From Mobula birostris (lineage: Eukaryota), in the NCBI RefSeq assembly GCF_030028105.1, contig NC_092384.1, positions 16,871,629 to 16,935,628 on the forward strand: a DNA stretch of 64,000 bases, in the 5' to 3' direction. The notes under the pieces are model-generated. The model ran no database searches and had not been told where the DNA came from. It saw nothing but the letters and a program-made list of their open reading frames with translations. Numbering within the stretch: position 1 is the stretch's first letter; each line of letters begins with the position of its first letter. This document shows positions 1 to 64,000 of the stretch, in pieces. A program made the translations under genes and the position numbers.

Positions 1-280
1 CAATAATATAACTGAAATTGGCAGGAATTGTGAGCGTTTCGTGAGACACCAGACACTTTACCCTGAGCAGGCTGCGCATCTTCCAAAGTACTGGAAGCCT
101 CATAAGATCCTTCTGAAGTCTTATTTATTGCTGTTTCTATTTTGGTTAGAATTTCCATACTATTGCTTTCCCAAAACTTTTCTAATCTCTTCGGACTAAA
201 TGTTCCAGTTTTACACATAAGTTTCCGGGATTTTGGTGAAGTTTCTTCAACACGAACGATTTTCAGCGGAGTTGGGGGTC
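1..280 (-). pseudogene. C1-set Ig exon, frameshifted
   Basis: Acceptor ttctgttgtag (AG at 282-281). Reads PPTPLKIVRV..RKLMCKTGTFSPKRLEKFW..EGSYEASSTL..QGK, then shifts frame into KCLVSHETLTIPANFSYII. It is collinear with the C1 exon at 39634-39921 (+3 nt, -11 nt). Confidence 0.88.
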
Positions 281-1468
281 CTACAACAGAATAAAAGGCG
301 ACGGAGAATTGAACGCATGTATTCTACGTCTCACAGTATCACTCTCTATTGCTATTATTGCGGTCGTTTGAAATCGCCTGAATTTGTCAGTTATTAATTG
401 TTTCAGTGGGCAAATAAACATGACAATACAGATTTGCTGGTGACAGGTGGGGAATGCACACCTGTTTGGAATGAACGTGGCAGACTTAGCTCGCGCTAGG
501 ATTGACTTTATTTCTTCTTTAAACTGACCATTTTTGGTCCGACCTGCCCCTTCATTGCTCGATTTTGTTTTCACGCAAAGTGAGCGTCAGTGAATCTGCA
601 TACCTACGCTGGTTTCAATGGGATTGGCATTGTGGAGCAGCACACGGAGCAAGCTGTGTTTCTCACTGTACAGGTTTTACACATACGTCCCGTAATTGAC
701 ATTAATGAAGTTCCTTTGTTTGTCTTTGGGCTTTAGATGTAAGGGGCATATATTCCTCTGTGAATTTACTGAACTGTTGATTACAGTGTTGCGATGTTCC
801 CCGTTCCCCAAAAGCTCTTCGAGTGTTTGGCAGAGTGAACGATGTTAATTAATTACTTATAAATATTTGTAGCTATGTGATTAAGCATCTGCTGGATCGA
901 AATAGGCAAAATCCGTCGGGATGTGGTTGGAAAAAGCAGGCTGACCAACGGGCGAATATCGTTTAACCTCGACAATGCTTCGCTTTGAATAAGATGGCTT
1001 GTGATTTGCCCTTCAACACAATTTGTCTACAGCTCCCTATCTCCATAATTGTCGAATCAAATCAAATTCTTCGTCTAAAAATGAGGTGGTTCAGTTCATC
1101 CGCTGTTTAAAGCTTTTGATTGTTGAAAGTTGTCGGGCTGGTTGAGGAATAGGTCAAGGCGGGGAGAGGGCGTGGTCCTTGAGCAGGAGTATAGGCATAA
1201 CAAATACAGTATATGGTTGGAAGTATCAACGGTCCAAATAATAGGTGGAGCAAAAGCCAATCTCCAGGTTCACTTCGAAATAATAAACAGGATAATCCGA
1301 ACAGTAAAATAGTAAATGATATTTTCCTTTTTGTTAAAAAGGTGTAAAGCGAATTAGTGACACAAATTCTTACCCAAGCACACCGTTTCACAACACTTCC
1401 GCAATCTTGACTTTACCTAAATAGCAAAGAGTTGAAAATTTTCCACTTACAGGAATAAAGACACTTAC

Positions 1469-1774
1469 TTAACACAATAAGCTGAGAGCCACTTCCATTT
1501 CCGAATACTTGTTGCTGACTTTTGGCTTGACAGTATTACTCGCCGACGTCTGCGTATCTCACATCTAGGAGGGTAAATGTGCCACTGACTTCCCTTATAT
1601 TGAACTGATTTCTGCTGTCTGGTTCTATAAATGCCTTCTGACCCGCCTTCCACCACAAAACTTCAACAGCATCTTGTAGTATTGGAAATTTGCAGAACAT
1701 GGATTCACTTCCGCCGATTGAGACTTTCAAGATTGGAGGGATTTGTTCCACTCTGGCCGAAGTTGCTTTTGCGG
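1469..1774 (-). pseudogene. V-set Ig exon with J-like G strand and a premature stop
   Basis: Acceptor tttgtcag, donor A|GTAAGT; 306 bp, the same length as the paralogous V exon. Reads AKATSARVEQIPP..MFCKF..W..DVGE*YCQAK..FGNGSGSQLIVL, with TAA in place of the first Tyr of D-x-G-x-Y-Y-C. Confidence 0.9.
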
Positions 1775-2499
1775 CTGACAAAGCATAAGTGAAAATGATG
1801 AAAACAGTTGCACACACTGTACAAAGAATCAACAGACAAAATAGGCAGAACAATGGTACGATCAGAATCACAGTCGAGGGTAAAACAAAGTACAGATGTG
1901 TTAACAGTTTAATCGACACCTTACAAATATTGGCCAGTCTGTCTTTAAACGCTTGTTAATTTAAATTACCTCACAGTTTAAAAAAAAGGTATTTATACTC
2001 TTTGAAAGTACTGACAACTAAGAAAAAAAAATTCTTTGGAGGTTTAAGATTTTTAAATCTTTAATTTTGTCTTCATTTTGGAAGATTTCGGATGGTTTGG
2101 ATTTGACAAAAACTCAGATGTTAAGAAGGATTGGATTTGACAGCCCCACTTAACTCTGAAGGCCACTGTATTAATTTTCTGAAGAAACGTGCCGGACTAT
2201 TCTGGAAACCCCACGAATTGTGCAATATCTGACTATTACCATGTGCATGGCTTTATCACATAGAATCTTTCCTCAGCCATCAGGAAATTGTCACAGATTA
2301 AAAAAGTACTTACAGGCATATTGCAGGATTTGCAAATTCCACTGTACTTGTACTTTAACATGAAAGGTGCTCGATACAGTAGGGATAATCAAACACTGGG
2401 AAACAGAATCAAACCCTTAATTTGCAACCATTCATCGGGCGATCGATCAAAAATCTTAGATCTGTTTCACTCTCCCTGACGCTCTATGATCAGCTGTTC

Positions 2500-3000
2500 G
2501 TAAACACAAAATACTCTGCAGATGCTGGGGTCAAAGCAATACTCACAACACGCTGGAGGGACTCCGCAGGTCGTGAAGCATCCGTGGAAACGATCAGTCA
2601 ACGATCTGGAAAGGAGGAGGGAGATGCCAGAATGAAAAGTCGGTGAGAAGGAGGACGAATTAGAAGGTGACAGGTAAAGCCAGGGCAGTGTGTTTTGGGG
2701 TGTGGGGGATGAAGTAAAAAACTGGGAGATGAGGGCTGGAAAATGCAAAGAAAAATAGAGAATTATGAATATTATCGGTAATGAGAGTAGACCATACGAG
2801 AAAGGGAAGGAGGCGGGCACAAAGGGAAGGTTATAGGCATGTGAGGAGAAAAGATAAGAAGGCAGAGGGGGGAACTGAAAAAGAGAGAGGGGGAAGGAAT
2901 AAATACAGAAAGGAAAGTCGATGCTCATACTATCAGATTGGAGGCTACCAAGACTATATATGAGGTATTGCTCCTCCACCCTGACAGTGGTCTCACGGTG
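2500..3000 (-). mobile_element. Penelope-like element, internally deleted 3' end/tail fragment
   Basis: Matches the tail at 4725-5100 (actcacaacacgctggagg..cagcaggtcg). The minus-strand frame has EEQYLIYSLGSLQ, the GIY-YIG C-terminus. Confidence 0.7.
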
Positions 3001-3001
3001 G

Positions 3002-3190
3002 CATAACCATATAACCATATGTAACCATATAACAGTTACAGCACAGAAACAGGCCATCTCGGCCCTTCTATCGTGCCGAACTCTTACTCTCACCTAGTCC
3101 CACCGACCTGCACTCAGCCCATAACCCTCCACTACTTTCCTGTACATATATCTATCCAATTTAACTTTAAACGTCAACATCAAATCTATC
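3002..3190 (-). mobile_element. CR1-type LINE 3' end with (CCATATAA)-like tail
   Basis: cataaccatataaccatatgtaaccatataac is followed by acagcacagaaacaggcc, the reverse complement of the CR1 3' UTRs at 13720 and 38150. Confidence 0.55.
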
Positions 3191-4724
3191 TCAACTACTT
3201 TTGCAGTTTATCGTCTCCCCAGAATCTTGAACGCCCCCGATGACTTCTAATTCCCCTAACGCCCCCTTCGGACACGTAACCGTCCCTTTGTGGGGCGGTA
3301 TCGCCCAGGCTGGGAATCACTGCTTTAGGGTAAAGGAGGCCATGTTTACATGGATTTACTTAACATCTTCGATTTCCCTCGGGTTATTTACCAGCATTTT
3401 TAAACGTGTCAAATACTTATTGAAACGAATTCAATGGTCAGGCAGTGCATGTGTGGACGACAGGATGCTCAATGTTTTGAGTTCGAGTTTTGGGACTTAG
3501 AGTTCAGAGGGAAAATGCGCAATATATAAATGTGAAAGTGAGGTATGCGTCAGGCGATGGGTGGAACCAAACTCATGGGATGGAATGGTGAAATGTTTGC
3601 AAGCGAAGCGAGAAAAGTTTGATCCAATTTGCTCATTGCAAAATCCTTCAAAACATGTGATTAAGGTCGAGACTAACATGTATTATTAGGATGGATTGAA
3701 GGATAGATTTAGGACAGTTAATGAGTTGACATTGTTGTCATCCAAGAAAAAGGTACCGCGGGATCACAGCCGCTCCGTCGGTACTGCAAACCGACCGTGA
3801 TTTAAGATGGTTAATGAACGCACTTTCCCTGATTTGCCAGAACATTTTAACCGAGATTTAGCCCTCAAATCCTGAACTGAGAATTTCAGTTCTCTATGAA
3901 CCAAAGCGATAAGCCAAGCTTCAAAATCATGTCTGGTGTTTAGCGAATAGAACATTGTTCTTCAACAAATAGACATCAGGATGTGGAAATTGTTTGTTTG
4001 TCGTGGGGTGTTTCTAAATAGCTTGCAGCAACTCCAAGCGATAGAATTTAGTAATACCGTCGTTACAGAGGAGCAATTAGAAATGGCGCCCTCTCCAGGC
4101 AGTGGCGATGACAGAAAACACTTGATTGGGATGATTCAGAGGGAATTACAAGTTTACTCTCTGTACTTTGCAAATATTTTACAATATTGAACCCGCTATC
4201 GGTTAAATCTCTATCTTACTTATTTACTTTCTTTATTTGACTATTCTGATCTATCACCAGATAAATAGAATGCAAACGTGCTTTTACATCTTGATGAGAA
4301 AGCTCAGTTGATTTTTTTTTTTGTACAGGACATTCTGTAGCTCTGAAAAATAAGGATAAAGAGTTGAAACAGCGTTGGGAGTGAGCGGAAAATAAATAAG
4401 TCGGAGAAAGTATTATCGAAAGTAAGACTGGTCATTGGTCAGCAGTTGTGGCTTTGTTAGCCAGACAAATGACTGGTTGTGTTTTTTTTTAATGGGTAGG
4501 TTAAGAAATGAACAAAGAAGGTAAGAGTACAAAGATCCTGTCAACGAAGAATAAGATAGGATATGATGGATCTTTACTTGAAAGTGGGCACGGAAACAGT
4601 ATTTAACAGTGAATAAACCGATAAGATTGGAGATGGGAGGTGACCTAGGTGAACGAAGTAAATGAATCATTGGCAAAGTTAAATCTATCGCAGTCATCCG
4701 TCTGATAGACAAATCTTCCAGAAA

Positions 4725-6210
4725 CAGCACTCACAACACGCTGGAGGAACTCAGCAGGTCGGGCAGCAACGGTGGAAACGATCATTCAATGATTAGGGCC
4801 GGAACCCTTCGTCAGGACTGAAGAGAGAAGGGGCAGAGGCCCTATAAAGAAGGTGGGGGGAGGGTGGGAAGGAGAAGGTTGGTAGGTTCCAGGTGAAAAA
4901 CCAGGAAGGGGAAAGATAAAAGGGTGGGAGAGGGGAAGCCGGGAGGTGGTAGGCAGGAAAGGTGAAGAAGCAATAGAGGAAAAGAAACAGGGTAGTAGAA
5001 GCAGGCGGAACGATGAAGGAGGTGATAGACAGCTGGGGGAGGGGGCAGAGTGAAATAGGGATAGGGGAAGGGAGTGGGAGGGAATTACCGGAAATTGGAT
5101 AATTCTATGTTCATACCAAGGGGCTGGAGACTACCCAGACGGTATATGAGGTGTTGCTCCTCCAAGCTGAGTTTAGCCTCATCATGGAAGTAGAAGACGC
5201 CATGTATTGACATATCCGAATGGGAATGTGAAGTAGAGTTGAAGTGGGTGGCAACCGGGAGATCCTGTCTGTTGCGGCGGACGAAGCGGTAGCACCGGCT
5301 GCAATAGGTGACCCCAACAGACTCACAATTGAAGTGTTGCCTCACCTGGAAGGACTGCTTAGGGCCCTGGATGATGGCAAGAGAGGAGGTGTAAGCACAG
5401 GTGTAGCACTTACACTTACAGGGATAAGTGCCGAGTGGGAGATCCGTGGGGAGGGACGTGTGGACCAGGGAGTCGCGGAGGGGCCAGTCCCCGCGGAAAG
5501 AAGAGAGGGAAAGATGTGCTTAGTGGTGGGGTCCTGTTGAGGGTGGCAGAAGTTGCGGAGGATAATGTGCTTGATCTGGAGGCTGGTAGGTTGGTAGGTG
5601 AGGACAAGGGGAACACTGTCCTTGTTGCGGTGGCGGGAGGATAGGGTGAGGGCCGAAGTGCGGGAAATGGAGGAGATGTGGGTGACGGCATCATTGATGA
5701 CGGCAGATGGGAAACCACGATCCTTAAAGAAGGAGGACATTTGAGATATCCTGGAATGGAAAGCCTCATCCTAGGAGCAGGTGCGGCGGAGACAGAGGAA
5801 CTAGGAATAGGGAATGGGATTTTTGAATGTGGCAGAGTGAGAAGAGGTATAGTCGAGGTAGTTATGAGAGTCCGTGGGCTTGTAGAAGATGTCAGTGGAC
5901 AGTCTGTCTCTCCAGATGGAGACCAAGAGATCGAGAAAGGGGAGAGAAGTGTCCGAGATAGACCAAGCGAATTTGAGGGCTGGGTGGAAGTTTGAAGTAA
6001 AGTCGATGAAATTGACGAGCTCAGCATGGGTGCAGGAAGCAGCACCAATGTAATCGTCAATGTAGTGAAGGAAAAGTTGGGGAGCAGTACCATAATAAGT
6101 TTGGAGCACAGACTGTTCCACATAACCAGCGAAGAGGCAGGCATAGCTGGGGCCCTTGCAAGTGCCCACAGCTACAACCTTGGTCTGAAGGGAATCTTCT
6201 GTCTGAAGGA
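4725..6210 (-). mobile_element. Penelope-like retroelement fragment (RT C-terminus, GIY-YIG endonuclease, tail)
   Basis: RT motifs GPSYACLFAGYVEQ..FLHYIDDYIGAA..PFLDL..YKPTDSHNYLDY; endonuclease motifs PVATHFNS..LEEQHLIYRLGSLQPLGMNIE. Confidence 0.85.
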
Positions 6211-7627
6211 TTTCTGTTACTGCCATATGATACTGAAGTTGTATTTTACAGTTAATTATGAACATTAAGCCGTGAATGAATATGAAAAGCCAGAGTTTCA
6301 AATAACTGAAAAAATGATTAGGGTAAACTTTCATCATACGACTTTTACTTATCAAAATTAAAGCAGAAAAGTGTTATCACAAGGACAAGTTGCGAAAGTT
6401 CAACAATATCGTGTGCTTTCTATTTCCCTCGGTTGAACGTTGACTTAAGTGAACAAAAATAGCTTTTTAATGGGTGGATTTCCCTGCCTAAAAATTTCCC
6501 TGGCTGTTGATGGAAAATATCTGTAATTTTATATTTATCATCTGAGGACTGTGGAGGCAAAATTATTGGGACGTATTAAAGCAGGAGTAAATCCGTTTGC
6601 TTAGATTTCCAGAATCTACAGATTTTCTTTTGTTTTTAAGGGGAAGTAATTTTTTTTTCTTGGAAAGATCACGGACTGTGGAATGGAGCAGAAAACTAAG
6701 CTTATCAGAAATTACCACCTTGAATGGCCAGGCAGTAGAGAGGCGCAGAATGGCTTATTACTGTTTCTATTCTCAATTTTCTTTTTTGGAATTTTTTTTT
6801 TTAGTGAGATTTGCCTCTAATGAATCCGAAAATCATTGAAAACGAAAATGATCACTTAACTTCCAAACTCATATATGTGATATTGATTATCAATCTTTGT
6901 CTGGATGCAAAAAAAATGAAACGAACCAAAGCCTCAGGCCTGCACTCATTGACAGTCCATAGCTCTTCACTGTAGTTGGATTATTAGCCTCACAGCTTCT
7001 ATGATCTATTTACATCTGCTTGCAATGTATCCTTGTTTTGATGTTTGGATGCTGAGGTGTTCTTGGAATTGGGAGACTGCAGACTGGCGTAAGTCAGTTT
7101 GTCATCTCCATTTCCTTTAGTCTGTGTAATTAGTTCAATGTCAATGGTTAGTCTAGCATTTAGTAAGTAATTGAATCAAAGGATTGTAAAATAGATTAGC
7201 GATGTACCCATAAGTTATAAACTTTAGATTCATACAAATTTTATGTCAACATTCCTTCAAGATTTCCCTTTTTGATTTCATTATAGGCGTTTCTTTCCTT
7301 ACTTAAAAAGAACTTTAACAAAATTAAGTTAGGAGTTTAGCGAAATCCTTGAAGTAACAGTTATGGTACAAAATATTTGGATAACTCATAATACAAGCGT
7401 ATTTTGTGTTATCTGTGTCTGATTGCCGCATTCTGTTTCGTCAAAAGACGTCACAGGTGTTTGCTCAGCCGCACCTGCCAACACAGTTCCAAATGCACAT
7501 GGACATTGTCGTCAGTGGACAGCGCATAACTGATAGGACGATCGTTGGCACTTTGTTCATTCAAGCTCTCTTATTACAAGTTTGTCACAATCCGGTATTT
7601 CCGCTAGTTCAGTTCTCTGCGGTTATT

Positions 7628-8080
7628 ATCAGACAGTAAGAAGGAATCTGATAGGAGCGGACAGTGAACCCTGGAAGACATGGAAGGAGGAGGAGTACCA
7701 AGGGGAGGCGATGGGGAAATGAGGAGAAGAGAAGAGGTGAAAGGGAAACAGAATGAGGAATGGAAAAAAATAGAGAATGGAATGGTGGAGAGATCACCAA
7801 CAGCTGGAGAAATCGATGCTCATGCCTCCGGTTTTCCCACATTCCAAAGACGCACGGGTTAGGAGGTCAATTATATTTAAGATCAGTATAGTGCCAATGT
7901 ATGCTCAAGCTTGTAAAATTAACTTCCTTTGCGATTTTAGATATATATGAACCCCCGGGGTACTCCGATTTTTCCACATTCCAAAGAGGTACGGGTTAGG
8001 ATGTCAGTTGGTCACGTGGGTTTGTCTGAGCGGCATGGACTAGTTGCACCAGAAAGGCTTGTTAGTGCTATATCTCTTAT
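7628..8080. mobile_element. Penelope tail fragment (7628-7815) fused to a partly duplicated tRNA-type SINE remnant (7822-8080)
   Basis: Matches 30730-30915 and the SINE at 32429-32660 (cccacattccaaagacg..ggtcac..tatctct). Confidence 0.6.
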
Positions 8081-8102
8081 GCAAATCCATATCATATTCA
8101 TG

Positions 8103-8230
8103 CTAATCTCTCTGCTTTACCTGGGAATAGATAACGCGCTCCTCCGGTTGTCGATCTTTGCGAAAGCGTTTGCTGCGCTGTGGTTTACTGAAGCATAGGC
8201 AGTGGTGTGCTCAACCGGTGCTTGTTCAGC
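8103..8230 (-). pseudogene. Orphan terminal cytoplasmic exon of the V-C1 receptor family, 1-bp deletion relative to paralogue
   Basis: Intact acceptor tttttctaacag, phase 0. Reads AEQAPVEHTTAYASVNHSAANAFAKIDNRRSALSIPR* (stop 8117-8119). The ancestral frame continues FRKDRQPEERVIYSQVKQRD* (stop 8103-8105). Homologous to 34278-34415. Confidence 0.85.
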
Positions 8231-9064
8231 CTGTTAGAAAAACATATTTAATACAGCTAACTGAGACAGAGGTCAGTGTCATCATAAACTTAATCTGATT
8301 TGGAAAATCAAATCACAGAGAAGGTTTTAACGAATGGTTGGAATAGCGTTTTGTCTGCGCACAATGATACATCATACCGGATGCGTGATCTCAACCATTT
8401 CAGGCTGGAAGTCGCAATGTTTTCTTTAGATTTTCAAACGACCGCTTATAACAATCCTATGAGTAGGATGGAATTCTCATTTCGAGCCATCTCTTTTTTC
8501 ATCTCCCAAGTCCTATTCCTTACGTTTCTATAGGTTTTTTTTTTGCATGGGTATCGTCCGATGTTCCACCTCTTATGAATGCGTCCGAATGTTTAAATCA
8601 TTGGCCTGACCATACAGAAACTGCGTCCCTTATGTTAGCTAAGTTAAGGATATTGGAGCAAATGAGAAGTCCTGATGCTAAGTCTCGCTTAACTGAGGCA
8701 ACAAACACGGGAACAGCATTCCTGGGGCTCTCTTGATTTGATTGGTTTTGGTGGTATATCACTCAAATTACAGAGAGCAAATAGACGTACTAGTTACAGT
8801 AAATATTAAAATGGCATTTGTTTTGGCTCATATAACGGTATAACATTTCAGAGTAATAAAGCAATAGCAAAAGTTTAATCATAAATACTTCAGCAACTTA
8901 GATATTTCTCTAAAAAGCAGCCCTACATTCTGGAAACGTTACGAACGCTGGTAAGAGTTTTAATGCAGCTCTACTATAGTGAAATCAGTGATGTATGACT
9001 GCGTTAACTTGGTGAACTCAAAAGCTGCTTCAGTCGCTTCCTTTGCACTTAGCCTACTTCCTAG

Positions 9065-10115
9065 TATGGGTGGAACATTGGCTGTTGGACAAAAAACAGA
9101 GAGTAGGAAGAAAGGGATCCTACTGTGGTTGGATGCCGGTTACCAGTGTAGTTCCACAGGGATCGATGTTGAAACGTTGCATTTAACCATTTGGACTATG
9201 GGATTAATCGATTAGTGTCTAAATTTGGCGATGATACAAAGATAAGTGGAGGAGCGGGAAGTGTTGAGGAAACAGAGAGTCCGCAGACAGACTTAGATAG
9301 TTCATCGGAATGAGCAAAGAAATGGTAAACGAAATACAATGTTGGAAAGTGTATGGTCATGCACTTTGGTAGAAGAAATAAACGGGTAGACTACTATTTA
9401 GATGGGGAGCGAATTCAAAATGCAGGGATGCAGACGGGCTTAGGAGCCCTTGTGCAGGATACCCTGAAGGTTAACCTTCACGTTGAGTCGGTGGTGAAGA
9501 AGGTGAATGCAATGTGGGCATTCATTTCGAGAGGTATAGAATATAAGAGCAGGGATGTGATGTTGAGGCTCTATAAGGTACTCGTGAAAACACATTTGGA
9601 ATATTGTGTGCACTTTTGGGCTCCTGATTTTAGAACCGATATACTGACATTGAAGAGGGTTCAGAGAAGATTCACGAGAATGATTCCAGGAATGAAAGGG
9701 TTACCGTATGAGGAAAGTCTGGCAGCTCTTCGGCTGTATTCCCTGGAGTTCAGGAGAATGACAGAGGATCTCATAGAAATATTCCAAATGTTAAAAGGCC
9801 TGAACAGATTAGATATGGCAAAGTTATTTCCCATGCTAGGGAAGTCTAGGACAAGAGGGCACGACTTCAGGTTTGAAGGACGTCCATTTAGAAAGAGATG
9901 CGGAGAAATTACTTTGGTCAGAGGATGGTAAATCTGTGGAGTTTGTTGCCATGAGTGGCTGTGGAGGCCAAGTCGTTGGGTGTATTAAAAGGGGTATGGG
10001 AAGAAGGCAGAGGAGCAGAGATGACTGGAAGAATTGGATCAGCCCATGATTGAATGGTGCAGCAAACTGGATGGGTCGAATGGCCTACTTCTGCTTCTAT
10101 ATCTTATGGTCTGAC
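9065..10115 (+). mobile_element. CR1-type LINE, 5'-truncated RT/3' UTR
   Basis: ORF 9353-9931 has HLEYCVHFWAP..RVQRRFTRMIPG..LYSLEFRR..RTRGH; the upstream frame has KFGDDTK. Confidence 0.9.
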
Positions 10116-10796
10116 GCACGAAATATCGTTGCGTAAAATTAGATCAAAATGCGTTAAAATGGGCAAACTGATTAATGAAACATGTTATGTTATCAAGAGA
10201 AACCAGGTGGGAAGATTAATAACACCGAAGAGCTGGAAACATGAAACAAAACAAATAGTAGGCCATAGTAATCTTAGTCGGTCAGGAATGCATGGAAAAC
10301 AAAACCGAAAAGAGATTGACGAGCTAGACTGGTTTGAACAGTCAGTCAATTCCCTCGATCGCCGTCATTCACACGTCTCCGGTACAATGTGTGATTTTGG
10401 ATTCTGAGCATTCAAGAAACTGCACTAGGGAAGCGACATATCGTCGAGCAGTAGGCCTGTTACTTCAGCAATTTTCATCTAATTTAAATGCTTGATCATT
10501 TGGAGGCTGTATACATTTTATGAAATAAGGCATAATAATATGAAAATTTCATAAATTTATTCTATCGATAGAGCGCAGTCTGTATTTTTTTTTACAAAGT
10601 CGGCCCCATAGTGCTCAGGTTGCTCACTCTGGCCAGTTCGCACGAAGAACTCGGTGAGAAGCAACAGCAATTGCTGTTTCTGATAGAAATAGATTCCGGT
10701 TATAGGATGCTGATCACAATGAAGAGAGAGCTTAGACATGAATCTGTAGGTTATTCATTTAAATGATGATGGTAACACAGAGATTCAGGAAGTATT

Positions 10797-13756
10797 GGGC
10801 TGGGTGAAAATAAATGATGTTGAAAGTTCAAGCAAATCAGCTGATTTTGTGAGTTTGTGAGTGGTGGTAAAAATCTTCTGAGGTGTATATATTTCAATGC
10901 TAGGAGTATTGCTGGTAAGGCGGATGAGTTGAGGGCGTGGATTGATACGTGGAATTATGACGTTGTGGCAATTAGTGAGACTTGGCTACAGGAGGGGCAG
11001 GAATGGCAGCTTAATATTCCAGGATTCCGATGTTTCAGATGTGATCAAGGCAGAGGAATGAAAGGTGGGGGAGTAGCATTGCTTGTTAGGGAAAATATTA
11101 CAGCAGTGCTCAGGCAGGACAGATTAAAGGGCTTTCTACTGAGTCCTCGTGGGTGGAGCTGAGAAACAGGAAAGGTATGGCCACATTAGTGGGATTGTAT
11201 TACAGACCACCCAATAGTCAACGAGACTTCGAAGAGCAAATCTGCAGAGAGATAGCAGGCAACTGCAGGAAACATAAAGTTGTGGTGGTAGGGGATTTTA
11301 ATTTTCCATACATTGATTGGGACTCCCAAACTGTTAGGGGTCAAGATGGTTTAGAGTTTGTAAAATTAGTGCAGGTATGTTTTCTAAATCAATACATAGA
11401 GGGACCAACTAGAGGGGATGCAATATTGGATCTCCTGTTAGGAAACGAATTAGGGCAAGTGACAGAAGTCTGTGTAGGGGAGCAGTTTGGTTCAAGTGAT
11501 CATAACACCATTAGTTTCAATTTGATCATGGACAAGGATAGATCTGGTCCTAGGGTTGAGGTTCTGAACTGGAAGAAGGTCAAATTTGAAGAAATGAGAA
11601 AGGATCTAAAAAGCATGGATTGGGACAGGTTGTTCTCTGGCAAAAATGTGATTGGTAGGTGGGAAGCCTTCAAAGGGGAAATTTTGAGAGTGCAGAGTTT
11701 GTATGTTCCTGTCAGGATCAAAGGCAAATTGAATAGGAATAAGGAACCTTGGTTCTCAAGGGATATTGCAACTCTGATAAAGAAGAAGAGGGAGTTGTAT
11801 GAAATGTATAGGAAACAGGGAGTAAATCAGGTGCTTGAGGAGTATGAGAAGTGCAAGAACATACTTAAGAAAGTAATCAGGAGGGCTAAAAGAAGACATG
11901 AGGTTGCCTTGGCAGTCGAAGTGAAGGATAATCCAAAGAGCTTTTACAGGTATATTAAGAGCAAAAGGATTGTAAGGGATAAAGTTGGTCCTCTTGAAGA
12001 TCAGAGTGGTCGGCTATGTGCGGAACCAAAAGAAATGGGGGAGATCTTAAATAGGTTTCTTGCATCTGTATTTACTAAGGAAACTGGCATGAAGTCTATG
12101 GAATTGAGGGAATCAAGTAGTGAGATCATGGAAACTGTACAGATTGAAAAGAAGGAGGTGCGCTGTCTTGAGGGAAATTAAAGTGGATAAAACCCCGAGA
12201 CCTGACAGAGTGTTCCCTCGGACCTTGAAGGAGACTAGTGTTGAAATTGCGGGGGCCCTCACAGAAGTATTTAAAATGTCACTGTCTACGGCTGAGGTGC
12301 CGGAGGATTGGAGAGTGGCTCATGTTGTTCCGTTGTTTAAAAAAGGATCGAAAAGTAGTCCGGGAAATTATAGGTCGGTGAGTTTAACGTCGGTAGTAGG
12401 TAAGTTATTGGAGGGAGTACTAAGAGACAGAATCTACAAGCATTTGGATAGACAGGGACTTATTAGGGAGAGTCAACATGGCTTTGTGCGTGGTAGGTCA
12501 TGTTTGACCAATCTATTGGAATCTTTCGAGGAGGTTGCAGGAAAGTGGATGAAGGGAAGGCAGTGGATATTGTCTACATGATTTCAGTAAGGCCTTTGAC
12601 AAGGTCCCGCATAGGAGGTTAGTTAGGAAAATTCAGTCGCTAGGTATCCATGCAGAGGTGGTAAATTGGATTAGGCATTGACTCGATGGAAGAAGCCAGA
12701 GAGTGGTGATAGAGAATTGCTTCTCTGAGTGGAGGCCTGTGACTAGTGGTGTGCCACAGGGATCAGTGCTGGGTCCATTGTTATTTGTCATCTATATCAA
12801 TGATCCGGATGCTAATATGGTAAATTGGATCAGCAAGTTTGCTGATGATGCAACGATTGGAGGTGTAGTAGACAGTGAGGACGGTTTTCAGAGCCTGCAG
12901 AGGAACTTGGACCAGCTGGAAAAATGGGCTGAAAAACGGCAGATGGAGTTTAATGCTGACAAGTGTGAGATATTGCACGTTGGAAGAACAGACCAACGTA
13001 GAACATACAGGGTTAATGGTAAGGCACTGAGGAGTGCAGTGGAACATAGGGATCTGGGAATACAGATACAAAATTCCCTAAAAGTGTCGTCACAGGTAGA
13101 TAGGGTCGTAAAGAGAGCTTTTGGTACATTGGCCTTTATTAATCTAAGTATTGAGTATAAGAGCTGGAATGTTATAATGAGGTTGTATAAGGCATTGGTG
13201 AGGCCGAATCTGGAGTATTGTGTTCAGTTTTGGTCACCAAATTGCAGGAAGGATATAAATAAGGTTGAAAGAGTGCAGAGAAGGTTTACAAGGATGTTGT
13301 CAGGACCTGAGAAACTCAGTTACAGAGAAAGGTTGAATAGGTTAGGACATTATTCCCTGGAGCGTAGAAGAATGAGGAGAGATTTGATAGAGGTATATAA
13401 AAGTATGATGGGTATAGATAGAGTGAATGCAAGCAGGCTTTTTCCACTGAGGCAAGGGGAGAAAAAAAGCGGAGGACACGGGTTAAGGGTGAGGGGGGAA
13501 AAGTTTAAAGGGAACCTTAAGGTGGGCTTTTTCACACAGAGAGTGGTGGGAGCATGGAATGAGCTGCCAGATGAGGTGGTAAATGCAGGTTATTTTTTAA
13601 CATTTAAGAATAAATTGGGCAGATACATGGACGGGAGGTGTATGGAGGGATATGGTCCGTGTGCAGGTCAGTGGGACTAGGCAGTAAATGGTTCGGCACA
13701 GCCAAGAAGGGCCAAAAGGCCTGTTTCTGTGCTGTAGTTGCTATGGTTTCTATAGT
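10797..13756 (+). mobile_element. CR1-type LINE, near-complete degenerate ORF2 (APE endonuclease + RT)
   Basis: YFNARSI..ETWL, GDFN, SDHN (APE); [35 protein letters not shown] (RT). Absent from the paralogous site near 44845. Confidence 0.93.
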
Positions 13757-14059
13757 AAAATCTATAAAGGGCGCATCGAGGAAACCTCAACTGATTGACT
13801 GCAGGCTCCATTTGATTTCAATCAGCACGAGCAGAACTGGTGGTAGTGCTGCTATTTCAAACATCTCTTAAATTTCCACAAGAGTAAAAGGGAGACAATA
13901 GGAGAATCCTTCGGAGCTAATATTTTACCTGATACAGACAAAAAAAAAAAACATTCGAATGACTGTCACACACCATTTGTCTGACCTGGCAGCATCGTTC
14001 CCCAATCTTATACGGACAATACTGAATATACTTCAAAGCATCGTGGCTGGCGGTTAACT

Positions 14060-14625
14060 ATGCTGAGCTTCCTGCGAAAGGAGTCAAGACTCTGATTACC
14101 ATGCCAATCACCTCCACATTTTGAGCAGTTACGTATCCAGAATTGCCACGAATCGGCGGGGATCTTATGCTGCTTTCACCGACACGTTATCGCCACTATT
14201 GAATTGTATCTCCTCGCCTCATAGAAATAAAATCGCGCAGGTGCTTCGAGCGTGAATTTTTTCATAGTAACACATATTTTGTCCATTGAATCCTACTGGA
14301 TGTAAATAAGGTCCGGTAGTTGAGAAGTTTGTTCTGGAGAAGATGAATCAATACCGGGCTTCCACGTGTTTCCTACGAACAGAGTCAAAATTCTGATTAC
14401 CGTCCCGATCCCCACGCCATTTTCCCAGTTATGGACCCGGAATTCCCACGAGTCTTTGGGGATGTTAAGCTGCTTTCATAGACATTTTATCGCCATCATT
14501 GAATTCCATCTTCTGTCCTCTCGGAATTTAAATCGTTCGTAGTAACCTATAGTTCTCCATTGGATCCAGCTGGATGGCATCGAGGTGGGGATGTTGAGTT
14601 CGGCCGGAAGTGGACACCAACATTG
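14060..14625. repeat. Two diverged tandem copies of a ~290-bp unique-looking unit
   Basis: gagtcaa..ctgattacc..cagtta..gaatt..ccacg..ggggat..gctgctttca recurs at about 14080 and 14382; a single copy is present at about 45140-45430. Confidence 0.7.
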
Positions 14626-15954
14626 TTGATCTTATCCTGCTCTGGATCTGGATGAATTGTAAGAGAATGTTCAAATGAGAGACAGCTCTTCTTTACCTTT
14701 CAGGTCATTTAAGTTGTCTAATCTAGAAAAGTCACTGTGGCAGAATACACCGGCTGCAGTGGATAAGTTTTCTGCCGAGACTGGAGATCCTGAGCTTCAG
14801 ATGCTCCTTTCCTCGATACATAAGTACCAAAGATGGCAGTACTGTGATTTATTCCCCATGAACCACTGTCTGTTCTCCATTAGACGATTCTTCATGGCGT
14901 GTAGTAATGGATCGGTAACTTGGACCGATGACTGAGCAATTAAAAAGAAGCTGGCTGAAAAAATTGCCTCGTTCAAGCACTTGTGAGGTTGTCGTGGCTG
15001 CTTTTAGGCGACAATTAAATAACACCGCACATGCATCATTAATTGTAAATGCTTTGGATCGAGTCCCTGTATCTCTATAGTTTCACCGGCATAGATTTTG
15101 TTCATTGTTAGCTGGCGTGGAAAAGCACAGAAAGTATAAGAAAATTCGTGATTTTAAGTATTTAATTTATCGGTTTATGAATTAAAATGCTTGAATATTT
15201 CTGAGAACGTCAGAAATATCAAGATGTTTCCAACTGTTAAGCACAAACGTCGTTAGGTCTGCGGACTGACTGTGAATTTAGATTTCTAATTTGTGAGACA
15301 TTTCGGTCCACTCCACGAGATAATTCATTGAAACGTCGCGCCTTTAACTGTCTTTACCTTCATTGGAAACATATTCCCAGATGTTTTCAACAATGTCTTT
15401 CTATGAGAGAACGGCACAGGGACAGGCCTTCCGACGAACAATGCTGCCGCAAACCAGTTAAAAAGCAAACCAAAACACCCAAACACTAATCGCACCCACC
15501 TAAGTCATTTCCATATTCCTTCATCCTCTTATATCCAGCTACCTATCCAAGCTTTTATTAAGAGCCCCTATTGTACTTGTCGTTACGACCATGCCCGGCA
15601 TGGCATTCCAGGCATCCACGACTCTCTGAGTAAAAAAGCTTTCCTCTCACATCTCCTTTAAACCCACCTCCTGTCACTTTCAATTTCATTTCACGTTTCG
15701 TCTGGTCACCTATCTCCTTGAGGCATGTAATATTTTATTTTACTGTATTGCGTAGTTAATAAAAGTACCATCATGTATTAGCAATACCGGACTCCAAATT
15801 GTTTCCCATTTCTGCTGGTTCTTGAACCCGTCACCGGGTACGAGACAAAGTGGAGTTTTACTTTCTATTCTAAGACTAGTATTGGAGAGTGAAGACCTTA
15901 CTCAAGTACGGGAACCTGATGGAATGCGCAAAGTTGGTGTCATTCGGCGGTTTC

Positions 15955-18900
15955 ATAAAGGATTGGAGTGAGCCGGGAGCAGAGTGAAGGCTGTAGGGCT
16001 TTGCCTCATTGGGCTTAGTCCGAAACGGGCGAGGCAAAGTAGGTTTAGTTTTTATTTTTTCCTGTTATTTGAGGAAAGGGAGAAGTATGAGTGTGAGGGC
16101 AGCTTGTTGTTCTCGGTGTCGGATGTGGGAGGTCCTGGAGTCTGCTAGCCTCCCGGACGTCCACATCTGCTCCAGGTGAGCGGAGCTGCAGCTCCAAAGG
16201 GACCGTGTTAGGGAAATGGAGCTGCAGCTCAATGACCTTCGTCTGGTCAGGGAGAGTGAGGAGTTGATAGAGAGGAGTTACAGGCAGGTGGTCACACCGG
16301 GGCCACGGGAGACAGGCAAGTGGGTCACAGTTAGGAAGGGGAAGGGGAAGAATCAGGTAATAGAGAGTACCCCTGTGGCTGTGCCCCTTGACAATAAGTA
16401 CTCCTCTTTGAGTACTGTTGGGGGGAACAGCTTACATGGGGGAAGCGACAGTGGCCGTGACTCCGGCACAAAGTCCGGCCCTGTAGCTCAGAAGGGTAGG
16501 GAAAGGAAGAGGAGGGCAGTAGTAATAGGGGACTCGATAGTAAGGGAGTCAGATAGGCGATTCTGTGGACGCAGTCCAGGGACTCGGATGGTAGTTTGCC
16601 TCCCTGGTGTCAGGGTCCGGGATATTTCTGTCGATTCCAAGATATCCTGAAGTGAGAGGGTGAGGAGCCAGAGGTCGTGGTACAATTAGGTACAAATGAC
16701 ATAGGTCGGAAAAGGGAAGAGGTCCTGAAGGAGAATATAGGGAGTTAGGAATGGAGTTGAGAAAAAAGGACTACAAAGGTAATAATTCGCGATTGCTGCC
16801 TGTGCTACGCGACAGTGAGAGTAGGAATGCAATGACATGGATGATAAATGCGTGGCTGAGGGATTGGAGCAGGGGGCAGGGATTCAAGTTTTTGGATCAT
16901 TGGGACCTCTTTTGGGCTAGATGTGACCTGTACAAAAAGGACGAGTTACACTTGAATCCTTGGGGGACCAATATCCTGGCTGGGAGATTTGCGAGGGCTA
17001 TTGAGTTGACTGTGAACTAGAATGGTTGGGGTGTGTGAATCAAATTAAAGAGACTAGGAGAGAGGAGGTTACTTCACAACAGGGGGATGGGAACAAGTGC
17101 AGAGAGACAGAGAGGTGTAAAATGAGGGTAGAAGCAAAAAGTAGTAAGGTGAAAAGTAAAAGTGGCAGGCTGGCAAATCCAGGGCAAAAATCAGAAAGGG
17201 CCACTTTTGAACATAATTGTATAAGGGTTAGGAGTGTTGTAAAAGCAAGCCTGAAAGCTTTGTGTGTCAATGCGAGGAGCATTCGTAACAAGGTGGATAG
17301 ATTAAAAGTGCAGATTGTTATTAATGAATATGATATAGTTGGGATCACAGAGACATGGCTCCAGGGTGACCAAGGATGGGAGCTCAACATCTAGGGATAT
17401 TCAATATTCAGGAGGGATAGACATAAAATAAAAGGAGGTTGGGTAGCATTGCTGGTTAGAGAGCAGATTAACGCAATAGAACGGAAGGGCATTAGCCGGG
17501 AGGATGTGGAATCGGTATGGGTAGAGCTGCATAACACTAAGGGGCAGAAAAAGCTGGTGGGAGTTTTGTACAGGTCACCTAACAGTAGTAGTGAGGTTGG
17601 GGATGGTATTAAACAGGAAATTAGAAATGCGTGCAATAAAAGAACAGGTTATAATGGGTGTCTTCAATCTACATATAGATTGGGTGTACCAAATTGGTAA
17701 GGGTGCTGAGGAAGAGGATTTCTTGGAATGTATGCGGGATGGTTTTTGAACCAACATGTCGAGGAACCAACTAGAGAGCAGGCCATTCTAGACTGGGTAT
17801 TGAGCAATGAGGAAGGGTTAATTAGCAATCTTGTCGTGAGAGGCCCCTTGGGTAGGAGTGACCATAATATGGTGGAATTCTTCATTAAGATGGAGAGTGA
17901 CATAGTTAATTCAGAAACAAAGGTTCTGAACTTAAAGAAGGGTAACTTTGAAGGTATGAGACATGTATTAGCTAAGATAGAATGGCAAATGATACTTAAA
18001 GAGTTGACGGTGGATATGCAATGGCAAGCATTTAAAGATTCCATGGATGAACCACAACAATTGTTCATCCCAGTTTGGCAAAAGAATAAATCTGGGAAGG
18101 TAGTTTACCCGTGGCTTACAAGGCAAATTAGGGATAGTATCACTTTCAAAGAAGAAGCATACAACTTAGCCAGAAAAAGCGGCTCACCTGAGGACTGGGA
18201 GAAATTCAGAGTCCAGCAGAGTAGGAGAAAGCGCTTAATTAGGAAAGGATAAAAGATTATGAGAGAAAACTGGCAGGGACCATAAAAACTGACTGTAAAA
18301 GCTTTTATAGACATGTGAAAAGAAAAAAAAAAGATTGGTTAAGGCAAATGTAGGTCCCCTACAGACAGAAACAGGTGAATTGATTATGGGGAACAAGGAC
18401 ATGCAGACCAATTGAATAACTACTTTGGTTCTGTCATCACCAAGAAGGACATAAATAGTCTTCTGGAAATAGTAGGGGACAGAGGGTCCAGTGAGATGGA
18501 GGAACTGAGGGATATACATGTTAGTAGGGAAGTGGTGTTAGGTGTTTTGAAGGGATTAAAGCCAGATTAATTCCCAGGGCCAGATGGCCTGCAGAGTGCT
18601 TAAGGAAGTAGCCCAAGAGATGATGGATGCATTAGTGATAATTTTTCAAAACTCTTTAGATTCTGGACTAGTTCCTGAGGATTGGTGGGTGGCTAATGTA
18701 ACCCCGCTTTTTAAAAAAGGAGGGAGTGAGAAACCGAGGAATTATAGACCGGTTAGCCTAACATCGGTGGTGGGGAAAATGCTAGAGTCAGTTATCAAAG
18801 ATGTGATAACATCACATTTGGAAAGTGGTGAAATCATCGGACAAAGTCAGCATGGATTTGTGAAAGAATAATCATATATGACGAATCTAATAGATTTTCT

Positions 18901-20165
18901 TGAGGATGTAACTAGTAGAGTGGATAGGGGCGAACCAGTGGATGTAGTATATTTGGATTTTCAAAATACTTTTGACAAGGTCCCGTAAAAGAGATTATTG
19001 TGCAAACTTAAAGTACACGGTGTTGGGGGTAAGGTATTGATGTGGATAAAGAATTTGTTGGCAGACAGGAAGCAAAGAGTGGGAATAAACGGGACCTTTT
19101 CAGAATGGCAGGCAGTGACTAGTGGGGTACTGCAAGGCTCAGTGCTGGGACCTCAGTTGTTTACAATATATATTAATGACTTAGATGAGTGAATTAAATG
19201 CAGCATCTCCACGTTTGCGGATGACACGAAGCTGGCCGGCAGTGTTAGCTGTGAGGAGTATGCTGAGACGGTGCAGGGTGACCTGGATAGGTTAGGTGAC
19301 TGGGCGAATTCATGGCAGATGCAATTTAACGTGGATAAATGTGAGGTTATCCGATTTGGTGGCAAAAACAGGAAAACAGATTATTATCTGAATGGTGGCC
19401 GATTAGGAAAAGGGGAGGTGCAACGAGACCTGGGTGTCATTGCACACCAGTCATTGAAACTGGGCATGCAGGTACAGCAGGCAGTGAAAAAGGCGAATGG
19501 TATGCTCGCATTCATAGAAAGAGGATTCAAGTACCGGAGCAGGGAGGTACTACTGCAGTTGAAAAAAGCCTTGGTGAGACCACACCTGGAGTATTGCGTG
19601 CAGTTTTGGTCCACTAATCTGAGGAAAGACATTCTTGCCATAGAGAGAGTACAAAGAAGGTTCACCAGATTGATTCCTGGGATGGCAGGACTTTGATATG
19701 ATGAAAGACTGGACCGACTAGGCTTATACTCTCTGGAATTTAGAAGATTGACGGGGGTATCTTATTGAAATGTATAAAATCCTAAAGGGATTGGACAGGC
19801 TAGATGGAGGAAGATTGTTCCCGATGTTGGGGAAGTCCAGAACGAGGGGTCACAGGGGTCACAATTTGAGGATAAAGGGGAAGCCTTTTAGGACCGAGAT
19901 TAGGAAAAACTTCCTCACACAGCGAGTGGTGAATCTGTGGAATTCTGTGCCACAGGAAACAGTTGAGGCCAGTTCATTGGCTATATTTAAGAGGAAGTTA
20001 GGTATGGCCCTTGTGGCTAAAGGGATCAGGGAGTATGAAAGGAAGGCTGGTACAGGGTTCTGAATTAGATGATCAGCCATGATCATACTGAATGGCGGTG
20101 TAGGCTCGAAGGGCCGAATGGCCTACTCCTGCACCTATTTTCTATGTTTTTCTATGTGTCTATGT
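15955..20165 (+). mobile_element. Near full-length CR1 LINE: ORF1 (Cys-rich/leucine zipper + SGNH esterase) and ORF2 (APE-RT), inactivated
   Basis: ORF1 from ATG 16087: CCSRCRMWE, ELQLNDLRLVRE, VIGDSIVR, CLPG, GTND, KDELHLN. ORF2: VNARSIRNKVD, ETWL, SDHN, YRPVSLTS, QGSVLGP, FADD, LEYCVQFWS. Several stops and frameshifts. Confidence 0.93.
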
Positions 20166-21189
20166 TTCAAACTTGGGCAACCGATGCTTTTTGTGCAGTA
20201 TCTATGCCTCTGATATTCTTGTAAACTTCTCTCAGATCAGCCCTCAGCCTTCGATGCCGCAATGGAAACAACCCAAGTTTTCCCATCCTCTCTTTATAGT
20301 ATAAACGTTTCAACTGAATTTTCGTTATTCTTTTGCTGAGATAATAGGAAGCTATGTTGGACTTAGTCCGACTGCAAAATTAATGCTACTGTTCGATACC
20401 ATTCGGTAGAAATGACAGGCTTATCACAGCAGGCTCGGCTCCATCGGCTGAGAGAGAAATCGTCTTAACACTTCAAATTGACAGTTTTTCACTCGGCCAT
20501 CAACAGCAATGTTTCGTATTTTCTCCTGTTTGTTAAAAGTTCCTGACCGGCCAAGGCTTCCTCATGTTTTTTGTTTGCTTCATTTCGCCTTGCAGACATC
20601 CGCAATGCTGTTTTCCATTAATTACCCTGCTTTCCATTAACCACATAACGTGATATGCTATAAACACCTATAAACACCTCGTCTTTAAATGCATCGTGGA
20701 AATATTTTGGTTAAAGGCATCATGTCTCATCATGCCATTTTTCTATCTGTTCCTTATCCCATTAACACTGCTTTTAATATAAGATGGATGAGTACAGCAC
20801 AGGAATAGGACCTTAGTCAAAGCTCTCTGTCGCGTTCACGATGTCATATTAAATTAAATCTTTGCGAGTTTATTGTGCTCTATATCCCAAAATCCACTGC
20901 ACATTTGAGTGTCCATTCTTAAGCCTCTTTCCTACAGTATCTTCTTCTGCTTTCACCTGCTTTAATGTATAGGGATTTTTATTTAATTCCTGCAAGTAAG
21001 CTACGTCGAGTTCCCGGCGCTCCTACATTTTATGCGAATTGAACTTTTTGTAACCATTTGTCACGTGTTTCTGCGAGTCCGTATGAAGGAAATGTATACC
21101 GTTTAAATGAAAGAGCAGGACTTTCAACTAATTCTCAAATGTATTTTCTAACTCGTCTTAGTCTGGAACACATTAAAGTAATCAAATGA

Positions 21190-21860
21190 CAATCTGGTTC
21201 TCAGTGACCTGAAGCAGATATTATTTCATGTAATCTATGAATTCTGTTATGACTTGCACCATCTGAAAAATTACACGGCTGGCAGGAAGGAGCTCAAGAA
21301 TGAAATTAGGAGAGCTAGAAGGGGGCATGAGAACGCCTTGGCGAGCAGGATTAAGGAAAATCCCAAGGCATTCTACGAGTATGTGAAGAGCAGGAGGTTG
21401 AGCCGTGAGGGAATGGGACCAAAGGAGAATGAGTAGAAACATGTGCATGGAGCCGGAGGAGATAGCGGAGGTACTTAACGAATACTTTGCTTCAGAATTC
21501 GCTAGTGAAAAGGACCTTTGCAATTGTGGGGATGACTTACAGTGACTTGGAACGCTTGATACTTTTGAAAGGTATTATGAATAGGTAGGGAAGGAACACC
21601 AGAGGAATGGAAGGTTGCAAATGTTGTTTCCTTTTTCGATAAAGGGAGTAGAGATAACCCAGGAAATTGTAGACCAGTGAATCCTACTTCTGGGGTGGGC
21701 CAGTTGTAGAGAAGATCCAGAAAGGCAGGATTTGTGAGCATTTGGAGAGACATAATTTGATTAAGGATAGTCAGCATGGCTTTGGCTTTGTCAAGGGCGT
21801 GACATGCTTTACGAACCTGAGTAAATTCTTTGAGGATATAACAAAACACATTACTGAAAG
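21190..21860 (+). mobile_element. CR1 ORF2 fragment
   Basis: KNEIRRARRGHE..IKENPKAFYEYVKS; NCRPVNPTS; SQHGF. Confidence 0.8.
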
Positions 21861-21864
21861 TAGA

Positions 21865-23075
21865 ATTGAATCGAATTGGATGAATTTAACTTAATACTTA
21901 AATACATGCTCATCTCCGTCTAAATGTGCAATATGCAATTTATAGTCATTTATAATAAATAGTATGTACAGCAGGATAGTCAATATAACATAGAAATAAA
22001 GCTGTGTCAACATGAGTTAAGCAGTTTAATGATCTGGTGGAAGAAGCTGTCCTGGAGCCTGTTGGTCGCGGCTTTTAGATGAGATAAGATTACATTCAAC
22101 TTTATTGTCTTTGTGCCGAGTACAGATACGAAGCCAAAGAAATGTAGTTAGAATCTGACCAGAAATGCAAAGAATAGTGTTATTTACAGAATAACTTCGA
22201 ATAAAAAGTAAGTGCTACAGCACACAAATATAAAAGTACTGAGACAGTACAGTATGGGTGCAATACCTCTTTGCGCTGTGATGTGAGGTTCAGCAGGGTC
22301 ACAGCGTCAGGGAAGAAGCTCTTCCTGTGCCTGCTGGGAGGAGAGTAAAAAGTCCATGCTTAGGGTGAGATGCATCCTTGATAATGCTTTTCGCCCTGCC
22401 TTGGCAGCGTTTATGGTAGGTGTTCTCAATGGTGGGCAATTGAGTGTCGATAATCAGCTGGAAAGTTTTCAACACAGGCTGGAGTGCTTTGCGGTCCGAT
22501 ACGGGGCAATTGTCATACCACACTGAGATGCAGTTGGTGAGTATGCTCTCAATGGTACAGCGGTAAAAGTCCGTCAGTATCCTGGGATAGATTTATGCTT
22601 TCTTGATGCTCTGCAGGAAATAAAGGGGTTGTTGTGCCTTTTTGATCAGGATGGAGGAGTTCAGGGAGTAGGTGAGATCCTCGGAAATGTGGACACCAAG
22701 GAATTTGAAGCTTGATACACGCTCCACTACAGCTCCGTTGATGTAGATGGGGACGGGAGTGTGTCTCCTAGGATGCCTGAATTCCACAATGATCTCCTTG
22801 GTCTTCTGGGCGTTAAGGGCCTGGTTGTTGTCGGCACACCACGCGGCCAGGTACTGGACCTCGTCCCTGTAGGCCGTCTCTTCATCCCCTCTGATCAGGC
22901 CAACTACCGCCGTGTCGTCTGCGAACTTGATTATGGAGTTAGAACCACGTACAGGAACGCAGTCATAGGTGAAAATGGAGTACAGAAGAGGGCTCAGCAC
23001 ACAGCCGTGAGGCACGCTGGTGTTCTGGGTGAGAGGCGTAACTTAACTGATTGGGGTCTGTTAGTCAAAAAGCTG
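21865..23075 (-). mobile_element. Rex1/Babar-type non-LTR retrotransposon, RT and 3' end
   Basis: PHGCVLSPLLYSIFTYDC..IIKFADDTAVVGLI..WCADNNQALNAQKTKEIIVEFR..FKFLGVHISEDL. Confidence 0.85.
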
Positions 23076-23089
23076 CGGTACCATTTCTC

Positions 23090-23835
23090 GGATGGTAGCA
23101 GCTGGAAGAGTATTTGCCAAAGCTGTGTACGACCCTATCTACCCGTGACGCCACTTTCAACAAATTATGCAGCTTTATTCCCAGATCCTTTTGTCCTATC
23201 ACACTCCTCAGTGCCCTGCCATTTACCGTGTAAGATCTACCCTGGCTGGCTGCACCGAAATGCAACATCTCGTACTTGCCAAATGTAAGTTCCAACTGCC
23301 ACTTTTAGCCTTTTTTTCCCTACTGATCCAGATCCCTCTGCAGCCAGGAGAGCTTCCCTTGTCCACTGCACCCACAATCCTGCTGTAAACCGCAAATTTG
23401 CTGATCTGTTCATGGACATCGTCATCCAGATCGGTAATATAGAAGACAGACAGCAACGGACCCTGCGCAGACCCCTGTGGAATGCCCGATCAGAGAGGCA
23501 ACCATACAAAGCTATTTCTTGGCTTCTCCCACAAAGTCTGTGTCGAACCCAATTTACTACTTCATCTTGAATGCCAAGCAACTGAACCTTCTTGACCAAC
23601 TTTCCATGTGGGCCTTGTCAAATGCCTTACTAAAGTCGATGTTGGCAACATGCGCTGACTTGTCTTCATCCACTTCTCTGGTAACCTCCTCGGAAAACTC
23701 TATCAAATTGGTTAGATATGACATACAATGCGCGAAGCCATGCTGACTCTCCTTAATCAGTCTATGTCTATCCAAATACTTCTATATCAGGTCCCTTAGA
23801 ACATTTCCCAACAACTTTCACCCTACCGCTGTCAG
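23090..23835 (-). mobile_element. CR1 RT fragment
   Basis: LIKESQHGF..LTNLIEFSEEVT..DFSKAFDK. Confidence 0.8.
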
Positions 23836-23840
23836 GCTCA

Positions 23841-24725
23841 TTGTTGTTGTTCAGTCGTTAAGTCGAGACCGAATCTTCGTGACCTCATGGACTTCTGTAC
23901 ACCAAGCCTTCTTGTTGGAAACAGCCTCTCTAAGATCCCCCAAGGTTATACGCATTGTCTGAGTGTATTATCCTCCGTCATTGTAGCCTCTGTTGCCCTC
24001 TACTTCTTTTACCTTCTGTTTTACCGAACATGACAGTCTTCTCCAAGGAATCCTGTCTACTCATGATTGGTCAAAATATTTGAACTTCTGTCTCATAATC
24101 AAGCCTCCTAATGAGCAGTCTGGCTGTATTTGTTCAAATATTGTCTTGCTGGATCTTCTTGCTCTCTAACGAACTCTTAACACTTTTCTCCAGCATCCAA
24201 GTTCAAAGGTGTTGATCCTTTTGTATTCAGTCCAGCTCTCACAGCCATACGTTGCAACTGGAAATACTATAGACTTGACTATACGGATTTTCGTAGACAA
24301 TGTTATATCTCTGCTCTTTAGTATTTTATCTAAATTTGCCATTGCCACCCTCCCCAGAAGTAAGCGGCGTTTAATTTTGTGGCTGCAGTTCGCATTTATG
24401 GAAATCTTTGAACGGAGGAAGACAAAATCCGTCATTGTTTCCACTTCCTTTCCATTTATTACCATGGAGTTGATAGGGATGGACGACATAATCTTTGCTT
24501 TCTTCACATTGAGCACAAGCCAGCTTTTGCACTTTCTTACTTCACTTTGATGAGAAATTTCCTCAGATCCTCCTTACTTTCAGCCATTGGAGTGCTTTCA
24601 TCTGCACATCTGAGTTTCGTCCGGCAATTTTGAATCCAACATTTGAGTCGCCTAGACCAGCATTCCTCATAATGTGTTCAGCGTATAGATTAGATAAATA
24701 AGGAGTGTCACATCCTGCAGCCTTA
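23841..24725 (-). mobile_element. RTE-clade LINE, BovB-like, 5'-truncated, with (CAA)n tail
   Basis: LNVKKAKIMS..EVETMTDFVFLRSKI..CSHKIKRRLLLGR..LDKILKSRDITLSTKIRIVKSIVFPVATYGCESWT. The 3' end reads ttgttgttgttcagtcgttaagtcg on the + strand. Confidence 0.85.
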
Positions 24726-24769
24726 TTATCGGCAATGCGTTTTTTTGATCACCCATTCGACTTCAGTTT

Positions 24770-25205
24770 CCAGAATGTCTGGCTCTAGATCGATGAGGGA
24801 ATCATTGCAGGTGTCTTCACCGTTGGGATCGTCCCTGTACAATTTTTGTATGTATTCCTGTCATTTCTTTCTGATTGAATGACGGAGCAGACCTGGACCT
24901 GAACCTGGACCCTAGCACCTGGGAGGCAACGTAATCGGAAAATGTCGTTCTCGTTCATAGAACCTCCTTTCTGTTCTGCTAAAGAATCTCCTATATCCAC
25001 AACTCGCCTCTTCTCTCCTCACCCCCGCAAACTTCGTTTTCTAGTCGCAGAGTGAGGCTTAGTACCAAAGACCTGACCGCCGTGACTCTTTCCTGATAGC
25101 TCATTGTCTCGAACAGTATCCAAAGTGGTATACCTGCTGTTGAGGGGGATGGCCACAGGGTACTCTGCGCTGGCTGCTTAGATCCTTCCTCTTCCTGACT
25201 GTCAC
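24770..25205 (-). mobile_element. CR1 ORF1 (esterase) fragment
   Basis: IGDSLA..RCLPGARVQ, homologous to CR1 ORF1 at 16530-16620. Confidence 0.6.
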
Positions 25206-25900
25206 CCACATATAAACTGCAAATACACATTCTGCCAGAACAAAAATATTACTTGATTCGTGCTTTCAATGGGAACAACGCAATGAAAGACACACCTTCA
25301 GCACTACACAAATATACATGACATGCAGAGCCACAAGGCTGTGCTAGTGGAAAAACACATGAATGGCAAGTCCATAACTCATGTGCAATAAAGCCTGATA
25401 TAAACACTCGATGGATGTCCTGGTTAGAATGCACAACTGAAAAAATGGAAGGAAACAAGAGACATAGCATAACAATCAAAGCGCAAGTAACGTAGATTAA
25501 TCAGCAGTTTGGATATTTAACTGAAATTCTCGTTTTTATGCAATAATGTGTCATGGTCCGGTCCGTGAGGTCCGCATTAAAGTTCACGGTCCAGTCCATC
25601 GATCCCTTATTCCAGGTTTTCCGGTTTTCCCTTGTCCAGCATGTGCCTTAATTGAGGCACATGATTCTCATCTTGGGCTGGCTACATAAACAGCTCCTGG
25701 GTTCAGCTTCAGTTGCTGGTCTGTTCCCTTCTTTTCCGTTCACCTTCTGCCTGAAGCCTTGCCTGAAACCTCTGCCTGAAGCCTTGGCCTGAAGACTTGC
25801 CTGCAACCTCGCCTGTATTGCTGTCAGGTTCTACCGCCGGAGCAAGGCTGGAGCCTTGCTATGTCTAGATAAGAAACTGTCTATCGTTGTTTGGAACTGC

Positions 25901-26220
25901 CTCTGTGTCCACGACTTCGCTCGGTAGGTCCGACCGTTTGCCGCTACCTTGAGTTGGGAATCGTCTCTGTGTCCACACCTTCGCTAGGTAGGTCCGGCTG
26001 GTTGCCACTACTTTGTGTTGCGTACCGTCTCTGTGTCCTCGCCTTCGCTAGGTAGGTGCGGCCGTTTGTCACTACCCTGTGCTAGGTACCGTCTCTGCTT
26101 CCACGCCTTCGCTAGGTAGGTCCCACCATTTGCTACTACTTTGTGTTCGGTACCGTCTCTGTGTCCACGAGTTTGCTAGGCAGGTCCGGCCATTTGCCGC
26201 TATCTTGTTTTGGGAGCTGT
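25901..26220. repeat. 64-bp minisatellite, 5 copies
   Basis: Unit ctctgtgtccacgccttcgctaggtaggtccggccg..gtaccgt starts at 25901, 25965, 26029, 26093 and 26157. Confidence 0.92.
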
Positions 26221-26407
26221 CTCACTGTGTTCTGTGTACGAGTCCAGGCTATACGTCCTGTTCCCAAGGAGGTGTCCCAGCTCTGTGTTCCATGTTCCTG
26301 TCTCTCAAGACCTAGGCTGTGTATTCTGCGTTCCTGTCTCCCAAGACCAAGTCAGGGCTTTGGGGTCTCGTCCTGTCTTTGTGCCTCTCCCAGCCCAGGA
26401 GTACTGC

Positions 26408-26645
26408 GTCTAGTCCAAGCCACGTCCAAGTACATCGTCTAGTCCAAGCCACATCCAAGTACCTCGTCTAGTCTAGGCCACGTCCAAGCACCTTGTCTAG
26501 TCCAATCCACGTCCGAGCACCTTGTCTAGTCCAAGCAACGTCCAAGTACCTCGTCTAGTCCAGTCCACGACCAAACACATCGTCTAGTCCAAGCCACTTC
26601 CAAGCACCTTGTCTAGTCCAAGGACCTCGTCTAGTCCAAGCCACG
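26408..26645. repeat. 29-bp minisatellite, 7 full copies plus 2 partial
   Basis: Unit gtctagtccaagccacgtccaagtacctc starts at 26408, 26437, 26466, 26495, 26524, 26553, 26582, then 26611 and 26629 (partial). Confidence 0.92.
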
Positions 26646-29600
26646 GCTTTGTGTTCTCGTCCTGTGCAGGTGCAGCCACACCACGTTCTGTAGCCACGTC
26701 TTGTCCTCGCCTAGATCCAGGGTCCGAGCCCGAGTCAAGACACATGTTCCGGGTCCATGTCCAGTCTCTGGCTCGGAGTCCAAGTCCAGGCTCCTAGTTC
26801 CCAGTTCCATGTTCTGCTTTCCCTTTCCTAGCCAAAGTCCCAACCCAAGACTGTGTTCTTGTCCCAGCTCCTAGTCTACATCCTGTCACGTCCCTAACTC
26901 TAGTTCTAGTCCTGTTTCTAGTACTTCATTGTCTGTGCCTTGCATTTGGGTCCGGGACCAGCGCCCTCCTTATGACAGAATGAGCACTATTATTTTAAAA
27001 TAACACGATCTTAACATGTTATTTAAATATATGCACGTAAAGCTTTAGAGTAAAAGATCCTGTGTTTGCATGGAATTACCAATCAATTCCGTTGTTCCTC
27101 GGAATATTTACAAAAATCCTTGAACATGTGAAATAATAATTGAAATAAAAGGAAACTACTCGGCTAATTCGGTGGGCCAGGCAGTGCGGGTGAAGGCGTG
27201 CGGGTGTTTACTGTTTTGAGCTGGAGACTCGGGATTGAGAGTGTAGAGGGAAGATGTGCAATATATAACTTTGAAAAGGAGGTGTACGACCGGTGATAGA
27301 TGGAACCAATCTCGTTGGATGGAATGGTGGAGTGTTTGCAAGTCGAGCGAGAAAAGTATGATCCAATTTGCTCATTGCGGAATCCTGTAAAAACATATAA
27401 TAACGGGTCGAGTTAAACATGTTTTATGAAGCTTGATTAAAGGATATATATTGGACAGTTAATGGGAGAGATCGTTATCATCGAAGAAAACGATACCGTG
27501 GGAGTAATGCTGCTCAGTCGGCAGTGCAAAGCGACCTTTATTTAAGATGTTTAGTGAAACGTATTTTGAGTGTAATTCATCCTCAGTGATTTGCCGAAGC
27601 ATTTTTAACCGAGATTTCGTCCTCTAATCCAGAAATAAACCAAAGTGAGAAGCTAAGGTTCAAACTTACGTCTGGTATTCAGAGAATGAGATATTGTTTA
27701 TCGACAAACGAATAGCATATCATTTATTGGATTGTTTGTTAGTGGAGGAGTGTTTCTAAATAGATTATAACAACTGAAAGCGATAGAACTGGAGGGTGGG
27801 GTTGGTGTGGAGGTGTCGTCCTAACAGCGTAGCAATTAGAGATGGCGCCCTCTCCAGGCCGTGACAGAACGCACTTGATTGGGATGATTCAGAGGAATTT
27901 ACAAATTTACAGATATTTAAAATCCCTGAAACCATTATCATTTATATTATTATTGTATTCATTTTCTATCTTCATTCGACTGTACTGAAATATTTTTTTC
28001 TGATAAATATAGTACACAGTATTAGAGGGGGCTTTTTTTGCGCAGGGCATTCTCCAGTGCGAGCAATAAAATGATATATTTGAAACGACGTTGAGCTGAG
28101 CTGAAACTGGATACGTCCTGAAAAGCACTTTGGAAAACATCACCAGCGCCTCTCACTTGCTTGAGGAATTAGTTGACTCTTGTGACTGCTCTTCAGAGAA
28201 ATAACAGACGGCTATTTATGTTTTTTTATGAGTAGATGAAAAAATGCATAAGAAAGATAAGAGTACAAAGATCCTGTCAACTACGAACAAGATATAACTG
28301 TGCATTTTTAATTGAAAGTAAATATCAGAGCAATATTAAAAAGTGGAGAAATCGACGAGATTTGAGATGTGAAGGGAAATCTGTCCCAGCCAGCATATCC
28401 AGCAGAACAGGACTGAGCAGCCCACTCAGTCTCCAGGCGTGTACGTTTTTATTATTTTTGCCAATCTCTCTGCATTACCGAAACTCTTTCAGAAAATAGG
28501 CTGTTGTTTGCATTATCAGACAGAGGATTTATTTCACTGCCGTGTTCCGTGTACCTACTCCCCGCCTTCCTTAGCCCCGCACCTTATCCACCAAACACGC
28601 TGACCTGATGAGCAACAATAATATATTACTATAACAGGATGCTCACGCTGTTGTCACATATACATCTACCTGAACCGGAATTAATGCGTCAATTTACTGA
28701 CTATTGCCCAAATAAATGCTGGGCATATAGCAGACTTATTTTGCTCCATCGGGCAATTGGAAAGATTAACCGCTGAGGAGCTCTGTCCAAAGCACCATAT
28801 TCTTCGAGAGTACACGTCGAAACACGTGATTCCTATAAATCTACTTTCCAACGTCTACAATTTTCAGTCAGATGTTATGATTAGGCTAAACCTGATTTCC
28901 TTTAATGTGACCAGGTGCGTATCTCCTTGTTTCAATGTGGGCTGGGACAGGTACACTGGTGGCGATGCATTTCATAGTGCAGTTGCATTTTACAGTTAAT
29001 GTTGAGCAACAATCCGTGAATGTATACGAAACAGAAGAATACTGATTTTTTTTTATCATTCGACATTTACTGATCAATATTCAAACACAGAGGTGTTATC
29101 GTGAGAAAATGTTGCGATTTTTTCACATCTTTTAATCTATATTTCCCTCGGTTGAACTTTGACATAAGTGAGCAAGAATAACTGTTCAGTTGACGGTTTT
29201 TACCCTGAAAACAAAGTTCTCTGCCTGGTGGTGACAAACCTCTCTTTTTTTTTCATCCTCTGAGGACTGTAGAGGGTGGGGCGGTACTTTAGGCAAAGTA
29301 GTTTTATTTCCTGTAATGATCGGGGAATGTTCAATGGAGATAATGACTGGGCAGGAGAGACAGGCGGAACGGCTTATTCCTAATCTTATTCTAAATTCCT
29401 TACTTTTATTCTTACCAGTGATAATCGCTTCCAACAAATCGAAGATGAAATTGATCCCTTATCTTCCTAATTTATACATGTGATAGATTAACAATCTTTA
29501 TCTGGAGGCAAGAAATGAAACGAATAAATGCCTCGGCCATGCACTCATTGATAGTCTATAGCTCTAAACTGCAGTTGGATTCTCAGCTTCACAGTTTCTT

Positions 29601-30439
29601 TGATGTATTTACGTCTGCGTACAATGCATGTTTGTTTTGCTGTTTGGATGCTGGTGTGTTCTTAGAATCGGGAATCTGCAGAGCAGCGTAAGTCAGTTTG
29701 TCAGCTCCATTTCCTGCAGTCTGCGAAAATATTTGAAAATCAGGGGTTAATTGAGAATCCATTGAGTTGAACAAATTTAATCAAGAATTGTAATATAAAT
29801 TAGTGATGCACTCATAAGTTATCAATTTTAGATTTCTGCCGTTTTACACAAAGTTTATGTCAACATTGTTTCAAAATTTCCCTTTTTGATTTATTTGGTA
29901 TTTCAACTCCAAGAGCCTGTGCTGTCGCACTGAACAATGAGCGTTTCTTTCCTTACTGAAAATGAACTTCAACAACATCGAGTTGGGAGAGTAGATAACT
30001 CCTTGAAGCAGCAGGTATAGTACAAAATATTTCGCTAACTCAATATACAAGAGCATTGTTGTGTTATGTTTGTCTGATTGCCGCAAACTGTTTAGTCTAC
30101 AGATCTTACGGTGTTTCCTCAGTCACACCTGCCAACAGAATTCCAAATACACACAGACACTGTCATCAGTGGATACCGCACAACTGATAGATTGAACGCT
30201 GGCACTTTGTTCATTCATGCCACATGGTTACTGTTTTGTCACAGTTCGGCATTTCCATGAATAACACCAATGTTCGGTTGGTTCAGTGTTTCTCGGTTAT
30301 TATCAGATATTCGAGTTCATTGTGGAGCTGATAATGAGCATTGGAAAGGATGGCTATTCCTAGTTTCATGCTTTTTAGTGTTTCCACATTACATATGAAA
30401 TTGAATTCATAAAAGCGAGCGTAAAAAAGATAATCTCAA

Positions 30440-30930
30440 TGGATTCTGCAGATGCTGGAAATCTTGAGGAATGCAAAAGAAATGTTATGTAATTCATTCG
30501 GTAAGGCAACATGTATGAAGGTAAATACGCTGTTGATGTTTCTGTCTGAAATGCTTTAGCAGGACACCGAAAGGAGGGGGTCAGAAGCTAGAATAGGAAG
30601 GTGGGGAATGAATACAAGATGGCAGGTGATATGAGAAACCAGCTGGGAAAGAACGTGTGTTGATGATGGGGATGGAATAACTTAGAAGCTGGGAGGTGAT
30701 GAGTGGAAAAGGAATAGGGTGCAAGAAGAAATCTGATAGGAGGAGACAGTGGACCCCGGAGGAAATGGAAGAAAGAAGGGTACCAGTGGAGGTGATGGGC
30801 AGATGAGGAGAAGAGAAGCGGTGAAAGGGAGCCATAGTTGGGAATGGAGAAAAAAATAGAAAGGGAATGATGAAATAGGCATTAAAAATTAGAGAGATCA
30901 ATGTTCATGCTTTCAGGTTGGAGTCCACCC
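30440..30930 (-). mobile_element. Penelope-like tail fragment
   Basis: ggattctgcagatgctggaaatc and the following purine-rich tract, as at 2510 and 4725. Confidence 0.6.
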
Positions 30931-31039
30931 AGATGGAAGAAAAATGTGATGATATTTCGAGGGTGTTTAGTCGTAAATGGTACAGTGAAAAAGTTCAGAT
31001 CAGGTCCGTAAAATTAATCTCCTTTGGAATATCGTTTAC

Positions 31040-32415
31040 GTACATGTTGGAATCGATTGTTAGGAATGAGATTACGGAGTACCTGGAGGCACATGACAAG
31101 TTAGGCCAAAGGCAGCATGGCTTTCTGAAAGGAAAATCCTGCCTGTCTAACCTACCGCAATTTTTTGAGGAAATTGCAAGCAGGGTAGACAAAGGAGATG
31201 TAGTAGATGTGGTACACTTGGATTTTCAGAAGGCCTTTGTCAAGGTGCCGCACATGAAGCTGCTTAGCAAGATAAGAGCGTATGGAATTACAGAGGCGTT
31301 ACTAACATGGGTGAACATTGCTGATTGGTAGAAAACAGAAAGTGGAATAAAGGGATCCTATTTTGGCTGACTACCGGTTACCAGCGGAGTTACACAGGGG
31401 TTGGTGTTGCGACCGCTCCTTTTTATGATGTATGTCAATGATTTTGACTATGGGATTAATGGATTTTGGCTAAATTTGCCGATGATACAAAGATAGTTGG
31501 AGGGGTGGATAGTGCTGAGGAAACAGAGCTGCAGAGAGACTTAGATAGTTTAGGGGAAAGGGCAAAGAAGTGGCAAATAAAATACAATGTTGGAAAGTGT
31601 ATGTTCATGCACATCGGTGGAAGAAATAAACGTGCAGACGATTATTTAGATGGGAAAATAATTCAAAATGCCGTGATGCAAAGGGAATTGTGAGTCCTTA
31701 TGCAGGATATCTGAAAGGTTAACCTCCATGTTAAATCGGTTGTGAAGAAGGTGAATGCAAAGTTGGAATTCATTTCTCGAGGTATAGAATATAAGAACAG
31801 GGTGTGATGTTGAGGCTCTATAAGGCACTCGTGAGACCACACTTGGAGTATTGTTTGCAGTTTTGGGCTCTTTATTTTGGAAGGGATATGCTGACATCGG
31901 AGAGGGTTTAGAGAAGATTCTCGAGAATGATTCCAGGAACGAAAGGGTTACCGTATGAGGAACGCCTGGCAGCTCTTGGGATGTATTCCTTGGAGTTCAG
32001 GAGAATTGGGGGCGGGGGGATGGGGATCTCATAGAAACATTCCGAATATTAAAAGGCTTGAACAGATTAGATGTGGCAAATTTATTTCCATGCTAGGGGA
32101 GTCTAGGACAAGAGGGCACGACTTCAGGATTGAAGGACGTCCATTTAGAAAGAGATGCGGAGAAATTACTTTAGTCAGAGGGTAGTAAATATGTGGAATT
32201 TGTTGCAATGGGCGACTGTGGAGGCCAAGTCATTAGGTGCATTTAAGGCAGGGATACAGGGATAGATACATTTTTGATTAGCCAGGGCATCAAAGGGTAT
32301 GGGGAGAAGGCAGCGGAGTGGGGATGACTGGAAGAATTGGATCAGCCCATGATTGAATGACGGAGCAGACACGATGTGCCGAATGGCCTACTTCTGCTTC
32401 TATATTTTATGGTAT
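31040..32415 (+). mobile_element. CR1 LINE, 5'-truncated
   Basis: LGQRQHGFLKGKSCL..DFQKAF; AKFADDTK; 3' UTR similar to 9900-10115. Confidence 0.88.
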
Positions 32416-32428
32416 TGTATATCTGTTG

Positions 32429-32660
32429 TGCGTGGCTCGGTAGCGTAGCGGCTAGGTTAACACTATTACAGCAGCGGTGATCGAGGTTTAATTCCCGTAA
32501 CCGACGAAATGGTGTGTTTCTATGTTTTCCCATGACCGTATGACTTTTTCTGGGCGCTCAAGTTACCTCCCACGTTCCAAACACTTACGGGTGAGTCGGC
32601 TAATTAGTCACATGGCTGTAATTGGGTGGCACGAACTAGCTGGGTTGTACGGCTCTGTTA
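32429..32660 (+). mobile_element. tRNA-derived SINE (V-SINE-like), split near its 3' end by the Tc1 element; tail resumes at 34253-34263
   Basis: A-box-like ggtagcgtagcgg, B-box-like ggtttaattcc, core cctcccacgttccaaa..ggctaattagtcacatgg; the uninterrupted paralogous 3' end is at 8000-8080. Confidence 0.65.
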
Positions 32661-34252
32661 CAGTGGCGTGCAAATTTTGGGCACCCCGGTCAAAATTTCT
32701 GTTACTGTGAATAGTTAAGTGAGTAGCAGTGGAACTGATTTCCAAAAGTCATAAAGTTAAAGATGAAACATTCTTTTCAACATTTTAAGCAAAATTAGTG
32801 CATTTTTGGTCCAATTTTAGAGTGAAAGAAAAGGAAAGGTGCACCATGCAAATGTTTACGGACCCCAAGAGATTTGAGCTCTTAGGTAACTTTTACCAAG
32901 GTCTCAGACCTTAATTAGGATGTTAGGGCTATGGCTTGTTCACAGTTACCGTTAGGAAAGACCAGGTGATGCAAATTTTAAAGCTTTATTAATATCCTGA
33001 TTGCTGAAACCTTGTCCCAACAATCAGAAGACATCAGCTCCTCTAAGCGGTTGCCTAGCACTCTGAAAATTAAAATAAATGATGCGCACAAAGCAGGAGA
33101 AAGCTAGCAAAGCGTTTTCAGGTAGCCGTTTCCTCAGTTCATAATGTAATTAAGAAATGGTAGTTAACAGGAACGGTGGAGGTCAAGTTGAGGTCTGGAA
33201 GACCAAGAAAACTTTCCTAGAGAAGTGCTTGTCGGATTACTAGAAAGGCAAATCAAAACCCCCGTTTGACTGTAAAAGACCTTCAGGAAGAATTAGCAGA
33301 CTCTGGAGTGGTGGTGCACTGTTCTACTGTGCAGCGACACCTGCACAAATATGACCTTCATGGAAGAGTCATCAAAAGAAAACCTTTCCTGCATCCTCAT
33401 TACAAAATTCAGCGTCAGAAGTTTGCAGAGGAACATCTAAACAAGCCTGATGCATTTTGCAAACAGGTCCTGTGGACTAATGAAGTTAAAATAGAACTTT
33501 TTGGCCGCAATGAACAAAGGTATGTTTGGAGAAGAAAGTGTGCAGAATTTCATGAAATTAAAACACCTCTCCAACTGTTAAGCACGGGGGTGGATCGATC
33601 ATTATGCTTTTGGCTTGTGTTGCAGCCAGTGGCACGAGGAGCAGTTCACTGTTAGAGGGAAGAATGAATTCAATTAAATACCAGCAAATTCTGGAAGCAA
33701 ACATCACACCGTCTGTAAAAAAGCTGAAGATGAAAAGAGGATGGATAATGATCCTGAACACACCTCAAAATCCACAATGAACTACCTTAAGAGGCGCAAG
33801 TTGAAGGTTTTGCCATGGCCCTCAGAGTCCCCCGACCTGAATATCATCGAAAATCTGTGGATAGACCGGAAAAGAGCAATGCATACAAGACGGCCCAGAA
33901 ATCTCACAGAACTAGAAGCCTTTTGCAAGGAAGAATGGGCGAAAATCCCTCAAACAAGAATTGAAAGGCTCTTAGCTGGCTACAGAAAGCATTTACAAGC
34001 TGTGATACTTGCCAAAGGGGGTGTTACTATGTACTGACCATGCAGGGTGCCCAAAATTTTGCTTCGGGCCCTGTTCCTTTTTTTGTTAATTTGAAATTGT
34101 AAAAGAAGGAAATAAAAAAAGTAATCCTGCTTAAAATATTAAAGAAATGTGTGCACCTTTAACTTTATGCCTTTTGGAAATCAGGTCATCTTTTACTCGA
34201 TCACAGTAACAGAAATTTTGACCAGGTGTGCCCAAACACTTGCATGTCATAG
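32661..34252 (+). mobile_element. Tc1-family DNA transposon, frameshifted transposase
   Basis: Left end TA|CAGTGGCGTGCAAATTTTGGGCACCCC; degenerate right TIR gtgtgcccaaacacttgcatgtcatag. DDE-region motifs VLWTNEVK, DNDPEH, PWPSESPDLNIIENLW. Confidence 0.92.
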
Positions 34253-34277
34253 TTTATCTCTAAAGCAAATTCATATA

Positions 34278-34415
34278 TTATACATGGCAATCTCTCTGCT
34301 TTACCTGAGAATAGATAATGCATTCTTCTTCTTGTCGATCTTTGCGAAATCCTTTACTTTCCCTCATATTTAGTGAAACATGGGGAGTGGTGTCATCAAC
34401 CGCAGCTTGGTCAGC
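34278..34415 (-). CDS. Exon 6: terminal cytoplasmic exon with ITIM IIYSQV (34302-34319)
   Basis: Acceptor tttttccaacag; ADQAAVDDTTPHVSLNMRESKGFRKDRQEEECIIYSQVKQRDCHV*. Confidence 0.82.
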   Translation of the reverse strand, partial: ADQAAVDDTTPHVSLNMRESKGFRKDRQEEECIIYSQVKQRDCHV

Positions 34416-37400
34416 CTGTTGGAAAAACACACTTAATACTGATAACTGATACAAGGTCAGTGATCATGAACTGTTTGGTTTGGAATATCCGCGTGTTATG
34501 ATATTGTCCGTATATCATTCCGGAGGTGGGATACCAAACCCATTTCAGGCTGGAAGTCACTACGTTTACTTTAGATTTCCAAGCAACCACTTAAAACCAT
34601 CCTTTCAATCGGATCGGTTTCTCAGGTCTGGCCATTTCTTTTGTTTTCATCTCTTCTGTTATATCCCTTACACGCTTCTAAGTTTTGTGGACGGGCTTTA
34701 TCCGATGCGGTTTTCTTAGCACCCCGTCAAATTACTATAATTATTGGCATGACGCGATTTCGTCCCCACGGTGCATTTAGAGCCTGTGACTCTTGAAACT
34801 CGCATTATCTAGGTTAAGGATATTGGAACAAGTGACAAGACCTGTTGTACGGTTCCAGCCTGGCTTATCTGAGGTAGCAAATACGGGAGGGGCATCTTGC
34901 CAGCTGTTGAGCTGATTGGTGTTGCTGGTGTATCAATTAAATTACAATCGAAATAAGTAGAGCTGTTGGACATGCCCGTTACAGTAAATGGTTAAAATAG
35001 CATTTGTTTCGGCTAAAATAATGACAGAGCATTCCAGAGCAATAAAGCGACGGTAAAAAAAATCTTAAACGTTCCAGCTTCATCTTAGATATTACTCTCA
35101 GAAGCGGTCCTTCATTTCGGGAAGTGCTACAAATGCTGATAGAAGTTTCAACGGAGTTCTACTATAATGAAGCCAGTGGGATATGACAACCTTGCTTTGG
35201 TGATGTGAAAAGTTGTTGCAGCAAATATCGTTACGTAAAAGTAAAAATATGCGCTACAATTGGGAAGGTAATTAATGAACACAAAAAAGTTGTTTCCCGT
35301 GTAGACAGATGGGTATATAACCGATAAAGGTTTAATATATGCTATCAGGAGGATCCAGGTGGGACACATTTAATAACATTGAACTGCTGGAACTTTGAAG
35401 TGAAACAGACAAATAAGACACACAGTAGATCAGGAAACACGAGAGGAAAGAGAAACAATCAACGTTTACGTTGCTTTCCGGGGAGAGGTATTCAACCTGA
35501 AAGGACAGCGTTTTCTCTTTCCTAAAACGGCGTTAGAGGTTCTTAATTTCTGGATTCAATCCAAAATGGGAGATGACAATACATTTATATGTTGCAGGCA
35601 TTTCTTTCAAAATTGAGGATAATAATCCTTCAGCGTAGCCTCCTGGAGTAGAAGGCGCCTGGTGGAATTTCCTTAACATATGGGTATCATTGTGCACCAG
35701 ATACTACACGGTTTATTGGAAGCATATTCGATTCCATTGCAGGTCATGCACTGTTCTGTGGATCTTTGTTGGGAATCGGTGTTAAAAACTCCATATGACT
35801 TTCCAAAGCAAAATTTCGTTGCATTTTCAATTTTGCTTGCTGTGCGTTCAAATCAGATGTAACATATATTGCGAAATGCGTGTACTGTATTTTTCCATTG
35901 TGCACGACACAGTGATTCTCGTAAGCCGACATTTGACATCTAAAACATCTCAGTCTTAGATTTGTATTTAATTATTCGTCAAACGAAGCGTGATTAACAG
36001 CATAACTTCCATTAGTATACACTACCGTTCATCTTAATGCAACCGGTTATGAACTGATGTAGAATCCTGAAAGACGATAGATTCAGATTCAATAGGAATA
36101 TTCAAATCTACCTTGGATAAAACTGCAAAATAAAGAGGTGTCAGGTAGTTTTATTGTTCCCTACTGCGTTTCAAATGTTAGAACAAAATAAATCTTAGGC
36201 GGAAGGACAAGATGGCGGTATGCCGTGCGTGCGCAGCTCTCCGGTGAAAAATGATATTGTATCTGTCAAATAGGGGCCGTGGACAATTCTGATTTGATGG
36301 AGAATGGACGTGAAAGCACAGAGGAACATTCGCTGCTGTCGTTACTGTGTGGTCGTGAATCTTTCGGAGGGTAGGCCTCAAAATCCCCGACCTTGTCTGC
36401 TTTTGGCGACCGAGAAGGAGGTCGAATCGTTCGGGCAGATGTGGCGCTCAGTACTCGGTATCGTAGAGTTGATCAGAGCTCGAAGTTTTCGGATGACTCA
36501 GAGTCGGATTGTGGTCGGCATGGCAGGGAGAGTTTTTCTTCGTTCTCTCGTCTGCGTGAGATGTGGGACATTTGAGAAACCTTGTACTTTACTGTGCTCA
36601 CGGACTTCTTCATCAAGTTATGGTATTGTTGCACTGCTTGTAACTATATGCTATAATTATGTGGTTTTGTCAGTTTTTTCAGTCTGGGTTTGTCCTGTGT
36701 TTTGTGATATCACACCGGAGGAAATAATGTATCATTTCTTAATGCATGCATTACTAAATGACAATAAAAGAGGAATACTTGTCTTCATAATCATAAATTT
36801 GTAATATTTAAGGTACGTTTGACATTAGGCCGGTAATTTTGACATTGATAGTGGGTAAGTTATTGGAGGGAGTACTAAGAGACAGAATCTACAAGCATTT
36901 GGATAGACGGGGACATATTAGGGAGAGTCAAAATGGCTTTGTGCATGGTAGGTCATGTTTGACCAATCTATTGGAGTTTTTCGAGGAGTTTACCAGGAAA
37001 GTGGATGAAGGGAAGGCAGTGGATGTTGTCTAAAGCCTTTGACAGGGTCCCGCATGGGAGGTTAGTTCGGAAAATTCAGTCGCTAGGTATACATGGAGAG
37101 GTGGTAAATTGGATTAGACATTGGCTCAATGGAAGAGGCCAAAGACCAGTAGTAGGAAATTGCTTCTCAGAGTGGAGACCTGTGACTCGTGGTGCGCCAC
37201 AGGGATCAGTGCTGGGTCCAGTGTTATTTGTCATCTGTATCAATTATTTGGATGATAATGTGCTAAATTGGATCAGCAAATTTGCTGATTATACAAAGAT
37301 TTGAGATGTACTAGACAGCGAGGAAGGTTCTCGGAGCCTGCAGAGGGACTTGGACCAGCCGGAAAAATGGGCTGAAAAATGGCAGATAGAGTTTAATACA

Positions 37401-40400
37401 GACAAGTGTGAGGTATTGCACTTTGGAAGGACAAACCAAGGTAGAACATACAGGGTTAATGGTAAGGCACTGAGGCGTGCAGTAGAACAGAGGGATCTTG
37501 GAATACAGATACAAAATTCCCTAAAAGTGGCGTCACAGGTAGATAGGGTCGTAAAGAGAGCTTTTGGTACATTGGCCTTTATTAATCAAAGTATTGAGTA
37601 TCAAAGCTGGAATGTTATGATGAGGTTGTATAAGGCACTGGTAAGGCCGAATTTGGAGTATTGTGTTCAGTTTTGGTTACCAAATTACAGGAAGGATATT
37701 AATAAGGTTGAAAGAGTGCAGAAAAGGTTTACAAGGATGTTGCCGGGACTTGAGAAACTGAGTTACAGACAAAGGTTGAATAGATTAGGACTTTATTCCC
37801 TAGAGCGTAGAAGAATGAGTGGTGATTTGATAGAGGTATATAAAATTATGATGGGTATAGATAGGGTGAATGCAAGCAGGCTTTTCCCACTGAGGCTAGG
37901 GGAGAAAAAAACCAGAGGACATGGGTTAAGGTTGAAGGGGGAAAAGTTTAAAGGGGGGCTTCTTCACACAGAGAGTGGTGGGAGTGTGGAATGAGCTGCC
38001 AGACGAGGTGGTAAATGCGGGTTCTTTTTTAACACTTAAGAATAAATGGGACAGATACATGGGTGGGAAGTGTATGGAGGGATGTGGTCCGTGCGCAGGT
38101 CAGTGGGACTAGGCAGAAAATAATTTGGCAGAGCCAAGAAGGGCCAAAGGCCTGTTTCTGTGCTGTAGTTTTTCTATGGTTTCTGTGGTTTTCTATATCT
38201 CTGCTATACCTATACGCCGATCTCAAAGAAGTCAAGCCACTTCACTTACCAGCTCTTCACTCTGACATCTGTCCAAAGAGCTTGTGTTAATCCCTTAAGA
38301 AAAATAAAAGAAATTATTTACATTGTAAAAGTTGGACATTATTCATTTGATACAAATAGAATTCATCGCGTAAGAGGAACTGCTGAAGGTACGGATCTTT
38401 CAGAAAGCATTTTGTGGTATTAGTTGTCTTAATACAGTGCATCAACATCATGGCACTATGCTCAAGAGTCTACGACATTTAAAGAAGCCGTAAAGTGATA
38501 ATAGTATATGAGTTGCTGTACTACATCTAAATACTGTCGTTAAAATGGAAATTAAAATCAATGAGACATGCATGAGATCGTCAATGTTCTTTAAACAGTG
38601 ACAGTAAGCATAGACCTATGCCAAGCTGCTTACGCTTCAAAGTATAGACCTGCCATTGTATCCAAAACGACATTTGAAGTATTCCAAAGGGATATAACGG
38701 CATTTATGAACAAGATACAGCATATAGATACAGCGAGTGGACTGGTGGAATTATTGTATATTAAGATCCAGCTTGTGTTGTGCCTGATGATTATCAATGT
38801 AATCAGGTTCGACCATGTCAATCCCTGTCTAATCATGCTCTAATGACATTTATTCTTTTTGAAGTTAAGTATCTTTCACACATCTATTTTGCACGAATAG
38901 AGGTGATATTTCTCAGCGATCAGGTTTCTTACCGTGCAATCTCTTTAACTTGACTTTCACCAAAACTATTATCAGAGCTAAAATTGCCGATCCGCCGAGC
39001 GCACATGCCAGAATGAATTTAGTATCAGCGCCTTGTGGATCAACAGGGGGAAAAGAAGAAACTGTGAAGCACTTATGCATCTAAAAAATGCACACATGAG
39101 AATCAATAATGCAAAATATCTAATAGGCTCCTTTCAAATCTCACTGCGCAACATCGGAAAATATGTCATAAGACAGGAAATGCAAATTCCCACCTTTGTT
39201 ATATTTCGATGAGATATAGAGTTTACGTTTTGCTTTCCACAATTTTGGCAAATGTTCACAAGTTTGCTACCTTGCAAATACTGCACGAATTCAATTTCTT
39301 AATTCGCCCTACACGATTTAAACTAACGGAATAACACAAGTTTTTGAACACCTTTCACGTTCAATACTCACTATCAATTACTACGCTTCAAAATTAGCCA
39401 TTCTTCCGTCTTTGGGTAGCTGTTCAGTTACTGTTCTTAACAAGGTCACATTGACCCCACCACAATGACTTGTAAGCGCTTCCATCTTACATTGAGCAGA
39501 AAAGATTCTGAACATGCTGAAATTCAGAATAACACATAAAATCCTGGAAGAACTCAGCCGATCAGGCAGATCTAAAATGTCGACGTTTAAGGCCGAGATC
39601 CAACATCATGACTTCATCAAGACACCATCTTACCTTGGATGTAGCTGAAACTGGCAGACAACGTGAGGGAGCCATGCGACACCAGGCAGGTGTAAATATC
39701 TTTTCCCCAAGCAGACTGCGTAATTTCCAATAAACTAAATACTTCGTACAAGCCGTCCACGTTCCGGTTTGTCACATTTTGTATTCCAGTGTGAATTTGC
39801 TTGTTATTTCTTTGCCAAATGATTTCTAATTTCTCCGGGTAGAAGGCAGCCGTTTTACAAAGGAGCTTTCGAGGAGACGAAAACCCTCCAACAGGAACAA
39901 TTTCCACTGGAGTTGGAGGAGCTTGAATCAAAACGTAGTTATATTGAGTATTTTCGATCCATTTCAGTACAGATAATTTCGCTTATCTCCCTTCCAACTA
40001 GCCTGATGCTCAACTATCAAATCAGTTACCCGCCAGTATTAACCAGTATTTAATAAATTCTTCCAATTTCACGTTCTGCTTATTGTTACTCAACCATACA
40101 CACACACTCCGATGCAAAATACGCCGTGACGCCTCACCAGTGCTTTATAAAGTCTGAATATTACATTCTTGCTTTTATATTCTAGTCCTCTTGAAATGAA
40201 TGCGATCATCGGATTTGCCTTCCTGGCCACAGACCCAACCTGCAAATTAACCTGTATGGAATACTGCACACGGACTCGCAAGTCCCTTACCACCTCAATG
40301 TTTTTTTGTGTTTTCTCTCCAGTTGGAAAATATTCAAAACTTTCACACCCTCCACCAAACTGCATGCTCACACACTTCTCGAAACTGTATTCCATCTGCC

Positions 40401-43400
40401 ATTTCTTTGCCTGTCCTCCTAATCTGTCTCAGTCTTTCTGTAGCCTCTCTATTTCCTAAAACTACCTGCCCATCCACCTCTCTTCATATCGTCTGCAAGC
40501 TTTGCAACAAAGCCATCAATTCCACCATCCATATCATTGACATATAACATTAAACGAATCGGTCACTGCACAGACCCCTGTGGAAGACAGTTCGTCACGG
40601 GCAGCCAACCAGAAAATTCTCCCTTTATTTCCATTCTTTGTCACTTACCAACCAGCCACTGCTTTATCCACCCTAGTATCTTTCTTGTTATACTTTGGGC
40701 TCGTAGCTTGTTTAACAGCCTTGTGTGTGGTACCTTGTCAAAGGCCTTCTGAAAATCCAAGTACACAACAACCGATTCTGCCTACCTTTATCTATCCTGC
40801 TTTTTATTCCTTCAAATAATTCAATCAGATTTGTCTGGCGAGAGTTTCCTTTGAGGATATCATGCTGACAATGGCGTGTTTTATTATGTGTCTCCAAGTA
40901 ATCTAATACCTGATCCTTAATGATGGACTCCAACATCTTGACAACCAGTGAGGTCAGACTGACTGGCCTATAGATTCCCTTTTCTGCCTCTCTGCTTTCT
41001 TGAAGAGTGGAGTGACATTTGTAATTTTCCAGTCTTCCAGAACCATTCCAGAATCGTAATTCTTGAAAGACCTTTACTAATGCCTCCACAATCTATCAGC
41101 AACTTTTATCAGAATCATGGTATGTACATCATCTGGTCTAGGTGAATTACCTACTTTCAGAACTTTCAGTTTCCCAAGAACTTGCACTCCAATTATGTCT
41201 CTAGTTTTGCCGTTGTTCAAGATAGACTCTCGGAATAAACCGGGATAATATAGACTAGTTGGTATTACAGTGAAGTGGGTAATTTATTGGAAGATATTCG
41301 AAAGAATAGGATAGATAAATATTGAGATAGACTGGGTTTGTTTGGGAATAAGCAACATTATTTTGTGCAATGTAGGCTCTGTCTAACCAATCTTAATGAA
41401 CTTTTCGAGCGGGTTACCATGGATCTTGATGAAGGATAACAGTGGTCAATATGGATTTTAGCAAGAGCTTTGGAAAAGTTCTGCATGGGGGTGGTGGGCT
41501 GATCAAGTACGTTCGCTTGGCATTCAGGATGAAGGAGTAAGTTGTGTCTAACGTTGGCTTCGCGGGAGAAGCCAGTGTATGGTAGTAGATGGTTGTTCTT
41601 TGAACGAAGGCCTTTGACTGGTGGTGTGCCGCATGGCGATCAAAGCTTGCAGCGGGTTATGGACCAGGTCTAAAAATGCGTTGAAAATGGCAGATAGGAT
41701 TTAATGAAGGTAATTGTAAGCTGTTGTACTTTAAGAAGACAAACCATTCTCCGATACACATCGTCAACGAGACTGGGATTGACGAATGCGGTAAAAAATG
41801 ATCTTGGAATACAGATTGATAATTCATTGGAAATGGAGCAAAAGGCAGTGGTTTCGTAAAGATAACCTTTGTCATATTGGACTTCACATATCAGAGTATT
41901 GAGTGTAAAAGTTGGAATGTTATGCTGAAGTTGCATTAGACGTCAGTGAGAACAAATTTGGTGTATTGTTCACAGTTCTGGTTAATTATCTGCAGGAAAG
42001 TTATAAATATGATTGAATGAGTACAAAACAACTTACAAGATGTGGCATGAATTTGAGGACATGGATTATGAGGAAAGGTTTAACAGGTAAGGATTTTTTG
42101 AATGATTCGTAAGAGAACGAGCGACCATTTGATCGAGGTATACAAAATTATGAGGGATGTAGATATATGGTGTATACAAGCCTGCATCATCCACTGAGGT
42201 TGGGTGAGAGTGTAATTGGAATTCATAGCTTCAGAGTGAAATGAAAAGTATTAAAGGCGAACCTGGTGGGAAACGTCTTTACTCGGCCGGTGATGCTATT
42301 GTGGAGTGAGCTGCCAGAGGAGGTGTTTGTGACCGACTCTCTACCCGTTACAGTACTATCCAATCGTATCAAAATTCACCTTAACCCTGAGAGGTCCATA
42401 TTTCTCACAATTTATATGGTGAAAGAAGTATAGATTTTGCTAACCCTGCATGACAAAAGTTGGAATGACATTTTGCAGTGCATGTGATAGATGTTGGAAT
42501 TAACTCATTTGGAGCTGGGTATTATTCCTGTCTACTTGTTGATGCGGAATTGGAGCATTGTGCTGCTGCATGGAGACCCTTTGACAGAGATTACTCTATT
42601 TAAGTATTAATATTCTGCGTCCTCTGTGCTGAGGAATCGAGTTATCCAACTCCAGCCATTCACATTAATATTAATATTATTTCAGCCTCTTGCTTGCAAC
42701 ACAATCCTAACCTTGCTTGAAAATTAAAGTAATTCGTTGTATTCAAAGTACCTTTGTGATAATGAGGGTGAAGTCCTAAGGTATCACTAACCTTGGACAT
42801 TCGGTTTAATTGGGAGATAGCTGATGAGCAGGGCTGGACGAATAGCAGTGGGGAAAGAACCGAGGAAATACGATACGATAAACAGAATCAACTTCATTAT
42901 GCGCCTAATAGTTGCTACACGAAATGTGATTAATTCTTCTGTTCTTTATAATTCTGAATTGAGAATCCCTGGACTGGGGTATATTTTAACGCGGGGAACA
43001 AATGTATTCTCGCCGCTTGTTTAGTCAAATAGAAACATTTATTATCATCCTCATCACTAAGTTTGATGTAAAATGCACAGAGCCGAAAATCTCCAAACAG
43101 CCACACTCACCGAACACAGTGAGGCTGGTGCCACAGCTACTCACGAAAAATTGCTCCTGAAACTTTACTTCACAGTAATATAGTCCAGAGTCGCTGAATT
43201 TGACATTTCGGAGTACAAGCGTTCCTCTTCCCCTTTCTACAGTAAATTGTCTTCTGCTGTCCCTTTCTAAAAATGCCTTCTCGCCTTGCCTCCGCCAACG
43301 AATGTCAACAGTATCTTGTGATAGTGGAAATTTGCAGAACATCGTGACATTCGCACCACCCGGGACGTTCAGGTCCCGCGGGAATTGAGATACTTCGTTC

Positions 43401-43674
43401 GCCGTTACTTTGACGACTGCCGGAAAAATAAGCAAGAGTATTAACAACAGTTAAACACAGTGAATTAACAAAAACTGATGACGTAAGTCACTGGACATCT
43501 AACAGCGAAAAACGGCCGAATAGATGAAAAACGGTAACCGAATATGCTGCAGGCACCCAGGGTTAAATATTATGAAATAGAATATTCAATTCGGAAACGG
43601 CGTGTATAAATCAGCATACTTAGCCAAGTAATAACCAGAAGTGTCATGTACGAAACCGTAAACTTCTCCGCCAT
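34278..43674 (-). CDS. Intact 6-exon type I membrane receptor, 309 aa: leader-V-C1-TM-cytoplasmic ITIM (SIRP-/NKp30-/PRARP-like architecture; exact family not assignable by eye)
   Basis: join(43620-43674, 43111-43416, 39634-39921, 38933-39031, 38250-38293, 34278-34415) = 930 nt. All introns are GT-AG with phases 1,1,1,1,0, and the frame is open from ATG to TAA. Confidence 0.85.
36185..36800 (+). mobile_element. Probable non-autonomous retroelement (UTR-derived) in intron 5
   Basis: Starts AAGATGGCG, is CpG-rich, and ends AATAAAAGAGG..cataatcataa; no RT motifs. Confidence 0.4.
36845..38195 (+). mobile_element. CR1 LINE, 5'-truncated, in intron 5; same subfamily as 12390-13756
   Basis: RESQNGFVHGRSCLTNLLEFFEE; [10 protein letters not shown]; LEYCVQFWLP; very similar to 12400-13750. 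Confidence 0.92.
38250..38293 (-). CDS. Exon 5: 44-bp cytoplasmic exon
   Basis: Acceptor cttttatttttcttaag, donor G|GTAAGT; (G)INTSSLDRCQSEEL; its phase 1-to-0 boundaries link the TM exon to the ITIM exon. Confidence 0.8.
38933..39031 (-). CDS. Exon 4: transmembrane exon
   Basis: Long polypyrimidine acceptor ending cacaag, donor G|GTAAGA; ADTK-FILACALGGSAILALIIVLV-KVKLKRLH; uncharged TM followed by a basic stop-transfer cluster. Confidence 0.88.
39634..39921 (-). CDS. Exon 3: C1-set Ig domain
   Basis: LLC..FYP..W..DGLY..YTCLVSH C1 signature; acceptor gattcaag, donor G|GTAAGA. Confidence 0.93.
40040..41190 (-). mobile_element. CR1 RT fragment in intron 2
   Basis: IYRPVSLTSLV..; DLRVRVQ..VNLQV..FISRGLEYKS. 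Confidence 0.8.
41220..42330 (+). mobile_element. Old, diverged CR1 fragment in intron 2
   Basis: Nucleotide similarity to 12400-13600 (ggatcttggaatacag.., ttggaatgttatg.., gtggagtgagctgccagagg). Confidence 0.7.
43111..43416 (-). CDS. Exon 2: V-set Ig domain with germline J-like G strand
   Basis: EVSQFP..TMFC..RW..TLVLRNVKFSDSGLYYC..CGTSLTVF; acceptor ttttccggcag, donor G|GTGAGT. Confidence 0.93.
43620..43674 (-). CDS. Exon 1: leader peptide
   Basis: AAGATGG Kozak context; MAEKFTVSYMTLLVITWL; donor A|GTATGC, phase 1; 203-bp intron to the V exon. Confidence 0.8.
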
Positions 43675-43742
43675 CTTACAGAAACCAAAGCGACCAAATC
43701 TTGCAATGCAAGTGGTATTTTAAAGAAGGAAAAGGACTTCGT

Positions 43743-43784
43743 GAGGAAATGTATTAATTATGTAAACATGACGCAGGATGACGC
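43743..43784 (-). promoter_or_regulatory. Candidate proximal promoter motif cluster (Ets, Forkhead, 2 CRE half-sites)
   Basis: GAGGAAAT 43743-43750, TGTAAACA 43761-43768, TGACGC 43769-43774 and 43779-43784; about 70-110 bp upstream of the ATG. Motif match only. Confidence 0.4.
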
Positions 43785-46700
43785 CACCGCCAGGCAGAAT
43801 AATGTGGTTCAGATTTGAACCCTGTCTCGGCTGGGAGGAAAATAAGAACTCTTACAATTCTAATTTTTACATGGCCTACCTAATGCTTCCGTAATTATGT
43901 TGGAAATCTTGCCCTCTTGCTGAATACAGGAATTATCTAAGTCTTTATTGAGCTATAAATTCAAATCTGTACTCTGCGCATTTTGATGGTAAAGATGGAA
44001 ATCCGCTTAGGAGTTGAAAAATGTCTAATAAGTTAGGCGGACAAAAACAATAACAGTATTTCTTCATTCCAATTTACCTTGGCAGTTTTGCTCCATTTCA
44101 ATTATATACCTTCGGTCAAATGGCACCCTGCGGGTTTCTCTAGTAAAGCAGTTGCGTTCATGCGGCCAGAAGACTTTAAGCTCCGACGGGTGCGGACGGT
44201 GTTATATAAATGAAAAATTTGCTTCTCTTGATAAATTCCTTTACGGTTTGGTTATAACGGTTCGATTAATGAACTACTGCTGAATGTCTGGATTGCAAAA
44301 CAAAAAGGAAATGATGAACGAGCCTGGTTTGAACAGCAAGTACATTGCCCCGGACGTCGAAATGCACATATCTCCTGCACAATGTATGATTTTGGGTTCT
44401 GAGCATTGATGACAAAAAGAAACGACATATCATATGGTCGCGTATTCAAAAACGAATTAATAATGAAATACTTCTGCTGTTTGACAAGATTAAAGAAATT
44501 GTCAAGAAATATTACATTGCTCCCAGTGAGGAGCTTTATAAAGGGAGCGTCGAACTTCAAGCAATTTTCATGAGACAAAAGCATATAATGTGAAACCTTC
44601 ATAAATTAATTCCATTGACAGATTTCAGTCTGTTTTCTCAAAGTAGGCCGCATAGTACTCAGGTTTCTTACTCGCTGCTGTGACCAGTTCACAAGTAGAA
44701 CTCACTGAGAAGCAGCAGCAAATACTGTCTGTGATAGAAATAGATTTCGGGTATAGGGTGTTGATCACATAAAGAGTGAGCATAGATTTCAAACAGCAAG
44801 TTATTCAGTTTAATGATAACAGAGATTCAAAAGGTACTGCGATAAAATCTATAAAGGGCGCATCGAGGAAGCCTCGGATCATTGATTGCAGTTCCGAGGC
44901 TCCATTTTAAATCCAATAAACACGAGCAGTTCCATTGCGGGAAATGCTGCTCTTTCAAATATCTCCTACAGTTCCACAAAGTAAATGAGAGACAACAGGA
45001 TAGTCAATCGAGCAAAAATTTTAACCTGATACAGAAAAAAAGGGTTAGCACGCACCCTTGTGTCTAAGCTAGCAGGGTATAAATTTTTATCCATTTATAA
45101 AATGACAACACGGAATATTCAAAAGCATCTTGGTTGGCAATGAAACAATACTGAGCTTCCATGTGCTTCCTACGAACGGAGTTAAGATTCTGATTACCAT
45201 GTCAGACACCTCGCCATTTTGAGCAGCTATGTTTCCGAATTTCCACGCAGCGGTGGGGATGCTATGCCTTTTTCATAAGACGCTTTGTCACCATTATTAA
45301 ATTGTATCTCCTGTCTTCTTAGATCTGAAATTATGTAGCTGGTTGGGGCTTAACGTTGTTCACAGGTAACACAAATTTTGTCAATTGGATCCCACGGGAT
45401 GTGATTGAGGTCAGTTTGTAGAGGAGTTTATCCGGGAGTGGATATGGACGTTGACGTCCTGCTGTAGATCTGATGAACCGTAAGAGACAATTCTAATGAG
45501 GGTCAGCTTAGTTTTACGTTACAGGTAACTTGTGATGCCGAATACATAAATGTGTCTGCGGCAGAAACCACTATTTCCAGAAGGTAAGTTTTCTGTCGAG
45601 ATTTCTGCCTTGATCTTCAGATATTCCTTTTTCTCGACAGATAAATACCAAAGATGAGAGTGCTCTGATTAGTTCCCCATGAACCACTCTCTGTTCTCCA
45701 TTAGTCCATTCTTCATGTGGCGTAAGAATAGAGCAGTAACTTAGACCAATTACTAAGCACTTCAAAACAAACTTGCTAATAAAAATTGGCCTCGGTTGAG
45801 CACGGTTGGGATTATCATGGTAGCTCTTAGGTGCCAAACTGAATAACGCTGCCGATCATTTTCAGTTTTAAATGCTTTAGAGATAAACTCTACATCTCTA
45901 TGTTTTTAACAGCATAAATTTGTTCAGCTTTAACTGGGGCGGATGGCAAGGGTAAGTAGAAGGCATTTTGTTCTTTTCAATTTATTGTTTTTTTGATTTC
46001 AAATGTTTGAATACATGGCAATCTCAGAAAAATCAAGATCTTTTTAAATGTTAAGCACAGCTATGGTTAGGCCAAAGGATTGAGTGTAAATCTAGATTTC
46101 TAATTTGTGACACAAATTTGTACACCGGACGAGATAATCCTTTATATTATTGCGACTTTAAATGTCTCTGCCTTCATTACAAACATATTCCGAATTGTTT
46201 TCAGCAAGGTTCTTCTAGGATAAGTGTTTCAACTGAATTTGATTATTGTTTAATAGATAATAGGGAGCTTAATTGAAGTTAGTTGACTGCAAAATTAAAG
46301 CTACTGTTTGATACTACTTTGTAGAAGTCACAGGAAACAATCAGCAAGCCAGGCAGCGTCTGCTGAGAGAAATAATGTGAACACTTCAAGTTGATAATTT
46401 TTCACTAGGTCATGAAGAGGAATGATTTGTATTTTCCCCTTTTTATAGTAGGTTCCCAATGTTTTCTGCTTAATTACGGAGTGCAAACACCTGCAATCCT
46501 TTTTTCCATTAATTTCCCAGCTTTCCAATAAATGATCAAACTTGATATAGGCCGAACACAAAGCGACCTGACCTTACTTCCCCTTTCATTTAAAAGTATA
46601 GTGGAAAACTTTAGATCAAGAAGCACCTCTCGACATTGCCACTTCATGTAATGTTGTCTACCTGTTTCTTGTTCCCTTAACACTGCTTTTAACATAACAA

Positions 46701-47719
46701 CGGACTAGTACAGCGCAGGATTCGGATATTCGGCTAAGCTGTCTGCCGCGAACATGATGCCAAATTAAACTAAATATCTACTGCTTGCAGTCCCTCATTT
46801 AATTAATCAGAAAGGAGAATGTTTTCCCCATGAAATCGGCTTATGATGTCTTTTAATCTTCAAAGTAATTGGTTCTCCATTCAATGCTCTGAGAGAATGA
46901 CTCACACATAAATATCATGTATTTAGCTAATTTAATAATTCTTTCGTATACTTATTTCCAGAATGAACATAGCACAGAAACAGAAAATATAGACGTTGCA
47001 GCACAACTTGAGAAACATTTAGCTGACAGGAGCAAAAAATCAAATATTGCTTAAATTAGATTTATTGACCTACTTTTAAACGTCAAGTGTGATAACACGA
47101 GCTGTCTGCTACATAGAGGTTTCAGAGAGGAGCAATCTTTGACCACAAATTTTCCATGATGTTACCAGCAGGCTCATGAGTGCAATTCTATTCTCAGGTA
47201 GCGTATTAGGTCCCATTAACACAAGATACAAATGCAATCTTAGTAAACTGACAGATGAATTGAAGTTCTATTCCGAACATCTTTTTCACAGAAAACATGC
47301 AGAAGCTCGCATGCAAATATTCGCATTTGTGAATAATAAACAGGATGTGAAAATATATCTATTTTAAGAGGATGCAAAACTTCATCGGAATTGAACAAAA
47401 GCAGCTGGCCTTTCAAATGGCAGAAAAAACAGGAAAAGAAAAAAAAAGAATGTACTCACTTCTTTCGAAGTTAATTGAAATACTTGGATTCATAATTCAC
47501 AAATGTAGAGTTAACAGTCCAGAAACACAATTCTGTGAAAAGAAGGTAAATGGAAGTTTTAATTCTGTTGATCTCCCTGCACATTCTAACGTGATCTGTG
47601 GAATATTCCGTGCATTCCACATTCAAGAGCCCAGCAAGTTGGACCATTCGTCTTTTTTGTTATCTATTCTATTAGGCTACTTTATATGCCTTGAATATGG
47701 AAGTTTATTCAGTTTCTTA

Positions 47720-48140
47720 TGCTAACATAATCTGTAAAAGTCGAGATTCCCACAGGTGTAAATGATCCGCGAGATGAATATGCCATTTGGAACAATTTTC
47801 AACTGCTGAGGCAGCTAGCATGAAAGGAGGGTTAGGGAGGTATAGATTCTGGATGGTGTTGAGCAGATGGCAAAGGCTACCAGTTCTGTAATCTATCAAA
47901 TAAAGGAGAGAAATAATGGGGACCATTACAGGAGAGGTGAAGGGCAGATGGAGCCAGGGCAAAATGGGGGAAGGGGAAGGCTTTGTTTGAATTGTGTGTG
48001 TTGTCGATGGATGCAACCACTGGGTAGCAAAGTTTTTTGGAAAATGGTGCTCCTTCAGATGTGGATGAGATATTCTGCCTGAAGCTGAATGGAATGATAA
48101 TTTCACATTACTTGTATCAGGAAGAAAATTGGAGAAACAA
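47720..48140 (-). mobile_element. Old Penelope-like fragment
   Basis: gcagatgctggcagcatcc-type tail and FPKNFATQWLHPST similar to the other Penelope copies. Confidence 0.5.
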
Positions 48141-48189
48141 GGCATAAACTTTTATTGATTATAAAGCGTTTAAATTTATAACAGTAATG

Positions 48190-49693
48190 TCGCCTGGCAA
48201 TAATTCAACTAAGTTAAAATATTTTGTGAAGATTTCCGTTTGTATTCAATGCCGAAGGCTTCTTCAATAAATGTCCAACAACAATCCGCCAGCATTAATG
48301 GATTCCAGCTGCCTTGATTCAATTTTTTCATGACCACAATCTCCTTCTGAATCCTTTCACCATGCTCGTTACGAACAGCACCAAGATTTGCATGGAAGAA
48401 TGCAGAAAATGAATTTTTTCTGACATGCTGCACTTCATGGTTTTGTGTGCTTGAAGTATGTTGTCAAGCAGCTGCATGTAGTTTGATGCTCTGTGGTTGC
48501 CAATATTTTGTTTTGAACGACATCCTTGAATGCCTTCCACTGGATTTTCTCTGGTCCCTCTAGACATTCTTCGAATGGCCTGCCATTTATGACCTGTTTG
48601 ATGTGCGGACCAACAGAAAAAGCCTTCCTTAATTTTGGCATCAGTTATTCTGGGAAACATCTCTCTCAAATATCGAAATCATCCACAGAAATTCTTGTAC
48701 CCGGAGACAGCAGATTTCATCCTTGTAGTTTTGAATCCAGTAATTCTGCTTTTGCCTTTGACAAACCCAAGTCGCTGACAAAGTCATTTAACTCAGACTG
48801 AGTATCACAAGAGGCTCACTCGACATAAAGAGTCCAAAATCTGTATCGGTATCAGTGTCGGTTGTCTATTCCTGCCACTTACACATTGTTATCTTCCTCT
48901 TCCTCCTCTAGACTGTATGTCCCTGGTGTCTTCAGTACTGCAAGACTATCATCATGCGGCTGAAGTCTCGATGCTGAAAGGAGATCGCAGTGTTCAATCC
49001 ATTTCTTGTTTATAACAGAGAAACCAGGCACGCTGGTCAGCTAGAACTAGCTCTCGCCATATCATCGGTACCACGAATGCTGTTGTCTTCCGAACATCTC
49101 TGAGGCAAAGTCTCAGATCAATAACGCCTGTTGAGCAACAAATGTGAAGGACCTAGGCATTGAGTTGGTCGCCAATCTTACACTCAAAGTAGAACTCATA
49201 GGCTTTCTTAAAAAGAAGAGTTATGCTTCCTGGTTGAGGTTAAAGCTTATACTCTCCACACAGAAAATATCGCGGTTGATGCAACATTGGCGAGACATCT
49301 TGCTTTCACAAATACTACTGAAAATAAAATAACTTGACTATAATGAATACACACAATATGCTATGCCCGCCGAACATGCGCATGAACATGACCAATGCAC
49401 ACTTAAACGCAACGCAAAGAACAGAGTGTGCATGATGCTTTTATAATCTTTCTAAAACCTGTCCTGCCATGCAGTATCCGCCCTGCTTAATACCCGAACA
49501 AGAAGAAAACTTTTCAGCTTACATCGTGGGCAACCATTTAATTGACTTGAAGTATGAATTGAAATAACAAATATAGGCGATTTAAAAATGGTATGTGATA
49601 GGGAAACTTCATGGTGACTTTCATGATCAGCAGCACAAAATCCCTGAGACAAACCGAAAGGTATCAAGGATGTAAATTCTTTGCTGTCCGGTG
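48190..49693 (-). mobile_element. Degenerate DNA transposon, Chapaev(CMC)-like transposase (ATG ~49298), internally deleted
   Basis: N-terminus MSRQC..FC..GEY..KKAYEFYFECKIGDQ. C-terminal pieces FPRITDAKIKEG(F)..VGPHIK, CSMSEKIHFLHS, NLGAV..EHGER..Q, MLADCCW. Family name is from recalled motifs, not a search. Confidence 0.65.
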
Positions 49694-51544
49694 AACTCGA
49701 AGGGGTGGTGGCGAACACATGTGCCTTGGAGCTGAGGGGTGGAAGAAGATGGGGCGGGGCGAGACACAGTATACTAGGGTTTATCTACAGCTGCCGAACG
49801 TAGCATCCAAGTTCTTGGGTTATGGAATATGAAAGCAGAATACCCAGAGACAGGCCACAGAATGTTAACCTTTGATGCAAAGGACCTGGTAAGGGACAAG
49901 AAAGCCGTGCTGCAGCAAGGGAAAATGACTCGGTTCAGCCACAATTGCGAACCATTCTGATCTTTTTAAATGGTATGTGTTGCTTAGAGGAAGTACAGTG
50001 AAGCTTCTCTAAATTGGGTCAAACAACATCGATGGAGAGAAGTGAACAGTCGAAGTTTCGTATTCAGACCCTTCATCAGAACTGGAAGAACGGAAAGGAG
50101 GAGGACAGGTAGCCAGTATTTAAAGGTCAGGAAAAGGTTGGAGCAAGAGTTGGAGAATAATAACTGGATCCAGGTGAGAAAGTGATTAGCATCACTCTCC
50201 GAAATCACTTGATCCTCCCTTGCATACTTGCAAACTACCTCGATGTTTAATCAGACTAAATTCCTCGCTCACGATCATGGCTGATCCAATCAGAAACTTT
50301 GATTCTGGTTTTCTTTTCGTCTGCAACTCACATCGGTATCAGTCAGCAGTACTTTGTAGCTACTCGGTTGCTTTCTAAAATTCTCTAGAAAACTAATGAT
50401 ATGATTTACGCCATGTAATCTAAATGTCTGGAACAATGAAGAAAATCATTTTTCAAATCTCGTTCTGCCAGAGAGCGCGTTTGCGTTCAGCTGATGAACT
50501 GACGAATCCTATGATTAATGGTACCCACGACTGAGGTACAACACTGTCCTCTCTAATATTCCCTCTAATTTTCGTTTAGCATAACCGAGAAAATTCATCT
50601 GCTTGAGTTATAACAGTTTTCTATTATTGACCTAGCACGTCGGCCAGTGTTTAAACAGGACTCCGGCGAAATATTATAAGAATCGAACAGACCGATAACT
50701 CGCCGATACACAGGATGGACCGAACTATTGATTCGGAAAGGTAAAAGGTGGAGGTATCTGTTTCAGGATAAACTGTACTTCTCCGATGTGGCAGTTTTCT
50801 CGTGATCTTGTTCGTCCGAACTTGAACATCTGGGGATCAAACGCCGGCCGTTCTATTTACCAAAAGAGTTCTCCGTCATGATCCTGACCGCAGTTTAAAT
50901 ACCACCATCTTCCGACTGAGATACTACATGATGCCATCGCCAAGCAGGTAACAGTCCATCTCGATGCATTTCAGATCATAGTCGGGGAATTCAATGAGGC
51001 TTGTTTGAAGAAATTCCTGCCCAATTACCCTCAGCACATAACGTGCAGCACCAGAACACCTAGCACACTAGACCTCTGCTACTGTACAAAATACAAGAAA
51101 TGTCGACACGTCCATGCCCAAAGAGCACATCTGATCGCTTGACTGTTCTTCTTGTACCTGCATAGAGATAAAAGGAAACGAGCAAGAGTCCGCAGATTAG
51201 GACAACAAAAGGGTGGTCGCGGGAGGCAGAGGAGCGGCTACGGGATTGCTTGAAGTTGGTGGACTGGGCTGTGTTCAAGGTCTCGTCTGTGAATGAATAC
51301 ACTACGGTTATCACGGACGTGAGAAAAAAAAACAGTTGTAGATAAGTGAGTCTAAGATTCCTGGGTGAACCATTGCATCTGCAGTCTGCTGAGGTCAGAT
51401 CTCAGGCAATCAAGATTGGCGACCAATAAAGTCATAAAAGGTTCAAAAAGGCATATCACGAGCGAATTGGCAATTCCAGATTAAACTCGAATGAATGAAG
51501 GATGCCCAACAGTTGCGACAGGGCGTGAATGCTATCAAAGTGCA

Positions 51545-53090
51545 ACAAACCAGTAAATCAGCAGATAGATCCTGGAAATCCGAAGCCACACACAATATGT
51601 GCTGGGGGAACTCAGCAGTCCAAGCAGGATTTATGGAACAGAATAAACAATCAACGTCTCGGGCCGAGATCCTACATCAGAACTGGAAAGGAAGGTCAAG
51701 AAGTTTGAATAAGAGGGAGAGGAGGAATCTTGGTTCAGACCCATCCATGAGGCTTCACATGCTCTCGATCTATTCTATGAATTTCAGTTCCCTGGCCCAG
51801 ATTGTTTCATTTTCACTATGAATGTCCAGTCTCTGTACACATCTAGTCACCATCAGGATGGTCTTAACGCTCTCCACTTCTTTCTGGACAACAGACTCAA
51901 CCAGTTGGTACTGTCCTCTGTCTGGCAGATCTGGAACCCATCTCCAACAATTTCTCGTTGGGATCCTTTGACTTTTTTCAAACCCAAGGTGCAGCTATGG
52001 GCAATCGCATGAGTCCTAGCTATGCTTGATCTTTCGTTGGCCATGTGGAACAGACAATGTCCCAATAATACACCAGCATCGCCCCCCAACTCTTCCAACA
52101 TTACATTGACGACTGCGTTGGTGCTGCTTCCTGCACTCATACAAGGCTCGTCAATTTCAGCAAAGTTGTTTCCAACGTCCACCCTCGTCACAATTTTTTT
52201 GTTCAATTTCTGAAATATGTCTCCCCTTTCTCGATATCTGTCTCAATCGCAGAAGACAGTCTAACTACAGATATATTTTATGAACCCATTGATTCTCAGA
52301 GCTATCTGGACTATACTTCTATCCACACTGTCACTTGTAAAAGTGCCATTCCCATCCAGATGAGTTTCTCAATCTCCACCGCTTCTGCTCTCATGATGAG
52401 GCTTGCATTCCAGAACTATTGAGATGTTCACCTTCTTCAAGGAAAGAAGCTTTCTTTCCTCCACCATCTACACTGCGCTCACCCTCATCTCTTCCATTTC
52501 GTGCCATCCTCCCACTGCCATACAGCGATAGGATTCCTCTTGCCCTCAGGTACCACTCCAATGCCTCCGCATCCAGCATATCATTCTATGTAACTACCAC
52601 CATTTCCTACAGGAACCCACCACCATGCATATCTTTTCCTACCCCCCCCCCCTTCCCACAACTTCCGCTCTCCATAGGTCATCCCTATGCAACCTCTTAG
52701 TCCACTCGTCGCACCCAATTGATCACACTCCCGGCACTTAGTCTTCTAAGCAGAACAAGTGCCGCAGTTGCCCATACAACCTCCTCGCTTACCACCATTC
52801 AGGGCCCGAAATAGTGAGGCGACACTTCACCTGCGATTCTACTGCGATTACGTAATGAATCCGGTGCTCCGGGCGTGGCATCCTGGTTTTTCGTGAGACC
52901 TGATGTAGATTGGGAGAACGCTTCATCGAGCACCTTATCTCCGTCTGCAACAAAAAGTGAGATTTCCCGGTGGCTACTCATTTCGATTCCACTTCCCATT
53001 CCAATTTCAACATGTTACCCTGGAATATCTGGATACATCAGGATGCTATTTATCGACTCATCTTTGAATACAATACTATCAGTTCCTCAA
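51545..53090 (+). mobile_element. Penelope-like element, degenerate, with inverted tail segment at its 5' side
   Basis: MNVQSLYTS..HQDGLNALHFFLD; gcagctatgggcaatcgcatgagtcctagctatgct; ATHFDS. Tail-like sequence at 51545-51720 is in the opposite orientation. Confidence 0.75.
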
Positions 53091-54056
53091 AACTAATCAA
53101 TGAGCTTGAAGACTTTAGCTTCAATACCCGCTTGAGCAATTTATTCTGCGATTTCCTCACTTGTAGACCCCAGTGATTACAGACTGGCAACAGCATCTCC
53201 TCCGCAAGCTGCATCTGCATAGGTGCCCCACAAGGCTATGTGATCACCATCCTGCTCTGATCGAGTTACACCTATAATCGTGTGGCTAAGCACAGCTCCA
53301 AGTTTTCTGAGGACACCACTGTCGTAGACGGAATCAAAGGTGAAAACCAATTAGTATATAGGAGGTAGATTAAAAATCTCTCTGCGTGCTGCCACAGCAA
53401 AAAAAAAAGAAAAACAAAATCAAACAAACAAACAAACACAATGCCAGCAAGAGTAACGAGCTGATTATTCACTTCAGGAAGAAGAAACCGGAGGTCTATG
53501 AGCCAGTCCTCATCGGGGGATCAGAGTTAGAGAGGGTTAGCCATTTTTAATTACTCAATGTTATCATTTCAGAGGACCTTTCCTGGTTATGATGATAGCA
53601 TGGCTGCGCATCTACTTCCATAGCAGTTGTGAAGAGATAGCTTTGACAAACTGCTGTAGATGTGCAGTGGATATTAGATTGAAACACCTAAGCCCCAGAA
53701 CGAAGATATCTTCAAAATGTAGTGGATACGGCCCAGCCCAATACAGATAACGCCCTACTCACCATTGAGCACATCTACATGTAGAGATATCACAAGCAGC
53801 AGCATCCATCATCACAGACCCCCACCAGCAAGGTCATGCTTTTTTTCTCGATACTGTCCTCAGAAAAAGATACAGGAGACTCTGAACTTATACCACCAAG
53901 TTCAGGAAAAGTATCACCCCTCAACAATCAGGCTCCTGAACTAGAGGGATTAACTGTGCCGATTTTCACATGCTCTATCACTAAACTGTTCCCACAACCT
54001 ATGTCCTCACTTTCAAGGACTTTTCCTTTCATGTTCTCGATTGTTACTGCTTATGT

Positions 54057-54083
54057 ATTATTATTATTATTATTATTATTATT
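54057..54083. repeat. (ATT)9 microsatellite
   Basis: Direct read of the sequence. Confidence 0.9.
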
Positions 54084-55099
54084 GATATTATTACATTTTA
54101 TTATATTTTTTGTCAGCTCAAGCTTCTGAAACCTGAAGTATGGTCGTAGCCAAACACACTCAGTTCTCAATTGGTAGGAATATTTAGACTATTCCAGTGA
54201 ATTTTAGTATTGTGGTTTCTGAAGATCTACATCAATTTTACTGTATACATCGAATTGTTTGATGATACTGTGTAGTGACTTTGGGATGATACCAGTTGTA
54301 GATATTACTATTTGGACAGTACATCTATTTCATGTTCCATAGTCGTTTAATTTTCTTTTTTCATCTAGCATATTTTCGGTGTTTTTCACTTATTGGTTTC
54401 TATATGTTTTGTGAGCTTGGAATGGTTATATCTATTAAGGACGTTGTCCTTGCTTATTCATCCTGTAATCTATCTGCACAGTTATTATGGATTGCCCTGT
54501 CTCTTAGACATTTGCCTCTGCCACTCTACGCACTGTTCTATGCTGTTAGACAGTGTGACGGTCTAGTTAACACAGCCTCTCTTTGTCCTGAAGCCTCCTT
54601 GCTCTCTCTTCAAGCACACATCTCCAACACCTGAATCCGTTGGATAACGACTAAAATTTACACAACAGTCAGACAAAGCTTCGAAGGATATACGTTCTGT
54701 AATGATAGATCAGTAGTAACATTATTTGTGTGACTCTGACTCTGAAACTGGACCAGTCTTGTATTTATAGCAATGTATGATTTCTTTTATCAGGTTGTAT
54801 TTCAACGCAAGGTTTTGGTGAATAGTGTTTGCTATGTCATTGTGCCGGTGCAAGTAATCAGATTGAGTTAAACTGCTGCAGGATCCTGTAATGTGTTCGA
54901 TCGTTTCTTTTCTTTTCTCTTGAAATGTTCTACAATTATCATCTTGTATTTGTTAGTTTTTAATATATTTTTGCTAATTACTGCTGTGTGAACCACCAGG
55001 TCCTGCATGTTATATGAATATGAATGGTAAAGATTGCGGGACTATGACACGTGTATATCCGGATGCCTGATTCGCAGGAGGCTACTATGAACGCGCGTC

Positions 55100-56170
55100 A
55101 ATAAGGTTACAAAAAGTCCAGATGCGAGCCCCGGAAAGCTGACTGCAAACAAACTATGCAAATATAGATGTAAATAAATAGCAATAAATAACAAGTGTGA
55201 AATAACAATGTAGCAGAGCCCTTACATGAGTGTAGCACTCCCCTTTGTTGAAAAGCCTGATGTTTGAGAGGTAGGAACTGTCCTTGAACCCGGTGGTATG
55301 AGTCCTGAGGCATCTGTACCTTCACCGTGATGGCAGGAGCGAGAAAGGAGCATGGCATAGATGGTGAGGATCTTTGATGATGGATGCTGCTTTTCTATGG
55401 CAGCGTTTCATGTAGATGTGCTCAATGGTCAGGAGGGTTTTACCTTGCTGTACTGGACCGAATCCACTACTTCTGTAGGATTTTCCCCTCAAAGGCATTG
55501 GTGTTCCCTTACCAGGCTGCAATACAGCCAGTCAGCACACTTTCTACCACGCATCATTAGAGGTTTGCCAAAGTTTTCGATGACATGCCGAACCTCCTTA
55601 GGAAGTGGAGGCGCTGTCGTGCTTTCTTCGCTATAATATTTATATAATGAGTCCAGGACAGGTCCTCTGAGATAGTGACACCTAGGACATTAAAGTAACT
55701 GACCCTATCCAGCTCTGATCCTCCGATGATTACTGGCTCCGGACCTCCAGTTTCCCTTTCCTGAAGTTTAAAATCAATTTCTTGGTCTTATTGACATTGA
55801 GTGAGAGGCTGTTGTTATTACATTACTCAGCCAAGTTTCGAATATCGCTCCTGTATACTGATTCATCATCCCTTTTGATACAGCCGACAATCGTGGTGGC
55901 GTCAGCAAATTTGTATATGGTGTTGGAGTGTACATAGCTACACAGATATAGGTGTAAAGCGAGTGGAGCAGGGAGCTAAGTACACATCTCTGCGGTGCTA
56001 ATGTGCTGATGGAGATTGTGGAGGGGATTTTTTTACAATCCGAACTAACCCTAATGCTTGCATCCACAAGTGAGTAAATCCAGGATCCAATTGCACAAGG
56101 GCGTATTGAGGGCCAGTTTTTAGAGTTTACTGTTTGGTTTTGCCCAGGTGATGGTGTTAAATGCCGAGCT
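55100..56170 (-). mobile_element. Rex1/Babar-type RT and 3' end
   Basis: STISISTLAPQRCVLSSLLHSLYT..; aaatttgctgacgccaccacgattgtcggc; similar to 21865-23075. Confidence 0.78.
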
Positions 56171-56875
56171 GTAATATAAATCTCCGGAAAATAAATTTAA
56201 AGGAGGGAGGTAAGACTGCAGATGAGTAGACCCGAGGCATCATATCTGGTGGACTGAGCACAGTATTAGTGAGCTAATTCACAGTATTGTTCTCTAATCA
56301 GGAAGGAAATACACCAGCCTTAGGGCCCAGACCACCAGTTTAGGAACAATGATTACCTTCAACCATCAGGCTTCGGAAACAACGTGGATAATTTCACTCT
56401 TCTCAATACTGAACTGATTCAACAAACGATGGATTGATTTTCAATTACCATGTTCTCAGGATATTTTCTGACCTAATTATTTATGATTATTACAATATTT
56501 TGTATTTGCACAGTTTGTCTTCTTTTGCACATTGGTTGTTCGTCAGTCTTTGTCGGCAATTTTTCATTGATTTGATTGCATTTCTTTGTTGCGCTGCGAA
56601 TGCCCGCAAGAAAATGAGTTTCAGGGTAATAAATGGTGAATATACCTACGTTGATATTATGTTTACTTCGAAGGCTGAACTTTAAGGAATTGTGCAAATA
56701 CATTGGAAATAGTTCTGCGTGATGGTATATAAGAATGATCCGTAGATTGGCGAGTAGTCAGATGAAGCATATTGGCCCGGCTGTATTTGCATCCGCTGAA
56801 GTTAGAAAAGTAAAAGTTGTATCGATTGATATGCATTTGATCTTGAGGGCTCTAAAAGAGGTAGCTATGAAGGGC

Positions 56876-57913
56876 ATATATGCACACATTTCTAATTTCC
56901 TGTTTAATACCATCTCCGACCTCACTGCTACTGTTAGGTGGCCTGTACACAACTCCCAGCAGCGTTTTCTGCCCCTTAGTGTTACGCAGCTCTACCCATA
57001 TCGATTCCACATCTTCCCGGCTTATGTCCTTCCTTTCTATTGCGTTAATCTCATCTTTAACCAGCAACGCCACCCCACCTCCTTTTCTTTCATGTCTATC
57101 CCTCCTGAGTATTGAATATCCCTGAACGTTGAGCTTCCATCCTTGGTCACCCTGGAGCCATGTCTCTTGATCCCAACTATATCATAATCATTAATAACAA
57201 TCTGCAATTTCAATTCATCCACCTTGTTACAAATGCTCCTGCATTGACACACAAAGCCTTCAGGCGCTCTTTTACAACTCTCTCAGCCTTGATACAATTA
57301 ATTTGGAAAAGTGGCCCTTTTTGATGCTTGCCCTGGATTTGTCGGCCTGCCACTTTTACTTTTCTCCTTACTACTTTTTGCTTCTACCCTCACTTTACAC
57401 CCCTCTGTCTCTCTGCACTGGTTCCCATCCCCCGTTGTGAACTAACCTCCTCACGCCTAGCCTCTTTAATTTGATTCCCACCCCCCAACCATTCTAGTTT
57501 AAAGTCACCTCAGTAGCCCTCGCTAATCTCCCTGCCAGGATATTGGTCCCCCTAGGATTCAAGTGTAACCCGTCGTTTTTGTACAGGTCACGCCTGCGCC
57601 AAAATAGGTCCCAATGATCCAAAAACTTGAATCCCTGCCTCCTGCTCCAATCCCTCAGCCACGCATTTATCCTCCACCTCATCGCATTCCTACTCTCACT
57701 GTCGCGTGGCACAGGCAGTAAACCCGAGATTACTACCTTTTGCGGTCCTTTTTCTCAACTCCCTTCCTAGCTCCCTATATTCTCCTTTCAGGACCTCTTC
57801 CCTTTTCCTACCTATGTCATTGGTACCTATATGTACCACGACCTCTGGCTCCTCACCCTCCCACTTCAGGATATCTTGAACACGATCAGAAATATCCCAG
57901 ACCCTGGCACCAG
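56876..57913 (-). mobile_element. CR1 ORF1-ORF2 junction fragment, same subfamily as 15955-20165, inverted
   Basis: PEVVVHIGTNDIG, DGLHLNPRGTNILAG, ELRNTKG; closely matches the reverse complement of 16600-17640. Confidence 0.9.
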
Positions 57914-57914
57914 A

Positions 57915-60085
57915 ATGGTGCATAACAGAATGGGAATGGGATGGGACATCAACCGTTTCGATTTCACTGCACCTTGTTCCCAATCCTACCTCACTCCTTC
58001 CGAATGCTCTGCCTTTCACTCCCTCCGCACTTATCCTAACTTTACTATAAAACCCGCCGATAAGCGGGGTGCTGTTGTAGTCTGGCGTACTGACCTCTAC
58101 CTTGCCAAGGCACAGCGACAACTCACGGATACGTCCTCTTACTTACCCCTCGATCATGACCCCACTAAGGAGCACCAGGGCACTGGCTCCCACACCATCC
58201 CCAACTTTATCCGCTCAGGGGATCTTCCATCCACTGCTACCGACCTTATAGTTCCCACATCCTGCACTTCCTGTTTCTACCTCCTACCCAAGAACCACAA
58301 ACCTGCCTGACCAGGTGGACCCATTGTCTCAGCTTGCTCCTGCCCCACCGAACTCATTTCTGCATACCTCGACCCTTGCTCAATCCCTTCCTACCTATGT
58401 TCGTGACACTTATCACGCTCTAAATTTTTTCGATAATTTTAAGTTCCCGGCCCCCACCGCTTTATTTTCACCATGGATGTCCAGTCCCTATATACCTCCA
58501 TACCCCACCAGCAAGGTCTCAAAGCTCTCCGCTTCTTTTTGGATTCCAGACCTAACCAGATCCCCTCTACCACCACTCTGCTCCGTCTAGAGGAATTAGC
58601 CCTTACTCTTAATAATTTCTACTTTAGCTCCTCCCACTTCCACCAAACTAAAGGTGTAGCCATGGGCACCGGTATGGGTCCTAGCTATGCTTGCCTTTTT
58701 GTTGGTTTTGTGGAACAATCCATGTGTCAAACCTATACTGGTATCTGTCCCCCATTTTTCCTTCGCTACATCTACGGTTGCATTGGTGCTGCTTCCTGCA
58801 TGCATGCTGAGATCGTTGACTTCATGAACCTTCCCTCCAACTTTCACCCTGCCCTCAAGTTTACTTGGTCCATTTCCTATACCTCCCTCCCCAACCTTGA
58901 TCTTTCTGTCTCTATCTCTGGAAACAGCTTCTCTACTGATGTCTACTACAAGCCTACGGACTCTCACAGGTACCTGGACTATTCCCCTTCTCACCCTGTC
59001 TCTTACAAAAATGCCACCCCCTTCTCGCAATTTCTCCGTCTCCGCCGCATCTGCTCTGAGGATGTGGCTATTCATTCCAGGACGAAGGAGATGTCTTCCT
59101 TTTTTAAGGAAAGGGGCTTCCCTTCCTCCACCATCAACTTTGTTCACAAACGTAACTCTCCTATTTCACGCACATCTGGTCTCACCCCATCCTCCCGCCA
59201 CTCCACTAGGAACAGGGTTCCCCTTTTCCTCACCTAACACCCCACCTGCATATAAGTCCAACATATAATTCTCCGAGGCTTCCGCCACCTCCAACGGGAT
59301 CCCACCACTAAGCACATCTTTCCCTTCCTCCCTCTCTGTTTTCCGCAGGGGTCGCTCCCTACGCGACTCCCTTGTCCATTCGTCCCCCCTGTCCATTCCC
59401 ACCGATCTCCCTCCTGGCACTTATCCTTGTAAGCGGCACAAGTGCTACACATGCCCTTAAACTTCCTCCCTCACCACCATTCAGGGCCCCAAACAACCTT
59501 CCAGGTGAGGCGACACTTCACCTGTGAGTCGGCTGGTGTGATATACTGCGTCCGGTGCTCCCGATGCGGCCTTCTATGTATTGGCGAGACCCGACGCAGA
59601 CTGGGAGACCGTTTTGCTGCACATCTACGCTCTGTCCGCCAGGAAAAGCAGGATCTCCGAGTGGCCACACATTTTAATTCCACGTCCCATTCCGATTCTG
59701 ATATGTCTATCCACGGCCTCTTCTACTGTAAAGATGAAGCCACACTCAGGTTAGAGGAACAGCGCCTTATATTCTGTTTGGGTAGCCTTCAACCTAATGG
59801 CATGAACATTGACTTCTCCAACTGCCGTTAATGCCCCACCTACCTTTCGTACCCCATCCGTTATTTATTTATGAAATATTATTATTGATCTTTTTCTCTC
59901 CGTCCTTCCCCCCCCCCCCTCGTCCCTCTTACTATACTCCTTGCCCATGCTGTGGGCTTCCCCCCTCCCCTTTTCTTTCTCCTTAGGCCTCCTGTCCCAT
60001 GATCCTCTCATATCCCTTTTGCCAATCACCTGTGCAGCTCTTTGCTCCACCCCTCCACCTCCTGTTTTCTCCTGTCATTTCGGAT
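57915..60085 (+). mobile_element. Penelope-like element (RT + GIY-YIG); tail split by CR1 and resuming at 63146-63315
   Basis: IKPADKRGAVVVW, MDVQSLYTSIPH, GVAMGTGMGPSYACLFVG, YKPTDSH; IYCVRCSRCGLLCIGETRRRLGDRF..ATHFNS..LEEQRLIF..GMN. Confidence 0.92.
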
Positions 60086-63000
60086 AGTTTAATAGAGCTG
60101 TTAGGGAGGGTTTAAACTAATTTGGCAGGGAGATGGGAACCGGAATGACAGAGCGGAGAAAGGGGAAAACAGAAATAAATTTAAGATAGTGAGCAGTAAA
60201 GGTGTCAGGAAAGACAGGCAGGTGATGGGACACATATGTAGCCATTGGGATGAGTTGCAGTGTAATAAAGTTGCAGTGAAATCAAAGCGAATAGTATCAA
60301 ATACTGGTTTTAAGGTGTTGTACTTAAAAGCACGCAGCATAAGGAATAAGGTGGATGATTCTGTCGTACAGCTACAGATTGTCAAGCATGATATTGTGGC
60401 CATCACTGAGACCTGGCTATCGGAAGGATAGGAAGGTAGGCAGAGGGGGGACGTGGCTTTATTAGTAGGAAATGATATTAAATCATTAGAAAGAGGTGAT
60501 ATAGGATCGGAAGGTGCAGAATCTTTATGGGTTGAGCTAAGAAATAGCAAGGGTGAAAGGACCCTGATGGCAGTTATTTATAGGCCTCCAAACAGCTGCA
60601 GGGATATGGACTACAAATTACAACAGGAAATAGAAAAGGCTTGTCAGAAGGGCAGTGTTATGATAATTGGGGGGGGGGGATTTTAACATGCGAGTGGACT
60701 GGGAAAATCTGGTCGGCACTGGATCTCAAGAGAGAGAATTTGTAGAATGTCTGCGAGATGGCTTTTTAGAACAGCTTGTTGTTGAGCCCATTAGGGGATC
60801 GGCTGTACTGGATTGGGTGTTGTGTAATGAACCGGAGGTGATTAGAGAGATTCAGGTGAAGGAATCCTTAGGAGGCAGTAATCATAACATGATTGAGTTC
60901 ACTGTGAAATTTGAAAAAGAGAAGCCGAAATCTGATGTGTCGGTATTTCAGTGGAGAAAAGGAAATTACAGTGGCGTGTGAGAGGAACTGGCCAAAGTTG
61001 AGTGTACACGGACACTGGCGGGAAAGACAGCAGAGCAGCAGTGACTGGAGTTTATGCGAGAAATGAGGAAGGTGCAAGACAGGTATTTTCCAAAAAAAGA
61101 AGAAACTTTCGAGTGGAAAAAGGATGCAACCGTGGTTGACACGAGAAATCAAAGCCAAAGTTAAAGCAAAGGAGACGGCATGCAAGGAAGCAAAAATTAG
61201 TGGGAAGACAGAGGATTGGGAAGTTTTTAAAACCTTACAAAAGGAAAACAAGAAGGTGATTAACAGGGAAAAGATTAACTATGAAAGGAATCTAGCAAAA
61301 TAATATCAAAGAGTATACTAAAAGCTTTTTGGAGTATATAAAAAGTAAAAGACAGGTGAGAGTAGATATAGGACCGATAGAAAATGATGCTGGAGAAATT
61401 GTAATGGGATAAGGAGATGGCAGAGGAACTGAACGAGTATTTTGCATCAGTCTTCACTGAGGAAGACATCAGCAGTATACCCGACACTCAAGGGTGGCAG
61501 GGAAGGGAAATGTGCGCAGTCACAATTACGGCAGAGAAAGTACTCAGGAAGCTGAATAGTCTAAAGGTAGACAAATCTACTGGACCAGGTGCAATGCACC
61601 CGCGTGTTCTGAAGGAAGTAGCTGTGGAGATTGCGGAGGTATTAGCGATGATCTTTCAAAAGTCAATAGATTCTGGCATGATTCCGGAGGACTGTAAGAT
61701 TGGAAACGTCACTCCGCTATTTAAGAAAGGTGCAAGGAAGCAAAAATGAAATGATAGATCTGTTAGATTGACATCGGTGGTTGGGAAGTTGTTGGAGTCA
61801 ATTGTCAAGGATGAGGTTACAGAGTAGCTGGAGGTATATGTCAAGATAGGCAGAACTCAGCATGGATTCCTTAACGGAAAATCCTGCCTCACAAACCTAT
61901 TACCATTTTTTGAGGAAATTACCAGTAGGCTCGACAAGGGAGATGTAATGAATGTTGTATATTTGGATTTTCAGAAGGCCTTTGACAAGGTGCTACACAT
62001 GAGGCTCCTTAACAAGATAAGAGCCCATGGAATTACGGGAAAGTTACATACATGGATAGAGCGCTGGCTGATTGGCAGGAAACACAGAGTGGGAATAAAG
62101 GGATCCTATTCTGGTTGGCTGCCGGTTACCAGTGGTGTTCCACAGGGGTCAGTGTTGGGGCCGCTTTTTTTTACATTGTACATCAACGATTTGGATAATG
62201 GAATAGATGGATTTGTGGCTAAGTTTGCTGACGATACGAAGATAGGTGGAGGGGCCGGTAGTGCTGAGGAAACGGAGAGTCTGCAGAGAGACTTGGATAG
62301 ATTGGAAGAATAGGCAGAGAAGTGGCAAATGAAGTGTAATGTTGGAAAGTGTATGGTTGTGCACATTGGCAGAAAATATAAACGGGCAGACTATTATTTA
62401 AATGGGGAAAGAACTCAAAGTTCTGAGATGCAACGGGACTTGGGAGTCCTCGTACAGGACACCCTTAAAGTTAACCTCCAGTTCGAGCCAGTAGTGAAGA
62501 AGGCGATTGCAATGTTGGCATTCATTTCTAGAGAAATAGAGTATAGGGGCAGGGATGTGATGCTGAGGCTCTATAAGGCGCTGGTGAGACCTCAGTTGTA
62601 GTACTGTGGGCAGTTTTGGGTTCCTTATTTAAGAAAGGATGTGCTGACGTTGGAGAGGGTACAGAGAAGATTCGCTAGAATGATTCCGAAAATGAGAGGG
62701 TTAACACATGAGGAACGTTTGTCCGCTTTTGGACTGTATTCCTTGGAGTTTAGAAGAATGAGGGGAGACCTCATAGAAGCATTTCGAATATTGGAAGGCA
62801 TGGACAGAGTGGAAGTGGCAAAGTTGTTTCCCATGATGGGGGATGCTAGTACGAGAGGGCATGACTTAAGGATTGAAGGGCGCCCATTCAGAACAGAAAT
62901 GTGAAGAAAGTTTTTTAGTCAGAGGGTGGTGAATCTATGGAATTTGTTGCCACGGGCAGCAGTGGAGGCCAAGTCATTGGGTGTATTTAAGGCAGAGATT

Positions 63001-63145
63001 GATAGGTATCTGAGTAGCCAGGGCATCAAAGGTTATGGTGAGAAGGCGGGGGAGTAAGACTAAAGGGGAGAATGGATCAGCTCATGATAAAATGGCGGAG
63101 CAGACTCGATGGGCCGAAGGGCAGTCTTCTGTCCTTTGTCTTATA
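60086..63145 (+). mobile_element. CR1 LINE, near-complete degenerate ORF2, nested in the Penelope tail
   Basis: [50 protein letters not shown]. Confidence 0.92.
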
Positions 63146-63194
63146 GATCTCCCCCTCCCCTCCCACTTCCAAATCTCTTACTACCTCTTCATTC

Positions 63195-63237
63195 AGTTAG
63201 TCTTGACGAAGGATCTGGGCCCGAAACGTCGACTGTA
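63195..63237 (+). ncRNA. Degenerate minimal type I hammerhead ribozyme motif in Penelope tail
   Basis: AGTC-TTGACGA-AGGATCTGGGCCC-GAAAC-GTC-GACT; core C3 is replaced by U; stem I AGUC/GACU. Confidence 0.45.
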
Positions 63238-63519
63238 CCTCTTCCGATAGATGCTGCCTGGCCTGCTGCGTTCATCAGCAATTTTTATCTGTGTTGCTTG
63301 AAATTCCAGCATATGCACGTTTCCTCGTGTTTTGATATTCTATTGCCGCCATCGTTCGAATACTTAGATATATACTCATTGGCTATTTTATAAGGTGCAC
63401 CTGCATACCTGCTCGTCAATGCAAGTATATTGTCAGACATATACAGTTTGTGGCAGCAAAGCAATGCATGATAGCATACAGTCATGGCTAAAAAGTACAG
63501 TTGTTGTTCGGACCAAACA

Positions 63520-64000
63520 TCATAGAAACATAGAAACATAGAAAATAGGTGCAGGAGTAGACCATTCGGCCCCTCGAACCTGCACCGCTATTCAGTACGA
63601 TCATGGCTGATCATCCAACTCAGAACCCTGTACCAGCCTTCCCCCCATAGCCCCGATCCCTTTAGCCACAAGGGCCATATCGAACTCCCTCTTAAATATA
63701 GCCAATGAACTGGCCTCAACTGTTTCCTGTGGCAGAGAGTTCCACAGATTCACCACTCTCTGCGTGAAGAAGTGTTTCCTAATCTCGGTCCTAAAAGGCT
63801 TCCCCTTTATCCTCAAACTGTGACCCCTCGTTCTGGACCTCCCCAACATCGGGAACAATCTTCCTGCATCTAGCCTATACAATTCCTTTAGGATTTTATA
63901 TGTTTCAATAACATCCCCCCTGAATCTTCTAAATCCCAACGAGTATAAGCCTAGTCGATCCAGTCTTTCATCATATGAAAGTCCTGCCATCCCAGGAATC
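63520..64000 (-). mobile_element. CR1 3' end with (CATAGAAA)n tail, runs off the window
   Basis: Reverse complement of 19680-20165; AGLSYDERLDRLGLYSL..RTRGHSLRI. Confidence 0.92.

Follow-up and report, generated by a model that had tools for sequence, protein, structure and literature searches.

Does this window (the whole 64,000-nucleotide stretch of giant manta ray DNA that was analyzed) encode a complete receptor combining a V(J)-type domain, a single C1-set domain, and an inhibitory cytoplasmic tail, and how does such a receptor relate to antigen-receptor chains and SIRP-alpha? An earlier note made from the letters alone had described a six-exon gene that appeared only as fragments among the open reading frames. 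The gene was in fact already predicted by RefSeq in two Mobula species. The Mobula birostris product, XP_072135222.1 (P0242, named "NCR3LG1-like"), is identical to our translation at 339 of 339 aligned residues, and the Mobula hypostoma orthologue (P0162) at 331 of 344 (96%). The value of this gene lies in a corrected seven-exon model and in a real ITIM located in the last exon.

Structure of the gene and of its product

The gene spans positions 43674 to 29589 on the minus strand and comprises seven exons, with GT-AG borders at every intron. The spliced open reading frame (1,035 nt) is intact and encodes a 344-residue product composed of a signal peptide, a V(J)-type domain, a C1-set domain, an uncharged transmembrane (TM) helix, and a disordered tail of ~100 residues. 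Exon 1 (43620 to 43674) carries the start codon (ATG at 43674) and most of the signal peptide, forming a split leader of phase 1 with the donor A/GTATGC (the slash marks the exon border); its 18 residues are identical to those of P0242 (18/18). Exon 2 (43111 to 43416; acceptor CAG/, donor G/GTGAGT) encodes a V-set domain (Pfam V-set, 5.8e-13) germline-joined to a J-like G strand. Exon 3 (39634 to 39921) encodes the C1-set domain (Pfam C1-set, 1.1e-13), with the F strand Y-T-C-L-V-S-H. These matches bear out the earlier proposal of one V domain, with its J-like G strand, and one C1 domain. Exon 4 (38933 to 39031) encodes a short stalk, the uncharged TM helix, and basic stop-transfer residues. 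It is followed by two cytoplasmic exons that both align with relatives, namely, exon 5 (38250 to 38293), which has 44 nt and runs from phase 1 to phase 0, and exon 6 (34305 to 34415), which ends with ...IIYSQ at the donor CAG/GTAAAG. Exon 7 (29589 to 29720; acceptor TTTTCGCAG) provides 43 codons plus TGA. This exon was located by tblastn with relatives (77 to 98% identity), is identical in P0242, and is followed by an AATAAA poly(A) signal at ~29409.

The six exons proposed previously had the right coordinates, and the 309-residue product ending with IIYSQVKQRDCHV was reproduced by reading exon 6 to the next stop. The 3' end placed at 34278 was wrong, as exon 6 ends at 34305, the gene reaches ~4.7 kb further, and the seventh exon had been missed. 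Positions 34278 to 34304 on the minus strand, formerly taken as the coding end (VKQRDCHV, stop), are the start of intron 6; they lie outside the spliced contigs and are missing from P0242 and P0162.

The AF2 model displayed pLDDT values of 85 to 94 for the V domain and of 77 to 90 for the C1 domain, with the TM helix at residues 215 to 244. The short V domain has 53 residues between its cysteines, and the model shows no C' or C'' strand. Its G strand reads S-x-G-T-x-L-x-V versus G-x-G-S/T-x-L-x-V for the family consensus. The G-x-G bulge has lost its first glycine and the family WW pair its second tryptophan, changes that are also present in the M. hypostoma orthologue.

Two acceptors were found for exon 3, a weak AAG at 39922 and a CAG located 15 nt inside the exon, which results in an exon start at 39906. 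The inner acceptor is the choice of RefSeq for XP_072135222.1, and P0242 is devoid of the first five residues of the C1 exon. The acceptor of the TM exon is also a weak AAG site.

Transcription and optional inclusion of the C1 exon

RNA contigs were mapped over positions 34250 to 40000, a stretch that includes exons 3 to 6. Classification of the runs as "RNA" is an automated guess, and some intronic contigs are also present in them. The joints 38292>38932 (minus strand, bounded by GT..AG) and 34414>38249 were both detected in four runs, which carry the labels of two organisms, establishing the joining of exons 4, 5, and 6. Spliced contigs of runs X1, X3, and X4 match positions 34414 to 34305 with 0 mismatches, end their match exactly there, and continue for 141 to 179 letters that do not match 34304 to 34250. 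The donor following ...IIYSQ is therefore used. The gene is transcribed and intact in the giant manta ray. The RNA data upheld the central part of the exon chain proposed by the earlier note and contradicted its 3' end; RNA support for inclusion of the C1 exon in transcripts of this gene was not found in the contigs of these runs.

This last result raises the question of which ectodomain is produced, since the C1 exon is flanked by phase 1 introns on both sides (1-1) and its skipping preserves the frame. The C1 exon of this gene may therefore be optional. A 33.7-kb M. birostris scaffold and the M. hypostoma locus were identified, and, for a near-identical scaffold copy, RefSeq predicts a C1-skipping isoform (P0176; 247/248 identical). 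A C1-less model is also present in the elephant shark (P0232, named NCR3-like by NCBI). These predictions, the frame-preserving phases, and the weak AAG acceptor of the C1 exon suggest a reading in which the main product is a receptor of NKp30 shape that has one V domain and an inhibitory tail, the V exon being joined to the TM exon and the V-C1 form being minor or vanishing in this gene. The RNA runs are compatible with such a product: X1 contains the V exon (0.97 of the sampled words) and spliced exons 4 to 7, no match to the body of the C1 exon (39583 to 39892) was found among the X1 contigs, and the C1-exon contigs of X2 and X4 bear the substitutions of a paralogue (P0151/P0003). However, contigs lose variants where paralogues share words, so that a hole in coverage proves nothing. 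RefSeq also predicts C1-containing products for the gene and its orthologue (P0242, P0243, and P0162), and the C1 exon is intact, with only 3 of 96 residues differing between the two species. We consider a predominantly C1-less product rather unlikely. Because the C1 exon is phase-symmetrical, its alternative splicing could generate three forms of the receptor, the full-length form, a form lacking five residues, and a form lacking the domain. The choice between these isoforms would set the distance of the V domain from the membrane.

Tyrosine motifs of the cytoplasmic tail

The inhibitory motif reported by the earlier note, IIYSQV, is an artefact because its valine is specified by the first codon of the intron. 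The spliced mRNA, as deduced from RNA contigs and the RefSeq product, encodes IIYSQT at this place, a sequence that does not qualify as an ITIM. The motif scan identified LTYAAL (residues 310 to 315, exon 7), which fits the ITIM consensus (S/I/V/L)-x-Y-x-x-(I/V/L). The proposal of an inhibitory receptor can consequently be retained, based on an uncharged TM helix and an inhibitory-type tail, although the motif on which it was founded cannot. The tyrosine of LTYAAL (Y312) is followed 23 residues later by that of ALYADV (Y335). The latter motif is neither a canonical ITIM nor a canonical ITSM, which has a threonine at position -2, as found in paralogues P0151 and P0153. The membrane-proximal tyrosine motif of relatives (T-A/E-Y-A-x-L) has a histidine here, in exon 6.

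Decayed neighbors and transposons

The two decayed paralogues that the earlier note had placed beside the gene are real. The first (5 to 1775, minus strand) belongs to another subfamily and runs off the window edge; its V domain displays 72 to 79% identity to P0199, P0210, and P0209, with P0199 and P0210 being the nearest. Its V exon (1775 to 1467) is interrupted by an in-frame stop within the YYC motif and its C1 exon (287 to 5) is frameshifted. The second (6993 to 8230, minus strand) is a cut-down copy limited to tail exons and is part of a segmental duplication (3322 to 9033 ~ 27042 to 35221). Its exon 6-like piece (8230 to 8100) has a broken frame, and its exon 7-like piece (7133 to 6993) contains a stop and has lost the distal tyrosine. 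No V, C1, or TM exons were found between 8.2 and 29.5 kb. Assembly of the left-hand V and C1 exons with the tail exons at 7 to 8 kb into one gene was ruled out, as their minus-strand order does not fit a single gene; these tail exons are to be considered separately because they are a partial duplication of the 3' end of the gene.

Two introns of the gene contain mobile elements. A Tc1/mariner transposase remnant (33266 to 34037, plus strand; Pfam HTH_Tnp_Tc3_2, 1.5e-15, and DDE_3, 7.2e-10) is present in intron 6. Intron 5 contains a LINE fragment (36826 to 38184, plus strand) that is 89% identical to a copy at 12371 to 13751 carrying RVT_1 (8.4e-14). This fragment draws very deep RNA contig coverage that has no relation to the gene.

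In this setting, the gene could be a transcribed copy on the path to pseudogenization, its frame still open and its function lost, similar to its two decayed neighbors. Its location beside two dead copies in a cluster evolving by birth and death, the loss of one tail tyrosine, of the J-motif glycine, and of a family-conserved tryptophan, the weak acceptors, and the transposon insertions in introns 5 and 6 would all fit with ongoing decay. Against this, both Mobula species retain an intact frame of 344 codons and the full set of seven exons, have the unusual residues in common, and differ at only 1 of 102 V-domain residues, and spliced transcripts were recovered. Decay of this copy is therefore highly improbable, and we favor an intact, transcribed gene.

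A multigene family found only in cartilaginous fish

Database searches revealed a family of 81 clusters, all of them from cartilaginous fish, from the elephant shark to the manta, and no paper on this family was found in the literature searched. The suggestion of a lineage-restricted family was thereby supported. Motifs and domains were counted in a sample of 107 family proteins. A single C1 match was present in 103 of these, tails with an ITIM or ITSM were detected in 45, and 16 combined a charged TM with the lack of any motif. The family layout encountered here comprises seven exons (leader, V, C1, TM, and three cytoplasmic exons) and ends with KLTYAxL...YAxV. A C1 HMM separated family members (at least 82 bits) from everything else (at most 53 bits), and the product of this gene, P0242, scored 133 and 138 bits against the family C1 and V HMMs, respectively. 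In a tree restricted to the family, with coelacanth SIRP-like proteins as outside rows, the gene fell in a clade specific to Mobula (support of 100/93-99) that lies inside an expansion of ray genes. The gene is therefore one recent copy in a multigene family found only in cartilaginous fish. The database names of the family (B7-H6-like, SIRP-alpha-like, SIRP-beta-like, IgL-like, and tapasin-related-like) are inconsistent and unreliable.

Comparison with known receptors

Sequence searches of the PDB with single exons and with V-only or C1-only profiles did not discriminate the family, as whole-chain scores were dominated by proteins of many domains (titin, contactin, and Ig heavy chains). Foldseek comparison of the ectodomain model identified Ig light chains and TCR beta as the best matches in the PDB (~2e-15), in agreement with the antigen-receptor-chain layout attributed to the gene by the earlier note. 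As in these chains, the ectodomain is of the V-J-C1 type, and its F strand shows Y-x-C-x-V-x-H, the signature of C1-set domains. Unlike Ig and TCR chains, which signal through CD79 or CD3, the receptor carries a TM of its own and tyrosine motifs in its tail, and its V and J portions are encoded by one non-rearranging exon. The V exon runs unbroken through the G strand to the GT donor, and no RSS nonamer was found at this exon, confirming that the gene is germline-joined. A heptamer-like CACTGTG occurs inside the codons for L-T-V-F, and a second match, CACAGTG, is located at 43456 in intron 1. The former was judged to be a chance occurrence since it lies within G-strand codons and the nonamer is absent.

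NKp30 is devoid of a C1 exon and has a charged TM and a short tail. The gene is similar to NKp30 (NCR3) in its non-rearranging VJ-type V domain, and the predicted C1-skipped isoform would adopt the same one-domain shape; the gene differs in having a C1 exon, an uncharged TM, and a tyrosine-motif tail. NKp30 was not among the best 60 PDB chains listed for the V exon, nor among those listed for the family V-domain profile. Fu et al. in 2019 (cited in PMC10751288) reportedly discussed chicken PRARPs, which are said to be non-rearranging IgSF receptors of the V-C1-TM type, as antigen-receptor relics.

UrIg and UrIg2 are non-rearranging elasmobranch Ig-like genes encoding a secreted protein with three C domains and a protein with nine or more C domains, respectively (PMC12227049). 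The gene resembles UrIg by a VJ unit encoded by a single exon, a split leader, a C1-type domain in the next position, and its presence in cartilaginous fish, and the UrIg structure 9dmx was the second-best PDB match of the family profile (1.5e-33). Unlike UrIg and UrIg2, it combines one C1 domain with an ITIM tail, and with the family C1 HMM the domains of multi-C1 proteins scored only ~45 bits each.

Among reviewed proteins, the best Foldseek matches were bovine (7.7e-17) and human (1.3e-16) SIRP-alpha, with a small margin over PD-L1, TAPBPL, B7-H6, and TCR beta. The family profile matched the SIRP-alpha ectodomain 2wng across V and C1 in one stretch (1.9e-27). The tail of SIRP-alpha contains the motifs ITYADL, TEYASI, and LTYADL, and an SHP-2-binding SIRP-alpha peptide has tyrosines 24 residues apart (PMC5413580, PMC5589908), compared to 23 for LTYAAL...YADV. 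The two receptors further share an N-terminal V domain whose G strand is J-like, a C1-set domain, an uncharged TM, and ordered Y-x-x-L/V/I motifs; the family also includes, like SIRP-beta, short-tailed members with a charged TM. They differ in the number of C1 domains, one here versus two in SIRP-alpha, and in the shorter V domain of the present receptor. In view of the structural match and the tail layout, the contrast with SIRP-alpha drawn by the earlier note was overdrawn.

Could the family then be the true cartilaginous-fish orthologue of SIRP-alpha, a SIRP proper that binds CD47? The structural and profile matches, the ordered tail motifs, the coexistence of inhibitory-tailed and charged-TM members, and the SIRP-alpha-like or SIRP-beta-like names given to many members by NCBI would be expected for such a relationship. 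However, nearly all members have one C1 domain rather than two, the V domain is short and devoid of C' and C'' strands in the model, and the Foldseek margins are small. In addition, the C1 domains of coelacanth SIRP-like proteins scored 48 to 49 bits against the family HMM, which does not exceed the 52 bits of unrelated multi-C1 proteins, and these coelacanth proteins are on a very long branch of the tree. When a coelacanth SIRP-like protein was the query of a word-indexed search, all matches were coelacanth proteins. Orthology to SIRP-alpha is thus improbable, and clear orthology to a characterized gene was not found, which leaves the earlier reading unrefuted in this respect. SIRP-alpha is the nearest characterized look-alike, the likeness being one of domain layout, motifs, and predicted model, as judged from sequence comparisons and modeling.

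Proposed mode of action and significance

Together, these results indicate that the locus is probably best described as an intact and transcribed seven-exon gene for a type I membrane receptor of a cartilaginous-fish multigene family, proposed to act as an SHP-recruiting inhibitor. Its ligand binding, phosphorylation, SHP recruitment, and inhibitory function, and the role of its isoforms, are predictions. The V domain would bind a cell-surface or pathogen ligand, Src-family kinases would then phosphorylate Y312 (LTYAAL) and Y335 (YADV), and the doubly phosphorylated pair would recruit the tandem SH2 domains of SHP-1 or SHP-2, which would damp activating signals in the same cell.

This copy alone adds little, since a RefSeq prediction already exists. 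To our knowledge, C1-set domains occur almost exclusively in SIRPs and in molecules of adaptive immunity, and a V(J)-C1 family therefore bears on the origins of antigen-receptor chains and of SIRPs. Speculatively, and with little likelihood at present, the single-C1 family may be a sister or ancestral form of SIRPs predating the C1 duplication and a surviving relative, itself non-rearranging, of the V(J)-C1 molecule that gave rise to antigen receptors. Regulated skipping of C1 could then switch the ectodomain of a copy between antigen-receptor and NKp30 shapes. As a large, old, and non-rearranging V(J)-C1 family in the oldest jawed vertebrates, it bears on the birth-and-death evolution of paired inhibitory and activating receptors.

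Gene structure and correction of the 3' end

On the minus strand, six candidate exons were read together with their borders: a split leader exon (43674-43620), a V exon (43416-43111; Pfam V-set, 5.8e-13), a C1 exon (39921-39634; Pfam C1-set, 1.1e-13), a transmembrane (TM) exon (39031-38933), a 44-nt exon (38293-38250), and an exon 6 beginning at 34415. All borders displayed AG acceptors and GT donors, with compatible phases (1,1,1,1,0). Joining the six exons, with the sixth read to the next stop, gave a protein of exactly 309 aa ending in IIYSQVKQRDCHV. This reproduces the model of the earlier note, indicating that its exons were right.

Directly after the codons for IIYSQ, exon 6 has a good donor, TCT CAG/GTAAAG. 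Three lines of evidence establish that this donor is used. First, the C1 exon, used as a HMMER query against 1.84 billion proteins, retrieved a set of single-V single-C1 proteins whose tails continue beyond IIYSQ or VYAQ as T-x-x-x-G-A-D-K-L-T-Y-A-A-L ... Y-A-D-V. The last exon of these relatives was located in the window by tblastn at 29720-29589, preceded by a TTTTCGCAG acceptor. Second, contigs from four public runs (X1 to X4, typed "RNA" by the guess of the tool and carrying two organism labels) were compared with positions 34250-40000. All four runs contained the joints 38292>38932 and 34414>38249, each with minus-strand GT..AG ends. Contigs from X1, X3, and X4 matched 34414-34305 with 0 mismatches, ended exactly at 34305, and continued for 141 to 179 further letters that did not match the next 55 bases of the window. 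Third, the seven-exon model is an intact frame of 1,035 nt encoding 344 aa; the product was identical to XP_072135222.1 of Mobula birostris (P0242) over 339/339 aligned residues and to XP_062923615.1 of M. hypostoma (P0162) at 331/344 residues. Since the exon 6 donor is used and exon 7 is present, the gene spans 43674-29589. Thus, exons 1 to 6 of the previous model stand and its 3' end does not, as exon 6 ends at its donor at 34305 and exon 7 completes the frame. The ITIM that it had proposed, IIYSQV, is lost with that end: its V comes from the opening codon of intron 6, and in the spliced mRNA the site becomes IIYSQT, which does not constitute an ITIM.

The introns contain a Tc1/mariner remnant and LINE fragments. 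Over the LINE sequence of intron 5 (36170-38281), contig depth in each of the four runs lay between thousands and tens of thousands, a sign that LINE copies are highly transcribed or highly repeated in the samples.

Acceptors and predicted isoforms of the C1 exon

Being of phase 1-1, the C1 exon can be skipped without loss of the frame. A weak AAG serves as its upstream acceptor, and a CAG 15 nt into the exon (39906-39921) is a candidate for a second one. The TM exon likewise has a weak AAG acceptor (39032-39034). The outer C1 acceptor is used in the M. hypostoma RefSeq model and the inner one in both M. birostris RefSeq models (P0242 and P0243), which lack A-P-P-T-P. A near-identical second copy of the gene, on an unplaced 33.7-kb M. 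birostris scaffold, is the origin of P0243, which differs by one residue apart from another N-terminal start, and of a C1-less model, P0176, which also differs by one residue; this copy represents an unmerged haplotype or else a duplicate of very recent origin. P0176, isoform X2 (247/248 residues identical), skips the whole C1 exon, and C1 is likewise missing from P0232, a family model from elephant shark.

Run X1 held a fraction of 0.97 of the V-exon words and contained spliced exons 4 to 7. The body of the C1 exon was not found in the X1 contigs, though low-depth intron contigs flanked it on both sides; contigs may drop stretches common to paralogues, and this hole is thus not proof of skipping. 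In X2 and X4, contigs on the C1 exon encoded I155V, H164R, Q168E, and N169S, with I154L and A191P in addition in X2. Because these substitutions are the residues of a paralogue (P0151/P0003), the contigs derive from another gene. They cover 39662-39906 with 3% differences and encode that paralogue. It follows that the sister gene (346 aa, with a canonical ITSM) is expressed, C1 exon included. For the gene under study, inclusion of C1 in transcripts is a prediction.

The V exon does not rearrange

The V exon is uninterrupted through the G strand up to its donor. The G-strand motif of the family is G-x-G-S/T-x-L-x-V; in the gene and its orthologue, S-x-G-T-x-L-x-V takes its place and the bulge contains a cysteine. 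CACTGTG, identical to the heptamer of a recombination signal sequence, occurs on the coding strand within the G-strand codons L-T-V-F (43115-43121). A search for the nonamer of such a signal found none; since none lies near this heptamer, its occurrence is probably due to chance. The cysteine of the bulge (S-S-C-G-T; codon 113, exon 2, ~43137) is unpaired and is common to the M. hypostoma orthologues and paralogue P0166; it could putatively link a dimer by a disulfide.

Predicted fold and relationship to SIRP

An AlphaFold2 model of P0242, obtained with 61 family sequences as the input, displayed pLDDT values of 85 to 94 for V and 77 to 90 for C1, a TM helix at residues 215-244, and a disordered tail. 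In the V domain, just 53 residues separate the cysteines, and strands C' and C'' are absent from the model. Among solved structures, the top Foldseek matches were Ig light chains and TCR beta chains (~2e-15; 18 to 24% identity). Among reviewed proteins, bovine (7.7e-17) and human (1.3e-16) SIRP-alpha ranked first, with PD-L1, TAPBPL, B7-H6, CD276, and TCR beta close behind. A profile of the family matched UrIg2 (9dmx; 1.5e-33), SIRP-alpha (2wng; 1.9e-27, one continuous match across V and C1), and Ig light chains (1e-22 to 1e-25). By these Foldseek and profile matches, the ectodomain thus has the shape of an antigen receptor, and the nearest whole protein to have been characterised is SIRP-alpha. 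Membership in the SIRP family is not established, because the protein has one C1 domain, whereas SIRPs have two, and its V domain is shorter than that of SIRPs. In addition, coelacanth SIRP-like C1 domains scored no better against the family C1 HMM than unrelated multi-C1 proteins, and in the tree, coelacanth SIRP-like proteins fell outside the family on a long branch.

A family of cartilaginous fish

Profile and single-sequence searches retrieved 81 clusters at E<=1e-15, all from cartilaginous fish, by a method that requires shared five-residue words, so that the lack of bony-vertebrate matches does not prove their absence. The exhaustive HMMER search agrees with a family limited to cartilaginous fish: members scored 82 to 150 bits against the family C1 HMM, versus <=53 bits for all non-members within the top 150 proteins of the entire library and for the coelacanth SIRP-like proteins. 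Members occur in rays (Mobula, Hypanus, Hemitrygon, Pristis, and Narcine), skates (Amblyraja and Leucoraja), sharks (Heterodontus, Heptranchias, Scyliorhinus, Chiloscyllium, Hemiscyllium, Carcharodon, and Mustelus), and elephant shark. Databases name them inconsistently (SIRP-alpha-like, SIRP-beta-1-like, NCR3LG1-like, tapasin-related-like, Ig lambda-like, PD-L1-like, CD276, TCR beta-like, and MHC class II-like). The reviewed proteins named by Foldseek are the same set that NCBI spread across the family.

In a maximum-likelihood tree built from V+C1 ectodomains, several old subfamilies and recent lineage-specific bursts were apparent. The gene grouped with its scaffold twin, then with P0162, and then with P0241 of M. 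hypostoma (support 100/76, 100/93, and 100/99), within a 20-row stingray/manta expansion. It is treated here as one further copy of this family, with a corrected gene model. Non-rearranging VJ-C1 genes (UrIg, NKp30, and PRARP) are discussed in the UrIg/UrIg2 paper (PMC12227049) and in a paper on the cartilaginous-fish MHC (PMC10751288); the available portions of these two texts do not mention the family. Literature searches combining SIRP with shark or cartilaginous fish returned no paper on it, and an earlier description may exist in subscription journals.

Both decayed paralogues proposed in the earlier note are confirmed. One, at the left edge of the window, has a V exon (1775-1467) with a stop in its YYC motif and a frameshifted C1 exon (287-5); this paralogue is 72 to 79% identical to another subfamily (P0199 and P0210) and has an ordinary TAG C1 acceptor with no internal AG. 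At 7 to 8 kb, broken copies of the tail exons alone, exon 6 (8230-8100; the penultimate exon, broken frame) and exon 7 (7133-6993; a stop, tyrosine lost), lie in a partial duplication of the 3' end of the gene (3322-9033 matching 27042-35221). Transposon-derived ORFs at 2806-3015 and 5097-5213 resemble N-terminal extensions of RefSeq models P0049 and P0199 of the neighbouring subfamily, which probably start wrongly inside a repeat.

Cytoplasmic tail and proposed function

A motif scan of exon 7 identified LTYAAL, a canonical ITIM (Y312); the second motif, ALYADV (Y335), lies 23 residues beyond. At the latter position, close paralogues have T-L/F-Y-A/S-D-V, a canonical ITSM. They also have a membrane-proximal T-A/E-Y-A-x-L, which is T-P-H-V-S-L in the gene and its M. 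hypostoma orthologue. In their order and spacing, the four family tyrosines recall SIRP-alpha; for P0153, a count by eye gave intervals of 23, 13, and 23 residues. The SIRP-alpha tail contains ITYADL, TEYASI, and LTYADL, and an SHP-2-binding peptide has tyrosines 24 residues apart (PMC5413580, PMC5589908).

ITIM or ITSM tails were found in 45 of 107 family proteins, and 16 of 107 combined the lack of a motif with a charged TM residue (e.g., R plus a short tail). Receptor systems that pair inhibition with activation are usually built in this way, from inhibitory-tailed and charged-TM members.

Three observations favour function: two species have an intact frame, the M. birostris and M. hypostoma orthologues differ at 1/102 residues in the V domain versus 7/~95 in the tail, and spliced transcripts were present in runs from two labelled organisms. 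Against it stand the weak acceptors, the loss of a tyrosine, a glycine, and a tryptophan kept by the family, and the dead copies adjoining the gene. The best-supported reading of the observed anatomy, from which we infer each biochemical step, is that the gene encodes a receptor of the inhibitory type within a paired family: the V domain would engage a ligand, upon which the Y312/Y335 pair would recruit SHP-1/SHP-2.
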